From: a virus | Lineage: Duplodnaviria > Caudoviricetes | Length of the DNA: 64,000 nucleotides | IMG/VR virus record: IMGVR_UViG_2706796482_000001 | Coordinates: 32,001-96,000 of that record | Strand: one strand, 5' to 3' | In this document: in pieces, positions 1 to 64,000 of the stretch | Position numbering within the stretch: position 1 is the first letter of the stretch | Layout of the letters: each line of letters begins with the position of its first letter | Notes under the pieces: generated by a model | The model's database searches: none | Told to the model about the DNA's origin: nothing | The model's input: the letters and a program-made list of their open reading frames with translations, nothing else | Position numbers and translations under genes: made by a program

Positions 1-429
1 AATCCACAGGAAAATCCCGGTGGCCATTGGGAGACCCAGCAAGACCCAGAAACAGGAGACATTATCCGTGTATGGGTGCCAGACGAAGACAGCGATACTC
101 CAGGAAATCAAGCCCTAACTATCAAATGTATAGTTCGTGGTGTGACAAACGGTGGTATTCGAGTAGCAGGAACAACCCAGCGATATAGTGAAGTTTATGA
201 GAATATCGACTGGGCAACTCTGGCATTCCCAAAGGGAGTCATTCTGTCAAAGCGTGACAGAATTACCAATGTCTCCAATTCAAAGGGAGAACTAATCTGG
301 AGAGAAGAAGAAATGGAAGGAAGCCCAGCGACGGTATTCATCGTTATGGGTGTCACTCCTGTCGTTGACCCCTTCGGAAATCACATCGAGAATACAGCTC
401 TGATTCAGAGGGCACAGGTTCAGTCATAA
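1..429 (+). CDS. Head-tail connector/closure protein (5' truncated by window)
   Basis: Frame open from base 1; lies upstream of tail terminator and major tail genes. Confidence 0.5.
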   Translation, partial: NPQENPGGHWETQQDPETGDIIRVWVPDEDSDTPGNQALTIKCIVRGVTNGGIRVAGTTQRYSEVYENIDWATLAFPKGVILSKRDRITNVSNSKGELIWREEEMEGSPATVFIVMGVTPVVDPFGNHIENTALIQRAQVQS

Positions 430-1229
430 TGGCTGTAGCAAAGGGAAAGGCATTCCTCGCTGTAAATGCCGACACGGTTGAGGTCTCTGCCCTTGCTGGA
501 TATATCACCAATCTTTCAGCAAAGGTAGGAATGGATGTCAATACTGGCCCGGTACTCAGGTTTGCTCACGACAGATTGTCTGAGAGATTTGACGCTTATA
601 TGTCAGTAGTTGCTCCAGCAGCACCAGGTCAATTCCATCACGTATATGACTGGAATAGAATTGGTGTTCCACAGGCTCAGCTATGGAAAAACGTACTAAG
701 GGGACGAGGCAATGAGAGATTTGCCTCATTTGAATTCAGAGCCTCTGTACTACCTGTCCCTTTGCCAGAAGGAGACAAGGTGCCTTTCAGAAGGAAGCAC
801 CGATTCATATACAAGGCTATGGTCATGGAATACAACATGGCTGTGACGATTAGACCAAAGCGAGCAAAGATGCTCGCCTTCCCTGTGGATGACAGAATCA
901 TTTTCACAAAGGGGCCTGTACAGGTTCAGAATCCTGGTGGAGCTGCAACGACTGGTGCATTCACAGCCGCTTGGACAAGTTGGTGGTCAGGAGCCGGTGC
1001 AGAGCAGGTCTTCAATAACGAGATTAGAAGAACACTAGAGAATGACTTCTCAGAAAAGGCAATGGCTAAATTCATCAGAAGATTCAAGCCAGCACGTAAG
1101 AAGGTAACAAAGCTATCCATTGCAGACAACAATGCCGCATTCGCAAATGGAGCCAAGCTCGCAGAAGAGTTCCTTGCAGAGCGCAATAGAAAGAACGCGG
1201 CACGAAGGAGGACAAATGACGAGCTATAA
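429..1229 (+). CDS. Neck/tail completion-type virion protein (hypothetical)
   Basis: 266-aa ORF, translationally coupled, synteny. Confidence 0.5.
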   Translation: MAVAKGKAFLAVNADTVEVSALAGYITNLSAKVGMDVNTGPVLRFAHDRLSERFDAYMSVVAPAAPGQFHHVYDWNRIGVPQAQLWKNVLRGRGNERFASFEFRASVLPVPLPEGDKVPFRRKHRFIYKAMVMEYNMAVTIRPKRAKMLAFPVDDRIIFTKGPVQVQNPGGAATTGAFTAAWTSWWSGAGAEQVFNNEIRRTLENDFSEKAMAKFIRRFKPARKKVTKLSIADNNAAFANGAKLAEEFLAERNRKNAARRRTNDEL

Positions 1230-1767
1230 GCTAACAGGCTCCCATGCAGTCAATGCTTTTACTCAGGCAAAGCTGGTGGAAGCTGGCTTTCTGAATATGG
1301 CTGACTACAAGGTACTGACACCAATCATTCCTGCTCAGCAGCAGCCTGAATTCACCAATCTTCCAAAGGGCATTCCATTCATTGTCTACAACTATGCACA
1401 GGAAGGCACTTATCAGGACTGGTGGCTTGAACACGAGCAGCTTGCTTATGTAGTCTACACAGATGATTCAAACAAGATTAGAGACATCGTTCACTATCTC
1501 AATCACCTATTCCGTAGATTTGACTGGTCTGCTGACGAAGTGAATCAGTGGCTTGCTGCGAATGGAACAGCAAATCAGAAGACTTTTGATATGAAGTACA
1601 TCAGAGTCGTGAATGCGACAAGCATCGAGCCAGCAACAGAAGAGGGTGGAAGGCATTCAGCGATGATTGTTTTGCACGTTTGCTTTACCGGAGACTTGTA
1701 TGGAGGCCCAACAAAGTCCACTGAACCATACCCACCTCATGGCAATGGCATGGGAATGAGAGTCTAG
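1216..1767 (+). CDS. Tail terminator-like protein
   Basis: ATG at 1216 preceded by AGGAGG; PFIVY motif; immediately upstream of major tail protein. Confidence 0.6.
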   Translation: MTSYKLTGSHAVNAFTQAKLVEAGFLNMADYKVLTPIIPAQQQPEFTNLPKGIPFIVYNYAQEGTYQDWWLEHEQLAYVVYTDDSNKIRDIVHYLNHLFRRFDWSADEVNQWLAANGTANQKTFDMKYIRVVNATSIEPATEEGGRHSAMIVLHVCFTGDLYGGPTKSTEPYPPHGNGMGMRV

Positions 1768-1858
1768 TTTGCTTCATAACCTCTGAGCCATTAACATAAT
1801 CTTGAGGAAGTGCTCTAGCCAAGCAACACTTTTTCAAGAAAAGAGGTGAAAGAAAAAC

Positions 1859-2482
1859 ATGGCATATCAGGTTAAGAACATTATCATTGGTGCAGCAGCC
1901 GTTTACCTATCAGCAGAAGACTCTACTGAGTGGACAGCAGCGCCAACCCTTCCAACCGTATCCGGAACTAACAGCATGACCCCTGCACTCGATGCAGACA
2001 CAAGCTGGAAGCACTCTGGATTTACGTCCGAAGGTGTCGAGGTTTCTTACGAGCCAGACTACGGTGAGGTAGAGGTTGACCAGCTACTTGACTCCGCTAA
2101 GCTATTCAAGCAGTCTATGCGAGTTATGGTTAACACGACCTTCTCAGAGGCTACTCTTGAGAACCTACTCATCGTTTGGGGTCAGCAGAATACCACTCTG
2201 ACTTCCGGTGCGAGTGATACGACTCTTGGAATTTCAGCAGGTGCTCTTGGTGACGAGCCAACTGAGCGCTCCGTAGCATTTGTCGGTCCTGCACCACGTG
2301 CAGCAGCCGGTACAAAGCGTGAGCGTGTATATCACGTAAGACGTGCTCTATCAATCGAGTCTTCTTCTCACTCACTGAGAAGGAACGAGGCAACGGTATT
2401 CCCAGTCTCATTCCGACTTCTTCCAGACCCAAGCTTCTCAGGTCAGGAGTACGGTGTGATTAAGGACAGGAACATCGCCTAA
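1859..2482 (+). CDS. Major tail (tube) protein
   Basis: NIIIGAA...GFTSEGVEVSYEP...VDQLLD...TTFSEATLENL motif; GAGGTG RBS; followed by terminator. Confidence 0.85.
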   Translation: MAYQVKNIIIGAAAVYLSAEDSTEWTAAPTLPTVSGTNSMTPALDADTSWKHSGFTSEGVEVSYEPDYGEVEVDQLLDSAKLFKQSMRVMVNTTFSEATLENLLIVWGQQNTTLTSGASDTTLGISAGALGDEPTERSVAFVGPAPRAAAGTKRERVYHVRRALSIESSSHSLRRNEATVFPVSFRLLPDPSFSGQEYGVIKDRNIA

Positions 2483-2500
2483 TCCGATGACTTTAGCGTT

Positions 2501-2528
2501 AGCCCCCGAAAGGGGGCTTTCGCATTTT
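2501..2528 (+). terminator. Intrinsic terminator
   Basis: AGCCCCC-GAAA-GGGGGCT followed by T-rich tract. Confidence 0.75.
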
Positions 2529-2578
2529 GGATTATGAGAATGCGTTGATATAATCTAGTTAAACACATAGGAGGAAAT

Positions 2579-2923
2579 GTGGCAACACAGGTTTACACAG
2601 CGGAGGAGATTGTTCTCCAGGATGGCACAGAAGTCACCCTAAAGCCGCTGAACATTAAGAATCTCCGTAGATTCATGAAGAAGTTCAAGGAGATTGAGAA
2701 GCTAAAGGATGACGACCAGGTAGTTGACTTCCTGATTGAAGTTGGTCAGCTATGTCTTTCATCTCTGTACAAGGAGTACGAGGACACAGAAAAGTATGAA
2801 GACGCTGTTGATATGCCAACAGTTCACAAGATTATCGAAATCTGTGGAGGGGTCAAGCTCAATGACCCGGAACTGATGGCCGCAGCAGCGGCGATAATGG
2901 AGAAGGAAGCTGGGACGAGCTAA
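2579..2923 (+). CDS. Tail assembly chaperone
   Basis: Between major tail protein and tape measure; AGGAGG RBS, GTG start. Confidence 0.75.
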   Translation: MATQVYTAEEIVLQDGTEVTLKPLNIKNLRRFMKKFKEIEKLKDDDQVVDFLIEVGQLCLSSLYKEYEDTEKYEDAVDMPTVHKIIEICGGVKLNDPELMAAAAAIMEKEAGTS

Positions 2924-3222
2924 ATCTAGCTCAACTCGAAGCAGAACTTTTCATGCTCGGCATTTGGAAGAATTTCGAAGAGATTGAGGAAAACTTGACT
3001 CTCGCAGAACTGGAGAAACTTCTCGAAGTAAAGAGAGACCAGGACTGGCAGAGCAAGAAATTCGCGGCGGCACTAAAGGGTATTGACCTTGATGAGCCTG
3101 GCGATAAGGATGCCCCAAGCTTCGATGACATCAAGCGCAGAGCAGATGCCAAGAACAGAGGCGTGTCAGCCGAGGAGCTGGAGTTTGCTGAGATTGGTAT
3201 TGGAATAGAAGGAGATGACTGA
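2866..3222 (+). CDS. Tail assembly chaperone, -1 frame extension
   Basis: -1 frame open 2866-3222, overlapping the chaperone end (SWDELNLAQLEAELF...). Confidence 0.6.
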   Translation, partial: PGTDGRSSGDNGEGSWDELNLAQLEAELFMLGIWKNFEEIEENLTLAELEKLLEVKRDQDWQSKKFAAALKGIDLDEPGDKDAPSFDDIKRRADAKNRGVSAEELEFAEIGIGIEGDD

Positions 3223-3224
3223 CA

Positions 3225-6200
3225 ATAGAGAACATTAATATCCGCTTTAGTGCTACAGCGGACTTCCGTGCGGCTTCCAGAGAAATTGAAGCCATTAACG
3301 CTCAGCTTGCAGCAATGCAGGCTAATTTGGCGCGCGGAATGACTCCTGCTGCACTTGCAACAAATCAGGCGGCATTCAGGAACAGCGTTCGCAGTCTCGG
3401 TAGCATGACTACCGAGACCATGCGTGTTGCCTCTGCGTCTGAGATGTACACCAAGGCGCTATTGAAGGAGGATATTACTCTTCGTCAGGCTCTAAAGAAC
3501 CGTACTACATTCAACCAGGTTCTTAGAGAACAGTACCAGTTGAGTAGAGCCGCTTCAATGCAGTGGAGCACAAATACGCGAGGCGGCTCTACCATGGACC
3601 TCATTGTTCCTCGTGATGCTCCAGCACGTCTAGGAAAATTCCGTCAAACGCTGGCAGCAGTCCGTGCAGGAACCATTTCTACAAACGTAGCGCTAGGCGA
3701 GATGGCCATCAAGATGGGTCTTGTCAGCCAGGTCGCTAACTCCGCAGCAGCCAACATGATTAAGTTTGGTAAGAACACTCAGTGGGCTGGTCGTCAGCTT
3801 ATGGTTGGTCTTACCCTTCCAGTTGTTGCGGCCGGTGCTGCAATGGGTAAGCTCGCTTACGACGTAGAAGCACAGATGACTCGTATCAACAAGGTATACG
3901 ACTTCTCTGTCAACAAGGACCAGGACGCAGCCAAGTACGCACAGGAAAGTTCAACCCTCAGAGCCAATTCTATGAGGGTTGCTAAGAATGCCGCAGAGCA
4001 GTTTGGTGCGTCAATGAAGGACACCCTGACCGTAGAAGCTAACCTAGCAGCGACCGGTGAAAAGGGTAATGAGCTTATTGGTAAGACAACTGAGGTTATG
4101 CGTCTAGCCACCCTTGGTGAAATGGATTACCAGCAGGCCCTTGAAACGACCATTACCTTGCAGTCAGTTTATGGAGACAACACATCCAAGCTGGCCGAAG
4201 ACTTCAACTACATGAACGCAGTAGAGAATGCAACCTCTCTATCCATTCAGGACTTCTCAAAGGCTCTACCAAAGGTAGCAGCTCCTATGAAGACTCTTAA
4301 TGGTACATTGCAGGACGCCGGTACTCTATTGGTAGCTATGCGTGCTCGTGGTATCAATGCTGTCGAAGGTGCAAACGCAATTAAGGCATCCTTCACCCGA
4401 GTATTGAAGCCAACCAAGCAGGCCAAGGACATGTTCCAGATTTTCACCAGGCAGTCATTGACAGAGCTTACTGACAAGACCAATGGTGAAGTCATTCCTA
4501 CTTTCCAGGCATTGCAGAAGGCTACCGCAAATCTAACCGGTAAGCGTCGTCAGGCCCTATTCGCCTCTCTATTCGGTACCCAGCAGACCACTCGTCTACA
4601 GGCAATCGTAGAGGAAATGGGTAATCTTGATGACGAAACAACTCAGGTTGGTAAGGCTTACAAGATTGCTCAGCAGGAATCAAGTGCATGGGCCGACAGT
4701 GCCAGTCGAGAGATGCAGCAGCTACAGCAGTCTGCTTCTGGTCGTCTAAAGATTGCTATTGAATCCCTAAAGGTTCAGCTTGCCGAAGCAGGTAAGCCAT
4801 TCCTTGAAATTGCAGGATACATCGTTGGTGGTGTGACTGCGATTGTCAAGGCATTTAACGACCTTCCAGGGCCAATCAAGTCATTCGCTAGCATTGCAAT
4901 TATTGCTGGTGCCATTGCGGGTCCTGTCATTATGCTTGTAGGTCTATTCGCTAACCTAGCAGGACAGGCAGTCAAGATGGGCGCAGGTCTTCTTGGACTC
5001 GTATTCCGATTCCGTGCGCTTCTGCCAGAACAGGTAGCATCCCGCCTTGCTTCAATGCAGCAGACGGCAGCAATGCAGACTCAGCAGGGCCAGACTCAGG
5101 CTCTTATCGCAACGGTAAATGAACTTACCGCAGCCCTTGGACGAGCAACAGCAGCTCAGCAGGGGCTAACTCAGGCATCCCGAACAACAGCAGCAGCAAC
5201 TGGAATTCGTCCAGGCGTTGTTTCTGGTGCCCCTCTTCCACCTGTAGTTCCAGCAACTCCAACCGTAACCGGACCAATCACAATGACTGGTGCGGGATAT
5301 CGTGATGCCGCTGGTCGTGCTCTTACTCAGGCAGAGGTAAGAAATTGGCAGGCGGCTCAGGCAGCTTCTGCAAGCATTAACAACAATGCCACGAACACTC
5401 GTCGTACCTGGCAGCAGATGGGAAGCAGTTTCCAGAACGTAGCTCTAGCAGCAGGATTCATGGGAACAATGGTTACCGATTCCGGAACCATGGCTAACAA
5501 CATTTCCCAGATGCTTATCCCTCTAGCTCTATTCGGTCCAATGCTTATCGGTCCTATCACCAAGTTTGCCGGTGCCATCAAGGGACTTGTTATGCCAGCA
5601 ATCAGTGCCATTGGCTCTGCTGCTACATCAGCATTTGGAACAGTAGCTACTAGAGGTCGAGCAGCCATGGGAGCAGTTCGTACTTCAATTGGTGGAGCAG
5701 TCGCAGCTATGGGTGGACTCAGCGCAGTCATGGGAACTGTTCTTGCAGTAGCGCTTGCCATTGGTGCAGCCTGGTACATCATTAACAAGAATGTGGCAGC
5801 CTCTCGTAAGGAGCAGGAGAATATTGAAAAGTCTTCTGAGGCATGGGCAAAGACTCTAGGATTCGCCTACACTGAGCAACAGAAGATTGTTGCACAGGGA
5901 ACTCATAATGTCTCTTCTCTGAACGACAAGATGAACGAATTCAAGAAGAACAACAAGGATGCCTACAACGACATTCAGAAGTTCTACGACTCAAAGGAAG
6001 CAGAGAAGTGGGGTCGTGCCATTGAAGAGGGTGTAAAGGTTCGTCTTCACGGTGGTACAAAGAGTGCAGCCGAAGAGGCTGTAAAAACCTCTCTTGCCAT
6101 CATGGGCCAGCGATATTCAAATGCCGAATTCCAGTACAAGCTAAAGGCGCAGATTGACTTTGACGACGTTTCTCAGGTTATCGAGAAGCGTCTAAAGGAT

Positions 6201-9200
6201 GCTGCCACCGATATGCGTGACGCCACCAACTTGAAGTTTGACCAGTCTAAGTCTGAGTCCTTCGGCCGATTCTTCGCCAATCCAGGAACCATTCAGCAGA
6301 AGGCCGGTGAGGCAGTAAAGCAGAACGCTAAGGATTTGTGGGACATCTATGACAATACTCAGGATGCAGAGAAGAAGAGGGTATTTGATAAGATTGCCAC
6401 CTCTGTAAACTCTGAGTCTGTCAAGCTATTTGAAACCTACAAGAAGAAGTATTCCAAGGAATTCAAGAAGATGGGAATCGAGACCTTCAAGGACTGGACT
6501 GACTATCTGAACAAGGATAGCAACATTGAGTCTGGTGTCGCTGACATTTCTCTTGGACAGAAGCTCGGTCTTTCTGATGGAGAAATCCACAAGGTCCAGC
6601 GAGCCGGTGACGCAGTAAAGGGCTTCTCTAAGGAATTCGCTGATATGCAGGGTATTCCAAAGGGCAAGGCTGGCGTCAACTTCAATGACCTGACAAAGGA
6701 ACTTCCTGAGCTACAGAAGACCAAGCAGGAGCTATGGTCTGTAAAGCAGGCTGAGGATGGATACTACACTGCGCTTCGTGAGAGAAGTCGTGTTGGTGTA
6801 AAGACCAGCGAGGCTGAAAAGCTTAACCAGCTCAACATCTATAGAAGATTGGCCGGTCTCGAAGAGGCGACCTCCCTTGAACAGGGATTCCAGAAGGAGC
6901 TAGACAAGTCAACTGATTCTCTTACCGAGAACATGAACGCATGGGAAGCAAACTCCGATAACATCGGAGACTTCACTGACGCCTATAAGAGCGTTATGTC
7001 AAATACTCGTGATGAAGCGTTGTCACAGGCAGAGTCTCTGCTCAATGACCAGATGCAGGGCGAGATTGATGGCATCAACGCTCGTGCAGAGTCACGCTCC
7101 AAGGCCCTGGATGCCGCTCAGGAAAAGGCGGATGACAGATTCGATGCGCGACAGGACAAGACTGAAAAGCGTTTTGAGGCGAAGCAGGAAGCCCTTGACA
7201 AGAGCTACGAGAAGAAGCAGAAGGCGTTTGACAAGCGCTGGGATAACATCATGGAAAACCACGACAAGAAGTGGGAAGGCCGTACTGATGCTATCAACAA
7301 GGCTTACGACGCAAAGGTCAAGAAGATTGATGCCGCAATCAAGGCTGAGGAGGATGCCGAGAACAAGCGTCAGGAAATCTTTGAGCGTGAAAAGACTCGT
7401 ATTCAGCGTGCTGCTCAGATGGCCAATCAGAACATCGACTTCAACATGGCTATCAATTCTGGTAACCTCGATGAGGCTGCCAAGATTGGTAATAACATGC
7501 AGGCAGACCTGGATTCATGGGCTGCCGAAGATGCCGCTGGCTCAAGCCAGTCTGCTTCTGACAAGAAGATTGAGAGTCTAAACAAGCAGAAGGAAACTGT
7601 TGAATCCGAAAGAGACCGTCGTCTCAAGGTCATTCAGCAGATGGAAGAGGCTGAAAAGAAGCAGCTAGCAGCACGTAAGGAGCGTGAGCAGGAAGCTCTA
7701 AACGCTCAGCGTGAAGCTGCCAACAAGGCTTTGCAGATTGCTCGTGAGACGGCACTCAAGAAGATTCAGATTGAGCGTGAGGCTTACAACAAGGGTATTC
7801 AGGCTCAGCGTGAGGCATTGCAGAAGGAGACCAACGATAAGATTAAGGCAACGCAGCGCAAGTATGAGGCTGCAAAGCGTGCCATTGAGCTTGAGCTTGC
7901 AACCCTAAAGGCATTCATTCCACGTAACAAGAAGGAACTCGATGGACAAATCAAGAAGATTGAAGAGGCTTATAAGAAGTATGGTGTGAACCTAAAGGGC
8001 AAGGGTAACGACTGGTCCAAGTACATCAAGGACAGCCTTAACAAGAATATCAAGGTTGCAGCCGAAGACCTAAAGAACAAGATTGCATGGGACAAGATTG
8101 CAAAGTCTGTCGCATCTGAAATCTCCGAAGGTGCATTCGGCTTGACAATTGGTCAGTTCTCCGATTGGGTTTCCACAGGTAAGCTTCCTAAGTCTGGTCT
8201 GAATGAGAAGTCCGGAAAGAACAAGTCTCTAGACGCTCACCACGAAGGTGGACTAATTGGTGGAGCTTCTGGTGGCTCTGGCCGTACTGGATATTCTGGT
8301 AGTCGTGCACATTCTGAAATGGACATCCGTGCCAAAAAGGGTGAGTTCATGATGAAGAACAAGGCTGTGGATAAGTACGGTCTTGACTTCATGGAGAACA
8401 TCAACTCTGGAAAGTTCGGAACTGGTGGAATTGGTGGAGCCGAAGGAATGGGTCTTCCAGGTCTTCTCGGTGCAGGAATGGCTGGTATGATGCAGGCAAT
8501 GATTCAGAAGGGTATTCAGCAGGGTGCCGACATGGCTATGATGATGGGCATTGATGGAATGGGTATTCCTGGAGCGGCTGGAATGTATGGTGGCGTTGGT
8601 CTAAATGCAGAGCAGCTACAGAATGCCGCAACCATTATTGCGACCGGTAAGGGAATGGGTGCAAACCAGACTGACCTTATCGTATCCATTATGACCGCTA
8701 TGCAGGAATCCACCCTACGTAATCTAAACTACGGTGACCGTGACTCTCTTGGTCTATTTCAGCAGCGTCCTTCACAGGGTTGGGGAACTCCTGAGCAGAT
8801 TCGTACTCCTTCTTATGCAGCCCGTAAGTTCTTTGAACACTTGCTTGCAATGAAGGGACGAGGCAAGCTACCTCTATGGGAGCAGGCTCAGAGAGTTCAG
8901 CGTTCTGGATTCCCAATGGCTTACGCAAAGTGGGAGCAGATGGCCCGTGCAGTTGTTGCTGGAACTGGATTCAAGGCATTCGGAAGTGGCGCAAAGCGTC
9001 GTCCTGTAAACGGCCCGGTATCCAGAGACTATGCTCACCACTCTAATCTACCTAGAGCTACTGACTTTGGTGTTGGAGTAGGTACACCAGTCTATGCAGC
9101 AATGAACGGTAATGTCACCACCTCCACAGACCTTCGTGGAAACGGCAATGGCGGATACCGCTCATACGGTCGATACGTAGTCGTTCAGAACGGTTCTGAG

Positions 9201-9626
9201 AAGACTCTGTACGCTCACCTTAGCCGTAGAAATGTAGGCGCAGGTTCAAGCGTTCGTGCAGGACAGCTTCTTGGTTACTCTGGTAACACAGGTAATTCAA
9301 CTGGTCCTCACCTTCACTTTGAAACATGGCGCGGTGGTCAGACAGTATCTCCAGGTACCTTTGGAATCCCTGGTCTTGCAGTAGGTGGAAAGGTCAAGTA
9401 CGACAACACCATTGCTAACCTTCACAAGAATGAGGCAGTTCTTACAGCTCCACTCACAGCAAAGCTTGAGAATGGAATTGAGAAGATTGACTCAGGAGGC
9501 GGTAACACGTACAATTTCAATATCAATGCAGAAGCAATTAACACTGAAATTGATTTCGAGAAGGTTGTTACCAAGGCTCTCGACAGAATCGAAAGCAAGA
9601 AGGGAAGGAGTAGGGTCGTCAAGTAA
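3225..9626 (+). CDS. Tape measure protein with C-terminal lysozyme-like and M23 peptidase domains
   Basis: >2100 aa, helical/coiled-coil; AMQESTLRNLNYGDRDSLGLFQQRPSQGWG and YAHLS...STGPHLHFE motifs; first ATG is 3315, start probably ATA 3225. Confidence 0.9.
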   Translation: MENINIRFSATADFRAASREIEAINAQLAAMQANLARGMTPAALATNQAAFRNSVRSLGSMTTETMRVASASEMYTKALLKEDITLRQALKNRTTFNQVLREQYQLSRAASMQWSTNTRGGSTMDLIVPRDAPARLGKFRQTLAAVRAGTISTNVALGEMAIKMGLVSQVANSAAANMIKFGKNTQWAGRQLMVGLTLPVVAAGAAMGKLAYDVEAQMTRINKVYDFSVNKDQDAAKYAQESSTLRANSMRVAKNAAEQFGASMKDTLTVEANLAATGEKGNELIGKTTEVMRLATLGEMDYQQALETTITLQSVYGDNTSKLAEDFNYMNAVENATSLSIQDFSKALPKVAAPMKTLNGTLQDAGTLLVAMRARGINAVEGANAIKASFTRVLKPTKQAKDMFQIFTRQSLTELTDKTNGEVIPTFQALQKATANLTGKRRQALFASLFGTQQTTRLQAIVEEMGNLDDETTQVGKAYKIAQQESSAWADSASREMQQLQQSASGRLKIAIESLKVQLAEAGKPFLEIAGYIVGGVTAIVKAFNDLPGPIKSFASIAIIAGAIAGPVIMLVGLFANLAGQAVKMGAGLLGLVFRFRALLPEQVASRLASMQQTAAMQTQQGQTQALIATVNELTAALGRATAAQQGLTQASRTTAAATGIRPGVVSGAPLPPVVPATPTVTGPITMTGAGYRDAAGRALTQAEVRNWQAAQAASASINNNATNTRRTWQQMGSSFQNVALAAGFMGTMVTDSGTMANNISQMLIPLALFGPMLIGPITKFAGAIKGLVMPAISAIGSAATSAFGTVATRGRAAMGAVRTSIGGAVAAMGGLSAVMGTVLAVALAIGAAWYIINKNVAASRKEQENIEKSSEAWAKTLGFAYTEQQKIVAQGTHNVSSLNDKMNEFKKNNKDAYNDIQKFYDSKEAEKWGRAIEEGVKVRLHGGTKSAAEEAVKTSLAIMGQRYSNAEFQYKLKAQIDFDDVSQVIEKRLKDAATDMRDATNLKFDQSKSESFGRFFANPGTIQQKAGEAVKQNAKDLWDIYDNTQDAEKKRVFDKIATSVNSESVKLFETYKKKYSKEFKKMGIETFKDWTDYLNKDSNIESGVADISLGQKLGLSDGEIHKVQRAGDAVKGFSKEFADMQGIPKGKAGVNFNDLTKELPELQKTKQELWSVKQAEDGYYTALRERSRVGVKTSEAEKLNQLNIYRRLAGLEEATSLEQGFQKELDKSTDSLTENMNAWEANSDNIGDFTDAYKSVMSNTRDEALSQAESLLNDQMQGEIDGINARAESRSKALDAAQEKADDRFDARQDKTEKRFEAKQEALDKSYEKKQKAFDKRWDNIMENHDKKWEGRTDAINKAYDAKVKKIDAAIKAEEDAENKRQEIFEREKTRIQRAAQMANQNIDFNMAINSGNLDEAAKIGNNMQADLDSWAAEDAAGSSQSASDKKIESLNKQKETVESERDRRLKVIQQMEEAEKKQLAARKEREQEALNAQREAANKALQIARETALKKIQIEREAYNKGIQAQREALQKETNDKIKATQRKYEAAKRAIELELATLKAFIPRNKKELDGQIKKIEEAYKKYGVNLKGKGNDWSKYIKDSLNKNIKVAAEDLKNKIAWDKIAKSVASEISEGAFGLTIGQFSDWVSTGKLPKSGLNEKSGKNKSLDAHHEGGLIGGASGGSGRTGYSGSRAHSEMDIRAKKGEFMMKNKAVDKYGLDFMENINSGKFGTGGIGGAEGMGLPGLLGAGMAGMMQAMIQKGIQQGADMAMMMGIDGMGIPGAAGMYGGVGLNAEQLQNAATIIATGKGMGANQTDLIVSIMTAMQESTLRNLNYGDRDSLGLFQQRPSQGWGTPEQIRTPSYAARKFFEHLLAMKGRGKLPLWEQAQRVQRSGFPMAYAKWEQMARAVVAGTGFKAFGSGAKRRPVNGPVSRDYAHHSNLPRATDFGVGVGTPVYAAMNGNVTTSTDLRGNGNGGYRSYGRYVVVQNGSEKTLYAHLSRRNVGAGSSVRAGQLLGYSGNTGNSTGPHLHFETWRGGQTVSPGTFGIPGLAVGGKVKYDNTIANLHKNEAVLTAPLTAKLENGIEKIDSGGGNTYNFNINAEAINTEIDFEKVVTKALDRIESKKGRSRVVK

Positions 9627-10027
9627 TGGCTATTACATTTGCTAAGCCTCGTCTGATGCGTTTCAGCAATAACGCAGTGACAGACCACAACCGTGGAGAA
9701 CTGTCCATCGACGTAGAGCGAATTGAAAAGAAGCAGCGCATGGCAGACGGTACTATGCGAAAGTACATTGTTGCAGACAAGCGTACTTTCGGTGTGTCAT
9801 GGCAGAACCTACCGCATTCTTCCTCCTATACGGTAGACGGTTTCTGGGGTGCGCGTCAATTGAAATCATTCTTTGACGCCACCCCAGGGGCCTTTACGTT
9901 GGAATTGACGTATGGAGACGGAACTGTGGAAACATATCAGGTCATGTTTTCTGACTTCAACATGAACCTGACTAAGCGTGGAGCTTACGATTTTTATGAA
10001 GTCACACTTTCAATGGAACAGGTATAA
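9626..10027 (+). CDS. Distal tail/minor tail protein
   Basis: Directly after tape measure; RMADGTMRKY motif. Confidence 0.65.
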   Translation: MAITFAKPRLMRFSNNAVTDHNRGELSIDVERIEKKQRMADGTMRKYIVADKRTFGVSWQNLPHSSSYTVDGFWGARQLKSFFDATPGAFTLELTYGDGTVETYQVMFSDFNMNLTKRGAYDFYEVTLSMEQV

Positions 10028-13000
10028 TGCAGACAACAACATTTGAAGTCAATAAGCTTTTGAAGGAGGGGCTTGCCGTTAAGGCACTGCCCCAGCTTAT
10101 TGCTGAATGGAACATGAATCGTTATGCTGGTATTCAGACAGTAGACAGCACCCCGACAGAGTACGATGAGGGTGACCCAGAATATTACCCAATTGAATCC
10201 ATTGCCGACCCTCTGCGACCATCCAAGAGTGGTATTGTCAAGGCACGCGCAAGCGTGGAGGGAATTGTCTCTGAATATACAGACAGGCCCGGCAATAAGA
10301 GGTATTACCTTTCCGGACTAGATGACCCATACAAGTATTGGAGCAGCCCAAAGGCTAGCTCTAATGTGGGTGGACAGAATGGATTTACAACGACTGTTCG
10401 CCCATACATTGTCTATAAGACCGCTTCATGGGTCAACAAGATTTATCTGCTTTTCGAGAACACAGCATCATTCCCTGTTGATTACGATATTGACGTAACG
10501 ACTGACGGAACCACGTGGACTACTGTCGGTGGAGATATTCAGCCTCCAGCAGATGGAAAGGTTACTCTATATCGACAGGCTAATGGTACATGGGGAACAA
10601 CTGTCTACCGAAACAATCCGGTAAAGCTTAAGGGCATTCGCATCAAGGTAAATACCATTTCAGCTCTAGGAAAGTACCTGGAGCTGATTGAGATGTCCCT
10701 GCGTCTTGAGCAAGATTTGACGTCTACGCTTATCAGCAGCGATTCTCAGTTCAGCATGGGAACGACCTCATTCGTCACTCCTTTGGGTGGAGCCTCATCC
10801 AATACTGCTAGCATTCAGCTATCAAATATTGATGGTCGTTACAACAACACCAATGACGAATCTCTCTTCTATGGCCTCATCGACAAGAACGTAAAGTTCA
10901 CTTACAGCATTGGTTATGACACAACGCCGGTAGGTGGAAGTGGAATGGTCTATATCAGAGAATACACCATGTTCGCTGATAGTTGGGCGGGTCAGGGAGA
11001 AGAGGTTGCAACAGTCTCCATGAAGGATGCCTCCAAGTTCTTGCAGGAAATGAAGCCTCCTAAGATGTTCTTCGAGAACATGACCCTTGCCCGAATTGTT
11101 TGGCAGCTTTGTGACATCATGGGATTCAGCGACTATGCCTACGAAAAGATTGATGACGACAAGGCAACTATCGTTCCTTACTTCTGGACTGATGGAGAGA
11201 AGACGATTTGGGAAATCTTCTCAAGCCTAGCAGTCACCACTCAGAGTGCAATCTACTTTGACGAATTCGGTATCCTACAGATTCTCACAAGAGACAAGGC
11301 TTACAACATTGGTAATCCAATCGCCTGGCAGCTTGACGGTCTAAAGAATGGAACAAAGCAGCCTGATATCGTTGACCTTTCTCAGCAGTATGACTATGAA
11401 GCCAACAATGTCACAGTTCGCTACTCAAAGGCGACTATGTCTGAGACGCAGCAGGGTCGTACTCCAGTAATGGACATCGTCTGGCAGCCAGAAGGCGATG
11501 TCGTATTGCGCTCAAGCCAGCTACGAGAAGCAATGAATAGCTCACAGATGTTTATCAGAATGACCGGTAGCGAAGCGGCCACTTGGCCATATCAGGGAAT
11601 CATCGAATGTGAAGGTGAGCTGATGCGCTATGACGCCAAGGGATATTGGTATTACAACAAATCTGGTGTCAGCACGTTCAAGGCTATCAAGTCTGCCGAT
11701 GAAAAGAAGCAGATTGATGAGGAGCTAAGCTCTCCTGAGCTTAAGTACAAGAATGCTTTCTCTGGTTGGTTCCGCATTACGGAGAGAGGTCTTTGGAACA
11801 CCTATCCAGCAGCTCATACAGATGACGCAAACGGATATGGAGTCAAGGTAGCAAACTACAAGGGTGACTACAAGACCTGGCGAGGGGGCTTTGTTCACAA
11901 CAAGGACCAGTCAACAGTCAGCTTGAAGGCCACCACAACGACCAATGTAAATACTTGTTACGTAGCCTCACGAGGTAGCGAAACAGATAAAAGCATTTGG
12001 TACGTGGGCACCAGGCTACGTTTCAGGGACTCTGGATACAAGCACGGAATGGCAGGCATCGCTTTCAATCTAGGTTCAAAGGACAAGGGCTACTACATGG
12101 AGATTTGTCGAACTGACAGACTTCCTGGTGGACGAAAGTATCAGAATGAAATCAACTTCTACATTCGTAGAAGCAATGGAAAGCTGGAACGATTTGGTCC
12201 TGACAAGGGCAAGGGTGTCGCAATGGCTATCTCCAAGAACATCTGGTACGACATTGACATTGCCATTCGAATGGAGAACGGTGTCTATGGAGACCCAGGA
12301 GCCTTTGTTGGTCACGTCATTCAGGTCAGTATCAATGGCCAGAACAAGATGACCTTCACCATTCCAAGGGCAAAGAAGGAACCTCTAACAGGTCGCTTTG
12401 GCGTCTTTACTCGTGGAAGCACTCACGCCGACTTTGAGTATCTGTACGGAAACGGAACAACAGAGGACTTGCACATTGACACTACAGGATTCTTCGACAG
12501 AATTCGAGGCGGTATTGTAAGTAGCCAGGCTTATACAGAATGGCTTTACAAGTGGCACTACACCAGCCACATCGTCAAGAAAAAGAAGAAGTATCTGTGG
12601 GCCAGATATGCAAATCGATTCTTCGATGATTTCGGAGCAATCTGTCATGAAGTGAGAGAGTTTGATGTGAAGTTTGATAAGGCACCAGCCGTTCATTCCA
12701 ACATCTATTTCTCAAACAATACACAGATTGTTTGTCCAGAATATCAGTCCGACCCATTTGGAGCTAAGTTCATTCTGGCCAATGCCTATCGAAGTAATGC
12801 AATCGTCAATGGTGAGGATACCCTCACCTATGGAGCAGACAATTCTATTGAACAGAAGCTGATGATTTATGGTCGAACCATTACTAAGGAAGATGAAAAG
12901 ACAATCATCTCAAAGAATGATGATGCTATTCGTCGTCGTGGTCAGGTCGATACAGAAATTCAGCCTGAATGGATTCAGTCTGAGAGTGGTGCACAGGCCC

Positions 13001-13221
13001 TTGCTGATTGGGTAACTCATCATTGGGCAGACGGTTGTGACGAGGTGGAAGCTGAAATCTTTGGCAACCCATTGCTACAGCTTGGAGATATCGTCTCAGT
13101 CAATTATCCACAGAAGGATTTCGACCCGGTACATCACAGGTACTTTGTAGTTGAAGTCCAAAGAGGATATGACACTGGATACGACAACACGAAGCTCACG
13201 TTGCGCAGAGTCAAGATTTAA
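10027..13221 (+). CDS. Minor tail / baseplate hub protein
   Basis: 1064 aa; C-terminal GNPLLQLGDIV...Y motif typical of tail hub proteins. Confidence 0.7.
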   Translation: MQTTTFEVNKLLKEGLAVKALPQLIAEWNMNRYAGIQTVDSTPTEYDEGDPEYYPIESIADPLRPSKSGIVKARASVEGIVSEYTDRPGNKRYYLSGLDDPYKYWSSPKASSNVGGQNGFTTTVRPYIVYKTASWVNKIYLLFENTASFPVDYDIDVTTDGTTWTTVGGDIQPPADGKVTLYRQANGTWGTTVYRNNPVKLKGIRIKVNTISALGKYLELIEMSLRLEQDLTSTLISSDSQFSMGTTSFVTPLGGASSNTASIQLSNIDGRYNNTNDESLFYGLIDKNVKFTYSIGYDTTPVGGSGMVYIREYTMFADSWAGQGEEVATVSMKDASKFLQEMKPPKMFFENMTLARIVWQLCDIMGFSDYAYEKIDDDKATIVPYFWTDGEKTIWEIFSSLAVTTQSAIYFDEFGILQILTRDKAYNIGNPIAWQLDGLKNGTKQPDIVDLSQQYDYEANNVTVRYSKATMSETQQGRTPVMDIVWQPEGDVVLRSSQLREAMNSSQMFIRMTGSEAATWPYQGIIECEGELMRYDAKGYWYYNKSGVSTFKAIKSADEKKQIDEELSSPELKYKNAFSGWFRITERGLWNTYPAAHTDDANGYGVKVANYKGDYKTWRGGFVHNKDQSTVSLKATTTTNVNTCYVASRGSETDKSIWYVGTRLRFRDSGYKHGMAGIAFNLGSKDKGYYMEICRTDRLPGGRKYQNEINFYIRRSNGKLERFGPDKGKGVAMAISKNIWYDIDIAIRMENGVYGDPGAFVGHVIQVSINGQNKMTFTIPRAKKEPLTGRFGVFTRGSTHADFEYLYGNGTTEDLHIDTTGFFDRIRGGIVSSQAYTEWLYKWHYTSHIVKKKKKYLWARYANRFFDDFGAICHEVREFDVKFDKAPAVHSNIYFSNNTQIVCPEYQSDPFGAKFILANAYRSNAIVNGEDTLTYGADNSIEQKLMIYGRTITKEDEKTIISKNDDAIRRRGQVDTEIQPEWIQSESGAQALADWVTHHWADGCDEVEAEIFGNPLLQLGDIVSVNYPQKDFDPVHHRYFVVEVQRGYDTGYDNTKLTLRRVKI

Positions 13222-13257
13222 TTTTGCCTTTGTGCAACTCTGAGATATAATCAATCC

Positions 13258-13620
13258 ATGAGCATTAACAGCAATCAAATCATCAAGAAGCCTGATGTCG
13301 TCATCGACCCCAATTTCTTTCTTCCACCTGGGGTCGTTGATGCTCGTTACCCAAACGAGATTGAAGTCACCACAGACGAAATCACTGATGTTGTAGACAC
13401 AGATGATGTACTCGATGCTGATAGTGACACAATTCTGGACGAGCCAGAAGAGACTGGTGAGGATAATGACACTGTAATCCTATATCCACCTGACACAGTA
13501 ATTGTTGTGAGCCAGACTATTCGTTTTGATGGTTCTGGCAAGCAGGTGGTAGATGTGATTCTGGAAGTGCCAGATGTTCAGGACTCCATTCAGGTAGACG
13601 TTAGGATGACAAAGGCATGA
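13258..13620 (+). CDS. Minor tail protein (acidic, hypothetical)
   Basis: 120-aa ORF in tail module. Confidence 0.5.
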   Translation: MSINSNQIIKKPDVVIDPNFFLPPGVVDARYPNEIEVTTDEITDVVDTDDVLDADSDTILDEPEETGEDNDTVILYPPDTVIVVSQTIRFDGSGKQVVDVILEVPDVQDSIQVDVRMTKA

Positions 13621-14414
13621 TAACAACTCAGGGAAAGTCAGTAATCTTTAGATATCTAGCAGGAAATCTTCCACGTATCGCAGAGTCAATTGCGGTGGGA
13701 ATCGGCAACTCAGCAGAGAATGTCAATGACACCATTCTTGATTTTGAGACGGAAAGAATTCCTGTTACTTTGGTGTCTGCTGATATTCTGAATGACAAAA
13801 TCGTCTTCAAGGGAACCATTCCACAAGAATATGTAGGAACCATCTATGAGGTAGGTCTTTGGTACGGAATTCCTCCACAGACATCCGGTGGAAGCACAGT
13901 CATCGTAAGCTTTGATTCTGATACAGAAGGCTGGCTGCCAGCAACATGGAATACGTCTGTAGCACGAATTGGTGTAGATGGATTGCAGGTGGCTGGAGGG
14001 GCTAGCTCAAAGCTTTCCGACATTGCCCTAGATATGTCTGTATACTCAGATGCAGATTTCATGTCTCTGGCCTATAACGCAGATGCAGCAATCAACAATG
14101 TTGCTATCAGATTCAGTACAGACGACACAAACTATTACGAATACAGTTTTGTGGCTGCCACTGGTTATGAAATCAAGACCATGGGCAAGACAGCTTTTAC
14201 AGCAACTGGAACTCCTGATTGGAGCAATATCACTTCAATCACTGTTTCAGCGACCGGTACAGGAAATGTAGTTTTTGATGGTATTAGAGCAGAAGATGCA
14301 GATACCATCAGTACAGACTACGCCCTTGTTGCCAGGTCAGTCCTCGGTACTCCAAAGGTGAAAACCTCAGACACCGAAATGGACATTGAGTACGCATTGG
14401 AAATTAATATATGA
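13617..14414 (+). CDS. Minor tail protein
   Basis: MITTQGK...IAVGIG N-terminus typical of tail proteins. Confidence 0.6.
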   Translation: MITTQGKSVIFRYLAGNLPRIAESIAVGIGNSAENVNDTILDFETERIPVTLVSADILNDKIVFKGTIPQEYVGTIYEVGLWYGIPPQTSGGSTVIVSFDSDTEGWLPATWNTSVARIGVDGLQVAGGASSKLSDIALDMSVYSDADFMSLAYNADAAINNVAIRFSTDDTNYYEYSFVAATGYEIKTMGKTAFTATGTPDWSNITSITVSATGTGNVVFDGIRAEDADTISTDYALVARSVLGTPKVKTSDTEMDIEYALEINI

Positions 14415-17400
14415 GACTTCTACTAAGAGACCTAACGCCAGGTACGGATTACAATATCCAGCTTCGCTCAAATGACGGAACCAACGTATCCGACTGGAGC
14501 AGGATTTTTCCGCTTACCACAATTCAGGACACCCTGGCTCCAGCACACCCTGTCAACGTCACATGGGTAGTTAACCGAACCGCATTCTCAGCAAAATGGG
14601 ATGCGGTTACTCAGAATGAAGACGCAAGCCCAATAGAAGATTTCTCTCACTACATTGTCAGGCTTACAGACGGAACAACTGTCGTCAATGTCAAGACAAC
14701 CAATACATTCTATGACCTGGCGTTCGAGACGAATAAGGCTTTCTTCGGTACTCCGAAGGCTACCGTCAGCATTACTGTATTTGCTGTTGACCTTACAGGC
14801 AACATCTCAGAGCCTTCTAGCACTCTGTCTGCAACCAACCCACCACCACCTGACCCAACTGGAGTAGCAGCGGCCGGTATTGTGGGTGGCGTAAGCATGA
14901 AGTGGGACGTACAGGTAATCGATGACCTCGCAGCTTATGACGTATACATGAGCACAACTGGCTCAGGATTTACCCCAACCAATTCAAACAGAGTATACAG
15001 CGGTACTGGAAATACCTTCGTATTCGACAGCAGTTCTCTGGGAATTCTTCACTACTTCAAGATTCGCTCTCGTGACGTATTTGATAGCATTTCAAATTAC
15101 GTCACTGTTTCAGCGACCCCAATTTCCCCAACTGATGTAGACACAACAGCACCCGGTGTTCCAACAGGTCTAGCAGTCACTATGGCTGTAGATACCAATG
15201 ACTCAGCTTTCGCAACGGCTGCTCTGTCATGGACTGCTCCATCTGACACTGACCTTGCTGGATACGTTGTACGATACAAGCAGAATGCAAGTAGCACCTA
15301 CGACTACGTAAATGTTCCTGTAGGCACGACCTCAATTACAATTGGAGGTCTAGTTGTTGGTGTCCAGTACAACTTCTCAGTACAGTCATTCGACCGAAGC
15401 ACCAACAGAAGCGCATTTTCTGCTGCTGTAAATGGAACTGCCGTTAACACTGCTCCGTCAACTCCAGCGGCTCCAACTGCTGTAGCTGACGTAATGAGCA
15501 TTCAGGTAAGCCACGCTTTGCAGAAGGCTGCATCCGGACGACTTGAATCAGATGTCAGCTATCTTGAGGTCCACCTAGGAACTACCTCTACATTCACCGC
15601 AAGCGACTCCACGATGATTGGACAATTGCAGGTAGAGCCTGGCAGCACCTTCGTTTCCGAAGTTTTCAACACGCCTGCTCAGGACACTTCTCTAGCACGT
15701 TGGGTCCGAGTCATTGCCGTTGACCGAGGTGGATTGAAGTCTGCTGCATCCGCAGTAGCCTCTGTCACAGTTGGTCTTATCAGCAATGCCTACATTGCCA
15801 ATGCGACCATTACCTCTGCAAAGATTAACAATCTCGATGCCAACAAGATTACGGCCGGTACGGGTATTATCAATGCTTTGCTTATCAAGGCATCTTTGAC
15901 TGTAGATACTGGTGGTGTAATCAAGAGCACGAACTATGCAGCAGGTAGTGTTGGCTATCAGCTATCCAATAACACCCTTGAAATCAATCAGGGTACAATT
16001 CGTGCCGCTGCACTTCTTTTGCAGGATGCTCCTAACATCGTTCAGCCTCAGTACGCTGACTTTGAATTCCAGTCAACCTGGTACACAGGAAAGACTGTCG
16101 TATTCAACGATGGCGGAACAACAACTTGGGCAATTGCGACCGCACCAGAAGTGACATCAAAGTTTGGTACTCAGTGCCTTAAGCACACTTGGACTGGTGG
16201 AGGAACGTTCTCCAGAGTTTATCAGGGTGCAAGTTACACGGACTACAATGTCATTGTAGAGCCAAACACTGATTACATTGCTTCTGTATGGGTGTTCAAT
16301 CCATCAGGCTCCGGTGACAAGGCGGTTGGGTTTGGTGTCAAGATGGGTGACGGAGCAACTTATCCACAGCCTGGTGGAACTCCAACCGTTGTAGCTAATG
16401 GCACCTGGACAAGAATTCAGGGTACATTCAACACTGGAGCAAACAGCACTCTCATGACTTACATGAGCCTTTATGCTGCTGGTTCCGTGTACTTTGATGG
16501 AATTCAGATTGAGCGAAAGCTAACCAGTGCAACAACTGCTTCTCCATGGAGAGCGCCAAGCACCACCTCTATTGATGGTGGAATTATCCGTACTGGTGAG
16601 ATTCGTTCTACCGCTTTGGCAAATGGTCTTTCAGGGCAGCCAGCATGGTCAATTAACATGACTGGTGGTGCCCAGTTTGGTGATGCCACAGTTCGAGGAC
16701 GTATTGTTGTTGGTGACCCAGCGAATCCAACTGCTGACGGAACGGCTTCTCGCATTCATTCTGCGAATTATTCAGCCGGTGTGAGTGGATGGATTATCCG
16801 TAACGATGGATATGCAGAATTCCGACAGCTTGCTGTAAATTCAATCAAGGTAACTGCCCTTGACTCACCGATGCAGAACAACACCTACGCAAAGCTCTTT
16901 GACTATATGCAGGACGGAAGTCTTTGGCTACAGTCTGGTTCCGTAACCCAGAAGACTGACCCTGGTGCTTACTCTGCCGAGTCTCTATTCGAATTCACAG
17001 GTCCAGGTCTGGTTCTAAGAAATGCAGTCGGTGTTACCAAGGTTGCTTATGACCCTACCATTCTGTACCGTATCTCAGCTCGTATCCGTGCGTATGAGGT
17101 AGCGACTCTGAATGCCAACCCAGGCTTTGAAACAAACACGTCTGGATGGTTTGCTTATGGCTCAAACAGCATTACCCGAGACACTACAAAGAAGTTTGCT
17201 GGAGTCGCATCTGTTCGTTGGGACCAGGTTGGTTCTTCAAACGGTGTCTACGGAATGGGAACTGTTGTCAATGTCAAGGCTGGTAGAACATACAACTTTG
17301 CTGCTCGTGTACTTCCAAACAGCACTGTTATTCGAGACAACCTCAAGATGAACATCGTCTGGAAGGACGCTGCGAATGCGACTATTTCTACAACCTTCAA

Positions 17401-20400
17401 CGACATGGCTCCACCTGTAGACGAGAACAACGTAGCAATTCCTATCGATGGAGTTACTTGGGTACAGTTTGCATCTCAGGGAATCGCTCCTGTTGGAGCT
17501 ACGACTGCCAGCTTTGAAATTCAGGCCGGTATTTCTGGAAGCCCTGTTGCAGGTATTCAGGGATGGTTTGACGATGTCCTGATTACTACAGCTCCTCGTG
17601 TCAAGGTAGGTCTGTTCGGCTTTGATAATGCGAACAATGTTATTGACTGGGACTTTGTTGACGCTGCAACGACCCCTACCAAGATGCACGCAATGCCTAC
17701 AGATTATAGCCAGCTAGCAACTTTGGCCGGTGCTCAGTACATGATGGTTTCTAACGACCAGGAAGTATCAATTGCTTCTGGTACAGGTAACACCACAGCA
17801 GACTGGATTACTGTAACTGGTTATGTTCGTGGTCGTGGTGGTACTGGAACTGATGGTCTATTCGGTATCCAGGGACAGGCTAATGACCCTTATGCTCCAG
17901 CGGCTCTAAACCAGTCTGTTCGCTACCTTGTGCCTTATGTAGAATTTGATATCGCAAGCGGCTCAAAGGCTCAGCTTGACCAGTTCTCCATTGAGGCATA
18001 CGAGAACGGTGCTCCAGGAAAGATTGACACAACTGATATCAATGGAACAAAGGGTATCTCAATTGAAAACATTGAAGATGACTCTGAGTTCGACCACGCT
18101 ATCAGATTCTACACTGGCGCATCAGACGAAATGAAGCCCGGTATGATTGGTCACATTCTTGATGGTGACCTTAACAGTGCTGCTCACATTCGTATTGCTC
18201 CTCCAATGCTCAATAACCAGAGCACTTATGGTCGAGTGTACCTTGGTATCTACGACAGGAATCCTAACTACATTTATGACTCTTCATTCCAGAAGGGAAT
18301 TGTAAACTGGACTCCTAATCCAGCAACTCCTGGCTCAGTGGTTTCATGGGATGAAACAGTTGGTCATATTGAGACTGGCTCATTGAAGATTACTACAAAC
18401 GGTACTCCTGTAGCAGCCACTGAAATATATGGTAAGTATGACATTTATACCGCAGACCACCCAGACCTGATTGGAAACAATCTGTCTGCATCAGGTTGGA
18501 TGAAGCCAGGAATGCTCAAGCCTGTTCGTATGTACATCAATTTCCATGACGAAAATGGTGCAATCATCAACGGATACTATTGGCAGAGAACTCCAGCCAA
18601 TACAACCGACTGGCTCAGGTACACTCTTACAACCCCAATTCCTGTACCAGACAATTGCTACTATGTAAGGTATTTCTGGTGGTGGAACAATGCTGCCGCT
18701 GGTGAAACAATTTGGGTTGATGAGGTTCAGCTCGAAACAGGCGGAATCTCTAACTATAGAGATGCGCAGGCATCAATTGTTTCCTTGACAAGCGACGTTG
18801 TAAGGTCAACAGGCTCAATCATCATCTCAACTTCTGACCTGGACATTCCTACGAATGTATGGGGTGGCGGAGCAAAGCGTAGGGACATGACTACCTACCC
18901 ATCATTCATCTCACAGACTGATGGTGGTAGCGGTATCTTTAGAGCAATTAACTACACTGACTCTTATGGAAACCGTGCGTCAACAACAGTCTCTAATTTT
19001 GCAGCAGACGGTACGGAAGAAGCAGCGCTAAGAATTTATGCAGCACAGGATGATAGATATCCAGGAAGAGTTGCGATTACAAACCTTTCAGGTAGTTTCG
19101 CAATTTCAACCTATGCAGACGATGGCTCTGATATGACGACGAGCACGAATGTTCGTATTGGTGGTCATCTGGATGTACAGGGTACCCCACCTTGGGTAGC
19201 GCCAACACTTTCAAATGGTGTGAATTATTCAGCGGCGTACAATGTCTCCTACTACAAGAGTAACGGAAATGTCTATCTTCGAGGAGTTATTCAGACCTAT
19301 ACGAAGACAAACACTCTGTTCACGCTGCCTTCTGGATATCGTCCAGCGCAGACTGTATATTTGAATGCCATTCAATGGAGTAGTGCAACATCAACAAATT
19401 CTGTTCTATTGCAGGTAAATACGACTGGTACTGTTCAGGTTACCTCTTCTGCAAGCACACTGGCTCAGCTATCTCTTGATGGCCTGTATTTCAGTATTGC
19501 TCCAGAAGCGGCTGCGCCTCCTGTAACTGGTGACACTACGCCTCCTGCTGCGCCTTCTGGCTTTAGCATTAATGCGTACAGCTCCGGTTCCTCAACAGGT
19601 GTTTACCAATTGAAGTGGACCAACCCAAGCACCTCCGATACGGCTGGTGTCAAGATTATCTGGAGAACTGACCGTTATCCAACAGTCACGATTCCTACAT
19701 CTGGAACAAGGACGTTGACTACTGATGGAAGCATTATCACCGTAACTGGTACTCCATCTCAGGCAAAGTCTTACAACCATTCCGGACTTCCTGTCAATAA
19801 GACAATCTACTATAGAATTGTTGCATACGATAAGTCAGGAAATCACTCCGGATACCTATCAGCTTCAAGGTACCTATTGGCATCACCATTCACTATTTAC
19901 GCTACGGATTCAGATGCTTACCGTCTTGGATACGGTGGTATGTGGCGTAACGACGGTGACGCTCCTTATCAGGGTGATTGGACTGAGAATGACAATCACA
20001 GAGGACTATTCTTCTATGGAGATGGAATCTATAACAAGCTGGCAACTGGTGGTGTTGTAAGAACTCCTACCAAGATGACAGTCTATGTTCAGAGACAGAG
20101 CACTTCTCATGGTAACAACTCTGGAGTCGGATTGAATCTACGAGGTCACACATATGGCTCTAAGCCTTCTGGAGACCCGGTAGGAAAGATGACAAATGAG
20201 GGCTCTGATGGAGATAGCATTGTAGCTCTTTCAAGAGGAGAAGCAGCAACTGTTACAATTCCATCAAGCTGGTACAACAACTTCGTGGACTCAACTTCTG
20301 CGAATAGGCTCAGGGGTGTAGGTTGTTATGGTAGCACAACAAGCGAATACCTCGTTCTGTACGGAAAGAGTTCAGGTTCATCCCATGGAAAGATTACCGT

Positions 20401-20416
20401 CTATCACAAGGGATGA
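14411..20416 (+). CDS. Large tail fibre / receptor-binding protein (FN3 and carbohydrate-binding-like modules)
   Basis: 2001 aa; repeated DTTAP..P..L...W...YxV FN3 signatures; NPGFE...W...DDV CBM-like units. Confidence 0.8.
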   Translation: MRLLLRDLTPGTDYNIQLRSNDGTNVSDWSRIFPLTTIQDTLAPAHPVNVTWVVNRTAFSAKWDAVTQNEDASPIEDFSHYIVRLTDGTTVVNVKTTNTFYDLAFETNKAFFGTPKATVSITVFAVDLTGNISEPSSTLSATNPPPPDPTGVAAAGIVGGVSMKWDVQVIDDLAAYDVYMSTTGSGFTPTNSNRVYSGTGNTFVFDSSSLGILHYFKIRSRDVFDSISNYVTVSATPISPTDVDTTAPGVPTGLAVTMAVDTNDSAFATAALSWTAPSDTDLAGYVVRYKQNASSTYDYVNVPVGTTSITIGGLVVGVQYNFSVQSFDRSTNRSAFSAAVNGTAVNTAPSTPAAPTAVADVMSIQVSHALQKAASGRLESDVSYLEVHLGTTSTFTASDSTMIGQLQVEPGSTFVSEVFNTPAQDTSLARWVRVIAVDRGGLKSAASAVASVTVGLISNAYIANATITSAKINNLDANKITAGTGIINALLIKASLTVDTGGVIKSTNYAAGSVGYQLSNNTLEINQGTIRAAALLLQDAPNIVQPQYADFEFQSTWYTGKTVVFNDGGTTTWAIATAPEVTSKFGTQCLKHTWTGGGTFSRVYQGASYTDYNVIVEPNTDYIASVWVFNPSGSGDKAVGFGVKMGDGATYPQPGGTPTVVANGTWTRIQGTFNTGANSTLMTYMSLYAAGSVYFDGIQIERKLTSATTASPWRAPSTTSIDGGIIRTGEIRSTALANGLSGQPAWSINMTGGAQFGDATVRGRIVVGDPANPTADGTASRIHSANYSAGVSGWIIRNDGYAEFRQLAVNSIKVTALDSPMQNNTYAKLFDYMQDGSLWLQSGSVTQKTDPGAYSAESLFEFTGPGLVLRNAVGVTKVAYDPTILYRISARIRAYEVATLNANPGFETNTSGWFAYGSNSITRDTTKKFAGVASVRWDQVGSSNGVYGMGTVVNVKAGRTYNFAARVLPNSTVIRDNLKMNIVWKDAANATISTTFNDMAPPVDENNVAIPIDGVTWVQFASQGIAPVGATTASFEIQAGISGSPVAGIQGWFDDVLITTAPRVKVGLFGFDNANNVIDWDFVDAATTPTKMHAMPTDYSQLATLAGAQYMMVSNDQEVSIASGTGNTTADWITVTGYVRGRGGTGTDGLFGIQGQANDPYAPAALNQSVRYLVPYVEFDIASGSKAQLDQFSIEAYENGAPGKIDTTDINGTKGISIENIEDDSEFDHAIRFYTGASDEMKPGMIGHILDGDLNSAAHIRIAPPMLNNQSTYGRVYLGIYDRNPNYIYDSSFQKGIVNWTPNPATPGSVVSWDETVGHIETGSLKITTNGTPVAATEIYGKYDIYTADHPDLIGNNLSASGWMKPGMLKPVRMYINFHDENGAIINGYYWQRTPANTTDWLRYTLTTPIPVPDNCYYVRYFWWWNNAAAGETIWVDEVQLETGGISNYRDAQASIVSLTSDVVRSTGSIIISTSDLDIPTNVWGGGAKRRDMTTYPSFISQTDGGSGIFRAINYTDSYGNRASTTVSNFAADGTEEAALRIYAAQDDRYPGRVAITNLSGSFAISTYADDGSDMTTSTNVRIGGHLDVQGTPPWVAPTLSNGVNYSAAYNVSYYKSNGNVYLRGVIQTYTKTNTLFTLPSGYRPAQTVYLNAIQWSSATSTNSVLLQVNTTGTVQVTSSASTLAQLSLDGLYFSIAPEAAAPPVTGDTTPPAAPSGFSINAYSSGSSTGVYQLKWTNPSTSDTAGVKIIWRTDRYPTVTIPTSGTRTLTTDGSIITVTGTPSQAKSYNHSGLPVNKTIYYRIVAYDKSGNHSGYLSASRYLLASPFTIYATDSDAYRLGYGGMWRNDGDAPYQGDWTENDNHRGLFFYGDGIYNKLATGGVVRTPTKMTVYVQRQSTSHGNNSGVGLNLRGHTYGSKPSGDPVGKMTNEGSDGDSIVALSRGEAATVTIPSSWYNNFVDSTSANRLRGVGCYGSTTSEYLVLYGKSSGSSHGKITVYHKG

Positions 20417-20492
20417 CCTTGGACTTGACAGATTGGCCCGGCATGGGCTAAGGTGTAGTTACACTTGGAAAAGAAAGAGAGAAATAGAATAA

Positions 20493-20696
20493 ATGATGAG
20501 TAAAGATGCTCTTAAGTTCCTAGCAATTAAGGAAAGAATTGCACAGATTACTGCTGATTATGAAGAGAGAATCGCAGACCTGCGTGCAGACTACACCTTG
20601 ACAGTCGAGGAGCTTAATGGCCAAGTTGCACAGCTAACCGAAGAGAATAACAATCTCAAGGCGGAACGCGATGCGGTGGCTGAGAAGAAGAACTAA
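20493..20696 (+). CDS. Coiled-coil hypothetical protein
   Basis: 67-aa ORF after purine-rich RBS. Confidence 0.55.
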   Translation: MMSKDALKFLAIKERIAQITADYEERIADLRADYTLTVEELNGQVAQLTEENNNLKAERDAVAEKKN

Positions 20697-21114
20697 GAAG
20701 CTAGTAGCGCCAACAGTCCCTGTGGATTATCCCACAGGGACTTGCGTGCAGACAGAGAAGGGCGTATTCTTCATCAAGGGTCGGTTCAGGTTCAGGGTGA
20801 CATCTGACCGAATCCTGTCAAGCTGGCAATATCCCTTTGTGATTCCCTCTACAGAGGCGGCTTGCACGAAGTACAAGATAGGCGGTAAGCTAGGCTTTCG
20901 TCAAGGAACTTTGGTTAAGGATATGTCCAATGGTAAAATGTATCTGATATCAGAGAATCTTAGACGACAGATAGTTTCGCCAGACTTCTTTGATGTCATG
21001 CTATTTCCCAGAGACAAGATGATTGAAGCGTCTCCGGAGGAAATCGCCCTACACAAGGAAGGAGAGAACATAACTTGGCAACTACCCCCTACAAGCCTAC
21101 AAGCTGGTCAGTAG
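20671..21114 (+). CDS. Hypothetical protein
   Basis: 147-aa ORF. Confidence 0.55.
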   Translation: MRWLRRRTKKLVAPTVPVDYPTGTCVQTEKGVFFIKGRFRFRVTSDRILSSWQYPFVIPSTEAACTKYKIGGKLGFRQGTLVKDMSNGKMYLISENLRRQIVSPDFFDVMLFPRDKMIEASPEEIALHKEGENITWQLPPTSLQAGQ

Positions 21115-21515
21115 GTGAGCAGATTACTCGTGAGAAGCTAAACCAGATGACTTCTAACGACCAGTATATCTTTGAGAATCAGCCTAATGCATTCTACAAT
21201 GCACACGGAATCAAGAAGACTTCTGGTCTCAAGATTATGGCTGGTTACGTTTACATCAAGGGTGGAAAGGCCCGGCACTACGAGAAGGCTGTTTATTTTG
21301 GTAACTTCTTCTCAGTAGGATGCAAGCCAGTAATCGTAACAGGACAGGTCATTCAGAAGCAGTCACGAATTCACTGCATCATCCGTGGTCTAACTGGAGA
21401 ATACTGGCCAGACCACAGAGGCTTTACTGCTGTCGTTGACTCTGACGAGCTAAGCTCAAAGTCAAACTATTTCCACTATGGCGTGAACGTTCAGTTCATT
21501 GCTGTTGGATATTAA
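21075..21515 (+). CDS. Putative minor tail/fibre-associated protein
   Basis: W..GE.IT.EKLN motif, C-terminal IAVGY. Confidence 0.55.
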   Translation: MATTPYKPTSWSVGEQITREKLNQMTSNDQYIFENQPNAFYNAHGIKKTSGLKIMAGYVYIKGGKARHYEKAVYFGNFFSVGCKPVIVTGQVIQKQSRIHCIIRGLTGEYWPDHRGFTAVVDSDELSSKSNYFHYGVNVQFIAVGY

Positions 21516-21811
21516 TGTACAGACCAATCCGTAATTGGCACAATCGCAAGAAAACCATTTCAAGCGAAGGATACGTACTAGTCTTTGCTCCTGAGCATCC
21601 AAAGTCTTTCAATGGAGGATGGTACTATGAGCATCGGATGGTCTTTGAAGCTAAGCTTGGAAGGCTCCTCAAGAGTGATGAGACTGTTCATCATATCGGA
21701 GTCAAGAGTGACAATTCTAGAAAAAACCTGTTCCTCTGTAGTTGGAGAGAACATGAACGTCTGAACCGCCAGGAACATGTGGCCTTGACACAGCGTCAGC
21801 GCTCATGTTAG
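21515..21811 (+). CDS. HNH endonuclease
   Basis: EHRMV...VHH...DN..NL...EH. Confidence 0.8.
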   Translation: MYRPIRNWHNRKKTISSEGYVLVFAPEHPKSFNGGWYYEHRMVFEAKLGRLLKSDETVHHIGVKSDNSRKNLFLCSWREHERLNRQEHVALTQRQRSC

Positions 21812-21841
21812 GCTTGTCCAACAACAACGAAAGGAACAAGC

Positions 21842-22597
21842 ATGTCCGATATGACATGGCTGTTTGTGTCTGACATTCATTTCCCGAATCACGACAGGCG
21901 AATGCTTGACCTGTGGTTTGAGGTGATGAAGTATCTTAAGCCAGGTGCTATTGACCTGCTTGGAGACATTGACGACGCAGACGGAACTGGCCGATGGGCC
22001 GAAGGAACTTCACGTGAGGGCTTCTCTCAGAACGACCCTGGCGTTACAGGGACGCGAGACTTTCTTGCCGAAGTTCACTCAAAGGCACCGAAGGCTGATA
22101 AGCACTTTTTCGATGGTAACCACGGTTGGCATCGACACGTAAAGTGGCTGGACAAGAACAATCCACAGTCTCTCGAAGATGGCATTTATACTCCTGAAAG
22201 CATTTATGGGGTTGCGGCCAATGGATTTGTATGGCATAACTATCTGGAGCGCCCGGCAAAAAGGTACGGAGACATCTACGCTCATCATGGCGTAAGCATC
22301 TCTCAGTATTCTGCCGAGTCTGTTCGTAACGATGTGAAGAAGTTCGAAGTCTCATTGATTCGAGGACACTCACACCGTCAGGGCTATTACGCTCATACAG
22401 CTCCGCTTGAGGACCGAACTGTTCGTGGTTGGGAGATTGGCCACATGTGTGTGCCTACAGGACAGGATTACGACCTGTCTCCTGACTGGCAGGCCGGATT
22501 TGCATATGGCGTAGTATCAGGTGATGAGGTCTTCATCGACCTTGTTCCAGTAATGAACTACCGATGCAATATCGGAACCAAGGTATTCAACGGATAA
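21842..22597 (+). CDS. Calcineurin-like metallophosphoesterase
   Basis: SDIH, GDIDD, GNH, HHG, GHSH motifs. Confidence 0.85.
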   Translation: MSDMTWLFVSDIHFPNHDRRMLDLWFEVMKYLKPGAIDLLGDIDDADGTGRWAEGTSREGFSQNDPGVTGTRDFLAEVHSKAPKADKHFFDGNHGWHRHVKWLDKNNPQSLEDGIYTPESIYGVAANGFVWHNYLERPAKRYGDIYAHHGVSISQYSAESVRNDVKKFEVSLIRGHSHRQGYYAHTAPLEDRTVRGWEIGHMCVPTGQDYDLSPDWQAGFAYGVVSGDEVFIDLVPVMNYRCNIGTKVFNG

Positions 22598-22648
22598 AGA
22601 TAAGACCTCCCATGCTATAATGTTAGAAAAAGCAAGGGAGGTTAAATC

Positions 22649-22900
22649 TTGAGAACAAGCAAGTTTTGGAAGGATGCATTCGAGCGAGCAATCAAGACCG
22701 TTGCCCAGTCTGCTGTTGCAATTCTAGCTCTATCCACTGGCCTTATTGATGTCAGTTGGATTGATGCTGCATCTGTGGCTGGTCTAGCAGGTCTAGTTTC
22801 TCTTCTTACATCCATTGGTTCTGCTGGAGTTGGTAGCTCCGAGAGCGCTTCCCTTGTCGTAGATACAAAGGACAAGGTACCAACTAGTGAACCATACTAA
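22649..22900 (+). CDS. Holin (r1t-like)
   Basis: FWKDAFERAIKTVAQ...SLLTSI; two hydrophobic segments; GGGAGG RBS, TTG start. Confidence 0.8.
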   Translation: MRTSKFWKDAFERAIKTVAQSAVAILALSTGLIDVSWIDAASVAGLAGLVSLLTSIGSAGVGSSESASLVVDTKDKVPTSEPY

Positions 22901-23066
22901 ATGTGGTGGAAGAGTATTTATTGACAGAGTCTTTTCAGATAAGACTCATCTTGAACTAGCCTGCATTGAATGTGGTGCTAGATGGATGCTCGACAAAACC
23001 AAGAACAAGCTTGCCCAGTGGCTTACAGCAAGAGAGAAAACACACTCTGCTAAGTTTGCTCGGTGA
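22887..23066 (+). CDS. Small zinc-ribbon protein (59 aa, not in ORF track)
   Basis: GTG start; MNHTKCGGRVFIDRVFSDKTHLELACIECGARW...; HxxC and CxxC. Confidence 0.6.
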   Translation: MNHTKCGGRVFIDRVFSDKTHLELACIECGARWMLDKTKNKLAQWLTAREKTHSAKFAR

Positions 23067-23128
23067 AAGACAGGATGCTATACTCGACATAGCGCTCCCC
23101 TGCGTACGCAAGTGCGCAGGGGACATTA

Positions 23129-23659
23129 TTGTTTGGAGACCAAATGGGAAAAGAAACTAGGATTGGGAAGAGAAATCCTAATCGATATTTCTTCCTCGAT
23201 GGCGTTCCTCACAAGAAACTACAAATCAACCGTGGAGCAGACACTCTGCTCGCATGGAATTATATTGAACGCAAACGAGTTGCGTATGTATGGTCTGTAG
23301 CAAAGAGAAACATGCAGGCTGCATTTCTGAGCAAAGACGTTCGAAGAATGTTGAATCGTCATCGAAACAGTCTTCATCTCTATATTCATGAGCAGCAAAT
23401 CAAGACTCCTTTCAAAACCTATTCCCTGGATGGGGAATTCCGTCCAGGAATGTATTTGTGGTCAGAGAAGGATATTCTTGACCTGCATGAATTGCTCGTA
23501 AATCGAGGTTACGGCCGGAAGCGCAAAGACGGTTTGCCTCCAGCATCACGCCTTCCTTCCCGAGCAGAGCTACTTGCCATGATGCGTAACGATGTGGTTC
23601 TATACACTAAGACCAAGGACGGCAACTTTACGCCGGTCTGGCAAGAGAATGATTGGTAG
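23129..23659 (+). CDS. Putative HTH DNA-binding protein
   Basis: SKDVRRMLNRHRNSLHLYI MerR/excisionase-like helix pair. Confidence 0.5.
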   Translation: MFGDQMGKETRIGKRNPNRYFFLDGVPHKKLQINRGADTLLAWNYIERKRVAYVWSVAKRNMQAAFLSKDVRRMLNRHRNSLHLYIHEQQIKTPFKTYSLDGEFRPGMYLWSEKDILDLHELLVNRGYGRKRKDGLPPASRLPSRAELLAMMRNDVVLYTKTKDGNFTPVWQENDW

Positions 23660-23664
23660 GTCTG

Positions 23665-23952
23665 ATGGCTACAGCTAAGTACACCCCCTTTGGGGATAGG
23701 CTCGACCCTTCAATTGCAATTGTGCAGGCAGCAAATGCATTGGACGTTGCAGCAAAATTTGCGGTTGAGACAAAAGACTCAAGAGCCCTAATCGATGTGG
23801 CTCGGTCATGGGTTGAACTCAGTGGTCGGCTGGGGTATGATGACGAAGAAGAGGACGACGAGCCCGAGAATGAGGAGCGTCGTTCATTTGGTTTCTCAGT
23901 GACAAGCGACATTGGAGAGGAGGACGCTGAGGATGACGGTAGTGAAGGGTAA
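23665..23952 (+). CDS. Hypothetical protein (acidic C-terminus)
   Basis: ORF in replication module. Confidence 0.55.
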   Translation: MATAKYTPFGDRLDPSIAIVQAANALDVAAKFAVETKDSRALIDVARSWVELSGRLGYDDEEEDDEPENEERRSFGFSVTSDIGEEDAEDDGSEG

Positions 23953-24124
23953 TATCAGCTACACGCACAACCTTGGAAATTTCAGGAGTGTGAAGGTGGA
24001 TGTTGGTATTGAAGATACAGTCCGAGAGGGCGAGAATGTTGACCAGGCATTTGAGCGAGTTTTCAGTAAGCTAGAGGACCAGCTTGGTACTCGTGTAGCG
24101 AAGGCGGTAGATGAGCTAGGATGA
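23933..24124 (+). CDS. Hypothetical protein
   Basis: ATG 23933 after GGAGG. Confidence 0.6.
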   Translation: MTVVKGNISYTHNLGNFRSVKVDVGIEDTVREGENVDQAFERVFSKLEDQLGTRVAKAVDELG

Positions 24125-24486
24125 CCAGGAAGCAGAAGAGTCCCAGGCAGCAGGCACGAGCCCTCATTGAGACATACAAGAAGCTTGTTGAGGAGCGATA
24201 TGGCCGTAAGCCTATTCTCAATAGCAATAGCCTTTCATGGGGCTTCATTGACGCAATCAATGACCTAGGATATGGTGATGCCAAGAAGGCGCTCGAATAC
24301 TTCTTCACCTGTGACTCTCCTGGTCATGATGTATATGTCTATCTCAACAAGTATGAGAAGCTTCATGAGAACAGGCTCAAGGTTGAGGAAGACGCCCGGA
24401 AGAGAGTAGAGCGTCTACGTAAGACAGCGGCTATGGTAGCTGCACTGGACAAAAAGAATGAGGAGGCAGCACATGGCGAGCACTGA
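24121..24486 (+). CDS. Hypothetical protein (possible helicase loader)
   Basis: Coupled directly upstream of helicase. Confidence 0.5.
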   Translation: MTRKQKSPRQQARALIETYKKLVEERYGRKPILNSNSLSWGFIDAINDLGYGDAKKALEYFFTCDSPGHDVYVYLNKYEKLHENRLKVEEDARKRVERLRKTAAMVAALDKKNEEAAHGEH

Positions 24487-25693
24487 GGCAAAGGTAATTA
24501 GCGCAGTCTGCCGTTCTAAGCAGGTAGCGCCACTACTCGCTGATAGCGTTGACGACCTCTTTGTATCACATAGAGATATCTGGGTTGCTCTGCGAAAGTA
24601 TTACATGCAGTTCAAGGCAATCCCAGACCTCTCTGTGCTACAAGAGCGCTTCTCTCTGCTAGATGATGTTGAAGCGAAGGGCGAGCCTGATTTCTACCTT
24701 GACGAACTAAAGGGTGAATACCTTCGTAGCCGCATGGTGGGCATCATGGACAAAGCTGATACCGCTCTGAATGGAGAGGCACCAGCGCGTGTTCTTGCAA
24801 AGCTTACAGCCGAACTGGGCAAGCTGAACAAGTTCACCAACAACGTACGTGACCTTGACCTTATGGACATTGAGTCTGCTGAGCGTCACTTTGAGGTTGT
24901 ACGTGAAAGGGCGGCAGCAAATGGTTCACCTGGTATTCCTACTGGAATCAAGGCAATCGATGCCGCATATCCTACAGGTATGGCACCTGGCCACCTTATC
25001 GTGGCTATTGGTTGGCCTGGTAAGGGTAAGACTTGGTTCACTTCCTATCTAGCCTGTAAGGCTTGGGAGCGTGGATTCAAGCCGATGATTGTCTCTCTTG
25101 AGATGTCTCCTGAGAACATGCGTGACCGAATCTATACTCTTATGGGTTCTGGTCTGTTCTCAGCGACGGACTTTGCTCGTGGTCAGATTGACATTGACAA
25201 TTTCCGTGCATGGGGACAGAAGAAGCTGGCTAACAAGCCAGAGTTCATCATCGTTTCAAATGAGGGTGTTGGCGATGTTACGCCTAACGTTGTTCAGGCG
25301 AAGATTGAGCAGCACCGTCCAGACCTGGTAATCTGTGACTATCACCAGCTATTCACGAACAACAACCGAAGCAACTCTCCCGTAGAGCGAGCAATGGGTG
25401 TGTCTCGTGAATTCAAGCAGCTTGCAATCACGAATAACATTCCTCTGATTGACATTACGGCTGCTACGGCTGATGATACGAACAGCACAAAGACGGCTCC
25501 AATGCTGAACCAGGTTGCATGGTCCAAGGCCATCGAGTATGATGCTGACATGGCGTTTGCGGTTCACCGTGACCCTGACAGCGGCCTTATGCAGGTTATT
25601 TGCAGGAAGAATCGTCATGGTTCTGACTTCGAATTTGAGATTGATGCAGACCTCGACAAGGGTGTCTGGAAGGAATCCTACGGCGGTTTCTGA
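24473..25693 (+). CDS. dnaB: DnaB-like replicative helicase
   Basis: GWPGKGKT Walker A, SLEM, DY, KNRHG. Confidence 0.9.
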   Translation: MASTEAKVISAVCRSKQVAPLLADSVDDLFVSHRDIWVALRKYYMQFKAIPDLSVLQERFSLLDDVEAKGEPDFYLDELKGEYLRSRMVGIMDKADTALNGEAPARVLAKLTAELGKLNKFTNNVRDLDLMDIESAERHFEVVRERAAANGSPGIPTGIKAIDAAYPTGMAPGHLIVAIGWPGKGKTWFTSYLACKAWERGFKPMIVSLEMSPENMRDRIYTLMGSGLFSATDFARGQIDIDNFRAWGQKKLANKPEFIIVSNEGVGDVTPNVVQAKIEQHRPDLVICDYHQLFTNNNRSNSPVERAMGVSREFKQLAITNNIPLIDITAATADDTNSTKTAPMLNQVAWSKAIEYDADMAFAVHRDPDSGLMQVICRKNRHGSDFEFEIDADLDKGVWKESYGGF

Positions 25694-25989
25694 TGCACAG
25701 CAATGTCAAAAGGTTTCAGGTGGACGGCATCATCAATGATGATGCTGATTTTCCACGACTGAGAGCAAACTACGAACACTTGCTGGTTAAAGAAATGCGC
25801 GGTACAGGATACATCCCAGTCCTTGACTTGGGTCCATACTTCTCAACTGAATACAGGCAAGACAGCAAATATAACTTTGTCATAACGGCTTATGGAATCT
25901 ACGTTGGGAGGAGAAAGTCTTGGGAAATACACGGAATAGTGAATGGGCTCCCAGTATCTATGACTACACAGAAGAACAAATCGCAGTAG
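25693..25989 (+). CDS. Hypothetical protein
   Basis: Coupled ORF. Confidence 0.55.
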   Translation: MHSNVKRFQVDGIINDDADFPRLRANYEHLLVKEMRGTGYIPVLDLGPYFSTEYRQDSKYNFVITAYGIYVGRRKSWEIHGIVNGLPVSMTTQKNKSQ

Positions 25990-26984
25990 TCATTCAGGGT
26001 GTTGGAGTAGAGGTAGACGGCGAAACGGGCAATGACTTCCTTTGCTACTGTCCTTTCCATGGAAATACGGATACCCCAAGCTTCTCCGTTTCCAAGCGTA
26101 ATGGTACATTCATCTGCTTCAATGCTGCGTGCGCAGAGCAGGGGAATCTAATCGGCCTGGTGCAGAGGCTTCGAAAGTGCAGTATGATGGAAGCACTTCG
26201 ATTCGTCATGAAGCACAAGGAGACTCGACATGTATCTCTTGCCGAACGACGACAGAAGCGTCTGGACCGTGGTGGAGAATTCAATATTCTTCCTGATGCT
26301 CCATTCGAGCGCATGTACAATGACTTCTGGAACAATCCTGAACCAGTCAGGTACATGGTCGAAGACAGGGGTTTTGAGGAAGATACTCTTCATCACTTCA
26401 AGATTGGTTACTCTGTCAAAAACGACATGGTGATTGTTCCCATGCATTCCCCAGAGGGAAAGCATGTGGGACTCATTGGTCGTAGCATTGAAGGCAAGCG
26501 ATTCAAGAATTCACCTGGCCTTCCAGTGAGTAGAACTCTTTGGAATTTGAACAGAGCAAGGGCGGCCGGTGATGCAGTGGTTATCACAGAAGCGTCCTTT
26601 GATAGTATGAGAGTTCATCAGTCAGGGTATCCTTGTACAGTAGCTCTACTAGGAGGCCATCTAAGCCTTCTGCATATTGAGCTTTTGAATAGATACTTCA
26701 ACACTCTTATCATCATGACTGATTTTGATAAGAAGGAAGACCACATTTCCCCTGTATGTAGAAAGTGCGAGGGGCAGTGTAAGGGGCACAATCCAGGAAG
26801 AGACCTTGGTAAGCTCATCGTAGAGTCCTTTCCTCGTAAGCGAGTGCTTTGGGCTTCACATGGCTACAAAGAGGTTTATCCAGATGGCGCTAAGGACCCT
26901 GGTATGATTTCTGATAAGGAAATCAAGACCTGTGTTCAGAACGCTGTGTCCAACTTTGAGTACAAAAGGTGGGGCTTGTACTGA
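25920..26984 (+). CDS. dnaG: DNA primase (CHC2 zinc finger + TOPRIM)
   Basis: CPFH...CFN..C; ITEASFD; DFD; KDP. Confidence 0.9.
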   Translation: MGNTRNSEWAPSIYDYTEEQIAVVIQGVGVEVDGETGNDFLCYCPFHGNTDTPSFSVSKRNGTFICFNAACAEQGNLIGLVQRLRKCSMMEALRFVMKHKETRHVSLAERRQKRLDRGGEFNILPDAPFERMYNDFWNNPEPVRYMVEDRGFEEDTLHHFKIGYSVKNDMVIVPMHSPEGKHVGLIGRSIEGKRFKNSPGLPVSRTLWNLNRARAAGDAVVITEASFDSMRVHQSGYPCTVALLGGHLSLLHIELLNRYFNTLIIMTDFDKKEDHISPVCRKCEGQCKGHNPGRDLGKLIVESFPRKRVLWASHGYKEVYPDGAKDPGMISDKEIKTCVQNAVSNFEYKRWGLY

Positions 26985-27061
26985 CAGGCTCCCATCTGCT
27001 ACAATAGAGACTAGTAGGCGCTAAGGCGACCTCGAATAAAACTAGGAGAATATAAACTAAT

Positions 27062-27829
27062 ATGGGTACTCTTAAGGGTCTCGCAGCAATTCGCGCACAT
27101 AATGAGAAGCAGGCACAGGCAGCCAAGGAGCGAGAAGCGCGTCTCAACTCCGCAAAGGTAGAATACCTTAGCCTGAATGATGGACAGAGCGTAAAGGTTC
27201 GTTTCCTACAGGAGATGGACGCAGAGGCGAAGAACTACGACAAGGCTCGTGGCGTAGGCGTTGGTGTCGTTGAGCACAGCGTTTACGACAAGGCAAACCG
27301 TCGTATGTACCGCACCGCCTGTCTGATGGACGACGAGGGTCGCTGCTACGGTTGTGAGCGTTACCGTGCTGGCGACAAGGATTATTCAACAAAGCGTAAC
27401 TACTACATCAACGTCCTGGTAGATGCAATGGACGGTGAGGCTCCAAAGACTATGGTACTTTCCCGTAGCCTAGGCTCCTCATTCTTCGAGAAGCTTATTA
27501 CCATGCATGACCTTCTCGACAGCATCACTGAGCACAACTTCAAGGTCACCCGAACGGGTACCTCAAAGGACACCAAGTGGGACCTACAGCTCCTTAAGGG
27601 AGATGCAGCACTGGATGACAGTGAGGCTGTAGTCCACGACATCGACAATGAGGCCAATGGCATCATCCGTCGTTACCCATACGAGGCCACTTCTGAGAGG
27701 GCTTCCCAGGAGCAGTATTTCGCTGGTGAAACCTACAAGCAGAAGGAGGGTGGCGCTTCCGATTCCGGCAATGCAAATTCCGGTGGTGGAGCTAAGTCTT
27801 CTGGCTACAACATGGACGAGTCCTGGTAA
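27062..27829 (+). CDS. Single-stranded DNA-binding protein (gp32-like)
   Basis: VRFL, H...C...C..C, acidic/aromatic C-terminus; between primase and polymerase. Confidence 0.7.
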   Translation: MGTLKGLAAIRAHNEKQAQAAKEREARLNSAKVEYLSLNDGQSVKVRFLQEMDAEAKNYDKARGVGVGVVEHSVYDKANRRMYRTACLMDDEGRCYGCERYRAGDKDYSTKRNYYINVLVDAMDGEAPKTMVLSRSLGSSFFEKLITMHDLLDSITEHNFKVTRTGTSKDTKWDLQLLKGDAALDDSEAVVHDIDNEANGIIRRYPYEATSERASQEQYFAGETYKQKEGGASDSGNANSGGGAKSSGYNMDESW

Positions 27830-27836
27830 ACAAGAT

Positions 27837-27860
27837 AGCCCCTCTTCGGAGGGGCTTCTT
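27837..27860 (+). terminator. Intrinsic terminator
   Basis: AGCCCCTC-TTCG-GAGGGGCT-TCTT; same hairpin recurs at 52736. Confidence 0.7.
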
Positions 27861-27914
27861 GCATCTCTGGCCCGCGTCTGATAGAGTAGACCTACAACAA
27901 CAAGGAAGGTATCG

Positions 27915-30900
27915 ATGAAGCAGAATATTGAACTTCACCTTCACGACCATTACTCCTCCATGGACGGAACCAATACAGCAGCAGAGTATATGGTTCGTGC
28001 CAAGGAATTGGGAATGACGCACCTTGCTCAGACGAATCACGGAACACTTGGTGGACACCGTGAGTTTCAGCAGGCTGCGATGGACGCAGGTATTGTTCCA
28101 ATCCTCGGTGTAGAGGCTTATATCTCACCGACTGACCGCTTTGACAAGCGCTCCAAGGCGTCTCGTGCAGACGGCACAAATGCATACAACCACCTTATTA
28201 TCCTGGCTCAGAACGAGACGGGACTACAGACTCTCAACCGAATCAACCGTGTTGGCTGGACCGAGGGCTTTTATTCTAAGCCTCGTATCGACATGGAAGT
28301 TCTGGAAAACGACAATGAGGGTCTGATTGTTCTTTCTGGATGCCTTAACGGACTCATCTGTAAGGCAATCGAGGCCGGTGAGCTTGAAGAGGCTCTAAGC
28401 ATTGCTGACCGCTTCAAGAGTATTCTAGGTGACCGATTCTTCATTGAGGTTCAGGGTCACAATCCTGTTGAGATGAATGAGGCACTGTTCCACATTGCTG
28501 ACACCAAGGGCATCAAGCCTGTTGTCACGAGTGACTGCCACTACGCTCGTAAGGAAGACCTGTGGATTCAGGAAGCTATGCTCATCCTGAGCACGAATCC
28601 AAAGAAGAGTAAGGACGCTGAGCTTTCCAAGTCACAGAAGATGGAGATGCTTGAGCGATTCAATTACCTGTATCCTGACCGCAAGATGACCTTCGAGAAG
28701 ATTGAGATTTACCTTCACGATGCACAGGAGCATCTTGATGCGTTCAAGGCTCAGGGATTTGACCGCGAGGATATTGTGTCTAACACGCACGTCGTTGCAG
28801 ACATGATTGGCGATTATCCATTCCACCGTGGCCTTGACCTTCTTCCTCGTCCGTCTGATGGGAATCCTGATGACATTCTGGAAGAAAAGTCCCGGCAGGG
28901 ATTGAGGGACCGTGGTCTGTATGACACAAAGGGATACGTAGCGCGGCTTGAAGAAGAACTAGACATCATCAAGTCAAAGGACTTCTCTACTTACTTCCTC
29001 ATTGTTGAGGACATGATTTCATGGGCAAAGTCTCAGGGAATTATGGTTGGTCCTGGTCGTGGTTCTGGTGCTGGTTCACTCGTGAACTATGCTCTCGGCA
29101 TTACAGAGATTGACCCAATTGCAGAGAATCTTCTGTTCTTTCGATTCATCAACCCTGAGCGAAATGACTTTCCTGACATTGACACCGACTTCGAGGATGC
29201 TCGTCGTGGTGAGGTCAAGGAATATCTTCGCAAGAAGTATGGCCACGTTGCATCAATTGCAACCTATGGCTACTTCAAGGACAAGCAGGTAATCAAGGAC
29301 GCAGCGCGTGTATTCTGCATTCCTGTGGGCGAGGTAAATCGAGCCCTCAAGTTTGTGGATAAGTGGGAGCAGTTCCTTAGCTCTCCTACGACTGAGGAAT
29401 TTCGTAAGAAGTATCCAGAGGTCATCAAGCTGGCAGAGCGCCTTCGTGGTCGTATCCGTCAGTCTGGTATGCACGCGGCCGGTGTGGTAATTGCGAATCA
29501 GCCTCTGGCCAACTTCGCACCCATCGAAACTGCAAAGGACCCTAACGACCCCAACGGCCCTAGGATTCCCCTTGTAGCCATGGACATGGACCAGGCAGCA
29601 GACCTTGGTCTTGTAAAGCTTGACGCCCTTGGGCTTAAGGCTCTTAGCATTATCAGGGACTCTCTTCGAATGATTGAGGAGCGTCATGGTCGAAAGATTG
29701 ACCTGAACGCTATTCCACTCACTGACAGCCGAGTGTACGGAATGCTTTCTGAGGGATACACCAAGGGTGTGTTCCAGTGTGAGGCTACCGCTTATACGAA
29801 GCTGATTATCAAGATGGGTGGCGTCTCTAATTTCGATGAGCTTGCTGCGTCTAACGCTCTTGTTCGTCCTGGTGCCATGAATACCATTGGTGCCGAGTAC
29901 ATTGCACGAAAGAACGGAAAGTCTCCTGTTAAGTATCACCACTTTGAGATGAAGCCATTCACCTCAGAGACGTATGGTGAGATTCTGTATCAGGAGCAGG
30001 TCATGCAGACGATGACTGAATTGGCCGGTATGAAGATGGCCACTGCCGATAAGGTACGTAAGATTATCGGTAAGAAGAAGGATGCCAGTGAGTTCGACCA
30101 GTACCGAGAGGAATTCCTTGAAGGTGCTAGCAAGAAGGTTCACCCTGCTGTTGCTGAAAAGCTCTGGCAGGACTTCGAGGCTCACGCTGGCTACTCCTTC
30201 AACAAGTCTCACGCTGTGGCTTACTCACGGCTCTCCTACTGGACTGCATGGCTCAAGAAGCACTATCCTCTGGAGTTCATGTGTGCCACACTTCGCAATG
30301 AAGGTGACAAGGACTCTCTGACTGAGTACCTGATTGAGACAAAGCGTATGGGCATCAAGGTTCTCCTTCCACACGTCAACATCTCAAAGGTCAATTTCGA
30401 GATTGAGGGTGACGCGATTCGATTCGGTCTCGCCAACATCAAGTTCATTCGTGAGCCTGGTGCAATGAGGCTGATTGAGTATCGTCCATTCACCTCCTAT
30501 GCTGACCTAAAGGAAAAGATTCAGGAGTCTGGTAACGGCCTGAACGTACGTGCTTTGAAGGCTCTGTATCTTGTAGGTGCAGCAGCATTCGAGGACATGC
30601 CTCGTACAGGAGAGGAACGAGAGAACTTCTACGAATACCTTGGTATTCCTGCTTTCGAATTGAAGTTCATTCCACCAAAGGTCAGGGCACAAATGACTGA
30701 CCTGGAGGATTTCAAGGACAAGGGTGCTTTCTGTATCCTTGCCATGGTCAAGGGAATTAAGCGTGGTGAGGGATGGGCTCGATTGGACTTGATTGATGAG
30801 ACTGGCACCGCAGGTGTCTTTACTAATCCTGAGACTCCTATTGAGCCTGGCCAGATGTATGCTATCCTGGTATCTGACAACAGGGTTGCGAGGTTTGCGA

Positions 30901-31199
30901 CCATGGATGAACTGATTAACAGGATTCCTAACGGCTTCGTGGACTATCTCTATGCGAGTGAGTACGGTGACATTCCTGACGGCATGTACAAGGTGCTTGC
31001 TTTCCAGAGGTACGTTACGAAGGCGAAGAAGACAATGGCGTACACGACTGTATGTGACTCTGAAAAGAATCTCTATCCAGTCATGGCCTTCCCAACCATG
31101 TTCCACAAGGCATATGGCAAGTGCAAGGATGGTGCAGTAATTGACGCCATCCTTAAGCAGACTCAGGAAGGTAGCTGGTTTTACGACAATATCCTGTAA
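27915..31199 (+). CDS. dnaE: DNA polymerase III alpha subunit
   Basis: PHP domain, GPGRGSGAGS, PDIDTD, HAAGVV, YSFNKSHA. Confidence 0.95.
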   Translation: MKQNIELHLHDHYSSMDGTNTAAEYMVRAKELGMTHLAQTNHGTLGGHREFQQAAMDAGIVPILGVEAYISPTDRFDKRSKASRADGTNAYNHLIILAQNETGLQTLNRINRVGWTEGFYSKPRIDMEVLENDNEGLIVLSGCLNGLICKAIEAGELEEALSIADRFKSILGDRFFIEVQGHNPVEMNEALFHIADTKGIKPVVTSDCHYARKEDLWIQEAMLILSTNPKKSKDAELSKSQKMEMLERFNYLYPDRKMTFEKIEIYLHDAQEHLDAFKAQGFDREDIVSNTHVVADMIGDYPFHRGLDLLPRPSDGNPDDILEEKSRQGLRDRGLYDTKGYVARLEEELDIIKSKDFSTYFLIVEDMISWAKSQGIMVGPGRGSGAGSLVNYALGITEIDPIAENLLFFRFINPERNDFPDIDTDFEDARRGEVKEYLRKKYGHVASIATYGYFKDKQVIKDAARVFCIPVGEVNRALKFVDKWEQFLSSPTTEEFRKKYPEVIKLAERLRGRIRQSGMHAAGVVIANQPLANFAPIETAKDPNDPNGPRIPLVAMDMDQAADLGLVKLDALGLKALSIIRDSLRMIEERHGRKIDLNAIPLTDSRVYGMLSEGYTKGVFQCEATAYTKLIIKMGGVSNFDELAASNALVRPGAMNTIGAEYIARKNGKSPVKYHHFEMKPFTSETYGEILYQEQVMQTMTELAGMKMATADKVRKIIGKKKDASEFDQYREEFLEGASKKVHPAVAEKLWQDFEAHAGYSFNKSHAVAYSRLSYWTAWLKKHYPLEFMCATLRNEGDKDSLTEYLIETKRMGIKVLLPHVNISKVNFEIEGDAIRFGLANIKFIREPGAMRLIEYRPFTSYADLKEKIQESGNGLNVRALKALYLVGAAAFEDMPRTGEERENFYEYLGIPAFELKFIPPKVRAQMTDLEDFKDKGAFCILAMVKGIKRGEGWARLDLIDETGTAGVFTNPETPIEPGQMYAILVSDNRVARFATMDELINRIPNGFVDYLYASEYGDIPDGMYKVLAFQRYVTKAKKTMAYTTVCDSEKNLYPVMAFPTMFHKAYGKCKDGAVIDAILKQTQEGSWFYDNIL

Positions 31200-31207
31200 G
31201 GAGGATA

Positions 31208-31387
31208 ATGGATGAAGCAGTCAGGCCAGAAGACATTCTGCGCCTGTTGCTTATCGCCAATGGCCCTGTCACTGTCTCTGCTGAGGAGATGGACAGGGCC
31301 TTGTGTGATGCAACACAATATCAGGTAGCTGTAAGCTACGAACCATTCAAAGAAGAATTCACAATACACCTGGAGAACAATGATTAA
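31208..31387 (+). CDS. Small hypothetical protein (59 aa, not in ORF track)
   Basis: GGAGGA RBS; MDEAVRPEDILRLLLIANG... Confidence 0.55.
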   Translation: MDEAVRPEDILRLLLIANGPVTVSAEEMDRALCDATQYQVAVSYEPFKEEFTIHLENND

Positions 31388-31754
31388 CGGACTTGAAAAT
31401 CTTGGCAATGACCTGAGCATCAACGATTACCAGCTAACTGCCAATGAGACTGCGATTTACCCTGAGAATGGCGAGGCCAGTACAGCGGCTATCAATTACT
31501 GCATTCTTGGCCTGGTAGGTGAAGCTGGAGAGATTGCGAACGGCTTCAAGAAGACCATTCGAGACGATGATGGCATTGTCACAGGAGAGAAGGCAAAGGC
31601 TCTGGCAGCAGAGCTGGGAGACGTTCTCTGGTATGCAGCAAATCTTGCCAGTGAGCTTGGATACCCTCTGGAGCTGATTGCCAAGCAGAATACGCAGAAG
31701 CTCAAGTCTCGTCAGGCACGAGGTGTCATTGCTGGCAGTGGCGACAACCGCTGA
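31380..31754 (+). CDS. mazG: MazG-like nucleotide pyrophosphohydrolase
   Basis: LGLVGEAGE...ELGDVLWY...GSGDNR. Confidence 0.9.
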   Translation: MINGLENLGNDLSINDYQLTANETAIYPENGEASTAAINYCILGLVGEAGEIANGFKKTIRDDDGIVTGEKAKALAAELGDVLWYAANLASELGYPLELIAKQNTQKLKSRQARGVIAGSGDNR

Positions 31755-31773
31755 CGCCTGATATACTTGGCCT

Positions 31774-31974
31774 ATGAGCACAGAAGCATATTTCCTCCGG
31801 GGAGTCGAAGACGAACACCTATTGGTATTCCGAGGCGACGACGCGGAGGAAATTTTGTTTATCATTGCGCGGTTGGCCGCCTGCCGCGACAAAAAAATAA
31901 AGGCAATGGCAAGAAAACTTGAAGAGGAATGGAATCAAATAAACTATGGAAATCGAAGAGGAGATTCTAGCTAA
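31774..31974 (+). CDS. Hypothetical protein
   Basis: 66-aa ORF. Confidence 0.45.
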   Translation: MSTEAYFLRGVEDEHLLVFRGDDAEEILFIIARLAACRDKKIKAMARKLEEEWNQINYGNRRGDSS

Positions 31975-32950
31975 GCTAAGTCCAAAGGTACTAGCAAGAG
32001 CTAAGATGGCCTCTCAGGTTCAGCTAATGAGACAGCCTACAGCAAGCACTGGTCTCAATGCTGCATTGAGGGGCGGTATTGGATATGGTCGTCAGACTCT
32101 AGTCTGGGGAAGCAAGTCCGCAGGAAAGTCAACATTCTGTCTGAGCACATTGGGAATTGCACAGTCTCAGGGTAAGCGAGCGGCATTCATCGACTCAGAG
32201 CAGTCCTTTGACCCTATGTGGGCAGAGAGGCTTGGAGTTAATACAGGAAAGCTCGTTTATACAGACGTAAAGACGATTGAGGATATGGTCAGTGCAGGCG
32301 TTGAGTTTATGAAGGCCGGTATTGATATTGTAACCGTAGACTCAATCTCAGCCCTGCTGTCTTCTGCTTACTTTGAGAAGGACAAGAAGGGTGATGAACT
32401 AAAGGAGCTATCAGGCACAAAGCAGATTGGTTCCGAGGCCCGTGAGCTAGCCAATGGCGTAAAAATGCTCAACTATGCAAACAAGCAGACCGCCCTGATT
32501 CTTATCTCACAGGTACGTAACAAGATTACTACCTATGGAGCTATGCATCAGGCGACCGGTGGTCATGCGGTAGACTTCTTTAGCTCCACTGTTGTAAAAC
32601 TATGGAGTTCAGCTCGTGAGGCTGACCAGATTCAGGGTGAAGTGTTCAACGGTGACCTTGTTCTTAAGGAGCCTATTGGCCGAGAGGTCAACTGGACCAT
32701 TGATAAGAACAAGCTTGGACCACCAAACAAGACTGGAAAGTACAATCTCTTCTACGATGGCGACTTCATCGGCATCGATAATATTGGTGAAGCGGTAGAC
32801 CTGGGCGTTGCTTTTGGCATCGTGAACAAGTCAGGAAACTGGCTGACATACGAAGACCTCAAGGTAAACGGCAAGGACAGCTTCTCCATTCAGCTACGTC
32901 AGCGTCCAGAATTGGCTGAAAAGCTGGTGAAGGAGGTTGAGGATAGATGA
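31946..32950 (+). CDS. recA: RecA-like recombinase
   Basis: GSKSAGKST, IDSEQ, VDSI, ISQVR, GGHA, KNK. Confidence 0.9.
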   Translation: MEIEEEILAKLSPKVLARAKMASQVQLMRQPTASTGLNAALRGGIGYGRQTLVWGSKSAGKSTFCLSTLGIAQSQGKRAAFIDSEQSFDPMWAERLGVNTGKLVYTDVKTIEDMVSAGVEFMKAGIDIVTVDSISALLSSAYFEKDKKGDELKELSGTKQIGSEARELANGVKMLNYANKQTALILISQVRNKITTYGAMHQATGGHAVDFFSSTVVKLWSSAREADQIQGEVFNGDLVLKEPIGREVNWTIDKNKLGPPNKTGKYNLFYDGDFIGIDNIGEAVDLGVAFGIVNKSGNWLTYEDLKVNGKDSFSIQLRQRPELAEKLVKEVEDR

Positions 32951-33147
32951 AAAACCCATTCCTAGAGCCACCAAAGAAGCCTGTGGATGAGGTGCCTTCG
33001 GGTATCCTCATCGCAACAGCGGCCCTATGTATGACTTGTGACGAACATTGCGACGAGGCAGAATACTTTCCTGTGGAAAAGCTTCTCGTCTGGATTTGCG
33101 TAAATGGGCACAGGTCAGTTATTGAGAACTTTAACCTAGGAGTCTGA
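32947..33147 (+). CDS. Small zinc-binding protein
   Basis: CxxC...CxxxH. Confidence 0.55.
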   Translation: MKNPFLEPPKKPVDEVPSGILIATAALCMTCDEHCDEAEYFPVEKLLVWICVNGHRSVIENFNLGV

Positions 33148-33461
33148 TGACTGAGCTTAACGAAATCAAGAGGGATGGCGCTACGCCACAGAAGAATTCA
33201 GGGCGTGGACAGTTTCAGAAGGGAGATGCTACACTAGGACCCTTCTGTTATGACATCAAGGAATTTGCCAAGTCATTCAGCGTCTCTATTGCTGTATGGG
33301 GCAAGATTTGCACAGACGCCTTTCGGTCTGGTAACATGGTTCCTGCGCTCAAGCTAGTGCTTGGGACCGGTGATAGAAAGACTCGTGTCTGGGTTATTGG
33401 AGACGAGATGTTCAAAGAAATGCTAGAAGCATGGGAGGAGAAGTATGGCGAAGCTGATTAG
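33147..33461 (+). CDS. PD-(D/E)xK nuclease / Holliday junction resolvase-like
   Basis: NSGRG..KGD...YDIK. Confidence 0.6.
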   Translation: MTELNEIKRDGATPQKNSGRGQFQKGDATLGPFCYDIKEFAKSFSVSIAVWGKICTDAFRSGNMVPALKLVLGTGDRKTRVWVIGDEMFKEMLEAWEEKYGEAD

Positions 33462-33639
33462 GCTACAATTCTTCAAAGGCGAAAGCGGCCTGCTGGCGTA
33501 TCGTGAGTATGATGACGGTAGCTCAAAGGGAGGAAGAGTAACCAACGAAGAGGCAGAGGCTCTGTCAAAGGAGCTGATTGGCTCCGACAGCCTTGGATTG
33601 AATGCTCCAACAGATTTGATTAAGGATGCTGATGAGTGA
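33445..33639 (+). CDS. Hypothetical protein
   Basis: GGAGGAG RBS. Confidence 0.5.
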   Translation: MAKLIRLQFFKGESGLLAYREYDDGSSKGGRVTNEEAEALSKELIGSDSLGLNAPTDLIKDADE

Positions 33640-33967
33640 CCTAACCCCTCTTGAGCATATTTCACGAATTGGCGAGTTTCAGGAAGTTCATGACTTCATG
33701 GAGGACCCGGAACTAGATGAGGCAATGGCTATCATGGTTCAACTCATGATGAATCCAAACCTCAAGCCAGAGACCAATCAGAAACTGATTGTCCAGCTAC
33801 AGGCTTATGCTGCCAAGTTCAGTATGCTTGCCTCAATTTATAGCACAATCAAGAAGGCTCCTGCTGGCAGTCCAAACAACTACAAAAAGAATATCTACTA
33901 CACAACAGCAGAGTCCCTAGACAAGTTGGTCCAGGCATTGAAGTACACTTTCAAACTGCCCTACTGA
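33626..33967 (+). CDS. Hypothetical protein
   Basis: 113-aa coupled ORF. Confidence 0.55.
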   Translation: MLMSDLTPLEHISRIGEFQEVHDFMEDPELDEAMAIMVQLMMNPNLKPETNQKLIVQLQAYAAKFSMLASIYSTIKKAPAGSPNNYKKNIYYTTAESLDKLVQALKYTFKLPY

Positions 33968-34010
33968 TGTGTTACAATAGTAATCACTAAGAGAAACGGA
34001 ATTCAACAAC

Positions 34011-34784
34011 ATGTCTAATGGACTAATGAAAATTGCTCGCCTGGGAAAGCGACCTGACTTCGATATTCGTAAGTTGGTCAGTGTGCTAGAAGATGCATAC
34101 GTAAATTCCCGGCCGAAGGAAAGATATTCCAAGAAGGTCTCATTCAGTCCGTCCTCTCTTGGCTATGGTGCCGGTACCTGTCCTAGGTACTGGTATCTGG
34201 CTTTTGAGGGCGGAACATTTGTCGATACCTTTGATGGACTAAGTGTCGCCAATATGGCAAACGGAACAGCAGCACATACACGCATCGAAAAGCTATTCGG
34301 TGACGCAGGAGTGCTTGACGAAGCAGAAAAGGAAATCACATACGCTGACCCTCCCATCCGAGGGTTTGTTGACGTAATCGTTGACTTTGAAGGACATAAG
34401 ATTGTTGGTGAGTTCAAGACGACTCGTCAGGAATCATATATTCATCGAGAGGTCAATGGCACAGCCATCGATTATCACAAGGTTCAGGTACTCATTTACA
34501 TGCGTGTCCTTGGACTGGATGAAGGCTTTGTTCTCTACGAAAACAAAAACACGCAGGAGCTATTCCTCGTCCCCATTTCAATGAACGAGGCGAATAAGGA
34601 ATACACCGACTATCTATTCGAGTGGATGCGTGAAACACGAAAGCTATGGGAAGACCGAACTCTGCCCACCCGACCATTTACTCAAAAGAATAAGGCGTGC
34701 AAGTCCTGCGCCCTGTTCAATGTGTGTTGGAACGAATCTCCAGAAGGCGACATTACTAAGGCACCATTGGAGGTGAAGAAGTAA
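34011..34784 (+). CDS. Cas4/RecB-family exonuclease
   Basis: CPRYWY, GTAAH, GFVD, EFKT, QxxxY, CxxCxxxxxC. Confidence 0.85.
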   Translation: MSNGLMKIARLGKRPDFDIRKLVSVLEDAYVNSRPKERYSKKVSFSPSSLGYGAGTCPRYWYLAFEGGTFVDTFDGLSVANMANGTAAHTRIEKLFGDAGVLDEAEKEITYADPPIRGFVDVIVDFEGHKIVGEFKTTRQESYIHREVNGTAIDYHKVQVLIYMRVLGLDEGFVLYENKNTQELFLVPISMNEANKEYTDYLFEWMRETRKLWEDRTLPTRPFTQKNKACKSCALFNVCWNESPEGDITKAPLEVKK

Positions 34785-35066
34785 TTGATTTGCGCCTATG
34801 GAGAATGCGGTAACATGTTTGAGCCCAAGACTCATAATCAGAAGTTTTGCAGCTCAACATGTTGCCGTAAGGCGACCAACGCAAGAATCATGGAGAAGTA
34901 TTACGCTCGTCGTGCACGTCAGAAGGGAATTCAAAGGACATGCAGCGAGTGCCCCACGGTCCTCTCCAGATACAACAGCTCAGACAGATGTGAGGGCTGT
35001 AAAGCGGAGCAGCGCCGGAAGGAACGAGTGGAACTATTGGAGTTGATTGGCAGTGCCTCTGTCTGA
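34785..35066 (+). CDS. Cys-rich zinc-finger protein
   Basis: Multiple CxxC pairs. Confidence 0.6.
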   Translation: MICAYGECGNMFEPKTHNQKFCSSTCCRKATNARIMEKYYARRARQKGIQRTCSECPTVLSRYNSSDRCEGCKAEQRRKERVELLELIGSASV

Positions 35067-35622
35067 TATTCACAAGACAAAGGCTCAGAGAGTCATGGGA
35101 ATCGACTGCTCTACCAAATCCATAGCATTCACCATCTTTGATGGAGAAGACTTCTTGAAGTGTGGAGAGGTCTTCTTCCATGGAGCGACAGTTTTCGAAA
35201 GAGTGCACGATGCGAATGTAAAGACCCTGGCACTCTTCGAGAACTTCTCTCCTGATTTTGTTGCAATTGAAGCAGCCATTATGGTTCGAAGTACATCAGT
35301 CGCTATTAAGATGGCTTATGTGTTTGGTGCCGTGATTGCTGCTCTCTTGAAAAAGGGAGCAACTGTAATTGAAGTCCCACCGATTTCATGGCAATCATTC
35401 ATTGGCAATAAGAATCTGACGAAAGCAGAGAAGGATGCTATAAAGGCAGAATTTCCTGGCAAGTCTGCAAGCTGGTATCAGAATAAGGGCAGACTGATGA
35501 GGAAGCAGCGCACCATTGACTTTGCCAAGCGAGAGTTTGGCGTTGAGCTAGAAAGCGATAACGTCGCTGATTCACTAGGCATCGCCTGGTGGGCAGTGAG
35601 AAATAAAACACGAAGGAGTTAA
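35047..35622 (+). CDS. ruvC: RuvC-like resolvase
   Basis: MGIDCS, VAIE, DNVADSLGIA. Confidence 0.8.
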   Translation: MAVPLSDIHKTKAQRVMGIDCSTKSIAFTIFDGEDFLKCGEVFFHGATVFERVHDANVKTLALFENFSPDFVAIEAAIMVRSTSVAIKMAYVFGAVIAALLKKGATVIEVPPISWQSFIGNKNLTKAEKDAIKAEFPGKSASWYQNKGRLMRKQRTIDFAKREFGVELESDNVADSLGIAWWAVRNKTRRS

Positions 35623-35624
35623 GC

Positions 35625-36113
35625 ATGATTGTTGCGGGAACGGGTCATAGAGATTTGAGGGACCGTGACTGGATTGCTGCCCAAACTGAGAAGGCCCTCA
35701 TTGATATGGGGGCCTCTTTGGTTTATGTTGGCATGGCATCTGGTTTCGACCTACTATTGGCTAAAACAGCTTGGGGTCTAGGGATTCCTTTCATTGCTGC
35801 AAAGCCGTGGAGGGGCCATCAGCCTCGCAGAGCAGACCATTACGACTACCATAGAGCCTTGGAGCTGGCAGAGGAGGTCGTCAACGTATTGCCAAATGAC
35901 GATTATCCTGGAGCATGGGCTTACCAAAAGCGCAATGAGTACATGGTAGATAACGCAGAAGCGGTGCTAGGTATGCTTGAGGCCGGTAGGACAGGCGGCA
36001 CGTACAATTGCATCAAGTACGCTTCTGGCAAGATGCCAATCAAAATCATCGACCCTCTAATGAGGGAGGTGTGGGATATTGAAAAAGAAGAAGCTGACCC
36101 TCTACAAGAGTGA
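35625..36113 (+). CDS. SLOG-superfamily (DprA/YpsA-like) protein
   Basis: AGTGHR, GMASGFD, RNEYMVD, GGTYNC. Confidence 0.8.
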   Translation: MIVAGTGHRDLRDRDWIAAQTEKALIDMGASLVYVGMASGFDLLLAKTAWGLGIPFIAAKPWRGHQPRRADHYDYHRALELAEEVVNVLPNDDYPGAWAYQKRNEYMVDNAEAVLGMLEAGRTGGTYNCIKYASGKMPIKIIDPLMREVWDIEKEEADPLQE

Positions 36114-36240
36114 GACATGGCTCAGAGCAAAGTATCGAACGATGAATGCCGCTCAGATTGCTACTTTTTGTGGAGTGACAGAGATGACAATCACTCGTTA
36201 TCTTGAGAAGTTCAACATTGTACGTAGACGTAGCCGCTGA
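36079..36240 (+). CDS. Small HTH DNA-binding protein (53 aa, not in ORF track)
   Basis: GGAGGT RBS, TTG start; WLRAKY...AAQIATFCGVTEMTITRYL. Confidence 0.65.
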   Translation: MKKKKLTLYKSETWLRAKYRTMNAAQIATFCGVTEMTITRYLEKFNIVRRRSR

Positions 36241-36260
36241 GCTGTGCTATGCTGACCTCT

Positions 36261-36878
36261 ATGATGAAGATTGGCATGATGGGCGCACATGGAACAGGGA
36301 AGACCTCAATGGCACAGGCCATGCTGGACGGTCCGTTCAGTACGTTTTCCCTGGTTCCATCAACGGCCCGGCAGATAAAGGCATACGGTTATCCCATCAA
36401 TAGGGAAGCCACAGAACTGAGTCAGATTCTCGTTCCATTGCTCCGCATGGTGGATGAAGCAGAGGCTTTTACAGACCAGCATAACAGGATGTACAAGCAG
36501 GGTCTCATTTCAGACCGAACACTGGTTGACTCCCTTGCGTATACCATGTATCAGAATGCAAACGTCTGGGACAATGGGGCGCTTATTGAGCACGTAACAA
36601 TGCGTCTTGCTCAAATGCACATCGGAACCTATGCAGTCCTTCTGTACTTCCCTATCTACTGGGACAATGTGGATGATGGGGTTCGTGACCCTGACGAGCA
36701 ATACCGACGAGAAATCGACAACAACATCAAGACAATCCTGGAGCTTCTTGACATCAGGTACTACACCGTTCCCAATGTTGCTCCTGAAATAAGGGCAGAG
36801 TGGCTGGTGCAGAAAATTTATCGCGCTGATGAGGAAAACGCTCAGCGTTGGATGTCTGCATTCCAGAACATGCTATAA
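36261..36878 (+). CDS. P-loop nucleotide kinase (thymidylate kinase/NadR-like)
   Basis: GAHGTGKTS, DRTLVD, DDGVR. Confidence 0.75.
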   Translation: MMKIGMMGAHGTGKTSMAQAMLDGPFSTFSLVPSTARQIKAYGYPINREATELSQILVPLLRMVDEAEAFTDQHNRMYKQGLISDRTLVDSLAYTMYQNANVWDNGALIEHVTMRLAQMHIGTYAVLLYFPIYWDNVDDGVRDPDEQYRREIDNNIKTILELLDIRYYTVPNVAPEIRAEWLVQKIYRADEENAQRWMSAFQNML

Positions 36879-36902
36879 TGATTTTGAAAGTGAGGAGATA
36901 CA

Positions 36903-37223
36903 ATGGGAACACCGACACGACGCCGCAAAGGTGAAAAGAATCCAGACGCCTGGTGGCAAGGAGCATACGCCGGAATCCCACACATCATCGCTTCATATGA
37001 ATTTGAGATTGACGGAGACAGTATAGTTCCCAAGGCTCTCATTAAATTCAAGAATACGCGAGGCTCATTCAAGTTCCGATGTGTGGCAACCAATACAAAG
37101 ACTGGCAAGACCTGGATTGACTGCATCAATGCAGACACAGGTGAATGGAAGTCATTCTATGTAGAAAAGCTAAAGGGGCTGGTAAAGCCAAGGCGTCCAC
37201 GTAGGAGGAGAAAGGTTGCCTAA
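36903..37223 (+). CDS. Hypothetical basic protein
   Basis: GAGGAG RBS. Confidence 0.55.
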   Translation: MGTPTRRRKGEKNPDAWWQGAYAGIPHIIASYEFEIDGDSIVPKALIKFKNTRGSFKFRCVATNTKTGKTWIDCINADTGEWKSFYVEKLKGLVKPRRPRRRRKVA

Positions 37224-37743
37224 AGAAGTAGATACGCTTGACCATATTGAGAGGTTGAATACGGTTGTAGCGGCTCATCTTAAGGGCGACAATGCCACTG
37301 CTATTGCCCGCAATACGGGCATGAAGCGTGCTCAGGTCATTGAGTATATTGAGGAATGGAAAGGTCTAGCTCAGAACAATAAGGCAATCCAGGCGAGAGC
37401 CCAGGAAGCCTTGACGGGCATGGACGAGCATTACAACATGATTATCAGAGAACTCTGGGGAGTCCTAGAGGAAGCTGACATGAACAATGACCTCAAGACG
37501 AAGACGACTGTGCTAAAAAACCTGGCAGACGTTGAGGGCAAGAGAGTTGACCTCTTGCAGAAGGCTGGTCTTATTGAGGGTCAGCATATGGGTGACGAAG
37601 TTATCGAGATGGAAAGAAAGCATGAAATCCTCATCGGTATCCTTCGAGAAGTCACTTCTGAATGCCCTCACTGTAAGGTTGAAGTAGCAAGGCGTCTGAG
37701 CCGAGTCACTGACAAGGCAGAAACGATTGTCGTTCCGAATTGA
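37216..37743 (+). CDS. Possible terminase small subunit / HTH protein
   Basis: N-terminal HTH; directly upstream of large terminase. Confidence 0.5.
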   Translation: MPKEVDTLDHIERLNTVVAAHLKGDNATAIARNTGMKRAQVIEYIEEWKGLAQNNKAIQARAQEALTGMDEHYNMIIRELWGVLEEADMNNDLKTKTTVLKNLADVEGKRVDLLQKAGLIEGQHMGDEVIEMERKHEILIGILREVTSECPHCKVEVARRLSRVTDKAETIVVPN

Positions 37744-37789
37744 TTAAATCCCTTCATGATATACTTTATATCAATGAAGGGATTTAGTT

Positions 37790-39610
37790 TTGTCTAGTGA
37801 TTTCGCTGAATTCTTCAATGCTCTGTCAGATGACGACTTTGAAGAAATTCCAGTTGATATTGAGGTCTTCGTGCAGAGCGAAGACTATCTAGGTATGCCT
37901 CATTTGTCTGAGTATCAGTATCAGCTCATTCGTGCAAGCAGTCAGATTTACAAGCAGAGCACGCTTTACAATCTGTACGATGCCGAAAGAGCAGAAAGAC
38001 GCTGGCGCGAAACGTGCAATGAGGTAATCGCCTGTTTGGGTAAGGGTAGCGGTAAGGACTTTACTTCCACCATTGCCTGTAGCTACATTGTTTATTTGCT
38101 GCTGTGTCTTAGGAACCCGGCAAAGTATTTTGGCAAGCCTGCTGGAGACAGCATTGACATTCTGAACATTGCTATCAACGCTGCTCAGGCCAACAACGTC
38201 TTCTTCAAGGGCTTCAAGAGCCGTATCGAAGGCTCCCCATGGTTTGTAGGAAAGTTCACCACGAAGGCTGGCCACATCGCTTTCGACAAAAACATCAACG
38301 TCTACTCAGGACACTCAGAGCGTGAAGCCTGGGAGGGCTATAACCTCATTTACTGTGTACTTGACGAGATTTCCGGTTTTGCGCTAGACTCTACCTCTGG
38401 TAACGAGCAGGCGAAGACCGCTGATGCTGTCTATAAGATGTATCGTGCATCTGTTGACTCTCGATTCCCGGCAGAAGGAAAGGTAGTTCTTCTATCATTC
38501 CCTCGCTTCAAGAACGACTTTATCTCTCAGAGATATGACGCGGTGGTTGCAGAGAAGGAAGTCATTGAACGTAGTCATACATTCAAGCTAGACCCTGAAC
38601 TGCCAGATGAGATTGAAGAGAATAAGTTTTCAATCAAGTGGGAGGAAGACCATATTCTTTCCTACCACGTTCCTCGCGTCTATGCATTGAAGCGCCCTAC
38701 TTGGGAAGTCAATCCAACCAGAGAGATTACAGACTTCACGACTGCATTCTTCACTGACCCAATCGATGCGCTTTCTCGATTCGCTTGTATGCCACCTGAT
38801 GCAATTGACGCCTTCTTCAAAGACAAGGAGAAGGTTGAAGCTTCATTCGTCAGGCCAAACGGAGTGGACGAAGATGGCTCTTACCGTGCAGACTTTACAC
38901 CAAAGGAAGGTGTGCGCTACTATATCCATGTAGACCTTGCGCAGAAGCACGACCACTGTGCTGTAGCACTTGCGCATGTAGAAAAGTTTGTACAGAAAAA
39001 GATTGGTGGTCAGCTTAATGAGGTGCTTCCTTATGTAGTCGTTGATGCAGTCCGATGGTGGACACCAAAGCCCGGCAAGGATGTTGACTTTGCCGACGTA
39101 AGAGACTATATTACAGGATTGAAGCGCAGAGGTTTCGACCTCCGCCTCGTAACCTTTGACCGCTGGAACTCTAATGACCAGATGAAGTATCTGCGAGGAG
39201 TCGGTATCAATTCCGAGGTTCTTTCAGTGGCAAAGAAGCATTATGAAGACTTGAGTTGGGTTGTCTATGACCAGAGATTGATGGGTCCAGACGTACCACT
39301 TCTTAAGAGAGAACTGCTATCATTGCGTATCATGCCAAACGACAAAATTGACCACCCAAGAACGGGGTCAAAGGACTTGGCAGATGCTACGTGTGGTGCA
39401 GTTCACAACGCAATCACATACACACCACGAGACGAGTTTGCCAGTATTGAGGTGCAGACTTACGATTCTATCCGAAGGGCAGAGATTGAGGCCCGGAAGG
39501 AAGAACTTGACACAGCTCGTGAACGTGCTAATGTTATTGAAGCACCACGTGAGAAGCGAGCGATGCCAGATGAGCTAGCAGACTATCTCACAAAACTTGA
39601 AGTAATCTGA
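37790..39610 (+). CDS. terL: Terminase large subunit
   Basis: GKGSGKD, VLDE, HVDLA..HD, FDRW, DHP...SKDLADA. Confidence 0.9.
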   Translation: MSSDFAEFFNALSDDDFEEIPVDIEVFVQSEDYLGMPHLSEYQYQLIRASSQIYKQSTLYNLYDAERAERRWRETCNEVIACLGKGSGKDFTSTIACSYIVYLLLCLRNPAKYFGKPAGDSIDILNIAINAAQANNVFFKGFKSRIEGSPWFVGKFTTKAGHIAFDKNINVYSGHSEREAWEGYNLIYCVLDEISGFALDSTSGNEQAKTADAVYKMYRASVDSRFPAEGKVVLLSFPRFKNDFISQRYDAVVAEKEVIERSHTFKLDPELPDEIEENKFSIKWEEDHILSYHVPRVYALKRPTWEVNPTREITDFTTAFFTDPIDALSRFACMPPDAIDAFFKDKEKVEASFVRPNGVDEDGSYRADFTPKEGVRYYIHVDLAQKHDHCAVALAHVEKFVQKKIGGQLNEVLPYVVVDAVRWWTPKPGKDVDFADVRDYITGLKRRGFDLRLVTFDRWNSNDQMKYLRGVGINSEVLSVAKKHYEDLSWVVYDQRLMGPDVPLLKRELLSLRIMPNDKIDHPRTGSKDLADATCGAVHNAITYTPRDEFASIEVQTYDSIRRAEIEARKEELDTARERANVIEAPREKRAMPDELADYLTKLEVI

Positions 39611-39618
39611 CAGAAAGG

Positions 39619-40161
39619 GTGTATGCCATGCCCGGTTTAAGGAAGCCAAAGAACATCTCTCGCAAGGAAATCAACGATTTGCTGGCGGAACGAGATGGCT
39701 TCATTTGTCAGTACCCAGGCTGTGACCTTCCGTTCACGAAGGATAACGGACCTACCATCGACCACTGGATTCCATTGAGCGGTGGAGGTACATGGGACCT
39801 TGACAACTTGAAGTTGATGCACAAGAAGTGCAACTCTGCCAAGGGAGACAAGCTACCGCTTGACGATGGCACGTTGCCTGCTATAGTAAGGAAAGAGAGG
39901 GTCAGCCGAGCTGTAAAGCGAAGCGAACGTCCCGAAGTCTGTGAGCGTTGTCAGTCTGGTAGGCTGCTCGGTCCAGATGAGGAATGTGACCGATGTGGTA
40001 GCGGTCCTATGCCGCCACATTATCCTCAATGGTCCAAGGTCAAGCCAAACGAATGTACACACGAAGGCATCTGGTGGTGCTGGGCTTGTATGAGCGGTGT
40101 GGTTGACAGGGTGCCAGCCAGTAAGATAGTGTTTGATGGAGGAGAGCCGGGGATAGACTAA
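39619..40161 (+). CDS. HNH endonuclease with zinc fingers
   Basis: RDG..CQY..C, TIDHWIPLSGGG...NL...CN..KG. Confidence 0.85.
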   Translation: MYAMPGLRKPKNISRKEINDLLAERDGFICQYPGCDLPFTKDNGPTIDHWIPLSGGGTWDLDNLKLMHKKCNSAKGDKLPLDDGTLPAIVRKERVSRAVKRSERPEVCERCQSGRLLGPDEECDRCGSGPMPPHYPQWSKVKPNECTHEGIWWCWACMSGVVDRVPASKIVFDGGEPGID

Positions 40162-40188
40162 TTCCCGGCACCTCTAAAAAGGAGAGTA

Positions 40189-40791
40189 ATGACTGACGTA
40201 GATATTGTACTGATTGTTGACCGTTCTGGTTCCATGGCACGAATTCAGATGGAGGCAGAAGGAGCTATCAATCAGTTCCTCAAGGACCAGAAGGAAATTG
40301 AGGGAGAGGCATTCGTTACTTTCGTGCAGTTCGACAACAAGTATGAGCAGAAGTTTGAGAAGGTTAGCCTAGCTAACGCTCCTCGCGTGGAGATTGAACC
40401 ACGTGGCATGACTGCTCTGCTTGACGCAATCGGACGAACCGTAGTAGGATATGTACCACGAACTGAAAAGACAATCTACGTCATCATGACTGATGGCCTG
40501 GAGAATGCTTCTCAGGAGTGGACGAACGAGGCGGTCAAGAATCTGATTGCTGAGGAGAAGCAGCACGGAAGTGAGTTTGTGTATCTTGGTGCAAATCAGG
40601 ATGCAATCGAGGTCGGTGCCAAGATGGGAATCCCCATGGGAAGCAGCCTGACCTTTGCAGCAGACAAGAAGGGGCTTGACAACATGTCCCGCAGCATGAC
40701 AAGCTATGTAACAGCGACTCGCTCTGGACTCGCATACGAGTTCACTGATGAGGACCGCAAGAACGCTACAGGCTTGACAGACAGCGAGTGA
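40189..40791 (+). CDS. von Willebrand factor A domain protein
   Basis: DRSGSM MIDAS, TALLDAIG, TDGLEN. Confidence 0.85.
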   Translation: MTDVDIVLIVDRSGSMARIQMEAEGAINQFLKDQKEIEGEAFVTFVQFDNKYEQKFEKVSLANAPRVEIEPRGMTALLDAIGRTVVGYVPRTEKTIYVIMTDGLENASQEWTNEAVKNLIAEEKQHGSEFVYLGANQDAIEVGAKMGIPMGSSLTFAADKKGLDNMSRSMTSYVTATRSGLAYEFTDEDRKNATGLTDSE

Positions 40792-40802
40792 GCTGCTAAA
40801 GT
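40774..40802 (+). promoter_or_regulatory. Sigma70/HrdB-type promoter driving Y RNA 1 and tRNAs
   Basis: TTGACA-N17-TAAAGT with TG extension. Confidence 0.75.
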
Positions 40803-40808
40803 ATTAAA

Positions 40809-40892
40809 TGTGGGTCGAAGAGTTCAGTCGGTTATCTAATTAATGGAATCAGAAGCTCGTAAAGGGCACCCGACACTCACACCATATCCACA
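40809..40892 (+). ncRNA. Y RNA-like 1 (minimal, no tRNA domain)
   Basis: TGTGGGT-C-GAAG...ATCCACA terminal helix; GAGT/ACTC and GTCGG/CCGAC stems; TTATCT. Confidence 0.75.
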
Positions 40893-40896
40893 CTCT

Positions 40897-40967
40897 GCAT
40901 CGGTAGTTTAATGGTAGAACGTCTGACTTCCAATCAGACAGCGCGGGTTCGATTCCCGCTCGGTGCT
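40897..40967 (+). tRNA. tRNA-Gly(TCC)
   Basis: Cloverleaf; loop CTTCCAA. Confidence 0.9.
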
Positions 40968-41097
40968 CCGAAGACCTGGATTCGCCTCTGCTGACTTTTG
41001 TCAGTATGCTACCAGCGAAATGTAGTCCGGACTATGTTTCGGCCTCTGACCCGGAGGCGTTAAGCGAGTGGCAGACTCTAACTGTCAGGGTGCTCAT

Positions 41098-41169
41098 TCC
41101 CCTTTGGTGTAACCGGCAACACAACAGACTCTGAATCTGTAATTCCTAGTTCGAATCTAGGTTGGGGAG
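41098..41169 (+). tRNA. tRNA-Gln(CTG)
   Basis: Cloverleaf; loop CTCTGAA; two T-T mismatches in acceptor stem. Confidence 0.85.
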
Positions 41170-41376
41170 CTGGTCCGACTTCGTGATATCGGTGACAATA
41201 ACTGATTCGGAACGCATAATAACCATGGTAAAAGTGCGGAAAGAGGATGTAACGATAATCGGAAGCGATGGGTAAAACCTCCTCGGACCGACAATTTAAG
41301 ACCTGGCTCCAACCCATAGGGATGTGGGAACGGAGAGATTGATATGGCTGCGAAGTCCCTCCAGCGCGATATCCAT

Positions 41377-41447
41377 ATGTCCTTCGTATAATGGTAGTAC
41401 AAGAGATTCCAAACCTCTTAGCGTGGGTTCGATTCCTACAGGACATG
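41377..41447 (+). tRNA. tRNA-Trp(CCA)
   Basis: ATGTCCT/AGGACAT; loop TTCCAAA. Confidence 0.85.
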
Positions 41448-41653
41448 CTTTGACGAAGCCCGCCTTAGCAGGCATGAACGATGGTGGTCAGCATAAACCA
41501 TTTAGTAAGCCCAAGGGCAGTATCAAAAGGCAAAGGCCATGCTGAGGTCTGCTGAGTAGAGAAGTAGGGGTTAAGGTCCCAAAGAGCGTCAAAACCATTT
41601 AACAATCGCCCGGTATCGAATAGGTACCGGGCACAATCATTGCTGGAGGAAGA

Positions 41654-42085
41654 ATGGGATATTACTGTGACTGGGATGTAGACGTAAGAGGTTCTGGCCC
41701 AATCTACAATAAGCTCATGGCACAAAAGGATGAGGAGTACGTTAGCGAAAGTTACGAAATCACCCTTGGACGCTGGCTTGAATGTGAGCAGAATCTCAAG
41801 TGGTACGAAGTTGAGGAAGAGGGAAAGGCATTCTCTCGCAAGTGGCCGAACGTCATGCTCATCGTTACCTATCTTGGTGAAGATGGAGCACAGGGTCGGC
41901 ACTGGTTCCGAAATGGACACACTTATCATGTAAAGGCTCAGGTTGCATATCCAGAACCCGACTTTGACAAGGTAATGCCACTGAACATGCAGCTTGAGCT
42001 GGAAAGCATTGAAACGCGCAAGCGCGAGGTGCTTGAAAAGATGAAGGAGCTACAGGCAGAGCTTGACGAGTACCAGGAGGACTGA
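41654..42085 (+). CDS. Hypothetical protein
   Basis: GGAGG RBS; 143 aa. Confidence 0.6.
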   Translation: MGYYCDWDVDVRGSGPIYNKLMAQKDEEYVSESYEITLGRWLECEQNLKWYEVEEEGKAFSRKWPNVMLIVTYLGEDGAQGRHWFRNGHTYHVKAQVAYPEPDFDKVMPLNMQLELESIETRKREVLEKMKELQAELDEYQED

Positions 42086-42247
42086 TATCGTGGCTCTTAC
42101 AGGACGCAACGGACAATGCTGGTTTCAGAAGTGCACTCGCAAGGCAACGACGACAATCAGATATCACAACAAGTCTGTTGTTGTTTGTGATGGGCACAAG
42201 AATCTGGATGGTGTAGGCTGTCCTTCTAGCAGGCGGAGACCAAAGAG

Positions 42248-42276
42248 TTGACACTACTCAGAGGGTCTGCTAGTAT
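42248..42276 (+). promoter_or_regulatory. Sigma70-type promoter
   Basis: TTGACA-N17-TAGTAT. Confidence 0.7.
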
Positions 42277-42304
42277 TAAGTACAACGGCAGGGAAACCTG
42301 CTAT

Positions 42305-42376
42305 CAGGCACGGGGAAGATGGTAATCCGTTGGCTTTGGAAGCCTAAGACACTCGGTTCGATTCCGAGGTGCCTGA
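42305..42376 (+). tRNA. tRNA-Pro(TGG) copy 1
   Basis: CAGGCAC/GTGCCTG; loop TTTGGAA. Confidence 0.85.
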
Positions 42377-42380
42377 CTTC

Positions 42381-42455
42381 CGGGATATAGCTCAGTTTGG
42401 TCAGAGCGCTGCATTTGGGATGCAGAAGTCGCTGGTTCGAATCCAGTTATCCCGA
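42381..42455 (+). tRNA. tRNA-Pro(TGG) copy 2
   Basis: Canonical cloverleaf; loop TTTGGGA. Confidence 0.9.
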
Positions 42456-42457
42456 CT

Positions 42458-42535
42458 AGCCCCATAGGATAATGACTAATCCGCCTGTACGTGGAGTACA
42501 GGTAATACCGGTTAAATTCCGGACTAGGGGCTCCA
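42458..42535 (+). tRNA. Atypical tRNA-like RNA (TGG in loop)
   Basis: D arm GGAT/ATCC, extended anticodon stem, T loop TTAAATT, ends in CCA. Confidence 0.55.
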
Positions 42536-42538
42536 AAC

Positions 42539-42693
42539 TTTTGGGTCGATTGAGACACGGTTATCTTACACAATGGATACTAGGTTCGATTCCTAGGGGT
42601 GCCGTAAAAAGCGCTCTGTAAAGTCATCTCAGATGTGTGTGGTAGGATGACATAAGGTACTACACTCTCTCCGTTCTCGCCACTTACCTAAAG
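42539..42693 (+). ncRNA. Y RNA-like 2 (T arm + closed acceptor stem + altered D region)
   Basis: TTTGGGT-C-GATTG...ACCTAAA; GAGA/TCTC and ACGG/CCGT stems; TTATCT; CTAGG-TTCGATT-CCTAG. Confidence 0.7.
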
Positions 42694-42701
42694 GATTTAT
42701 C

Positions 42702-43223
42702 ATGACGGTACTTCTACGAACAATTCACGGAAGCCATCTATATGGCCTTGCGCACGCCGGTTCGGATAAAGATATCTACGAAGTAGTATCTACCAAAAGA
42801 ACTAAGAGAAAGCGCAACATTAAGCAAACCATTGTAAATGGAGTTGACAAGACTACAGTAGACCTGTCAACATTCATGCACATGGTTGATGAATGTGTAC
42901 CTCAAGCACTTGAAGCGCTATGGACGCCGGTACCAGATGTGGATGAAATCCACCAGTTCCGGACACAGTATAGAGTGAATCGCGCCAAGATGAAGGATGT
43001 ATATATTCGAACCGCTCTGAACTTCGCCAAGAATGATGATGTAAAGCGTAAGCGACATGCACTTCGCTTGCTGCTGAATCTAGGCGCAGCTTTGGAATAC
43101 GGTAAATTCAATCCCCGCCTCTCAACCATGGATAAGTTTATCATTAACTCCACTATGGGAGAGACGGGAGCTTACGAAGATGTCTTTGTTGGCATCATCG
43201 ATGAAGTTCAAAAGTGGGTCTGA
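42702..43223 (+). CDS. Predicted nucleotidyltransferase (Pol-beta superfamily)
   Basis: GSHLYGLAHAGSDKD (GS...DxD) motif. Confidence 0.8.
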   Translation: MTVLLRTIHGSHLYGLAHAGSDKDIYEVVSTKRTKRKRNIKQTIVNGVDKTTVDLSTFMHMVDECVPQALEALWTPVPDVDEIHQFRTQYRVNRAKMKDVYIRTALNFAKNDDVKRKRHALRLLLNLGAALEYGKFNPRLSTMDKFIINSTMGETGAYEDVFVGIIDEVQKWV

Positions 43224-43236
43224 TGGCTCACGCCAA

Positions 43237-43313
43237 TGGGGCGTATACCCTCACTCTGATAAAGTGTAGAAAGGTTAATCGGTTACATGTGGGTTCAATT
43301 CCCACCGTCCCAA
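43237..43313 (+). ncRNA. D-arm-less tRNA-like RNA with GAT loop
   Basis: TGGGGCG/CGTCCCA; CACT-CTGATAA-AGTG; GTGGG-TTCAATT-CCCAC. Confidence 0.55.
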
Positions 43314-43323
43314 CTGGCTCTCA

Positions 43324-45162
43324 TTGGAGAGCAATCCTAGAAACCCTAAAACAATGGTAGATTTCGACAAGAGACATTCTAAAGAACTTGTGAAACGCCC
43401 TGACGCAGACCTGGTTGATACCAGGTCTTTTCGGTCTTCCGGTCAGGGTGTATTTTCGCATGTCCGGAAGGGTGTCAAAATAACGAGTAAAGCCATTCTG
43501 GATTGGGTCTACCTGAATGACTACAAGGAAGAGATTGCCAAGGCTAAGAATGAGGGCAATCTAGAAAAGGCCCGGAAGTTGAAGATTGAGCAGGAGAAGC
43601 GTAGTGAGCCGAGACGTAAGAGATTCTACTCTGTGCTCGCTGTGCTGATTGCACTAACGGGATGGGCCTACGTTACATGGGCCATTATTCCAATCGCTGT
43701 AGTAGGTGTTACCCTCCTTGTAGCCATGTGGTTCGTAGGTAGCGGCTTCAAGCCTAGCCAGTTCAATTTCAAGAATGGCGATGGGGAAGACGACCCCATG
43801 GAACCTTTTCCAATTGCTGACGCTCGAACCAGAGACGAGGCGATGGAGTGTTTGAGGAGAGCACTTCTTGCTGAGGGAATCACTCCAAGAGTAATCTTGG
43901 AACCAACTCGTTACAACTGGGGATGGGAAATCCCGGTAGTATTGAGAAAAGGTACTCCTGATGATGTAATGTCTAAGGCTAAGAAGATGGAGACTCTTCT
44001 CAGACTACCGGCCGATGGTATGCTAGTCGCAGCAACAAGGTTCCGTGCCGAAGTTGTTATCAGACTTATGCAGACTGACCCATTTGCCGACATGACAATG
44101 GAGCCTAGAGCAGAACCTCTTTCTCGTTCAATCAAGAAGAAGTACAAGATTGCACAGAGGATGGATGGCTCTCCGCTTGAAATCAGCTTGCTGAGAAACC
44201 ACGCAGTTGTTATTGCTGCTCCTGGTGGTGGTAAGTCAATGTTCATGCGTAAGCTTGCAGACATCACCACTAGCTGTAGAGACTGTGTAACCTGGGACAT
44301 TGACCCTGGCGGTAATGGACTCGAAGTCTTCGGAAGGGCCATCGCAAGACGTGGTAGGACCGAAGAGGAAATTGAAGAAATGCTAACGGAGGCTCTGGAG
44401 TACACGAAGATTCGTGCAAAGAAGCTGACGAAGCTAGGAATGGGTGACAATTGGCAGCCAACCAAGGACCATCCTGCCCTTATCATCTTCATTGATGAGT
44501 TCATTCAGCTCAACAAAAAGTGCAAGGATTTGGCAATCCAGATTATTCGCAATGGGCGTAAGTCTGCTATTACTGTCGTACTCGCTGCACAGCAGGCAAC
44601 GAAGGACACTCTTGGTGCCGCCATTGCAGATGCAGTGTCTATTAAGGTAATGTTTGCTTCTCGTCACGCTGACGTACCTCTCGTGTTTGGAGAGGGCATG
44701 TTGTCACAGGGCTGGAGACCTGATAAGCTACATCCAGCATCAGGTGAGGATGTGGAAGACGCTGGTAAGTGCTACATTTTGGGCGGTGGCTCAAGAGAGC
44801 CTTACCTGTACAAGGTCTTCCCAATCGAGCCAGATGAGGCAATTGAGATGGGTGACGAGCGTGAAGCAGAGGGTATGCCCGAGCTTGACACAGACACCTA
44901 CCTAGATGTTACAGTTACAGACACGACGGACAAGAGACTGCTTGAGGATGTACTAGACGTGTTTGAGAACTTTGACGAGAATGACTGGCTCCCTGCCAGC
45001 ATCTTGGTCAAGGAACTCAAGGGCTACGGCCACACCTTGACAGCTCGTCAGTTGCATGAGACTCTAGGAGATACCGGCCGAGAGAGCCGTATTTGGGAAG
45101 GGTCCAAGTACAAGGTGGCTGGTTACTTCCGAAAGAACATCGAGAAGCAATTGGAGAAATGA
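43324..45162 (+). CDS. FtsK/SpoIIIE (TraB-like) DNA translocase
   Basis: Two N-terminal TM segments; AAPGGGKS, IDP, FIDE, GRK, AAQ; C-terminal wHTH-like region. Confidence 0.8.
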   Translation: MESNPRNPKTMVDFDKRHSKELVKRPDADLVDTRSFRSSGQGVFSHVRKGVKITSKAILDWVYLNDYKEEIAKAKNEGNLEKARKLKIEQEKRSEPRRKRFYSVLAVLIALTGWAYVTWAIIPIAVVGVTLLVAMWFVGSGFKPSQFNFKNGDGEDDPMEPFPIADARTRDEAMECLRRALLAEGITPRVILEPTRYNWGWEIPVVLRKGTPDDVMSKAKKMETLLRLPADGMLVAATRFRAEVVIRLMQTDPFADMTMEPRAEPLSRSIKKKYKIAQRMDGSPLEISLLRNHAVVIAAPGGGKSMFMRKLADITTSCRDCVTWDIDPGGNGLEVFGRAIARRGRTEEEIEEMLTEALEYTKIRAKKLTKLGMGDNWQPTKDHPALIIFIDEFIQLNKKCKDLAIQIIRNGRKSAITVVLAAQQATKDTLGAAIADAVSIKVMFASRHADVPLVFGEGMLSQGWRPDKLHPASGEDVEDAGKCYILGGGSREPYLYKVFPIEPDEAIEMGDEREAEGMPELDTDTYLDVTVTDTTDKRLLEDVLDVFENFDENDWLPASILVKELKGYGHTLTARQLHETLGDTGRESRIWEGSKYKVAGYFRKNIEKQLEK

Positions 45163-45386
45163 TGGAAGCCGTACTCGTCGGCCCCGTCATCCTATGGGTT
45201 CTGATTTCACTATACCTTGTCAAGAAGAAGGGTAAGCAGTGGCCGGAACTAATGTGGGGTATTGTCGGAGGTCTCATCCTTGCTACCATCTTTACCGGTC
45301 TTCCTAAGACCGTGTATAACATGGCTGATACAGGATGGAACGGAGTAGTCAGCGTAGCGCAGAGCATCACCAACTCTCAGGGTTGA
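45159..45386 (+). CDS. Small membrane protein
   Basis: Two hydrophobic segments; overlaps translocase stop (ATGA). Confidence 0.6.
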   Translation: MMEAVLVGPVILWVLISLYLVKKKGKQWPELMWGIVGGLILATIFTGLPKTVYNMADTGWNGVVSVAQSITNSQG

Positions 45387-45411
45387 CAGGTGCTCTGCCT
45401 CGCTGTAATAT
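45383..45411 (+). promoter_or_regulatory. Sigma70-type promoter
   Basis: TTGACA-N17-TAATAT. Confidence 0.7.
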
Positions 45412-45443
45412 AGACTTAAACCTAGTCCTTCCGGGCTAGATGA

Positions 45444-45517
45444 GCGCCAGTAGCATAACGGTTCAATGCAGTAGGCTTATATCCTACCGAGAGAAGGTTC
45501 AATTCCTTCCTGGCGTA
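45444..45517 (+). tRNA. tRNA-Ile(TAT)
   Basis: GCGCCAG/CTGGCGT; GTAGG-CTTATAT-CCTAC. Confidence 0.8.
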
Positions 45518-45519
45518 CT

Positions 45520-45664
45520 TGTGGGTCGAAGATAATTGTTTATCTTCAAATCAGCTTGTTGGGGGTTCGAATCCTCCCTGGGGACTTCATTGTCCTCGGT
45601 AGCTCAATGGCAGAGCGGCTGACATTGCCCAAATGGGCTAGACGATTGTCACACCATATCCACA
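45520..45664 (+). ncRNA. yrlA: Y RNA-like 3, YrlA type (complete circularly permuted tRNA domain)
   Basis: TGTGGGT-C-GAAG...ATCCACA; order T arm, closed acceptor stem, D arm; TCAGC/GCTGA. Confidence 0.9.
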
Positions 45665-45691
45665 TTACATAACTACTACTTAAGGACAGTA

Positions 45692-45859
45692 ATGGCTGCG
45701 CTATCGCACGCGATTGGTACGAAGGTAAAGGTTACAAACGGTAGCTACAGGAACAAGACTGGTGTTGTTCAGGTCAAGGATGGTCACATGGTGGTCGTCA
45801 TGGACAAGGACAATTCAGTTCTGTATGGAGCTAGCGATTCCATGGTTGAGAAGGTGTAA
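45692..45859 (+). CDS. Small KOW/SH3-like protein
   Basis: IGTKVKVTNGSYRNKTGVV; AAGGA RBS. Confidence 0.5.
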   Translation: MAALSHAIGTKVKVTNGSYRNKTGVVQVKDGHMVVVMDKDNSVLYGASDSMVEKV

Positions 45860-46027
45860 ATGGCTTACTTTGAAGGCCAGAAGATTTGGGTCAATGGAGA
45901 GCCTGGCATTTATGTCAAGGATTCTGACAACCCAACCTTGGCAAAGGTAGAAGTTCCAGAGGGTTCTGGAAACGTAATGCTTTGTGTAAAGAAGCAAATC
46001 AACGTTCGGTCTGACTGAGCGTTTTTT

Positions 46028-46113
46028 GGAAGGTAAGCGATTGGTTTAGCGGGTGTCTTGGAAAGGCACTAAGGGTGTTACAGCCCGGCAGGGTTCAATT
46101 CCCTGGCCTTCCG
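46028..46113 (+). tRNA. tRNA-Ser(GGA)
   Basis: Long variable arm; loop TTGGAAA. Confidence 0.8.
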
Positions 46114-46126
46114 CAGGAGGTGCAAT

Positions 46127-46345
46127 ATGATAATCTGTGGAGACACAGTTGAAGTAAAGCACGACCGTCCGAATATTGAATCTGCCTATTACGGAAAGCG
46201 TGGCAGAATTCACAAGCGGACTCGTATTCTCGGAAAGCTCGGTGCTGGGGATTACGAAATTATGTTCTTCGATAGAGAACTCAATCATCCTATCATGGGT
46301 GTGATGGGTGGCTTTAACGAAGATGACCTGGAAGTCATTCGCTGA
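46127..46345 (+). CDS. Hypothetical protein
   Basis: AGGAGGT RBS. Confidence 0.55.
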   Translation: MIICGDTVEVKHDRPNIESAYYGKRGRIHKRTRILGKLGAGDYEIMFFDRELNHPIMGVMGGFNEDDLEVIR

Positions 46346-46354
46346 CTTCCCCAT

Positions 46355-46440
46355 GGAGGCACGCATTGGAGTGCTTATCGGTCTTGAAAACCGTGATGAC
46401 GTAGTGATATGTCGTGGGGGTTCGACTCCCTCTGTCTCCG
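46355..46440 (+). tRNA. tRNA-Ser(TGA)
   Basis: Long variable arm; loop CTTGAAA. Confidence 0.8.
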
Positions 46441-46488
46441 CCCTAAACCCGGTACTAATTGTGCCGGGCCTTATTTATAGGAGGAAGT

Positions 46489-46671
46489 ATGGCTAATGAG
46501 CCTACTGGTAACAACAAAAAAGAATGGGTGAAGTACATTGAAGAAAACCGAATCCCATTCTGGTGCTCTGTCTGTTCAACTGAGAATCCTCGTAAGTGTC
46601 AATGCTGGTCTGACATTCAGCGATGGGAGCAGGTTGAGCTATGGCAGGGTGAAGAGAGGCGCAAGAAGTGA
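46489..46671 (+). CDS. Small Cys-rich protein
   Basis: AGGAGG RBS, ATG 46489. Confidence 0.5.
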   Translation: MANEPTGNNKKEWVKYIEENRIPFWCSVCSTENPRKCQCWSDIQRWEQVELWQGEERRKK

Positions 46672-47060
46672 GTGCCGTACTTCTTGGAGTATTGCTCCAC
46701 TTCATTGGTGATTACATCATCCAGACAGACTGGATGGCACAGCTAAAGACAAAGCGATGGGCTCCAGCAATTGTCCACGGTGTCACATACGGTGTCCCGT
46801 TTGTCTTCGCTACGATGTCACCGATAGCCCTGGCTGTCATCATTGTCACTCACATTGTCATCGACCATTACCGCCTTGCTCGACATCTAGTATGGGCAAA
46901 GAATCAGCTTGCTCCAAAGAGCTGGCGATATTCTTGGAGCGAAGGTCATCTGACAGGATATCGAAATGACGGTCCTGTCTGGCTCAACACTTGGCTGATG
47001 ATTATCGCAGATAACACATTGCATATCATCATCAACACTCTAGCCATCCTCTACCTATGA
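46668..47060 (+). CDS. DUF3307-like membrane protein
   Basis: HFIGDYIIQ...H..ID...DNTLH. Confidence 0.75.
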   Translation: MSAVLLGVLLHFIGDYIIQTDWMAQLKTKRWAPAIVHGVTYGVPFVFATMSPIALAVIIVTHIVIDHYRLARHLVWAKNQLAPKSWRYSWSEGHLTGYRNDGPVWLNTWLMIIADNTLHIIINTLAILYL

Positions 47061-47079
47061 GGGTGGCTTTTTGTGTTTT
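47042..47079 (+). terminator. Intrinsic terminator
   Basis: AGCCATCCTC/GAGGGTGGCT followed by T tract. Confidence 0.65.
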
Positions 47080-47097
47080 CAATGATAAAATGGATGC

Positions 47098-49050
47098 ATG
47101 GCTAATTCAACACCCTTGCTAGGAGCAGGAAATGTAACCACAGCAAGCAATGCAAATGCGACATCCATAACCGTCAACAAGCCAGCCAATCTGGCAGACG
47201 GTCATTACATGTTTGCAGCTATTCTTCAAAGAAATGCGGCCGGTACGTGGACTGTTCCTTCCGGCTGGATAGAAGTTGGCGTAACTCAGCAAGATTACGT
47301 TGACTGCAAGGTGTATTACAAGGCAGTGCCATCGGCAGCAGCAGAGACAGCGACAAGCTATACCTGGACAACCAACAAGACGGCTGAGAGAATTGTAGCA
47401 ATCGTATGGCTCCAGACTAGCGTGAACGCTTCTCCAATTGATGCTCTGGGCTCTGGAACGGCTACAGCACCCAATCGTACTACCATGAACTTCGCATCCG
47501 TGACAGCAGTAAGTTCTCATGCCACCCTGATGACTATTGGATATAGCACTATTGCTGGTGGCTCTACTGCACCGGTCGGTTCTACTCCAACTGGAATGAC
47601 GGAAATCGCTAATGTCAATATTGCTAATGCTACTCCAAATGCATTGAATCTCAAGGTAAGCTATCAGGTTCTTAATGTAGCTGGAGCCACTGGAACAAGG
47701 GCGACTAACTATTCACCGGCCGCTTCTGGTTCTGGCGGATTCACATTCACTATAAATCCTGACGGAGACCCACCACCAACTGTCATCGCATTGAGACAAG
47801 GACTTGGTGACAGGGACAAAGTACGTGTCCTCAGCAGGACAAGCTTTGCGACATCTGTCCGCTTGGCTGTCTCATTGTCCAGTGACATGTCCTCACCTGT
47901 GTATTCATCCTCAGTGACACCGGACAGCGATGGGTACTCTAAACTAACTGTCACTGGTTTGTCCCAGGACACGAAGTATTACTTTGCGCTGGAAGTCAAT
48001 GGTGTCCTCGACATGTCACTGACAGGACAGACAAGGACATTCCCTGTGACAGGCTCTTTCAGCTTCCTTGCTGCGTCATGCTCTTACACTGCATCAAATC
48101 ATGCAGTCTTTGATGCTATGCGCACACGAGTCGGCCCAGATGGATTGCCTGCAAGATTCTTCGCTCATCTGGGAGACGTTCATTATGAACACGCTAGCTA
48201 CCAGCCTCAGCCAATAGCTCCAAATGACCCAGCAGAGCACCGTACAAATTACGAGAATGGATTGATGACTGCTCGCCAGTCTGCTCTTTGGCGCAATATT
48301 CCTGTGAGCCATACGTACTCAGACAATGACTTCTGCGGAAGCAACTCTGATAGCACGTATGCTGCTCGTCCAGCTATCATTGCTGTAAGACATCAAATCA
48401 TGATTGACCCGCCTCTTCCTGACTCTCAGGGAAATGGTCTTTGGAGAAGTTGGGTAGTTGGCCGAGTTCGTTTTATACAAACGGACAGCCGTACCTACAT
48501 GAGCGCAAAGGGGGCTACAGACAACAGCTCTAAGACTATGCTGGGAGCGGAACAGAAGGCATGGCTCAAGAGTCAGCTTCTGCAACCAGAACTTCTCAAG
48601 GTATGGCTACATGACCAAGCATGGGGAGGAATAGCAACAAATCCCGGTAATAATGATACTTGGCAAGCATTCAATACTGAGAGAGTAGAGATAGGAAACT
48701 TCATCTCTACTAACAAAGTCAAGGTAGTTTATGTTCATGGCGATAGCCATCGTCTTTCTGCTGATGACGGAATTCTTAACACAAGGGGAGGATTCCCAAC
48801 AATCTCTTGTGCTCCTATGGACCAATCTTCTCAGGGAGGAGATTCATCAGGAGAAGCAAATTCAGCAGGAGTCTATCCAGCTTATGGAGTTACACAACCA
48901 GGTAATTACTACGGATGGTTTGATGTCAATGACGATGGGTATCAGCTCTCTTTGATATTCAAGGGGTACGATTCAGAAGGAACGCAGAGAGTAACCATGA
49001 CAGTTACTGTCAGTCCTGAGAAGGCAACTGGATGGGGATATCCTCTCTAA
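47098..49050 (+). CDS. PhoD-like/purple acid phosphatase with N-terminal beta-rich domain
   Basis: ASC, HLGDVHY, TDSRTY, MLGAEQKAWL, GDSH. Confidence 0.8.
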   Translation: MANSTPLLGAGNVTTASNANATSITVNKPANLADGHYMFAAILQRNAAGTWTVPSGWIEVGVTQQDYVDCKVYYKAVPSAAAETATSYTWTTNKTAERIVAIVWLQTSVNASPIDALGSGTATAPNRTTMNFASVTAVSSHATLMTIGYSTIAGGSTAPVGSTPTGMTEIANVNIANATPNALNLKVSYQVLNVAGATGTRATNYSPAASGSGGFTFTINPDGDPPPTVIALRQGLGDRDKVRVLSRTSFATSVRLAVSLSSDMSSPVYSSSVTPDSDGYSKLTVTGLSQDTKYYFALEVNGVLDMSLTGQTRTFPVTGSFSFLAASCSYTASNHAVFDAMRTRVGPDGLPARFFAHLGDVHYEHASYQPQPIAPNDPAEHRTNYENGLMTARQSALWRNIPVSHTYSDNDFCGSNSDSTYAARPAIIAVRHQIMIDPPLPDSQGNGLWRSWVVGRVRFIQTDSRTYMSAKGATDNSSKTMLGAEQKAWLKSQLLQPELLKVWLHDQAWGGIATNPGNNDTWQAFNTERVEIGNFISTNKVKVVYVHGDSHRLSADDGILNTRGGFPTISCAPMDQSSQGGDSSGEANSAGVYPAYGVTQPGNYYGWFDVNDDGYQLSLIFKGYDSEGTQRVTMTVTVSPEKATGWGYPL

Positions 49051-49152
49051 GTTGACAGCTCTCCTTGGAGCTGCTACGGTAGTATTACACTTGAGAAAAT
49101 AAAGAAAAAGCTAGTTAGATACTAGCTAGAATCTAGTTAGAATATAGGGAAT

Positions 49153-49407
49153 ATGAGACTCTTTGAACTTCATAGAGACATAGATTCGTCTGGTGTCTCT
49201 GGAACAGGAGTGGTTGCTCAGGGTGTAGAGTTTGACAATGGGCAGTGTGCCATGGCATGGTTGTCCGAGTGGCAGTCAGTTGCCATTTATCCTGACATTA
49301 CCGTCCTTGAAGCGATTCATGGACACAACGGCAACACTCGTGTAGTATGGCTTGAGGATGACGAAGATTATTGGGCTGGCTATCAGTCAGCGCCGGTAGG
49401 CAGTTGA
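49153..49407 (+). CDS. Conserved phage hypothetical protein
   Basis: R..D.SGVSGTGVVAQGVEF...HGHNG. Confidence 0.65.
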   Translation: MRLFELHRDIDSSGVSGTGVVAQGVEFDNGQCAMAWLSEWQSVAIYPDITVLEAIHGHNGNTRVVWLEDDEDYWAGYQSAPVGS

Positions 49408-49432
49408 CAGGGTTTGTCCTTGATGCTAGTGT
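49404..49432 (+). promoter_or_regulatory. Sigma70-type promoter
   Basis: TTGACA-N17-TAGTGT. Confidence 0.65.
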
Positions 49433-49510
49433 AGAACGTAGAGCAGGTCGGCAAGCAGGTAAGTGAGGAATACAGGAGCTTGAGCCACAACCCCTCCACC
49501 TAGCTCTCTT

Positions 49511-49586
49511 GCGTCTGTAGTATAGTCTGGTCTAATGCACCTGATTGTCAATCAGGAAATCGCGGGTTCAAATCCCGTCAGGCGCG
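49511..49586 (+). tRNA. tRNA-Asp(GTC) copy 1
   Basis: Cloverleaf; loop TTGTCAA. Confidence 0.9.
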
Positions 49587-49891
49587 CATGAAATCGAGAT
49601 GGAAGTATTCTGCAAAGTACAAATCACCAAATGGTTGCAAGGCTTCTATCACCAGCTCAGTAAGGGCTGACAGCTTTGATGAAGCCTATGAAGAAGTATG
49701 CAATCAATTGAGGCATCAGAGCTTTGAACTTATTGGCATGACTATTGAGAAGGAATAGATGGCTATTCGATTCTGTCCATCATGTATGCAAAATGTCGTT
49801 ACCATCGTACAGAAGCCAAACTGTAAGCACTGTGATACAGTTACTAAGCCGGTAGATGAGAAGCTTCCTCTACCAGACGAAGGCGAAGTAA

Positions 49892-50116
49892 ATGACCTTA
49901 TTGGTAAGCGACGAAAGCGAGATAAAAATGCCTAGATACGAAATCAAGGGAACTATTCCCTTCGGAGATGAAACCGAAGTGGTTGATGACGTATTTGAAG
50001 CAAGAAATCAGCTTGAAGCAAATCGGAAGTTCAATGCACGTGTGCAGGAGATTTCCAGGCAGACTGGTCGCAAGACGACTGGTAAGCCAAACGTAACAAT
50101 CACCCTCATGAAGTAG
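49892..50116 (+). CDS. Hypothetical protein
   Basis: ORF; start uncertain. Confidence 0.45.
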   Translation: MTLLVSDESEIKMPRYEIKGTIPFGDETEVVDDVFEARNQLEANRKFNARVQEISRQTGRKTTGKPNVTITLMK

Positions 50117-50124
50117 GGTGTTAT

Positions 50125-50195
50125 CCCGGCGTGGTGTAATGGTAACATACTGCGTTGTCAGCGCAATGTCGAGGGTTCGATTCCCTTCGTCGGGA
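50125..50195 (+). tRNA. tRNA-Asp(GTC) copy 2
   Basis: CCCGGCG/CGTCGGG; loop TTGTCAG. Confidence 0.8.
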
Positions 50196-50198
50196 CTT

Positions 50199-50309
50199 TG
50201 TGGGTCGAAAGAGTAAGTCGGTTATCTTCCTTTGAATAAGAAACAGATAGGTTCGAATCCTATGTAGCCCAAGGCACGGGCGACTCCGACTCTCACCAAT
50301 ATATCCACA
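50199..50309 (+). ncRNA. Y RNA-like 4 (T arm only)
   Basis: TGTGGGT-C-GAAAG...ATCCACA; GTCGG/CCGAC; TTATCT; ATAGG-TTCGAAT-CCTAT. Confidence 0.8.
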
Positions 50310-50313
50310 TGTT

Positions 50314-50643
50314 ATGAATACACAAGAGAGAATCGAAAAGCTAAAAGAACTGTGGAACGATGGCTGGTATCTAGAAGATGCCATTGGAGAAATCGGTGAC
50401 CATCTTACAGAAGATGAGTTCAAGCCAAAGTTCATTGACACCATCGAAGAAGATGAGTCTCGATGGATGATGCATACTCTGGATATTGCTGAGATTGACG
50501 AAGGTGTATACGTTGGTGTACGCTGGGAACGAGGCAAGACAGAGATGCAAGAGAACATCTTTGATGATAAGAACGTCTACCTTCTTGAAAAGGTTGAGAA
50601 GGTGGTCACAACTGTCGATTGGAATGACGTAAAGAAGCTATGA
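50314..50643 (+). CDS. Hypothetical acidic protein
   Basis: 109-aa ORF. Confidence 0.55.
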   Translation: MNTQERIEKLKELWNDGWYLEDAIGEIGDHLTEDEFKPKFIDTIEEDESRWMMHTLDIAEIDEGVYVGVRWERGKTEMQENIFDDKNVYLLEKVEKVVTTVDWNDVKKL

Positions 50644-51062
50644 AAAATTGGCTCGGACATGAAATCGAAGTTGGCGCAGTCGTATTCCGTGGCGGAAAGC
50701 AGGGCACATCGTCCTCTTTCCGCGTCGGTGTTGTAGACGCCATTGACGTAGAAAAGCAGACTGCTCGTGTAGAGTGGCACTGGGTTCCAAGCAATCGTCC
50801 TGTATGGGACAAGGATAAGTACCAGTATTGGCACATGGATGACAATCGCTACTACGTTTCTGGCCCTTCTAAAGCCAGCACTCAGAGAACTCGCTACTCC
50901 ATCAACGACCTTGCGAGGCTTGATGACGGTATGCTAGAGTACCTACAGAAGCGATACCAGCTTATCGAAGCTGCTATCCACTACAAGATTCGTGAAGAAG
51001 ATTTTGCTCAGTTCGAGCATGACTTTGAAATGGGACTAGTTCCCGAAATTCCTATGCCTTAA
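50640..51062 (+). CDS. Hypothetical protein
   Basis: 140-aa coupled ORF. Confidence 0.55.
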   Translation: MKNWLGHEIEVGAVVFRGGKQGTSSSFRVGVVDAIDVEKQTARVEWHWVPSNRPVWDKDKYQYWHMDDNRYYVSGPSKASTQRTRYSINDLARLDDGMLEYLQKRYQLIEAAIHYKIREEDFAQFEHDFEMGLVPEIPMP

Positions 51063-51081
51063 GAAAGGGCCGGTAACAAAA

Positions 51082-52731
51082 ATGTCTAACGCACTTAACA
51101 ACGCAGCTAAGGGTCTCAACAAGACTCCTCAGACTGTCAAGGCCAAGAGTGGTCAGGTCAAGAACAACGCTGGTGGATTCGTCTTCCAGGTTTCTGACCA
51201 GGCTCGCCTTGAGCGATTCCTGATTCTCGGTGTAGATGGCGGTACGTATTACGTCAAGGAGACCGACCACGCACGTAGTAACGTGCAGTTCCTCAACGAC
51301 ATGATTGAGCGAGACGAAGCCTCTGTACTGAACACCATTGTGGACGTGTCCGTCAATGGTCGTGCATACAAGCAGTCTCCAGTCCTGTTCGCGCTAGCCT
51401 CTGTCATTGTCCACGGACGTGACAAGCAGTCCGTCAAGGCTGTCTTCAATCGTGTTGTTCGTACAGGCACGCACCTCTATGAGGTCGTGAACTACCTGAA
51501 CACCATGGGTGGATGGGGTCGTGCAAAGCGCGAAATCGTTGCTGGATGGTTCGACAAGGATGCTGATAAGCTGGCTTACCAGATGGTCAAGTACCGTTCT
51601 CGTAAGTTTGGCGACCAGACCTGGACCATGCGTGACGTAATGCGTAAGGCTCACCCACGAGATGTTAACACGTCTGCGGCTGACTTTGCTCTCGGCAAGG
51701 AGCACGACGCTATTGATGACCTTCGGGTTATTGAGGGCTTCAAGCTCATGCAGAAGGCTCAGTCTGTCGAGGATGTTCACAGCGTTCTCCGTGAGTATGA
51801 GATGCTTTCATGGGAGACAATCCCAACTCAGTTCCTCAAGGACGTGAGTGTATGGAAGCGCATCTTCGCCAATGGTCAGCTTCGTGGTCAGGCTCTTGTC
51901 CGAAACATCACTCGTCTCGCACGAATTGGTGCTTTCCAGGACATGCGCTTCGCTGCCGCGTATGCAGGACAGCTTACGAACCAGGAAATGATTGTACAGA
52001 CTCGTCTGCACCCAATCAACTTCCTGAACGCATCTGTCGTGTACAACGACGGTCAGATGAAGCGAGTCAATGACCGCTGGGGCTTTGAATCAGAGCAGCG
52101 AGTCAAGGATTGGACAACCGAAAGTGTCATTGTTGACGCTCTCAATGAGGGCTTCCACAAGGCATTCAAGGCTGTCGAGCCTGCTGGCAAGCGTACGATG
52201 CTGGCTCTGGACGTATCAGGTTCTATGAGTGCAAAGGCTAACGGTCTCGACCTTAGCTGTGCTCAGGTTTCTGCTGCAATGTCTATGGCCATCGCTCGTA
52301 CCGAGCCTGCTCACATCATCCGAGGATTCACGTCTTCTGGTGGTGGCTACAGCTACAGGAGCAGCGGTCTGACTGACCTCGGTATCAGCGCTCGTACTGA
52401 CCTTGCTACGGCAATGCGCAGTGTGCAGCGTCACAACTGGGGTGGCACAGATTGTTCACTCCCAATGCGTTGGGCTCTTGAGAACAGGGTAGAAGTTGAC
52501 ACCTTTGTGGTTATCACTGATAACGACACATGGGCTGGCGACATTCACCCATTCCAGGCGCTCAAGGAGTACCGTAAGAAGACTGGAATTCCAGCTCGTC
52601 TGGCAGTTCTGGGAGTTCAGGCAACTGAATTCACCATTGCTGACCCAAGCGATGCGGGAATGATGGACTTCGTTGGATTTGACAGCAATGCGCCTCGTGC
52701 GCTGGCTGACTTCTCCGCTGGTCGCATCTGA
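51082..52731 (+). CDS. rsr: Ro60/Rsr RNA-binding protein (TROVE + vWA)
   Basis: QVKNNAGGFVF, RLERFLILGVDGGTYY, GWGRA, KYRSR, HP, LALDVSGSM, GGTDCSLPM, TDNDTW, GFDS. Confidence 0.95.
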   Translation: MSNALNNAAKGLNKTPQTVKAKSGQVKNNAGGFVFQVSDQARLERFLILGVDGGTYYVKETDHARSNVQFLNDMIERDEASVLNTIVDVSVNGRAYKQSPVLFALASVIVHGRDKQSVKAVFNRVVRTGTHLYEVVNYLNTMGGWGRAKREIVAGWFDKDADKLAYQMVKYRSRKFGDQTWTMRDVMRKAHPRDVNTSAADFALGKEHDAIDDLRVIEGFKLMQKAQSVEDVHSVLREYEMLSWETIPTQFLKDVSVWKRIFANGQLRGQALVRNITRLARIGAFQDMRFAAAYAGQLTNQEMIVQTRLHPINFLNASVVYNDGQMKRVNDRWGFESEQRVKDWTTESVIVDALNEGFHKAFKAVEPAGKRTMLALDVSGSMSAKANGLDLSCAQVSAAMSMAIARTEPAHIIRGFTSSGGGYSYRSSGLTDLGISARTDLATAMRSVQRHNWGGTDCSLPMRWALENRVEVDTFVVITDNDTWAGDIHPFQALKEYRKKTGIPARLAVLGVQATEFTIADPSDAGMMDFVGFDSNAPRALADFSAGRI

Positions 52732-52733
52732 CA

Positions 52734-52760
52734 AAAGCCCCTCTTCGGAGGGGCTTTGTT
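52734..52760 (+). terminator. Intrinsic terminator
   Basis: AAAGCCCCTC-TTCG-GAGGGGCTTT-GTT. Confidence 0.75.
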
Positions 52761-52765
52761 GGCTC

Positions 52766-52794
52766 TTGACACATGCTTTCAGATGCTGTAGCTT
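52766..52794 (+). promoter_or_regulatory. Sigma70-type promoter (possibly leaderless mRNA, ATG at 52801)
   Basis: TTGACA-N17-TAGCTT. Confidence 0.6.
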
Positions 52795-52979
52795 AGACAC
52801 ATGAAGCAAGACGAGCCTGGCGTTTCAATTCTCAGCATATTGAGAATGCTTAGGCGCTCTAAGAAAGTTCGGCCGGTAGTGGAGATGTCCACCTGTGGCC
52901 ATTGCAAGACACAGTACGATATCCATAAGGGACACATGTGTTCCTACATCAAAGACCTATTCGCAAAAATGGAGAAGTC

Positions 52980-53186
52980 ATGAGCTACAAGGCAGAGACC
53001 TTTACTCGCACTGGCAATGGCAAGATGGCTGACAACATCAAGGCCCTTGCGAAGCAGTGTGGCCTCACGATTAACAGTTTCAGTGCAAATGGTTGGGTCC
53101 TCAAGACCATTACCATTACAGTGTATGGTCACCAGGATGACATTGTTCGTTTTGAGACTCAGCTTCCGAGCGGAGTGCAGTCTTGA
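52980..53186 (+). CDS. Hypothetical protein
   Basis: GGAG RBS, ATG 52980. Confidence 0.5.
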   Translation: MSYKAETFTRTGNGKMADNIKALAKQCGLTINSFSANGWVLKTITITVYGHQDDIVRFETQLPSGVQS

Positions 53187-53566
53187 GCAATAGCTTTTAT
53201 CATGCACAAAGTTCGGCCCGGAAGTGGGGAGGTGTGCCAGAGGATTACATTGCCATTCACGAATGGATTGATGCATCCAAGGCACACTTCGGTGATGCCA
53301 GACACAGGGCCTTGCGTCATCATACAGAAGGATGCTGGGAGGCTGAACGAGTCTTCGGATTGACCATCACAGTAAAGAAGAAAAGGTCAGGCGTAGAAGT
53401 ACGTGTCCCTGTTCGTGAAATTGCTGAGCAGCACGTCTTTGAAGACCTAGGGTACATTCCTAGTCTGGCAGACTGGCTACGAAACATGGAATTGAAGACA
53501 TGGATGGGCGGTAAAGTAAAGAGTACCGTCTCTCGTGCAGATGTATTGAAGGGAAATAGTGACTAA
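53183..53566 (+). CDS. His-rich conserved hypothetical protein
   Basis: HAQSSARKWGG..EDY..IH.W.D.SK...D.RHRALRHH. Confidence 0.65.
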   Translation: MSNSFYHAQSSARKWGGVPEDYIAIHEWIDASKAHFGDARHRALRHHTEGCWEAERVFGLTITVKKKRSGVEVRVPVREIAEQHVFEDLGYIPSLADWLRNMELKTWMGGKVKSTVSRADVLKGNSD

Positions 53567-54086
53567 TCTTTATGGACGCTCACTCAAGGGTGAGCCTCAA
53601 GATAACGATTCATGGCCTGAGCAGGAAGACACAGCTCTTTTGATTGCTGTCCTTGACAGACTGCTTGACATGGAAGGTGTTGAGGCAGTACGCTGGACAC
53701 AGCACACACCGAGCTTTAACGATGGTGAGCCTTGCCGATTCGGTATTGGTACTGCTAGTGTTAAGCTCAAGGGCTTCAAGGTCCCCGAAGAGGGTTATGA
53801 AACATCAGAGGGCGACTGGTACGATGAGGACGAAGAAGTCTTCCTGAGTGAATACGACCTCTACGAGTATCCCAAGAACGAAGATGGCTCAACAGATTGG
53901 AATGGTGACCGAATTTATGAAATCGGTGGCATTCCTACTCAGGATATCAAGACCGTTCTGAGCCAATTCGAAAGTATGCTGGACAGTGGTGCTCATTATG
54001 CATGGCTGATGACTTCTTTCGGAGACCCGGCAGAAGTGACGGCTGATGCTACTGACTTCCATGTCGAACGATACGAAGGAGAGTAA
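53559..54086 (+). CDS. Hypothetical acidic protein
   Basis: WTQHTPSFNDGEPC motif; coupled ORF. Confidence 0.6.
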   Translation: MTNLYGRSLKGEPQDNDSWPEQEDTALLIAVLDRLLDMEGVEAVRWTQHTPSFNDGEPCRFGIGTASVKLKGFKVPEEGYETSEGDWYDEDEEVFLSEYDLYEYPKNEDGSTDWNGDRIYEIGGIPTQDIKTVLSQFESMLDSGAHYAWLMTSFGDPAEVTADATDFHVERYEGE

Positions 54087-54322
54087 TGTCTTTGGAACAC
54101 ATTGATGCTGAACGCATCCTTGACCTTATCTCTGGTACCATTGATGGTGGCTGGAACGATGGGATTGAGGCATTCGTCAGTGCAACAAATGATGGAGAAA
54201 CCCTTACCGTTGAAGTCGAAGATGACGACGGTACAAAGAAGGTATTTTCTCTGAGTATTGAGTAATGGCCAAAGCCTTCATAATCAGTCGTCAGATATAA
54301 TGATTGTGAAGGAGGGATAAAG

Positions 54323-54604
54323 ATGGCTTATTATCCAATCAATCAGTTCTTCTATGACTCAGAAACTAACAACATCATAGTCCAGTTCGCTGTGTATACT
54401 GAAAAGACATACGAGACAGCAAACATGGATGACCCATATGATGTCATTGAGGCAGAACTCTTCCTGGATGCAGGTAAGTTCAAGATTGGCGAGTATCGTC
54501 CAGCATCACTAGATGGTACTATAACTCAGGAGTTCATTGGTCGTGACCTTGGTCAGTCTCCAAACATAACTCCACCTAACCCAGTCCCAGAAGAACCAGC
54601 TTGA
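54323..54604 (+). CDS. Hypothetical protein
   Basis: AAGGAGG RBS. Confidence 0.6.
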   Translation: MAYYPINQFFYDSETNNIIVQFAVYTEKTYETANMDDPYDVIEAELFLDAGKFKIGEYRPASLDGTITQEFIGRDLGQSPNITPPNPVPEEPA

Positions 54605-54671
54605 CAAGAACAGTCTAGTCACGCTAGACTAGCACTACGGCGCAGGACGGAGCGCCTTCAAATCCGTTCAC

Positions 54672-54742
54672 GCCCCTATAGTCTAAGGGTAGGATACAAG
54701 ATTCTCAATCTTGTGGTCGGAGTTCAATTCTCCGTAGGGGTA
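54672..54742 (+). tRNA. tRNA-Glu(CTC)
   Basis: Loop TTCTCAA. Confidence 0.85.
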
Positions 54743-54743
54743 C

Positions 54744-55001
54744 GTGGCACCAACAAAAATACCAACTCAAATAGAAGCGCGAATAGTCGTGGGCATCCTC
54801 TGCGGAGTCATTGTCCTTCTTTTCAGCAGCTTCATTATGGTAGGGTGTATCACAGAAAGCAACGAGACAAGCAAGATGAAAGCCTGTGTTGCTAAAAGTT
54901 ACGAATGGGTGAATGCGCCCGGTGGTTCTGAGTGCAGAAAGCCACTTGACAGACTTCCCCAGCCAAGCTACAGTAGTAGTAACGAAGACAAGTCCCGGTA
55001 G
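54744..55001 (+). CDS. Possible small membrane protein
   Basis: One TM segment; 3' end overlaps a promoter and a tRNA. Confidence 0.4.
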   Translation: MAPTKIPTQIEARIVVGILCGVIVLLFSSFIMVGCITESNETSKMKACVAKSYEWVNAPGGSECRKPLDRLPQPSYSSSNEDKSR

Positions 55002-55066
55002 ATTCTGCTGGTAGAATCGCTAGACTTTCAATCTAGAGTCCGAGGGTTCAATTCCCTTCCGGGGTA
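54992..55066 (+). tRNA. tRNA-Glu(TTC)
   Basis: Loop CTTTCAA. Confidence 0.85.
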
Positions 55067-55096
55067 CTCCAAAAACAAACCGAAAGGTACAACATA

Positions 55097-55300
55097 ATGT
55101 CAAGCCGTATTGCTGTGGTTCTCAAGGGTCAGACTCCTGGTACTCCCATCATCGGTCCGAAGACGCGAGATGAGTATCGTGAGGCTTTCACCAAGGCAAT
55201 TCAGGAAAAGGCTTCAACCATCACTGTAACTGACGAGGATGGAGATTACTACATCCTGGTGGTTGACCAGATTCAGGCGTTTGCTGTAGAATCTATCTAA
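55097..55300 (+). CDS. Hypothetical protein
   Basis: GAAAGG RBS. Confidence 0.55.
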   Translation: MSSRIAVVLKGQTPGTPIIGPKTRDEYREAFTKAIQEKASTITVTDEDGDYYILVVDQIQAFAVESI

Positions 55301-55322
55301 GCAAGCAGGCCGAAAGGCCCAA

Positions 55323-55393
55323 GCCCGCTTAGCTCAATGGGAGAGCGACGGTTTTACACACCGTATACGGGGGTTCGATTCCCTCAGTGGGTA
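55323..55393 (+). tRNA. tRNA-Val(TAC)
   Basis: Loop TTTACAC. Confidence 0.9.
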
Positions 55394-55397
55394 CGCT

Positions 55398-55495
55398 GGT
55401 CAGTTGAAAGTCCTGAAAAGTTGGTCACTCAGTAAGGATTGTTTCATATGCAGGTCTAACCAGCCTCCGTACCGGGTTCGAATCCGGACTGACCG
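55398..55495 (+). ncRNA. tRNA-like RNA (acceptor stem + T-like arm, non-tRNA core)
   Basis: GGTCAGT/ACTGACC; CCGGGTTCGAATCCGG. Confidence 0.5.
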
Positions 55496-55504
55496 TTGAC
55501 TTAT

Positions 55505-55581
55505 GGGTTTGACGGGTGTAAGGTTACTGAAAGCCGACAATGGACCGGTAACTGTAGAGGGTTCGATTCCCTCCAAATCCA
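55505..55581 (+). ncRNA. tRNA-like RNA with enlarged central loop, no D stem
   Basis: GGGTTTG/CAAATCC; GAGGG-TTCGATT-CCCTC; GTTACTG/CGGTAAC. Confidence 0.55.
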
Positions 55582-55587
55582 CTTTAT

Positions 55588-55662
55588 GCGCCGTTGACGG
55601 GAACTGGCATACCTAGTTGACTTAGAATCAACTGTTTGGGAGTTCGACTCTCCCACGGCGTA
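55588..55662 (+). tRNA. tRNA-Leu(TAG) copy 1 (short variable loop)
   Basis: Loop CTTAGAA. Confidence 0.8.
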
Positions 55663-55785
55663 CTCCATAACTAAAAAGACAAGGAACGAAATGTCTGACG
55701 AAAAGTGTCCGAGTGGCGGAATGCACGACTGGATGATATGGTCAGGGAAGTTCAGATGTCGCAAGTGTGGTACAACAAGTAAGGG

Positions 55786-55814
55786 TTGACAGCATCAGCC
55801 CGGCAACGTAAAGT
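55786..55814 (+). promoter_or_regulatory. Sigma70-type promoter
   Basis: TTGACA-N17-TAAAGT. Confidence 0.7.
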
Positions 55815-55821
55815 TGCTTAT

Positions 55822-55895
55822 GCGTCGGTAGCCCAATGGCAGGAGGCACCAGTCTTAGGAACTGGACAGTGTGAGTTCGAGTCTCACTCGGCGTA
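55822..55895 (+). tRNA. tRNA-Leu(TAG) copy 2 (short variable loop)
   Basis: Loop CTTAGGA. Confidence 0.85.
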
Positions 55896-55948
55896 CTTTG
55901 GTAGTAAACGCGATGCTACCGAATGCACACAGGGTCGCTCCCGGTGTG

Positions 55949-56074
55949 AGGAGTATAGTTTAGTGGCAAAACAGTGAAATGCGCTGTCGAAAGAGGGAAG
56001 TTGCCGAGCTAAAGGCTGGTTCGCTTGAGTAGATATCAGAGTAGCAATCGTCGGTTCGATTCCGACTGCTCCGC
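55949..56074 (+). ncRNA. tRNA-like RNA with large insertion replacing anticodon arm
   Basis: GGAGTA/TGCTCC; D arm GTTT-AGTGGCA-AAAC; T arm GTCGG-TTCGATT-CCGAC. Confidence 0.6.
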
Positions 56075-56217
56075 TAGCCTGCGCTAGATGCAGGAATGTA
56101 AGTCGGCAAGGGAGTGTACAATCCTAAACCGCATTTCTCAACGGCCTTGCAAGGGGCATCAAAGCAACAAGGTGAGAGCGTCTTGGTTGTTCCGGCTCAT
56201 AACAGGAACCTCCCCAA

Positions 56218-56288
56218 TCCGTAGTGGTGTAGTGGTAACATACTTCCTTGCCAAGGAAGCGTTGCGAGTTCGATTCTCGTCTACGGGA
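56218..56288 (+). tRNA. tRNA-Gly(GCC)
   Basis: Loop TTGCCAA. Confidence 0.85.
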
Positions 56289-56365
56289 CTCAATCAATGG
56301 GGTCTGGCGATGTAGGGCAGACTTAAACGACAGTTCAATAATAAGACCGTGCCCATTGATTTTAT

Positions 56366-56438
56366 GCCTCGGTAGCGTAGTGGATGACGCGGATGCCTTC
56401 TAAGCATTTACAGGCAGGTTCGATTCCTGTCCGAGGTA
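56366..56438 (+). tRNA. tRNA-Arg(TCT)
   Basis: Loop CTTCTAA. Confidence 0.9.
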
Positions 56439-57221
56439 CGTGAAGGTTAGAAAGATGGTCGTGTATTACACTGATGTCAATCAGGATGAAGAAGACCAGC
56501 TTATGGAAGCTGTAGAAAACATTCTCTGTCCTAATGCCTCAGAAGAGGACCATGAATGCAGAATGCACTTCATGTCTTGGCAAACGGTGGACGACTACGA
56601 AGAATGAAAATGCTCGGTAGAAAAGTCTGGAGAGGCCAGACGTTCGAAGACTCTCCAGTCAAAAATAAAATTTGGAGGCGTCGTGAACGAAGAGAATGGC
56701 ACCGAGAATGGAATAATGACAGAGCTGATTCTACAAGGGATTCTTCAAATTCAGGAAGTTGATGAGAATGGCGACGTTCTTCTCTCACTAGACTGGGATG
56801 CTCTGTACGAGTACAATCCAGATATCTACCTGTATCTGAGAACTGCCGAACTTAACGGTCAGATGATACAATGAAGGCATGAAGACATTTACCATCGCAG
56901 TCAGCCTTCTGCTGTCAGTTGAAGCTCCTGACCAATCAGACGCACTTGAAGCAGTCAAGGATACGTTTGGTGAAGGCGAAATCTGCGGAATAGATATCAA
57001 AGACGTTGAGGTTGAAGTAATTGACGAACTTTGATATGCTGTCTAATCTACCAGGAGTTGAGTTCTTCCTTAAGTGCACATTTTGCCCGGAAGAGTCAGA
57101 CGGAGACTTGACAGTTGAGCTTGAGCCTGGTATGTTTGTACCAATGCCAATATGTGAATCATGTCTGGCAGAGCAGGCTAAAAACTTCAATATGATTGAA
57201 GGCCCGGAATAAACGGGCTAT

Positions 57222-57293
57222 GGGCGGTTAGTGTTAATGGTAGCACGAGTGCTTTGCACGCATTAAGCAGGGGTTCGAATCCCCTACTGTCCA
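57222..57293 (+). tRNA. tRNA-Ala(TGC)
   Basis: G3:U70; loop TTTGCAC. Confidence 0.9.
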
Positions 57294-57454
57294 CAACTTC
57301 CTGCGCAGGGAGGTGCAAAATGGGAAACAATACAGTTTGGACAATCGTTGGTGTTCTAGCGATTGTTGCTCTACTTATCTTCATTCTTTAATATATGTGG
57401 CTGGCCGATACGAACCCCATCGTATCTTTACCCGAGGGTTAGGGACCAGCACTT

Positions 57455-57528
57455 GATTCAGTCGCAGAATTGGTACTGCAAAAGACTCTTAATCTTTGAG
57501 GATGTGGGTTCGAGTCCCACCTGAATCA
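57455..57528 (+). tRNA. tRNA-Lys(CTT) copy 1
   Basis: Loop CTCTTAA. Confidence 0.85.
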
Positions 57529-57584
57529 CGTTGGGTTAGGGGACGCACACCTGGCGAGGTGCCCGCCCAGCTCCACTTAAACCC

Positions 57585-57612
57585 ACCCCAGCCCTCGTGG
57601 CTGGGGTTTTTT
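57585..57612 (+). terminator. Intrinsic terminator
   Basis: ACCCCAGCC/GGCTGGGGT followed by T run. Confidence 0.75.
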
Positions 57613-57628
57613 ATGCTACAATAACTAA

Positions 57629-58181
57629 TATGACTACACCAAAGAAGTACACCCCAAGACCAGGTGACATTGGACTGACCAGAATCGGGGGCCTCACAGG
57701 CGTCCTGGTGGGTCTAGGGCAATTCATCTTGAGGGATGCGAGCAGATACACTCACGTCTTTGTTGTTTTGAGTGAGACCGAAGTCATAGAAGCCATGCCA
57801 GGTGGAGCAATCATCAGCCCACTGGACAAGTATGCTGGAACTACCAAGTATGGAAGTCCACTGGCAGCCTATCTAGACATCAAGTTGACACCAGAGCAGC
57901 GAGAGGCTATCGTAAGAGAAGCCCGGCAGCTAGAGGGAGTGCCTTACAGCTTCCTTGACTATGTTGCCTTGGCACTAGAACGAGTAGGCTTGCACTGGAA
58001 GTGGATTGAGAGTAGAGTTACTTCCAGCAAGCACATGATATGCTCTCAGCTAGCTGACGAAGCTTACAAGAGAGCTGGCGTCCATCTCTTTGAAGATGGT
58101 AGACTATCCCAAAAAGTTACCCCAGGAGATTTGACTTATGTCGGGTTCGACCAGCGGTACGATGAAGTGTCTGGGCTGTAA
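57629..58181 (+). CDS. Permuted papain-like NlpC/P60 (YiiX/YebB-like) enzyme
   Basis: PGDI, YTHV, IEA, G.PY, ICSQL, VTPGDL; start ATG 57629 inferred. Confidence 0.75.
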
Positions 58182-58384
58182 CAAGGACAAGCCCAAGAAT
58201 GACTTCGGAACGACGGGCAACGCAAGGGCCTTGTGCTCACGCTGTAGGTCTGGTAACGTAGTACGTACAAGCAAGGGCAGCGGTCACAAGAATTCTGATG
58301 GAATTTGGATTGGAAACATCTTCGGAGGAATTGCCGATATAATCGGTAGTATCTTTGACTAAGCAAGACGCCCGAAAGGGCTAT

Positions 58385-58460
58385 TCCGGTGGGGCTACTA
58401 TTGGCAGTAGCGACGAGCTGTTAACTCGTTTCCCTGTAGGTTCGATTCCTGCCTCCGGAG
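58385..58460 (+). tRNA. tRNA-Asn(GTT) copy 1
   Basis: Loop CTGTTAA. Confidence 0.85.
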
Positions 58461-58788
58461 CTGTGACGCCAAAGCTCGTATACAGGGCACGGATAAATCC
58501 AAAGGGTAGCGTACGTATTCTAGATACTATGTGCGTGAGAGTATGGTATTAAAACCAGACTAACTGGTCAACGTCACCCCAACTTGACACTCCAACAACA
58601 TCTGCTAGGATGAACACATGACAGAGAATGAAGCATGGTTGGTTACAGCAGCAACTCTTCTCCATGGTAAGTACAAGGATGAGGTTGTGATTCGAAATGG
58701 CCGACTATGGGTATGGTTCAAGAGCGATTCTGGAACCGAATGGACTCTCCAGTGTCCTAGCCAGATTGTAATTGACGAGGAGCATTAA

Positions 58789-59010
58789 ATGCCCTATGAT
58801 GAAGAACTCGGATGTATTCGAGAGACCAGAAAATTCCCGGTGACCATGAAGGTTGCTGCATGGGATTCAAAGACACATAAGGGGCCTCAAGCAGGAGCTA
58901 AGGGCGAATGCTTTGAGCAGCGTAAGATTGATGGAGACTGGTTTTACTACATCAGGTTCCCTGGTGAGAAAAGTTTCCACATCGCATACGCTGACCAGTG
59001 TCAGAAATAG
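58789..59010 (+). CDS. Hypothetical protein
   Basis: GAGGAG RBS. Confidence 0.5.
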   Translation: MPYDEELGCIRETRKFPVTMKVAAWDSKTHKGPQAGAKGECFEQRKIDGDWFYYIRFPGEKSFHIAYADQCQK

Positions 59011-59215
59011 ATTTACAAACAGCACGTAGATTCACAGGCTAGAATGGGTTTTACTGATTTTCAAATCCAGGAGGCGGTGATGAAGAAGGGTTTAGCGGCC
59101 CTACTTACCCAAGAGGAATCAGTTGAGGGTAATCGTGCTACAGTAAAAGAGCGGATGTTGGGACCGCTTCAAGCAAGAGACACCGCTCAAAGGTGGAGTG
59201 CTGCATCCCTTCCTA

Positions 59216-59288
59216 TGACCTATAGTTCAATTGGCAGAGCAGATGGTTGTTACCCATCAAGTTGCAGGTTCGAGTCCTGCTAGGTCAG
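59216..59288 (+). tRNA. tRNA-Asn(GTT) copy 2
   Basis: Loop TTGTTAC. Confidence 0.9.
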
Positions 59289-59619
59289 CTCGCACAGAGA
59301 TTATATCAACGTGCTCTCGTAGAGTCCCAACTTAGGTTGGGACTTTCTGCGTTAAGGCCCGGTGGTGTTGACAGGTTCCCTTGCTTCCAGTAGAGTAGTA
59401 ACAAGCAAGCAGCCACAGAGTATGCTATCCTATATAAACAAATAGGAGGCGACAATGAGGTTTGCTTTTGGACTAAGACCAGGACATGTTACCAAGCATG
59501 GTACAGTAGTCGCAGCACAGAAGACGCTTGATGGAAAGCATGTGCAGTTGACTCTGGCTGGCAAGTCAGATAATGTAGTCGTAAGCAAGTACACACTTCT
59601 TAGAACTCGGAGAAAATAA

Positions 59620-59967
59620 GTGTCTGACGAAACACCGCAGGATGAGCGTGGACTCAGGGAGCGAATGAAGGACGATTTCGCTGCCTATCGCAAGGCCAAG
59701 GGTATTCAGGCTTATGAGGCTGCCAAGCGCTACCTCGTTAGCAAGGCTAAGGTCGAAAAAAAGAAGGCCCCTGCCGGAAAGCAGAAGAAGATTTCTGCGC
59801 TGAATCCTCGTGACCTCACGCCAGAGGGTGAGGTTTTGCAGGTGGGACGTAGTCCTATCAAGAAGAGTGAGTATGATGTAACCTTCATGACCGGCAGCGG
59901 AACTGTTCGTAAGACGTTCAGTGGAAGCGACAAGATTGACGTTATCGGTCAGGGTGAAGTACGATAA
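59620..59967 (+). CDS. Hypothetical basic protein
   Basis: GGAG RBS, GTG start. Confidence 0.55.
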   Translation: MSDETPQDERGLRERMKDDFAAYRKAKGIQAYEAAKRYLVSKAKVEKKKAPAGKQKKISALNPRDLTPEGEVLQVGRSPIKKSEYDVTFMTGSGTVRKTFSGSDKIDVIGQGEVR

Positions 59968-59986
59968 GCAAGGGCCTTCGGGCCAA

Positions 59987-60058
59987 GTCCCTATAGTTCA
60001 AGGGAAAGAACAAGACTCTCCTAAAGTCTAGATGCAGGTTCGAATCCTGCTGGGGATA
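59987..60058 (+). tRNA. tRNA-Arg(CCT)
   Basis: Loop CTCCTAA. Confidence 0.9.
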
Positions 60059-60307
60059 CGGTTGACGCGAGGCCCGGTAGGGTGTAGAGTAGTCAACAGA
60101 ACGACACCTCCTAGTATTTGGAGTACACATCAATAGGAGGAAACAATGAAGGTATATATCGTAATCGAAGATATCTGCTGCTGTGGAATTGAAATTCTTG
60201 GGGTCTTTTCAACAGAGAAGAAGGCTCAGGACTTCATTGACAGCGACGAGAAGTACAAGTATGCTGAGATTACAGAGGAAGAAGTGGCATAAGCCCGAAA
60301 GGGTTTT

Positions 60308-60382
60308 GGGAGCGTAGCTCAGTCTGGTCGGAGCAATGCACTGATAATGCATCGGTCGCTGGTTCAAATCCAGCCGTTCCTA
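60308..60382 (+). tRNA. tRNA-Ile(GAT)
   Basis: Loop CTGATAA. Confidence 0.9.
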
Positions 60383-60455
60383 CGTAGCAAGGAGTCCATC
60401 GCTGTAACCGATGGAATTAAATGCCCGCAATTCAGGAAGGGGCGTCCTAGCTTAT

Positions 60456-60528
60456 GGGGTCGTAGCATAACTGGTAATGCACTTGTATGGCATACAAGCG
60501 ATTGTGGGTTCAAATCCCATCGACTCCA
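60456..60528 (+). tRNA. tRNA-Ala(GGC)
   Basis: G3:U70; loop ATGGCAT. Confidence 0.85.
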
Positions 60529-60725
60529 CTCTTTTAGTGTTTCTGCCATGAGGGTTAGAAAACACGCGGGTCAGCTCTAGCAGGCTGATTAGGATGCAAG
60601 GTATAACCCGTACCACCCCTTGCAGCAGACATACCACATGTGCTAGCATGGTCTGTATATTGCGGTGATGGCCTGGTAAGCCTGACCTAGCTTATTATAG
60701 CCATAGGGTACCCTATGGCAACCAA

Positions 60726-60798
60726 GCTCCGGTAGCTCAGTTGGCAGAGCAGGGGACTCTTAATCCTCGTGTCGCTGGTTCAAGTCCAGTTCGGAGTA
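60726..60798 (+). tRNA. tRNA-Lys(CTT) copy 2
   Basis: Loop CTCTTAA. Confidence 0.9.
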
Positions 60799-60922
60799 CA
60801 AAGCGTCATTGCAAGGACGCTCAATCACATTGGGGTTCGATTCCCTCTGGTGAAACAATGTGGTGTAATCGAGAAGAAAAGGCGAGGTCATTATGTGACC
60901 TGCTGTCTAGCTTCTCCCTTAT

Positions 60923-60997
60923 GGTCCAGTCGCACAGTCTGGCAGTGCAATTGACTTTTAATCTTTGAGGACGTGGGTTCGAATCCCACCTGGACCA
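60923..60997 (+). tRNA. tRNA-Lys(TTT)
   Basis: Loop CTTTTAA; mismatched anticodon stem. Confidence 0.8.
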
Positions 60998-61001
60998 CCT
61001 T

Positions 61002-61074
61002 GCCCTTTTAGCTCATTGGATAGAGCGATGGTCTTCGAAGCCATGCGTAGGGAGTTCGATTCTCTCAAGGGGCG
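61002..61074 (+). tRNA. tRNA-Arg(TCG)
   Basis: Loop CTTCGAA. Confidence 0.85.
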
Positions 61075-61338
61075 CTTGACATAGCCAAGATGGCATGTCA
61101 CACTGTTAACAGAACACAGCGGACAAGGCTTAGGCGGATGAGCACGGGCTTCCTAGCAATGGTTGAGGAAGCAGAAATCCGAATCGATGGACCGTCGCAA
61201 CAAGCCGGTGGGATGCGAGTGGCTGACCAGTTCTGTTGACACAGCGGGGAACGTTGAGTATGCTAACCTCATAGAGGAACGACGACTAACAAGTTCCCCG
61301 CTTTCTAACAACCAACTATAGTAACTAGGAGTTACACA

Positions 61339-62127
61339 ATGGGTTTTCTGCGCAAGATGAAGAACTTCACGCCTGCGGCTAACCTTTCTGCAAGGAAGAC
61401 GGTTACGCTGACCCGAATTCAGTCTGGTCGGCCTGCTGCAAACGTAAGTCTCATCAAGCAGAACGGCGTTTCCTTCGAGAAGAAGGTTGAGAGCGCTGTT
61501 AAGCTCCAGAAGAACCTGGGTGTCGATAACCGATTCGATGTTATCGCTCTGATTGATGAGTCCTACTCCATGGATGGACTGTTCGCTGATGGTACTGTTC
61601 AGGCAATTGCTGAGCGCGCCCTTGCGTGGACTGCTGGTGTGGATGCGGACGGCATGGCTCCTGTCGGTGGCTTTGCTAGCGGCTTCAAGTGGCACGGTGA
61701 GATTGACCTCACCAATGTCATGGGTTGTGCGTCAAGTTGGAACACCTGGGGTGGAACTGACCTGGCTGCTGGTCTTAAGGCTGCATTTGAGGTTGCGAAG
61801 GGTGCTGACAATCCTGTCTATCTCTTTGTAGTTACCGATGGTGCTCCTAACGACCGACAGGCGGTAGTTAAGCTGGTCAAGGAGATGTCTCAGTATCCTA
61901 TCTTCATCAAGTTCCTGCTCGTTGGCAATGACCGCAGCGGTAAGCAGTTCCTTGAGTACCTGGATGACCTTGAAACTCATGAGGGTGCTTCCCGACTCTT
62001 TGACAACGTGGACACTCAGCACATTCAGAACGTGTCTCGCGTCAGTGATGACGATTTCAACAAGGCCATGACTGAGGAAGTTCCTTCCGCCATTCAGGCA
62101 ATGCGTGGAGTCGGTCTGGTTCGCTGA
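61339..62127 (+). CDS. vWA domain protein (TerF-associated type)
   Basis: IDESYSM, ER, D.DG, GGT, VTDG, FIKF, LEYLDDL, R.FDN. Confidence 0.8.
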   Translation: MGFLRKMKNFTPAANLSARKTVTLTRIQSGRPAANVSLIKQNGVSFEKKVESAVKLQKNLGVDNRFDVIALIDESYSMDGLFADGTVQAIAERALAWTAGVDADGMAPVGGFASGFKWHGEIDLTNVMGCASSWNTWGGTDLAAGLKAAFEVAKGADNPVYLFVVTDGAPNDRQAVVKLVKEMSQYPIFIKFLLVGNDRSGKQFLEYLDDLETHEGASRLFDNVDTQHIQNVSRVSDDDFNKAMTEEVPSAIQAMRGVGLVR

Positions 62128-62128
62128 G

Positions 62129-62157
62129 TTGACACAACTCAGCAGATGATGTAGAGT
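62129..62157 (+). promoter_or_regulatory. Sigma70-type promoter
   Basis: TTGACA-N17-TAGAGT. Confidence 0.7.
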
Positions 62158-62368
62158 AGTACACATCAGGGATGCAAAAACCCTCTCAAACTTGGCCTAA
62201 GAAGCCCGGTGGCGTTCAGGGAAGAGGGGATGTGTGGTAGAGTGAACGTACCCACACAACAGCAAAGACAAAAATCTCCGTCTGAGGCTGATAATGTGGA
62301 GTAGTGCTAAAGGTAAAGAGGTGGAGCGAAAGCATAGAAGCCTATGACTTACCCCAAAGCACTATAAT

Positions 62369-62439
62369 GGCAGTAGGGCGCTCGGTGTGCCAACGACTCT
62401 CATAAGGTCGAGGGGCTGGTTCGAATCCAGCTATTGCTA
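62369..62439 (+). tRNA. tRNA(CAT), elongator Met or Ile2
   Basis: GGCAGTA/TATTGCT; loop CTCATAA. Confidence 0.8.
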
Positions 62440-62441
62440 CT

Positions 62442-62513
62442 TGCAGGTTAGTGAAACGGTATCACGTAGGGCTCATAATCCTAAATTCCTGTTCGACTCA
62501 GGGCCTGCCCCCA
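62442..62513 (+). tRNA. tRNA-fMet-like (CAT)
   Basis: 1:72 mismatch, GGG in anticodon stem, encoded CCA; short T stem. Confidence 0.7.
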
Positions 62514-62884
62514 CGTAAAAACAAACAATCAAGCAAGAAAACTCAAGGAGAAAAACAATGCCTGGTCCTCTTTCCACTCCCGGTGCCGTCAAGCGTCCGA
62601 CTGTTGCTGAGCAGATGAAGCGCGTTGCGGACCTGATGAAGGGTAAGGCCCCTCGTACTGGTAAGACCGACAAGAAGCACGGTCGCTGACTCCAAGGAGT
62701 TAAATGGCTAAGTATCGTATCAAAGAGCATCTTGAGACAGTCTACGATAAGAACAAGGTAGACGAGCGAATTGAGGCTCTGCAAAAGATTGTTGATAACC
62801 GCAGGCGCGGTGGTAAGGTAATCTCAGAGCATAAGCAAACTGGCAAAGTCCATCAGTGGTTGCTCTACTACGTTAAGGAGTAGC

Positions 62885-63124
62885 GTGGAATTTACAATGG
62901 AAGACGTACTAGCGGCTGTTGAGACGCTTGATGGTCTCCAGCCAAGCTACTACCGTGATATCCTGGAAACAGGACCGGATGGCAGCGAAGAGTATACTCT
63001 CTATGGAGATGACCTCGGAGCAGTCATTCATGCAATCCACGTTCTCAAGACTCACTTTGGGATTGTGGGAGTCAATCGGACCTTCGGGCCTGTTGCTTCT
63101 CCCAATCGAACTGTGGTAGACTGA
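62885..63124 (+). CDS. Hypothetical protein
   Basis: AAGGAG RBS, GTG start. Confidence 0.5.
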   Translation: MEFTMEDVLAAVETLDGLQPSYYRDILETGPDGSEEYTLYGDDLGAVIHAIHVLKTHFGIVGVNRTFGPVASPNRTVVD

Positions 63125-63145
63125 GAACAAGCCCTTCGGGGTTAT

Positions 63146-63227
63146 GTGTGAGCGGCGAAGTTGGAGAGACGCGACGGTCTGTAAAACCGTTCCTTCGGGT
63201 GAGTCAGTTCGAATCTGACCTCACGCA
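63146..63227 (+). tRNA. tRNA-Tyr(GTA) copy 1
   Basis: Long variable arm; loop CTGTAAA. Confidence 0.9.
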
Positions 63228-63283
63228 CGTACAGTATAATAGAAAGAAGAGGTTGTAGCAGCTCCTCTGGAAAAGCTGCCTAT

Positions 63284-63355
63284 GCATGTAAGCCAGGGAT
63301 AAGCTAGGCGGGCCTGTAAAGCCCTACCTCGATGGTTCGAATCCGTCTACATGCA
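63284..63355 (+). tRNA. tRNA-Tyr(GTA) copy 2 (atypical, short variable loop)
   Basis: GCATGTA/TACATGC; GGGC-CTGTAAA-GCCC. Confidence 0.65.
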
Positions 63356-63454
63356 CTCGGGTTATATCCTACCTGAAAGCCTACAGCTTGACTTCTTGGC
63401 TATGGACGCATAGACTGAACAAGAAGCCAGGCCGAGGGGCAAAGGATATCCTAT

Positions 63455-63529
63455 GGTGGCTGTATCATAAAAGTAATGTACTAGGCTGTGAACCTAGATA
63501 AGAGGGGGCAGTACCCTCCAGTCACCCCA
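63455..63529 (+). tRNA. tRNA-His(GTG) copy 1 (atypical T loop)
   Basis: G-1:C73, encoded CCA; T loop GGCAGTA. Confidence 0.75.
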
Positions 63530-63551
63530 AGTAGGTTAAACCTACATCGAT

Positions 63552-63627
63552 GGGGTTGGTAGCTCAATTGGATTAGAGCGCTGCGTTGTGGTCGCAGTGG
63601 TTGAGGGTTCGAGTCCCTTCCTTCCCA
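63552..63627 (+). tRNA. tRNA-His(GTG) copy 2
   Basis: Loop TTGTGGT; A73. Confidence 0.8.
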
Positions 63628-63698
63628 CTTAAGGGTGGCTGTACGGCAAAAGGTCCGTACGGTGATATCTCTCCAAACTCCCTAAAGGTTTGGCGCAA

Positions 63699-63770
63699 GG
63701 GCATGTAGCTCAGTTGGTAGAGCTTCGGTGTGAAGTACCGAGTGCGAGGGTTCGATTCCCTACTTGCCCA
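63699..63770 (+). tRNA. tRNA-Phe(GAA)
   Basis: Loop GTGAAGT. Confidence 0.85.
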
Positions 63771-64000
63771 CATGATTAGAATGAGAGTAACAGCCAGTCT
63801 AGCTACTCTTCTCATTCTTGTTGGATGTGGTTCTAGTGAAGACGAAAACAAGCTGACAACAAAGGATAAGGCTTATGTGAAAGTCGTTCGAGAAGAGATT
63901 ACTGGCGTTCAAGACATGAGTGACGAAAAGCTGGTAGCGCTAGCAATCACAGCTTGTGAAGTCTCCAGTAGTGGAGAAAACTTCTTTGAAACCATCAGGA

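What the first reader, a model, noticed from the sequence alone, without database searches (positions are those of the whole stretch)
40809..52731. Phage Ro60 with a family of four dispersed Y RNAs carrying graded tRNA-mimic modules
Seen: a full Ro60 (TROVE+vWA) gene at 51082-52731. Four non-coding elements (40809-40892, 42539-42693, 45520-45664, 50199-50309) share one scaffold: 5' TGTGGGT-C-GAA(A)G (TTTGGGT-C-GATTG in #2) pairs with 3' ATCCACA (ACCTAAA) next to an unpaired C, followed by a second, sequence-variable but paired stem and then TTATCT. Their interiors differ: complete permuted tRNA (#3), T arm + closed acceptor stem + altered D region (#2), T arm only (#4), none (#1). Three start 3-4 nt after a tRNA 3' end; #1 starts at a promoter and abuts a tRNA 5' end. 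Established: Ro60/Rsr binds a bulged helix (GNCGAAN0-1G in bacteria), YrlA mimics tRNA, and Y RNA tethers Rsr to effectors such as PNPase; Ro/YrlA pairs are known in some phages. Inference: one Ro protein with four interchangeable RNA adaptors released by tRNA processing, possibly decoys for anticodon nucleases or guides for RNA decay/repair in infection. The multiplicity and modular series is the novel part.
Basis: partly seen in the sequence, partly recalled or inferred. Interest (0 to 1): 0.95.

Follow-up and report, generated by a model that had tools for sequence, protein, structure and literature searches.

The report
Four Y RNAs beside phage Ro60
A 133-kb Streptomyces phage encodes a Ro60 protein and four unannotated small RNAs with the Ro-binding scaffold of bacterial Y RNAs, scattered among its tRNA genes; this adds new members to a known phage and bacterial RNA-protein system rather than a new kind of system.

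Summary
The window comes from a cluster-BE Streptomyces phage (Samistivirus; 96.6% identical to phage Targaryen). ORF 51082-52731 is a full-length Ro60 (TROVE + Ro60-vWA; E 3e-97 to D. radiodurans Rsr).

Exactly four elements in the 133.5-kb genome share one scaffold, all on the Ro60 strand and all in unannotated gaps of the tRNA array. The scaffold is a terminal 7-bp stem, GNCGAAN0-1G, a second stem, then GGUUAUC.

A covariance model built only from minimal elements of relatives finds three of the four. A second-round model finds all four and nothing else. Both stems covary strongly (15 of 16 pairs in distant loci).

The same model hits next to Ro60, always on its strand, in mycobacteriophage, Gordonia phage, 17 of 25 searched IMG/VR Ro60 loci, and 7 of 7 bacterial Ro60 loci. 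These are therefore Y RNAs by the published criteria.

- #3 is a YrlA-type tRNA mimic.
- #2 is a YrlA derivative with a probable pseudoknot and a variant motif.
- #4 has a T arm.
- #1 is minimal and starts at a conserved promoter.

Several Y RNAs per genome, tRNA mimicry, co-transcription with tRNAs and phage Ro60/Y RNA pairs are all published. Relatives carry 3-6 copies. This is a solid new member of a known kind, of moderate interest. Ro60 binding itself is untested.

The parts
51082..52731 (+). Ro60 (TROVE + vWA) gene, 549 aa
   Evidence: Pfam TROVE 9.4e-32 and vWA_Ro60 6.4e-59. Full-length match to D. radiodurans Rsr 2nvo (3e-97) and X. laevis Ro60 1yvp (3.4e-75). Annotated 'Ro-like RNA binding protein' in relatives.
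40809..40892 (+). Y RNA #1: minimal form (Ro-binding scaffold plus a small GCUC/GGGC hairpin)
   Evidence: R1 75 bits, E 2.9e-17; R2 66.5 bits. Orthologues in all 11 Boydwoodruffvirinae loci, with compensatory changes in both stems and in the hairpin. Motif GUCGAAG.
40774..40802 (+). Sigma-70-type promoter (TTGACA-N17-TAAAGT, with TG) that would start transcription at the first base of Y RNA #1
   Evidence: The -35 hexamer is invariant and the -10 hexamer differs at one position (TA[A/G/T]AGT) across four genera (alignment A6).
40897..40969 (+). tRNA-Gly(UCC), 4 nt downstream of #1; RNase P cleavage of its leader would define the 3' end of #1 (inferred)
42248..42276 (+). Promoter-like site ahead of the unit tRNA-Pro, tRNA-Pro, tRNA-like RNA, Y RNA #2
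   Evidence: TTGACA-N17-TAGTAT, 10 of 12 matches.
42457..42535 (+). Unannotated tRNA-like RNA ending ...GGGGCU-CCA, immediately before #2
   Evidence: Cloverleaf-like minimum-free-energy fold, z -4.6. Missed by ARAGORN and by Rfam.
42540..42692 (+). Y RNA #2: scaffold with variant motif GUCGAUUG, T arm, closed acceptor-like stem, and stem GUCAUC/GAUGAC with a probable pseudoknot replacing the D arm
   Evidence: R2 33.5 bits, E 4e-6, full model; this copy was not in the training set. Missed by R1. Orthologues in Samistivirus and Karimacvirus: 92.7% of cells paired, with one compensatory pair in each of stem 2, the T arm, the GUCAUC stem and the pseudoknot stem.
42702..43223 (+). RlaP-like nucleotidyltransferase gene whose ribosome-binding site overlaps the 3' end of #2
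   Evidence: Pfam RlaP 6.9e-5, 23.1 bits against a cut-off of 23. PHROG 388 nucleotidyltransferase 1.3e-21. In Tomas and Coruscant the gene is present without #2.
45383..45411 (+). Promoter-like site ahead of the unit tRNA-Ile(UAU), Y RNA #3
   Evidence: TTGACA-N17-TAATAT.
45520..45664 (+). Y RNA #3: YrlA-type, with a complete permuted tRNA-like domain (T arm, 8-bp loop-closed acceptor stem, D arm) at 45533-45651
   Evidence: Rfam YrlA RF02553 39.8 bits, E 4.7e-6 in 10.6 kb, full model but below the gathering score of 69. R1 39.4 bits, E 1.2e-7. R2 58 bits. Found at 80% coverage or more in 35 phage records.
50199..50309 (+). Y RNA #4: scaffold plus T arm plus a small hairpin (like M. smegmatis YrlB, which also has a T arm)
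   Evidence: R1 44.4 bits, E 5.4e-9. R2 65.4 bits. Stem 1 changes in a compensatory way between phages: UGU/ACA, UGC/GCA, UGA/UCA. 4 of 5 T-arm pairs show double changes.
45444..45518 (+). tRNA-Ile(UAU), directly upstream of #3
50125..50196 (+). tRNA-Asp(GUC), directly upstream of #4

Best explanation
The phage encodes one Ro60 protein and four paralogous Y RNAs. All four share a Ro60-binding module:
- a terminal 7-bp stem made of the 5' and 3' ends;
- an internal loop carrying GNCGAAN0-1G;
- a second, 8-10 bp stem;
- a conserved GGUUAUC at the start of the apical region.

The apical 'effector' module differs between them:
- #3: a full YrlA-type tRNA mimic;
- #2: T arm, closed acceptor-like stem and a probable pseudoknot;
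- #4: T arm and a hairpin;
- #1: a hairpin only.

The genes sit inside tRNA transcription units. #1 starts at the +1 of a conserved promoter and lies just before tRNA-Gly. #2, #3 and #4 follow a tRNA or tRNA-like RNA by 2-4 nt. Host tRNA-processing enzymes (RNase P and 3' trailer nucleases) would therefore release them, and the base-paired ends plus bound Ro60 would stabilise them.

By analogy with D. radiodurans, S. Typhimurium and Thermus phage phiLo, each RNP would gate the Ro60 ring and tether it to a partner. Candidates are host PNPase or, for the tRNA-like modules, tRNA-binding enzymes. The role during infection would be decay or quality control of structured RNA, plausibly of the phage's own very large tRNA/tmRNA output.

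Shown here: the RNA family, its structure, its conservation and its association with Ro60. Inferred: Ro60 binding, the processing route, the partners and the role in infection.
For: 1. Ro60 is genuine and full length.

2. There are exactly four scaffold copies in the genome, all on the Ro60 strand and all in intergenic gaps.

3. Model R1 was built only from class-#1 elements and from the tandem '#5' elements of relatives. It still finds #3 and #4 with the full model.

4. Covariation is strong:
- A1: 94% of cells paired, 9 of 16 pairs with double changes, 0 of 500 shuffles as high.
- A5, 34 distinct sequences from other viral contigs: 91% paired, 15 of 16 pairs with double changes; paired cells fall to 34-47% when partners are slid.

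5. Association with Ro60. Every R1 hit lies on the Ro60 strand: 38 of 38, 11 of 11, 39 of 39 in 25 searched IMG/VR Ro60 loci, 17 of which had a hit, and 10 of 10 in 7 bacterial Ro60 loci, all within about 600 nt upstream of Ro60.

6. #1, #3 and #4 carry the published GNCGAAN0-1G motif, and GGUUAUC fits the conserved YUAY of YrlA (PMC4201824).

7. #3 matches Rfam YrlA at E 4.7e-6. The YrlA-like hit upstream of Ro60 in mycobacteriophage Spud scores the same range, 36 bits.

8. The promoter in front of #1 is conserved across genera.

9. Precedents: a phage Ro60 binds two phage Y-like RNAs and forms a complex with PNPase (PMC12135203), and Yrn2-tRNAAsp-Yrn1 is a polycistron in D. radiodurans (PMC4201824).
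Against: - No expression, processing or Ro60-binding data exist for these RNAs.
- #2 has GUCGAUUG instead of GNCGAAN0-1G in this lineage, and R1 misses it.
- #1, #2 and #3 lie 5.4-10.2 kb from Ro60, outside the 4-kb rule used by Chen et al. 2014.
- #3 is below Rfam's gathering score (39.8 against 69).
- No close relative lacking Ro60 was found, so dependence on Ro60 could not be tested by loss.
- The phage has no RtcB, RNA ligase or class-II CCA enzyme, so a self-contained repair pathway is not encoded.
- The partner and the biological role are analogy only.
Confidence: 0.8

Rival explanations
1. The elements are Ro60-independent structured spacers of tRNA operons. They would act as processing or stability signals, or as transcription punctuation, and only happen to co-occur with Ro60 in this phage family.
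For: Three of the four directly follow a tRNA-type RNA and one directly precedes a tRNA. #1, #2 and #3 are 5-10 kb from Ro60. No binding data exist.
Against: - The same scaffold lies immediately upstream of Ro60, without tRNAs, in mycobacteriophage Spud and in 7 of 7 bacterial Ro60 loci.
- The conserved loop motif is the published Ro-contact motif.
- Most of the 30+ tRNA junctions in the window have no such element.
- In Samisti12 a small ORF separates #4 from its tRNA.
Confidence: 0.07
2. Y RNA #2 is mainly a cis-acting leader of the RlaP-like nucleotidyltransferase mRNA. It would control translation by sequestering the ribosome-binding site in its terminal stem, rather than act as a free Ro60 ligand. 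This need not exclude Ro60 binding.
For: The 3' strand of stem 1 (ACCUAAA) runs into AAAGGA and the ATG at 42702. The Ro motif is altered to GUCGAUUG. The adjacency is conserved in Samistivirus and Karimacvirus.
Against: - Tomas and Coruscant keep the nucleotidyltransferase gene without #2.
- In Francob an annotated nucleotidyl transferase lies several kb away from the Y-like elements.
- Daubenski, Riptide and Karimacvirus orthologues of #2 keep the canonical CGAAAG or CGAAUG.
- The full Y scaffold and T arm are conserved, which a simple leader would not need.
Confidence: 0.1
3. The tRNA-like elements (#2, #3, #4) are decoys that soak up host tRNA-targeting defence nucleases, independently of Ro60.
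For: They have T arms and acceptor-like stems. Authors have suggested that the large tRNA sets of these phages counter tRNA-degrading defences (PMC5764925).
Against: - None has an anticodon stem-loop, so anticodon nucleases have no target.
- #1 and the tandem '#5' elements of relatives have no tRNA-like part, yet they are the best conserved.
- Every copy retains the Ro-binding scaffold.
Confidence: 0.03

Closest known systems
Bacterial and phage YrlA/YrlB Y RNAs with Rsr/Ro60 (Chen et al. 2014, PMC4201824; Rfam RF02553)
   Same: - GNCGAAN0-1G near the 5' end.
- A terminal stem made of both ends.
- A conserved YUAY (here UUAUC).
- A YrlA tRNA-like domain with T arm, closed acceptor stem and D arm (#3).
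- A second Y RNA with only a T arm (M. smegmatis YrlB; compare #4).
- Two or more Y RNAs per genome, on the Ro60 strand.
- Co-transcription with tRNA (Yrn2-tRNAAsp-Yrn1).
- YrlAs reported in 22 phages.
   Different: - Four paralogues (3-6 in relatives) spread over 10 kb of a tRNA array, not clustered within 4 kb of Ro60.
- An extra helix (stem 2) lies between the motif and the apical module.
- #2 has a variant motif and a probable pseudoknot in place of the D arm.
- #3 scores below Rfam's gathering threshold.
- Not annotated in any of the fetched phage records, and not found in the searchable literature for Streptomyces phages.
Thermus phage phiLo Ro60 with Yrl1/Yrl2 (PMC12135203)
   Same: A phage-encoded Ro60 with more than one phage-encoded Y-like RNA carrying CGAA in a stem-bulge-stem. 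Binding and a ternary complex with host PNPase were shown there.
   Different: phiLo has two RNAs, both directly upstream of Ro60, and no tRNA-like modules are described. Here nothing has been tested biochemically.
Cluster C mycobacteriophage (Bxz1/Spud) Ro locus
   Same: R1 finds two minimal scaffold elements flanking an Rfam YrlA-like hit (36 bits), all on the Ro60 strand. The Ro60 proteins are about 41% identical.
   Different: There all three sit in a block of about 400 nt just upstream of Ro60, away from tRNA genes.
Animal Y RNAs and nematode sbRNAs
   Same: Several paralogues per genome (four in humans). The Ro60-binding lower stem is made of both RNA ends. A UUAUC motif lies in the loop next to the upper stem (PMC4726728).
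   Different: Different Ro motif (GGUCCGA with a bulged C), pol III transcripts, no tRNA-like domain. The UUAUC similarity may be convergent and was not tested.

Membership tests
Ro60 / Rsr (TROVE) protein | TROVE (HEAT-repeat ring) domain followed by a Ro60-type vWA domain, full length | tested here: met
   Pfam TROVE 9.4e-32 and vWA_Ro60 6.4e-59. Residues 8-548 align to Rsr 2nvo, 3e-97.
Ro60 / Rsr (TROVE) protein | Binds Y RNA and misfolded RNA | not testable with these tools
   Needs EMSA or pull-down.
Bacterial Y RNA (criteria of Chen et al. 2014) | GNCGAAN0-1G motif near the 5' end | tested here: met
   #1 GUCGAAG, #3 GUCGAAG, #4 GUCGAAAG. Not met by #2 in this lineage (GUCGAUUG), although its orthologues in Daubenski, Riptide and Karimacvirus have GUCGAAAG or GUCGAAUG.
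Bacterial Y RNA (criteria of Chen et al. 2014) | 5' and 3' ends pair to form the terminal stem, supported by covariation | tested here: met
   Helix 1 is 94-97% paired; 4 of 7 pairs (A1) and 7 of 7 pairs (A5) show compensatory changes.
Bacterial Y RNA (criteria of Chen et al. 2014) | Encoded on the Ro60 strand within 4 kb of Ro60 | tested here: inconclusive
   All four are on the Ro60 strand. #4 is 0.8 kb upstream. #3, #2 and #1 are 5.4, 8.4 and 10.2 kb upstream. In other genomes the same model hits within 0.6-3 kb of Ro60.
Bacterial Y RNA (criteria of Chen et al. 2014) | Bound by Ro60 and dependent on it for accumulation | not testable with these tools
   Experimental.
YrlA (Rfam RF02553) | tRNA-like domain: T arm, loop-closed acceptor stem, D arm in permuted order | tested here: met
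   #3 aligns to model positions 1-114 with all three arms.
YrlA (Rfam RF02553) | Score at or above Rfam's gathering threshold (69 bits) | tested here: not met
   39.8 bits, E 4.7e-6. The YrlA-like hits in Spud (36.1 bits) and BlueNGold (52.1 bits) are also below threshold, so the threshold is too strict for actinophage members. #1, #2 and #4 give no YrlA hit.
YrlB-like / minimal Y RNA | Ro-binding module with no complete tRNA-like domain (hairpin or T arm only) | tested here: met
   #1 has a hairpin only. #4 has a T arm and a hairpin.

The most novel reading that the evidence does not exclude
The 3-6 Y RNA paralogues of Stanwilliamsviridae phages are a set of interchangeable adaptors. Each would aim the single phage Ro60 at a different host machine: PNPase for the minimal forms, and tRNA-processing or tRNA-modifying enzymes, or the adjacent RlaP-like nucleotidyltransferase, for the tRNA-like forms. 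Together they would form a phage-run surveillance or repair system for its own roughly 45 tRNAs. #2 would double as a translational leader that couples nucleotidyltransferase synthesis to Ro60 occupancy.
Probability: 0.2. Interest if true: 0.75.

Novelty: new member of a known kind. Interest (0 to 1): 0.5.

Why it matters
More than 100 sequenced Streptomyces phages (clusters BE and BK, family Stanwilliamsviridae) carry an annotated Ro60 gene but no annotated partner RNA. This work places 3-6 Y RNA genes in each phage examined, with a usable covariance model.

The natural series of apical modules, from none through a T arm and a partial mimic to a full tRNA mimic, all sit on one constant Ro-binding scaffold. 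This series is a ready-made dissection of what the tRNA-like domain of YrlA is for, which remains open, and it occurs in a culturable phage-host pair.

The same model also shows that GNCGAAG-stem-UUAUC is a pan-bacterial Ro-binding module: it recovers Ro60-adjacent RNAs in Poribacteria and Armatimonadota.

The work also corrects annotation. At least one YrlA is called a tRNA in a deposited genome.

Tried and rejected
- Rfam at gathering thresholds found only tRNAs. A YrlA hit to #3 appears only in E-value mode.
- Minimum-free-energy folds of single sequences are not significant for #1, #2 and #4 (z -0.6 to -1.4). The #3 fold prefers a competing GAAGAUAA/UUAUCUUC hairpin. The comparative data, not thermodynamics, carry the structure.
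- cmsearch with filters off lost the long elements (#3 whole, #4 partly), because the long insertions are not scored in that mode. I used default filters.
- R1 misses #2 of the window; a second-round model was needed.
- RtcB, RNA ligase and class-II CCA-adding enzyme were sought in the genome as signs of an RNA-repair operon like rsr-yrlBA-rtcBA. None was found.
- The genome-contig scan with the phage Ro60 did not return M. smegmatis or Streptomyces loci. The model therefore could not be tested on the experimentally validated M. smegmatis YrlA/YrlB.
- Supplementary tables of Chen et al. 2014 (phage list, copies per phage) are not held. Two reviews (PMC10870794, PMC6047535) are not held.
- I did not find a close relative lacking Ro60, so the test 'present without Ro?' could not be run.
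- The anticodon-nuclease decoy idea was rejected because no element has an anticodon loop.

Full report
**Source.** The window is part of a 133,531-bp virus record with direct terminal repeats. Region 40000-53000 is 96.6% identical to Streptomyces phage Targaryen and about 85% identical to Samisti12 and other cluster-BE phages. 107 Streptomyces phage records match. These phages are known for 43-48 tRNAs and a tmRNA (PMC5764925). ARAGORN finds 32 tRNAs in the window, all on the + strand.

**The protein.** ORF 51082-52731 (549 aa) hits Pfam TROVE (9.4e-32) and vWA_Ro60 (6.4e-59). It aligns end to end with D. radiodurans Rsr (PDB 2nvo, 3e-97) and X. laevis Ro60. Relatives annotate it as 'Ro-like RNA binding protein'. 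tblastn finds homologues in 351 phage records: 211 Mycobacterium, 112 Streptomyces, 11 Gordonia, 10 Microbacterium and a few others.

**The four elements.**
- #1, 40809-40892: UGUGGGU-CGAAG, stem, GGUUAUCU ... AUCCACA.
- #2, 42540-42692: UUUGGGU-CGAUUG, stem, GGUUAUCU ... ACCUAAA.
- #3, 45520-45664: UGUGGGU-CGAAG, stem, GUUUAUCU ... AUCCACA.
- #4, 50199-50309: UGUGGGU-CGAAAG, stem, GGUUAUCU ... AUCCACA.

A regex for the 5' half matches 4 times on the + strand and never on the - strand. Shuffled windows give a mean of 0.007 matches. None of the four is annotated in Targaryen, Samisti12, NootNoot, Daubenski, Riptide, IchabodCrane, Wofford, Tomas, JimJam or Coruscant. All lie in gaps between annotated genes.

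**Comparative test.** I aligned class-#1 orthologues from four genera together with a short tandem element that relatives carry after #4, which I call '#5' (alignment A1). The alignment shows invariant GGG, CGAA, GGUUAUC and CCGA blocks.
- The named structure (7-bp stem 1, then 4 + 5 bp of stem 2) is 94% paired.
- 9 of 16 pairs change on both sides, and no shuffle out of 500 reaches the observed covariation.
- Paired cells fall to 26-47% when partners are slid by 1-3 columns.

Model R1, built from A1, contains no #2, #3 or #4 sequence. It still finds #4 (44.4 bits, E 5e-9) and #3 (39.4 bits, E 1e-7) in the window with the full model, and nothing else in 64 kb or in the whole genome. A second-round model, R2, finds exactly four hits in the window at E<=5. 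R2 also finds exactly these four in the whole genome.

**Association with Ro60.** Every R1 hit in every Ro60 locus I could fetch lies on the Ro60 strand.
- 38 of 38 hits in the window and 11 annotated phage loci.
- 11 of 11 hits in Francob, Emma1919, mycobacteriophage Spud and Gordonia phage BlueNGold.
- 39 of 39 hits in 25 searched IMG/VR Ro60 loci, 17 of which had a hit, most within 3 kb upstream of Ro60.
- 10 of 10 hits in 7 of 7 bacterial MAG loci (Poribacteria, Chthonomonas, Fimbriimonadia and one labelled cyanobacterium), all within about 600 nt upstream of Ro60.

On the 34 distinct IMG/VR sequences, 15 of 16 pairs show compensatory changes. In Spud, two R1 hits flank an Rfam YrlA-like hit just upstream of Ro60. 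Chen et al. 2014 reported mycobacteriophage YrlAs. The scaffold is therefore the general Ro-binding module of bacterial and phage Y RNAs.

The motif in #1, #3 and #4 is exactly the published GNCGAAN0-1G. GGUUAUC corresponds to the conserved YUAY of YrlA (PMC4201824). A UUAUC loop motif is also described in nematode sbRNAs and vertebrate Y RNAs (PMC4726728). I did not test whether that similarity reflects homology.

**Apical modules.**
- #3 aligns to Rfam YrlA over the T arm (GGGGGUUCGAAUCCUCCC), an 8-bp loop-closed acceptor stem and the D arm (GUAGCUCAAUGGCAGAGC). It scores 39.8 bits, E 4.7e-6, below the gathering score of 69. The Spud (36 bits) and BlueNGold (52 bits) YrlA-like hits are also below it.
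- #2 has CAAUGGAUA, a T arm, a closed 6-7 bp stem, and then stem GUCAUC/GAUGAC. The loop of that stem (GUGUGGUA) can pair with a downstream UACUACAC. Each of these helices has one compensatory pair among six distinct orthologues, so the pseudoknot is plausible but thinly supported.
- #4 has a T arm in which 4 of 5 pairs change on both sides, followed by a small covarying hairpin.
- #1 has only a small hairpin, which covaries (GCUC/GGGC, GCUCC/GGGGC, GCCA/UGGC, CGGGC/GCCCG).

**Transcription context.** A TTGACA-N17-TAAAGT promoter with a TG extension ends 6 nt before #1. Its -35 hexamer is invariant and its -10 hexamer differs at one position across Samistivirus, Karimacvirus, Tomasvirus and Coruscantvirus. 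#1 ends 4 nt before tRNA-Gly. Similar promoter-like sites precede tRNA-Pro (42248-42276) and tRNA-Ile (45383-45411), so #2 and #3 are the last RNAs of short tRNA units. #3 and #4 begin 2-4 nt after the discriminator base of tRNA-Ile and tRNA-Asp. #2 begins about 4 nt after an unannotated tRNA-like RNA. Adjacency is not absolute: in Samisti12 an annotated small ORF separates tRNA-Asp from #4. Release by tRNA-processing enzymes is an inference, with the D. radiodurans Yrn2-tRNAAsp-Yrn1 precursor as precedent (PMC4201824).

**Copy number in relatives**.
- Samistivirus close to the window: four (#1-#4).
- Daubenski and Riptide: three (no #3).
- Karimacvirus: four (#1, #2, #4, #5).
- Tomas and Coruscant: three (#1, #4, #5).
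- The Loccivirinae phages Francob and Emma1919: five or six, mostly in tandem.
- One IMG/VR contig has four in tandem just upstream of Ro60, and another has six hits.

Four copies and dispersal are thus one state of a variable family trait.

**What is known.** Chen et al. 2014 reported 355 putative YrlAs in 254 bacteria and 22 phages. They also reported at least two Y RNAs in each species studied, a YrlB with a T arm in M. smegmatis, and RNase P cleavage and CCA addition of YrlA. A 2025 paper showed that Thermus phage phiLo Ro60 binds two phage Y-like RNAs and joins host PNPase (PMC12135203). I found no paper describing Y RNAs of Streptomyces phages, though the library is incomplete.

**Function.** The phage lacks RtcB, RNA ligase and a class-II CCA enzyme. 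The only nearby RNA-repair-type gene is an RlaP-like nucleotidyltransferase, whose ribosome-binding site overlaps the 3' end of #2. That gene occurs without #2 in Tomas and Coruscant. The most likely role is that of Ro60-Y RNA RNPs elsewhere: Y RNA gates the Ro60 ring and tethers it to an exoribonuclease or another partner. The variable apical modules would choose the partner. This is analogy, not evidence. The anticodon-nuclease decoy idea does not fit, because no element has an anticodon loop.

**Verdict.** The identification as Y RNAs is well supported by comparative criteria and untested biochemically. The system is a new, richly populated member of a known kind.

Noticed in passing
window 42457-42535: Unannotated tRNA-like RNA between the second tRNA-Pro and Y RNA #2. 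It has a 6-bp acceptor stem, a D arm, an 8-bp 'anticodon' stem with only a 5-nt loop, a 4-bp T arm and an encoded ...GGGGCU-CCA end (fold z -4.6). ARAGORN and Rfam miss it. It is absent in Daubenski and Riptide, where #2 follows tRNA-Pro directly.
   Followed up: partly
L006:10505-10576, L007:11293-11364, L008:12238-12308, L011:22948-23025: Karimacvirus, Tomas and Coruscant carry a fifth, minimal Y RNA (motif GGGCCGAAnG, 67-78 nt) in tandem right after #4. It is missing in the window's lineage.
   Followed up: yes
L010:7651-9191 and L012:3728-5130: The Loccivirinae phages Francob and Emma1919 have five or six Y-like elements (R2 E<=1e-3), several head to tail, between tRNA-Trp/Ile and the Ro60 gene. 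One of them is a YrlA-like hit (Rfam 31 bits).
   Followed up: partly
L014:7730-7829 (Gordonia phage BlueNGold): An Rfam YrlA hit (52 bits) overlaps a feature deposited as tRNA-Leu(gag), which itself overlaps tRNA-Gln. This is probably a Y RNA misannotated as a tRNA. Four further scaffold hits lie upstream of Ro60, after the tmRNA and between tRNAs.
   Followed up: partly
window 43237-43313, 55949-56074, 63284-63355, 63456-63526: Rfam tRNA hits just above threshold that ARAGORN does not report. One spans 126 nt. They may be unusual or interrupted tRNAs.
   Followed up: no
window 40189-40791: A 200-aa protein with a sub-threshold vWA match (Pfam E 3.9e-4; annotated as a VWA-domain protein in Coruscant) is conserved immediately upstream of the Y RNA #1 promoter in all BE-type relatives fetched. 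Ro60 has a vWA domain of its own.
   Followed up: no
window 50314-51062: Two small genes of unknown function (PHROG 13073 and 2596) lie between Y RNA #4 and Ro60. The first is syntenic in all fetched Boydwoodruffvirinae loci. The second is present in Samistivirus and Coruscant but absent in Karimacvirus and Tomas. They are possible partners of the RNP.
   Followed up: no
L057-L063 (bacterial MAG loci): The phage-derived model finds one to three Y-like RNAs within 600 nt upstream of Ro60 in Poribacteria, Chthonomonas and Fimbriimonadia MAGs. I do not know of described Y RNAs in these phyla.
   Followed up: partly

What the first reader, a model, noticed from the sequence alone, without database searches (positions are those of the whole stretch)
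45520..45664. Textbook circularly permuted tRNA inside Y RNA 3
Seen in order: TCAGC, T arm GGGGG-TTCGAAT-CCTCC, loop-closed acceptor stem CTGGGGAC-TTCATT-GTCCTCGG, TA, D arm GCTC-AATGGCA-GAGC, G, GCTGA. TCAGC/GCTGA forms the anticodon-stem equivalent and opens into the Ro-binding stem instead of an anticodon loop. An extra GCCCA/TGGGC hairpin follows. This matches YrlA architecture and would be missed or miscalled by tRNA finders.
Basis: partly seen in the sequence, partly recalled or inferred. Interest (0 to 1): 0.8.

Follow-up and report, generated by a model that had tools for sequence, protein, structure and literature searches.

The report
Phage Y RNA with inside-out tRNA

Summary
Window 45520-45664 (+) holds, in order, a Ro60-type 5' motif, a T arm, a loop-closed 7-8 bp acceptor hairpin, U8-A9, a D arm and a 5-bp anticodon-stem equivalent. 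tRNA finders miss it. Cut open at the acceptor loop and closed with any 7-nt loop, it is called a tRNA by ARAGORN.

The window comes from a 133.5-kb Streptomyces cluster BE phage (Samistivirus). Its Ro60 gene (TROVE plus Ro60-vWA domains) lies 5.4 kb downstream on the same strand.

Orthologues sit in the same place (tRNA-Ile, this RNA, tRNA-Ser, tRNA-Asp, Ro60) in phages whose Ro60 is only 54-58% identical. Every helix covaries: 96.6% of cells are paired against 66% in shuffles, 36 of 37 pairs show double changes, and the Levitt 15-48 pair switches between A-U and G-C.

A model built only from these Streptomyces-phage sequences finds the published type of mycobacteriophage YrlA and bacterial YrlA-like RNAs directly upstream of their Ro60 genes.

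Rfam YrlA scores 39.8 bits here, below its 69-bit cut-off. The mycobacteriophage YrlA scores 36.1, so the cut-off is simply too strict for phage members.

The element is one of four paralogous Y RNAs in this phage and the only one with a full tRNA module. Three related BE-cluster (Samistivirus) phages lack it. Binding to Ro60, expression and function are inferred, not shown. This scan has noted similar phage Y RNAs on other DNA.

The parts
45383..45411 (+). sigma-70-like promoter match (-35, 17-nt spacer, -10; 10 of 12) about 32 nt upstream of tRNA-Ile; candidate start of the tRNA-Ile / Y RNA transcript
   Evidence: a pattern match only, with 1.2 expected per region in shuffles
45444..45518 (+). 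tRNA-Ile(UAU), no encoded CCA, ending 1-2 nt before the Y RNA
   Evidence: the same tRNA-Ile then Y RNA order with a 3-nt gap in L034 and L041
45520..45664 (+). whole YrlA-type Y RNA gene (145 nt), here called Yc
   Evidence: R1 148.5 bits; Rfam YrlA 39.8 bits over 45533-45651
45520..45526 (+). terminal helix H1, 5' strand; pairs with 45658-45664
   Evidence: helix 1 is 93% paired across 22 sequences, with G-C to A-U and U-A to C-G exchanges
45525..45531 (+). putative Ro60 contact motif GUCGAAG (fits GNCGAAN0-1G)
   Evidence: motif defined in PMC4201824; the first six bases are also conserved in the three paralogues and in orthologues
45531..45539 (+). helix H2, 5' strand (9 bp); pairs with 45642-45650
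   Evidence: 9 of 9 pairs show changes on both sides, 95% paired; the competing MFE hairpin is not supported; the fold with H2 forced is within 2 kcal/mol of the MFE
45540..45550 (+). junction strand holding a U-rich motif conserved in all four paralogues and in mycobacteriophage Spud; role unknown
45551..45622 (+). circularly permuted tRNA-like module: anticodon-stem equivalent, variable loop, T arm, closed acceptor hairpin, U8-A9, D arm, G26
45627..45638 (+). extra 4-bp hairpin with tetraloop; found only in the close (BE1) relatives
   Evidence: absent in L034, L038, L041; only a loop base varies, so there is no covariation evidence
45642..45650 (+). helix H2, 3' strand
45658..45664 (+). terminal helix H1, 3' strand
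51082..52731 (+). phage Ro60 orthologue (549 aa), the presumed protein partner
   Evidence: vWA_Ro60 at 6.4e-59 and TROVE at 9.4e-32; annotated as Ro-like RNA binding protein in phage Evy
40809..40892 (+). paralogue Ya: same handle, no T arm; ends 4 nt before tRNA-Gly
42540..42692 (+). paralogue Yb: related handle, T arm only
   Evidence: the equivalent in Evy scores 27.7 bits with R1
50199..50309 (+). paralogue Yd: same handle, T arm only; starts 2 nt after tRNA-Asp and lies 0.8 kb upstream of Ro60

Best explanation
Window 45520-45664 is a gene for a YrlA-class Y RNA of a Streptomyces BE-cluster phage.

Shown here: the RNA has a conserved, covarying fold. A terminal helix and an internal loop carry the Ro60-type 5' motif. 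A 9-bp helix closes a three-way junction. From that junction rises a complete tRNA body whose chain ends are at the anticodon-stem end and whose acceptor stem is sealed by a U-rich hexaloop.

Inferred:
1. It is transcribed together with tRNA-Ile(UAU) from the promoter-like site at 45383-45411.
2. Its 5' end is made when the CCA-less tRNA is cut at its 3' end.
3. The phage Ro60 ring binds the handle (H1 plus the motif loop), as in the Xenopus and Deinococcus Ro-Y RNA complexes.
4. The tRNA-shaped module is the effector end. It protects the RNA and recruits a tRNA-elbow-binding host factor (PNPase in the Deinococcus and Salmonella precedent), so the particle redirects or gates RNA decay and quality control during infection.
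5. Because the acceptor stem has 7-8 bp, as in M. smegmatis YrlA, RNase P opening and CCA addition are possible.
For: Anatomy and significance.

Rfam: this is the best YrlA match in the whole 133.5-kb genome (39.8 bits, E 1.4e-8 per genome).

Ro60 gene: intact, on the same strand.

Orthologues: they keep the order tRNA-Ile, Yc, tRNA-Ser, tRNA-Asp, Ro60 in loci whose Ro60 is 54-91% identical.

Covariation over 22 sequences: 96.6% of cells paired against 65.8% in shuffles and 34-49% when partners are slid. 36 of 37 pairs show changes on both sides.

Tertiary contacts: the Levitt pair 15-48 is A-U in 13 sequences and G-C in 6, never mixed. U8, A14, G18-G19 and the T loop are kept in the 21 sequences that carry a full module.

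Link to the published family: model R1, built only from Streptomyces-phage sequences, finds a 142-nt match (50.2 bits, E 4.6e-12) 160 nt upstream of Ro60 in mycobacteriophage Spud. Spud is a Bxz1-type phage, and I take it to be of the same type as phage ET08, whose YrlA is shown in PMC4201824. R1 also finds 47-70-bit matches just upstream of Ro60 in bacterial genome bins.

Precedent for mechanism: PMC4201824 and preprint 10.1101/312249.
Against: - No transcript, end-mapping, Ro60-binding or modification data exist for this phage, so every functional step is inferred.
- The Rfam score is below the gathering cut-off.
- The gene is 5.4 kb from Ro60, outside the 4-kb rule of Chen et al.
- Three related BE-cluster (Samistivirus) phages keep Ro60 and the other Y RNAs but lack this one, so it is dispensable. 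Its tRNA module may therefore serve something other than Ro60.
- In orthologues the 5' motif departs from the strict GNCGAAN0-1G pattern; only the first six bases are constant.
- The pair counts were made on an alignment fitted to the model, which leans towards the structure. The independent pattern scan and the plain MAFFT alignment show the same exchanges.
Confidence: 0.87

Rival explanations
1. It is a Ro60-independent tRNA mimic. The handle only stabilises the RNA, and the tRNA-shaped body acts alone, for example as a decoy or regulator for a host tRNA-binding enzyme or a tRNA-targeting defence nuclease. It cannot be cut in an anticodon loop because it has none.
For: It lies 5.4 kb from Ro60. 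Ro60-bearing BE-cluster relatives lack it. It sits in a tRNA array in a phage carrying more than 30 tRNAs. Earlier scan notes report tRNA mimics with other protein partners on other DNA (unchecked by me).
Against: The same handle is shared with the paralogue 0.8 kb upstream of Ro60 and with YrlA-type RNAs that lie directly upstream of Ro60 in mycobacteriophage and bacterial loci. In more distant relatives the orthologue is 1.7-2.2 kb upstream of Ro60.
Confidence: 0.07
2. It is a dead remnant: the junction of two decayed tandem tRNA genes (T arm of one, D arm of the next) with no function of its own. Chen et al. warn about this false positive.
For: It lies in a tRNA array immediately after a tRNA. 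Many weak Rfam YrlA hits in this genome are such tRNA-tRNA junctions.
Against: The two acceptor strands pair with each other and covary across lineages. The closing stem, H2 and H1 also covary. The element does not overlap any called tRNA. It is kept in phages with only 54-58% Ro60 identity. No resident tRNA is a close parent; the best local score is 31 of 66.
Confidence: 0.03
3. It is a true permuted pre-tRNA that is circularised and re-cut into a working tRNA, as in Cyanidioschyzon and some archaea.
For: The topology is the same as those pre-tRNAs (closed acceptor, ends at the anticodon stem). This parallel is discussed in preprint 10.1101/312249.
Against: There is no anticodon loop or anticodon. 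The stem continues into a junction, a 9-bp helix and a Ro-type handle. The preprint states that no bacterial equivalent of the splicing endonuclease has been reported. The phage encodes no RtcB or Rnl-type ligase.
Confidence: 0.02

Closest known systems
YrlA (Y RNA-like A), Rfam RF02553; Chen et al. 2014 (PMC4201824); structure in Wang et al. 2018 (preprint 10.1101/312249)
   Same: - Order of parts: 5' Ro60 motif, closing stems, variable region, T arm, closed acceptor-like stem-loop, UA, D arm.
- tRNA tertiary-contact nucleotides and a covarying Levitt pair.
- Same strand as a Ro60 orthologue.
- 7-8 bp acceptor stem, as in the M. smegmatis member that RNase P cleaves.
- Adjacent to tRNA genes, as noted for some bacteria.
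   Different: - Scores 39.8 bits against a 69-bit cut-off, as does the mycobacteriophage control (36.1 bits).
- Lies 5.4 kb from Ro60 rather than within 4 kb.
- Has a distinct 5-bp anticodon stem plus a separate 9-bp helix and a lineage-specific extra hairpin, which makes a three-way junction.
- Short 5-nt variable loop.
- Host is a Streptomyces phage, a group I did not find among described YrlA carriers.
Mycobacteriophage YrlA (ET08 / Bxz1 type; seen here in phage Spud, L072 4662-4803)
   Same: Detected by the model built from the Streptomyces-phage RNAs (50.2 bits). It shares the handle, the U-rich junction motif and the T-AS-D order, and it is phage-borne beside a Ro-like gene.
   Different: It sits 160 nt upstream of Ro60 and is a single copy within the 11.6-kb stretch searched. 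GC is 60% against 49%. It has no extra 3' hairpin.
YrlB / T-arm-only Y RNAs (S. Typhimurium, M. smegmatis)
   Same: Paralogues Yb and Yd of this phage share the handle and keep only a T arm, as reported for M. smegmatis YrlB (PMC4201824).
   Different: The element under study has the full module, so it is the YrlA-like member of the set, not a YrlB-like one.
Circularly permuted tRNA genes (Cyanidioschyzon merolae, some archaea)
   Same: Gene order 3' half then 5' half, with a closed acceptor stem.
   Different: Those genes keep an anticodon loop and are processed into real tRNAs. This element has no anticodon loop and carries a Ro handle.

Membership tests
YrlA (RF02553; Chen et al. 2014) | Score at or above the Rfam gathering cut-off (69 bits) | tested here: not met
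   39.8 bits, E 2.8e-5 in the window. The control mycobacteriophage Spud YrlA scores 36.1 bits and bacterial Ro60-adjacent RNAs score 36-43 bits, so the cut-off excludes accepted kinds of member.
YrlA (RF02553; Chen et al. 2014) | T and D stem-loops with tRNA-invariant nucleotides, in the order T then D | tested here: met
   the T loop, A14, G18-G19, A21 and U8-A9 are all present.
YrlA (RF02553; Chen et al. 2014) | Closed acceptor-like stem-loop (AS) between T and D, variable in sequence | tested here: met
   8 bp here and 7-8 bp in orthologues; all 8 pairs show changes on both sides and 98% of cells are paired.
YrlA (RF02553; Chen et al. 2014) | Levitt pair 15-48 kept through compensatory change | tested here: met
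   A-U in 13 sequences, G-C in 6, no mixed case.
YrlA (RF02553; Chen et al. 2014) | GNCGAAN0-1G motif near the 5' end | tested here: met
   45525-45531 fits the pattern. In distant orthologues only the first six bases are constant.
YrlA (RF02553; Chen et al. 2014) | Best genomic match, within 4 kb of Ro60, on the same strand | tested here: inconclusive
   It is the best match in the genome and on the same strand, but 5.4 kb upstream. Orthologues in L034, L038 and L041 are 1.7-2.2 kb upstream.
YrlA (RF02553; Chen et al. 2014) | Bound by Ro60/Rsr in cells | not testable with these tools
   Needs immunoprecipitation of the phage Ro60 from infected cells.
YrlA (RF02553; Chen et al. 2014) | tRNA-type modifications (dihydrouridine, pseudouridine 55) | not testable with these tools
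   Needs modification mapping of the RNA from infected cells.
Canonical tRNA gene | Free acceptor ends and an anticodon loop; detected by tRNA finders | tested here: not met
   ARAGORN and RF00005 call nothing at 45520-45664. The module is called a tRNA only after artificial re-permutation with an added loop.
Permuted pre-tRNA gene (algal/archaeal type) | An anticodon loop present after joining the ends, plus a processing motif for a splicing endonuclease | tested here: not met
   The stem runs into a junction and a Ro handle with no 7-nt anticodon loop. The phage has no RtcB or Rnl ligase.

The most novel reading that the evidence does not exclude
The sealed acceptor stem (7 bp plus a G-1:C73-like eighth pair in this lineage) is opened by host RNase P and given CCA, as shown for M. 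smegmatis YrlA. This would yield a two-piece, Ro60-bound tRNA look-alike with a free acceptor end. The phage would use it to engage the host tRNA machinery, or to soak up a tRNA-targeting defence, and the four handle-sharing Y RNAs cut out of the tRNA array would give the one phage Ro60 ring different effector ends.
Probability: 0.12. Interest if true: 0.7.

Novelty: new member of a known kind. Interest (0 to 1): 0.4.

Why it matters
Ro60-Y RNA particles are well known from human autoimmunity and from a few bacteria, but what the tRNA-shaped end of bacterial Y RNAs does is still open.

Streptomyces BE-cluster phages are easy to grow and to engineer. They offer a compact natural test set:
- one Ro60 gene;
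- four handle-sharing Y RNAs interleaved with tRNA genes;
- sister phages that differ by the clean presence or absence of the only full tRNA mimic.

Ro60 relatives occur in 112 Streptomyces-phage records, and in Evy, the annotation I checked, the RNA is not annotated. There is also a practical point. The Rfam YrlA cut-off misses phage members, including the mycobacteriophage type of the original paper, so routine annotation under-reports this family.

Tried and rejected
- MFE fold: it places a 5' hairpin (about 45528-45547) instead of helix H2. Across 22 sequences that hairpin is 69% paired against 66% in shuffles, with almost no double changes, so I rejected it in favour of H2.
- Rfam gathering-threshold scans of the window and of seven related loci gave no YrlA call.
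- Weak YrlA hits elsewhere in this and sister genomes are mostly tRNA-tRNA junctions, not further full copies.
- A search for a parent tRNA among the phage's 32 tRNAs found only generic D/T similarity.
- Searches for a phage RtcB or Rnl-type ligase, which would have supported an RNA-repair reading, found none.
- The supplementary tables of Chen et al. listing their 22 phages are not held, so I could not check the list directly.
- Literature searches for Y RNAs in Streptomyces phages found only mentions of the Ro-like protein.
- The earlier-findings look-up for this genome was empty.
- The plain MAFFT alignment misplaces two rows in H2 and one in the anticodon stem, so I re-aligned with the model and checked the exchanges by eye.

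Full report
WHAT THE WINDOW IS

The window is bases 32001-96000 of a 133.5-kb phage genome with direct terminal repeats. The region around the finding is 99.7% identical to Streptomyces phages Evy and Targaryen (genus Samistivirus, cluster BE). The window carries 32 ARAGORN tRNAs, all on the + strand. ORF 51082-52731 (+) is an intact Ro60 orthologue, with Ro60-vWA at 6.4e-59 and TROVE at 9.4e-32. In Evy the 173 nt between tRNA-Ile and the next CDS are unannotated, and no ORF of 40 aa or more overlaps 45520-45664.

THE OBSERVATION

Numbered as a tRNA, the module has U8, A9, a C13-G22 pair with G46, A14, A15 with U48, G18-G19, A21, G26, G53-C61, U54, U55, C56 and A58. It also has a 7-bp acceptor stem plus an eighth G-C pair under a U-rich hexaloop.

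- The MFE fold returns the T, acceptor and D arms and the closing stem (z = -4.5, 0 of 200 shuffles as stable).
- ARAGORN and Rfam tRNA call nothing here.
- I cut the module at the acceptor loop and closed the other end with any of three 7-nt loops. ARAGORN then called a 74-nt tRNA each time.
- A strict pattern scan finds one such module in the window, against 0.01 per dinucleotide shuffle.

WHAT IT IS

Rfam YrlA (RF02553) matches 45533-45651 at 39.8 bits. That is E 2.8e-5 over the window, and it is the best hit in the whole genome. It is below the 69-bit cut-off.

The Rfam alignment misses the true 5' end. The motif that Chen et al. 2014 define as the likely Ro60 contact, GNCGAAN0-1G (PMC4201824), sits at 45525-45531.

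The same 5' words and a matching 3' end recur at three other intergenic sites of the window:
- Ya, 40809-40892;
- Yb, 42540-42692;
- Yd, 50199-50309.

The phage therefore has four paralogous Y-type RNAs. The finding is the third along the genome and the only one with a full tRNA module. Yb and Yd keep a T arm only, like the YrlB class, and Ya has none.

RELATIVES AND COVARIATION

Ro60 relatives in IMG/VR gave 39 loci with 35-91% identity. An alignment-free pattern scan found the same module in close relatives (L021, L031, L032). It also found it in loci whose Ro60 is only 54-58% identical (L034-L036, L038, L041, L042, L055), with different sequences in every stem.

Gene order is kept: tRNA-Ile, this RNA, tRNA-Ser, tRNA-Asp, Ro60. 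The RNA starts 3 nt after tRNA-Ile in L034 and L041, and 2 nt after it in the window.

I built a covariance model (R1) from nine of these sequences with a structure I specified. It retrieves 22 full-length members. On that alignment:
- 96.6% of cells are standard pairs, against 65.8% in shuffles and 34-49% when partners are slid;
- 36 of 37 pairs show changes on both sides;
- each of the six helices is 93-100% paired.

This alignment is fitted to the model, which favours the structure. The same exchanges are visible in the raw sequences and in the MAFFT alignment.

The Levitt pair 15-48 is A-U in 13 sequences and G-C in 6, never mixed. This is the signature reported for YrlA (PMC4201824; preprint 10.1101/312249).

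The 9-bp helix H2 (45531-45539 with 45642-45650) is supported in 9 of 9 pairs. The competing 5' hairpin of the MFE fold is not supported (69% paired against 66% in shuffles). With H2 forced, the fold is within 2 kcal/mol of the MFE. The extra hairpin at 45627-45638 exists only in the close relatives and has no covariation evidence.

LINK TO THE PUBLISHED FAMILY

In mycobacteriophage Spud (Bxz1 type, which I take to be the type of phage ET08 shown in Fig. 1D of Chen et al.), R1 finds a 142-nt match at 50.2 bits (E 4.6e-12). It lies 160 nt upstream of the Ro-like gene and has the same handle, junction motif and T-AS-D order. Rfam YrlA scores that RNA at only 36.1 bits.

In bacterial genome bins with Ro60 (Poribacteria, Chthonomonas), R1 finds 47-70-bit matches just upstream of Ro60; in a Fimbriimonadia bin the match is weaker (31 bits). 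In the Poribacteria and Chthonomonas loci Rfam YrlA gives 36-43 bits.

Failing the Rfam cut-off is therefore a property of the cut-off, not evidence against membership.

DISTRIBUTION

- 35 of 59 phage records that share the tRNA-Ile region carry the element.
- Daubenski, Bmoc and Mildred21 go from tRNA-Ile to the next CDS within about 30 nt. They have no full-module match anywhere in their genomes, although they keep equivalents of Ya, Yb and Yd, and Ro60.
- Because distant relatives have the orthologue, the likeliest history is loss in those lineages.
- Ro60 relatives occur in 354 phage records: 211 Mycobacterium, 112 Streptomyces.
- In the papers I could search, BE phages are reported to encode a Ro-like protein, but no Y RNA is mentioned.

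HOW IT MOST LIKELY WORKS

Shown here: the fold, its conservation, the synteny with tRNA genes and Ro60, and homology to YrlA.

Inferred:
- transcription from the promoter-like site at 45383-45411, together with tRNA-Ile;
- release of the 5' end by 3' processing of the CCA-less tRNA;
- binding of the phage Ro60 to H1 and the motif loop;
- use of the tRNA-shaped end to resist nucleases and recruit a tRNA-elbow-binding factor, such as PNPase in the Deinococcus and Salmonella precedent.

RNase P opening of the 7-8 bp acceptor stem, as in M. smegmatis YrlA, is possible but untested. The phage has no RtcB or Rnl-type ligase, so a phage-encoded RNA-ligation role is not supported. An RlaP-like nucleotidyltransferase lies at 42702-43223.

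RIVALS

- A Ro60-independent mimic cannot be excluded. The element is far from Ro60 and is dispensable in BE-cluster relatives. It is disfavoured because the handle is shared with Ro60-adjacent RNAs.
- A decayed tRNA-tRNA junction is contradicted by covariation of the acceptor hairpin and both outer helices, and by the lack of a parent tRNA.
- A permuted pre-tRNA is contradicted by the absence of any anticodon loop.

VERDICT

This is a new, unannotated member of the known YrlA family in a new host group. It has some local peculiarities: a three-way junction, an extra hairpin, a tRNA-linked position, four paralogues, and presence/absence among sister phages.

Earlier notes of this scan describe similar handle-sharing phage Y RNAs on other DNA. 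I treated them only as leads.

Noticed in passing
window 40809-40892, 42540-42692, 50199-50309: Three further Y-type RNAs (Ya, Yb, Yd) share the 5' handle with the finding, and Ya and Yd also share its 3' end (Yb's differs). Ya has no T arm and ends 4 nt before tRNA-Gly. Yb and Yd have a T arm only, and Yd starts 2 nt after tRNA-Asp. None is annotated in phage Evy.
   Followed up: partly
window 55949-56074: An overlong (126-nt) Rfam tRNA hit at 33 bits, not called by ARAGORN and unannotated in Evy. It has native tRNA topology (acceptor, D arm, T arm) with an insert of about 55 nt in place of the anticodon arm, and the insert contains a Ro-type motif. It may be a tRNA-shaped Y RNA or an intron-bearing tRNA.
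   Followed up: partly
L054 9546-9665 and 9671-9799; L058 7315-7459 and 7610-7730: Overlong (120-145 nt) Rfam tRNA hits upstream of Ro60 in distant phage contigs (directly upstream in L054, about 2.3-2.7 kb upstream in L058). They have long inserts at the anticodon position. They may be the native-topology counterpart of YrlA that earlier notes of this scan describe on other DNA.
   Followed up: partly
window 43237-43313: A tRNA-like element with acceptor, anticodon and T arms but almost no D arm (Rfam tRNA 30.8 bits, anticodon loop reading UGAUAAA). It is not called by ARAGORN and lies in an unannotated gap of Evy.
   Followed up: no
window 42702-43223: A 173-aa ORF matches RlaP (RNA repair pathway nucleotidyltransferase, PF10127, 23.1 bits, right at the cut-off). 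It lies between Yb and the D-armless tRNA-like element. The phage has no RtcB or Rnl ligase.
   Followed up: partly
L002, L003, L004 (phages Daubenski, Bmoc, Mildred21): These sister phages keep Ro60 and the equivalents of Ya, Yb and Yd but have no full tRNA-mimic Y RNA anywhere in the genome. This is a natural presence/absence contrast, and an exception to the rule that each Ro60 carrier has at least one tRNA-like Y RNA.
   Followed up: yes
L072 4662-4803 (mycobacteriophage Spud): The mycobacteriophage YrlA type scores only 36.1 bits on Rfam RF02553 (cut-off 69), so Rfam-based annotation misses phage YrlAs in general.
   Followed up: yes
window 55476-55584: Two T-loop-like sites outside called tRNAs and a weak partial Rfam tmRNA hit (33 bits against a 47-bit cut-off). 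ARAGORN calls no tmRNA in the window, although BE2 phages are reported to encode one.
   Followed up: no
L041 13199-13272: ARAGORN calls a tRNA with anticodon CUA (amber-reading, labelled Pyl) in a related phage contig.
   Followed up: no
L034 8020-8423 and 9206-9332; L041 8203-8459 and 9207-9337: Distant relatives carry three or four Y RNAs upstream of Ro60, two or three of them head to tail. These include a second full tRNA-mimic copy about 0.7 kb upstream of Ro60 that lacks a separate anticodon-stem equivalent.
   Followed up: partly
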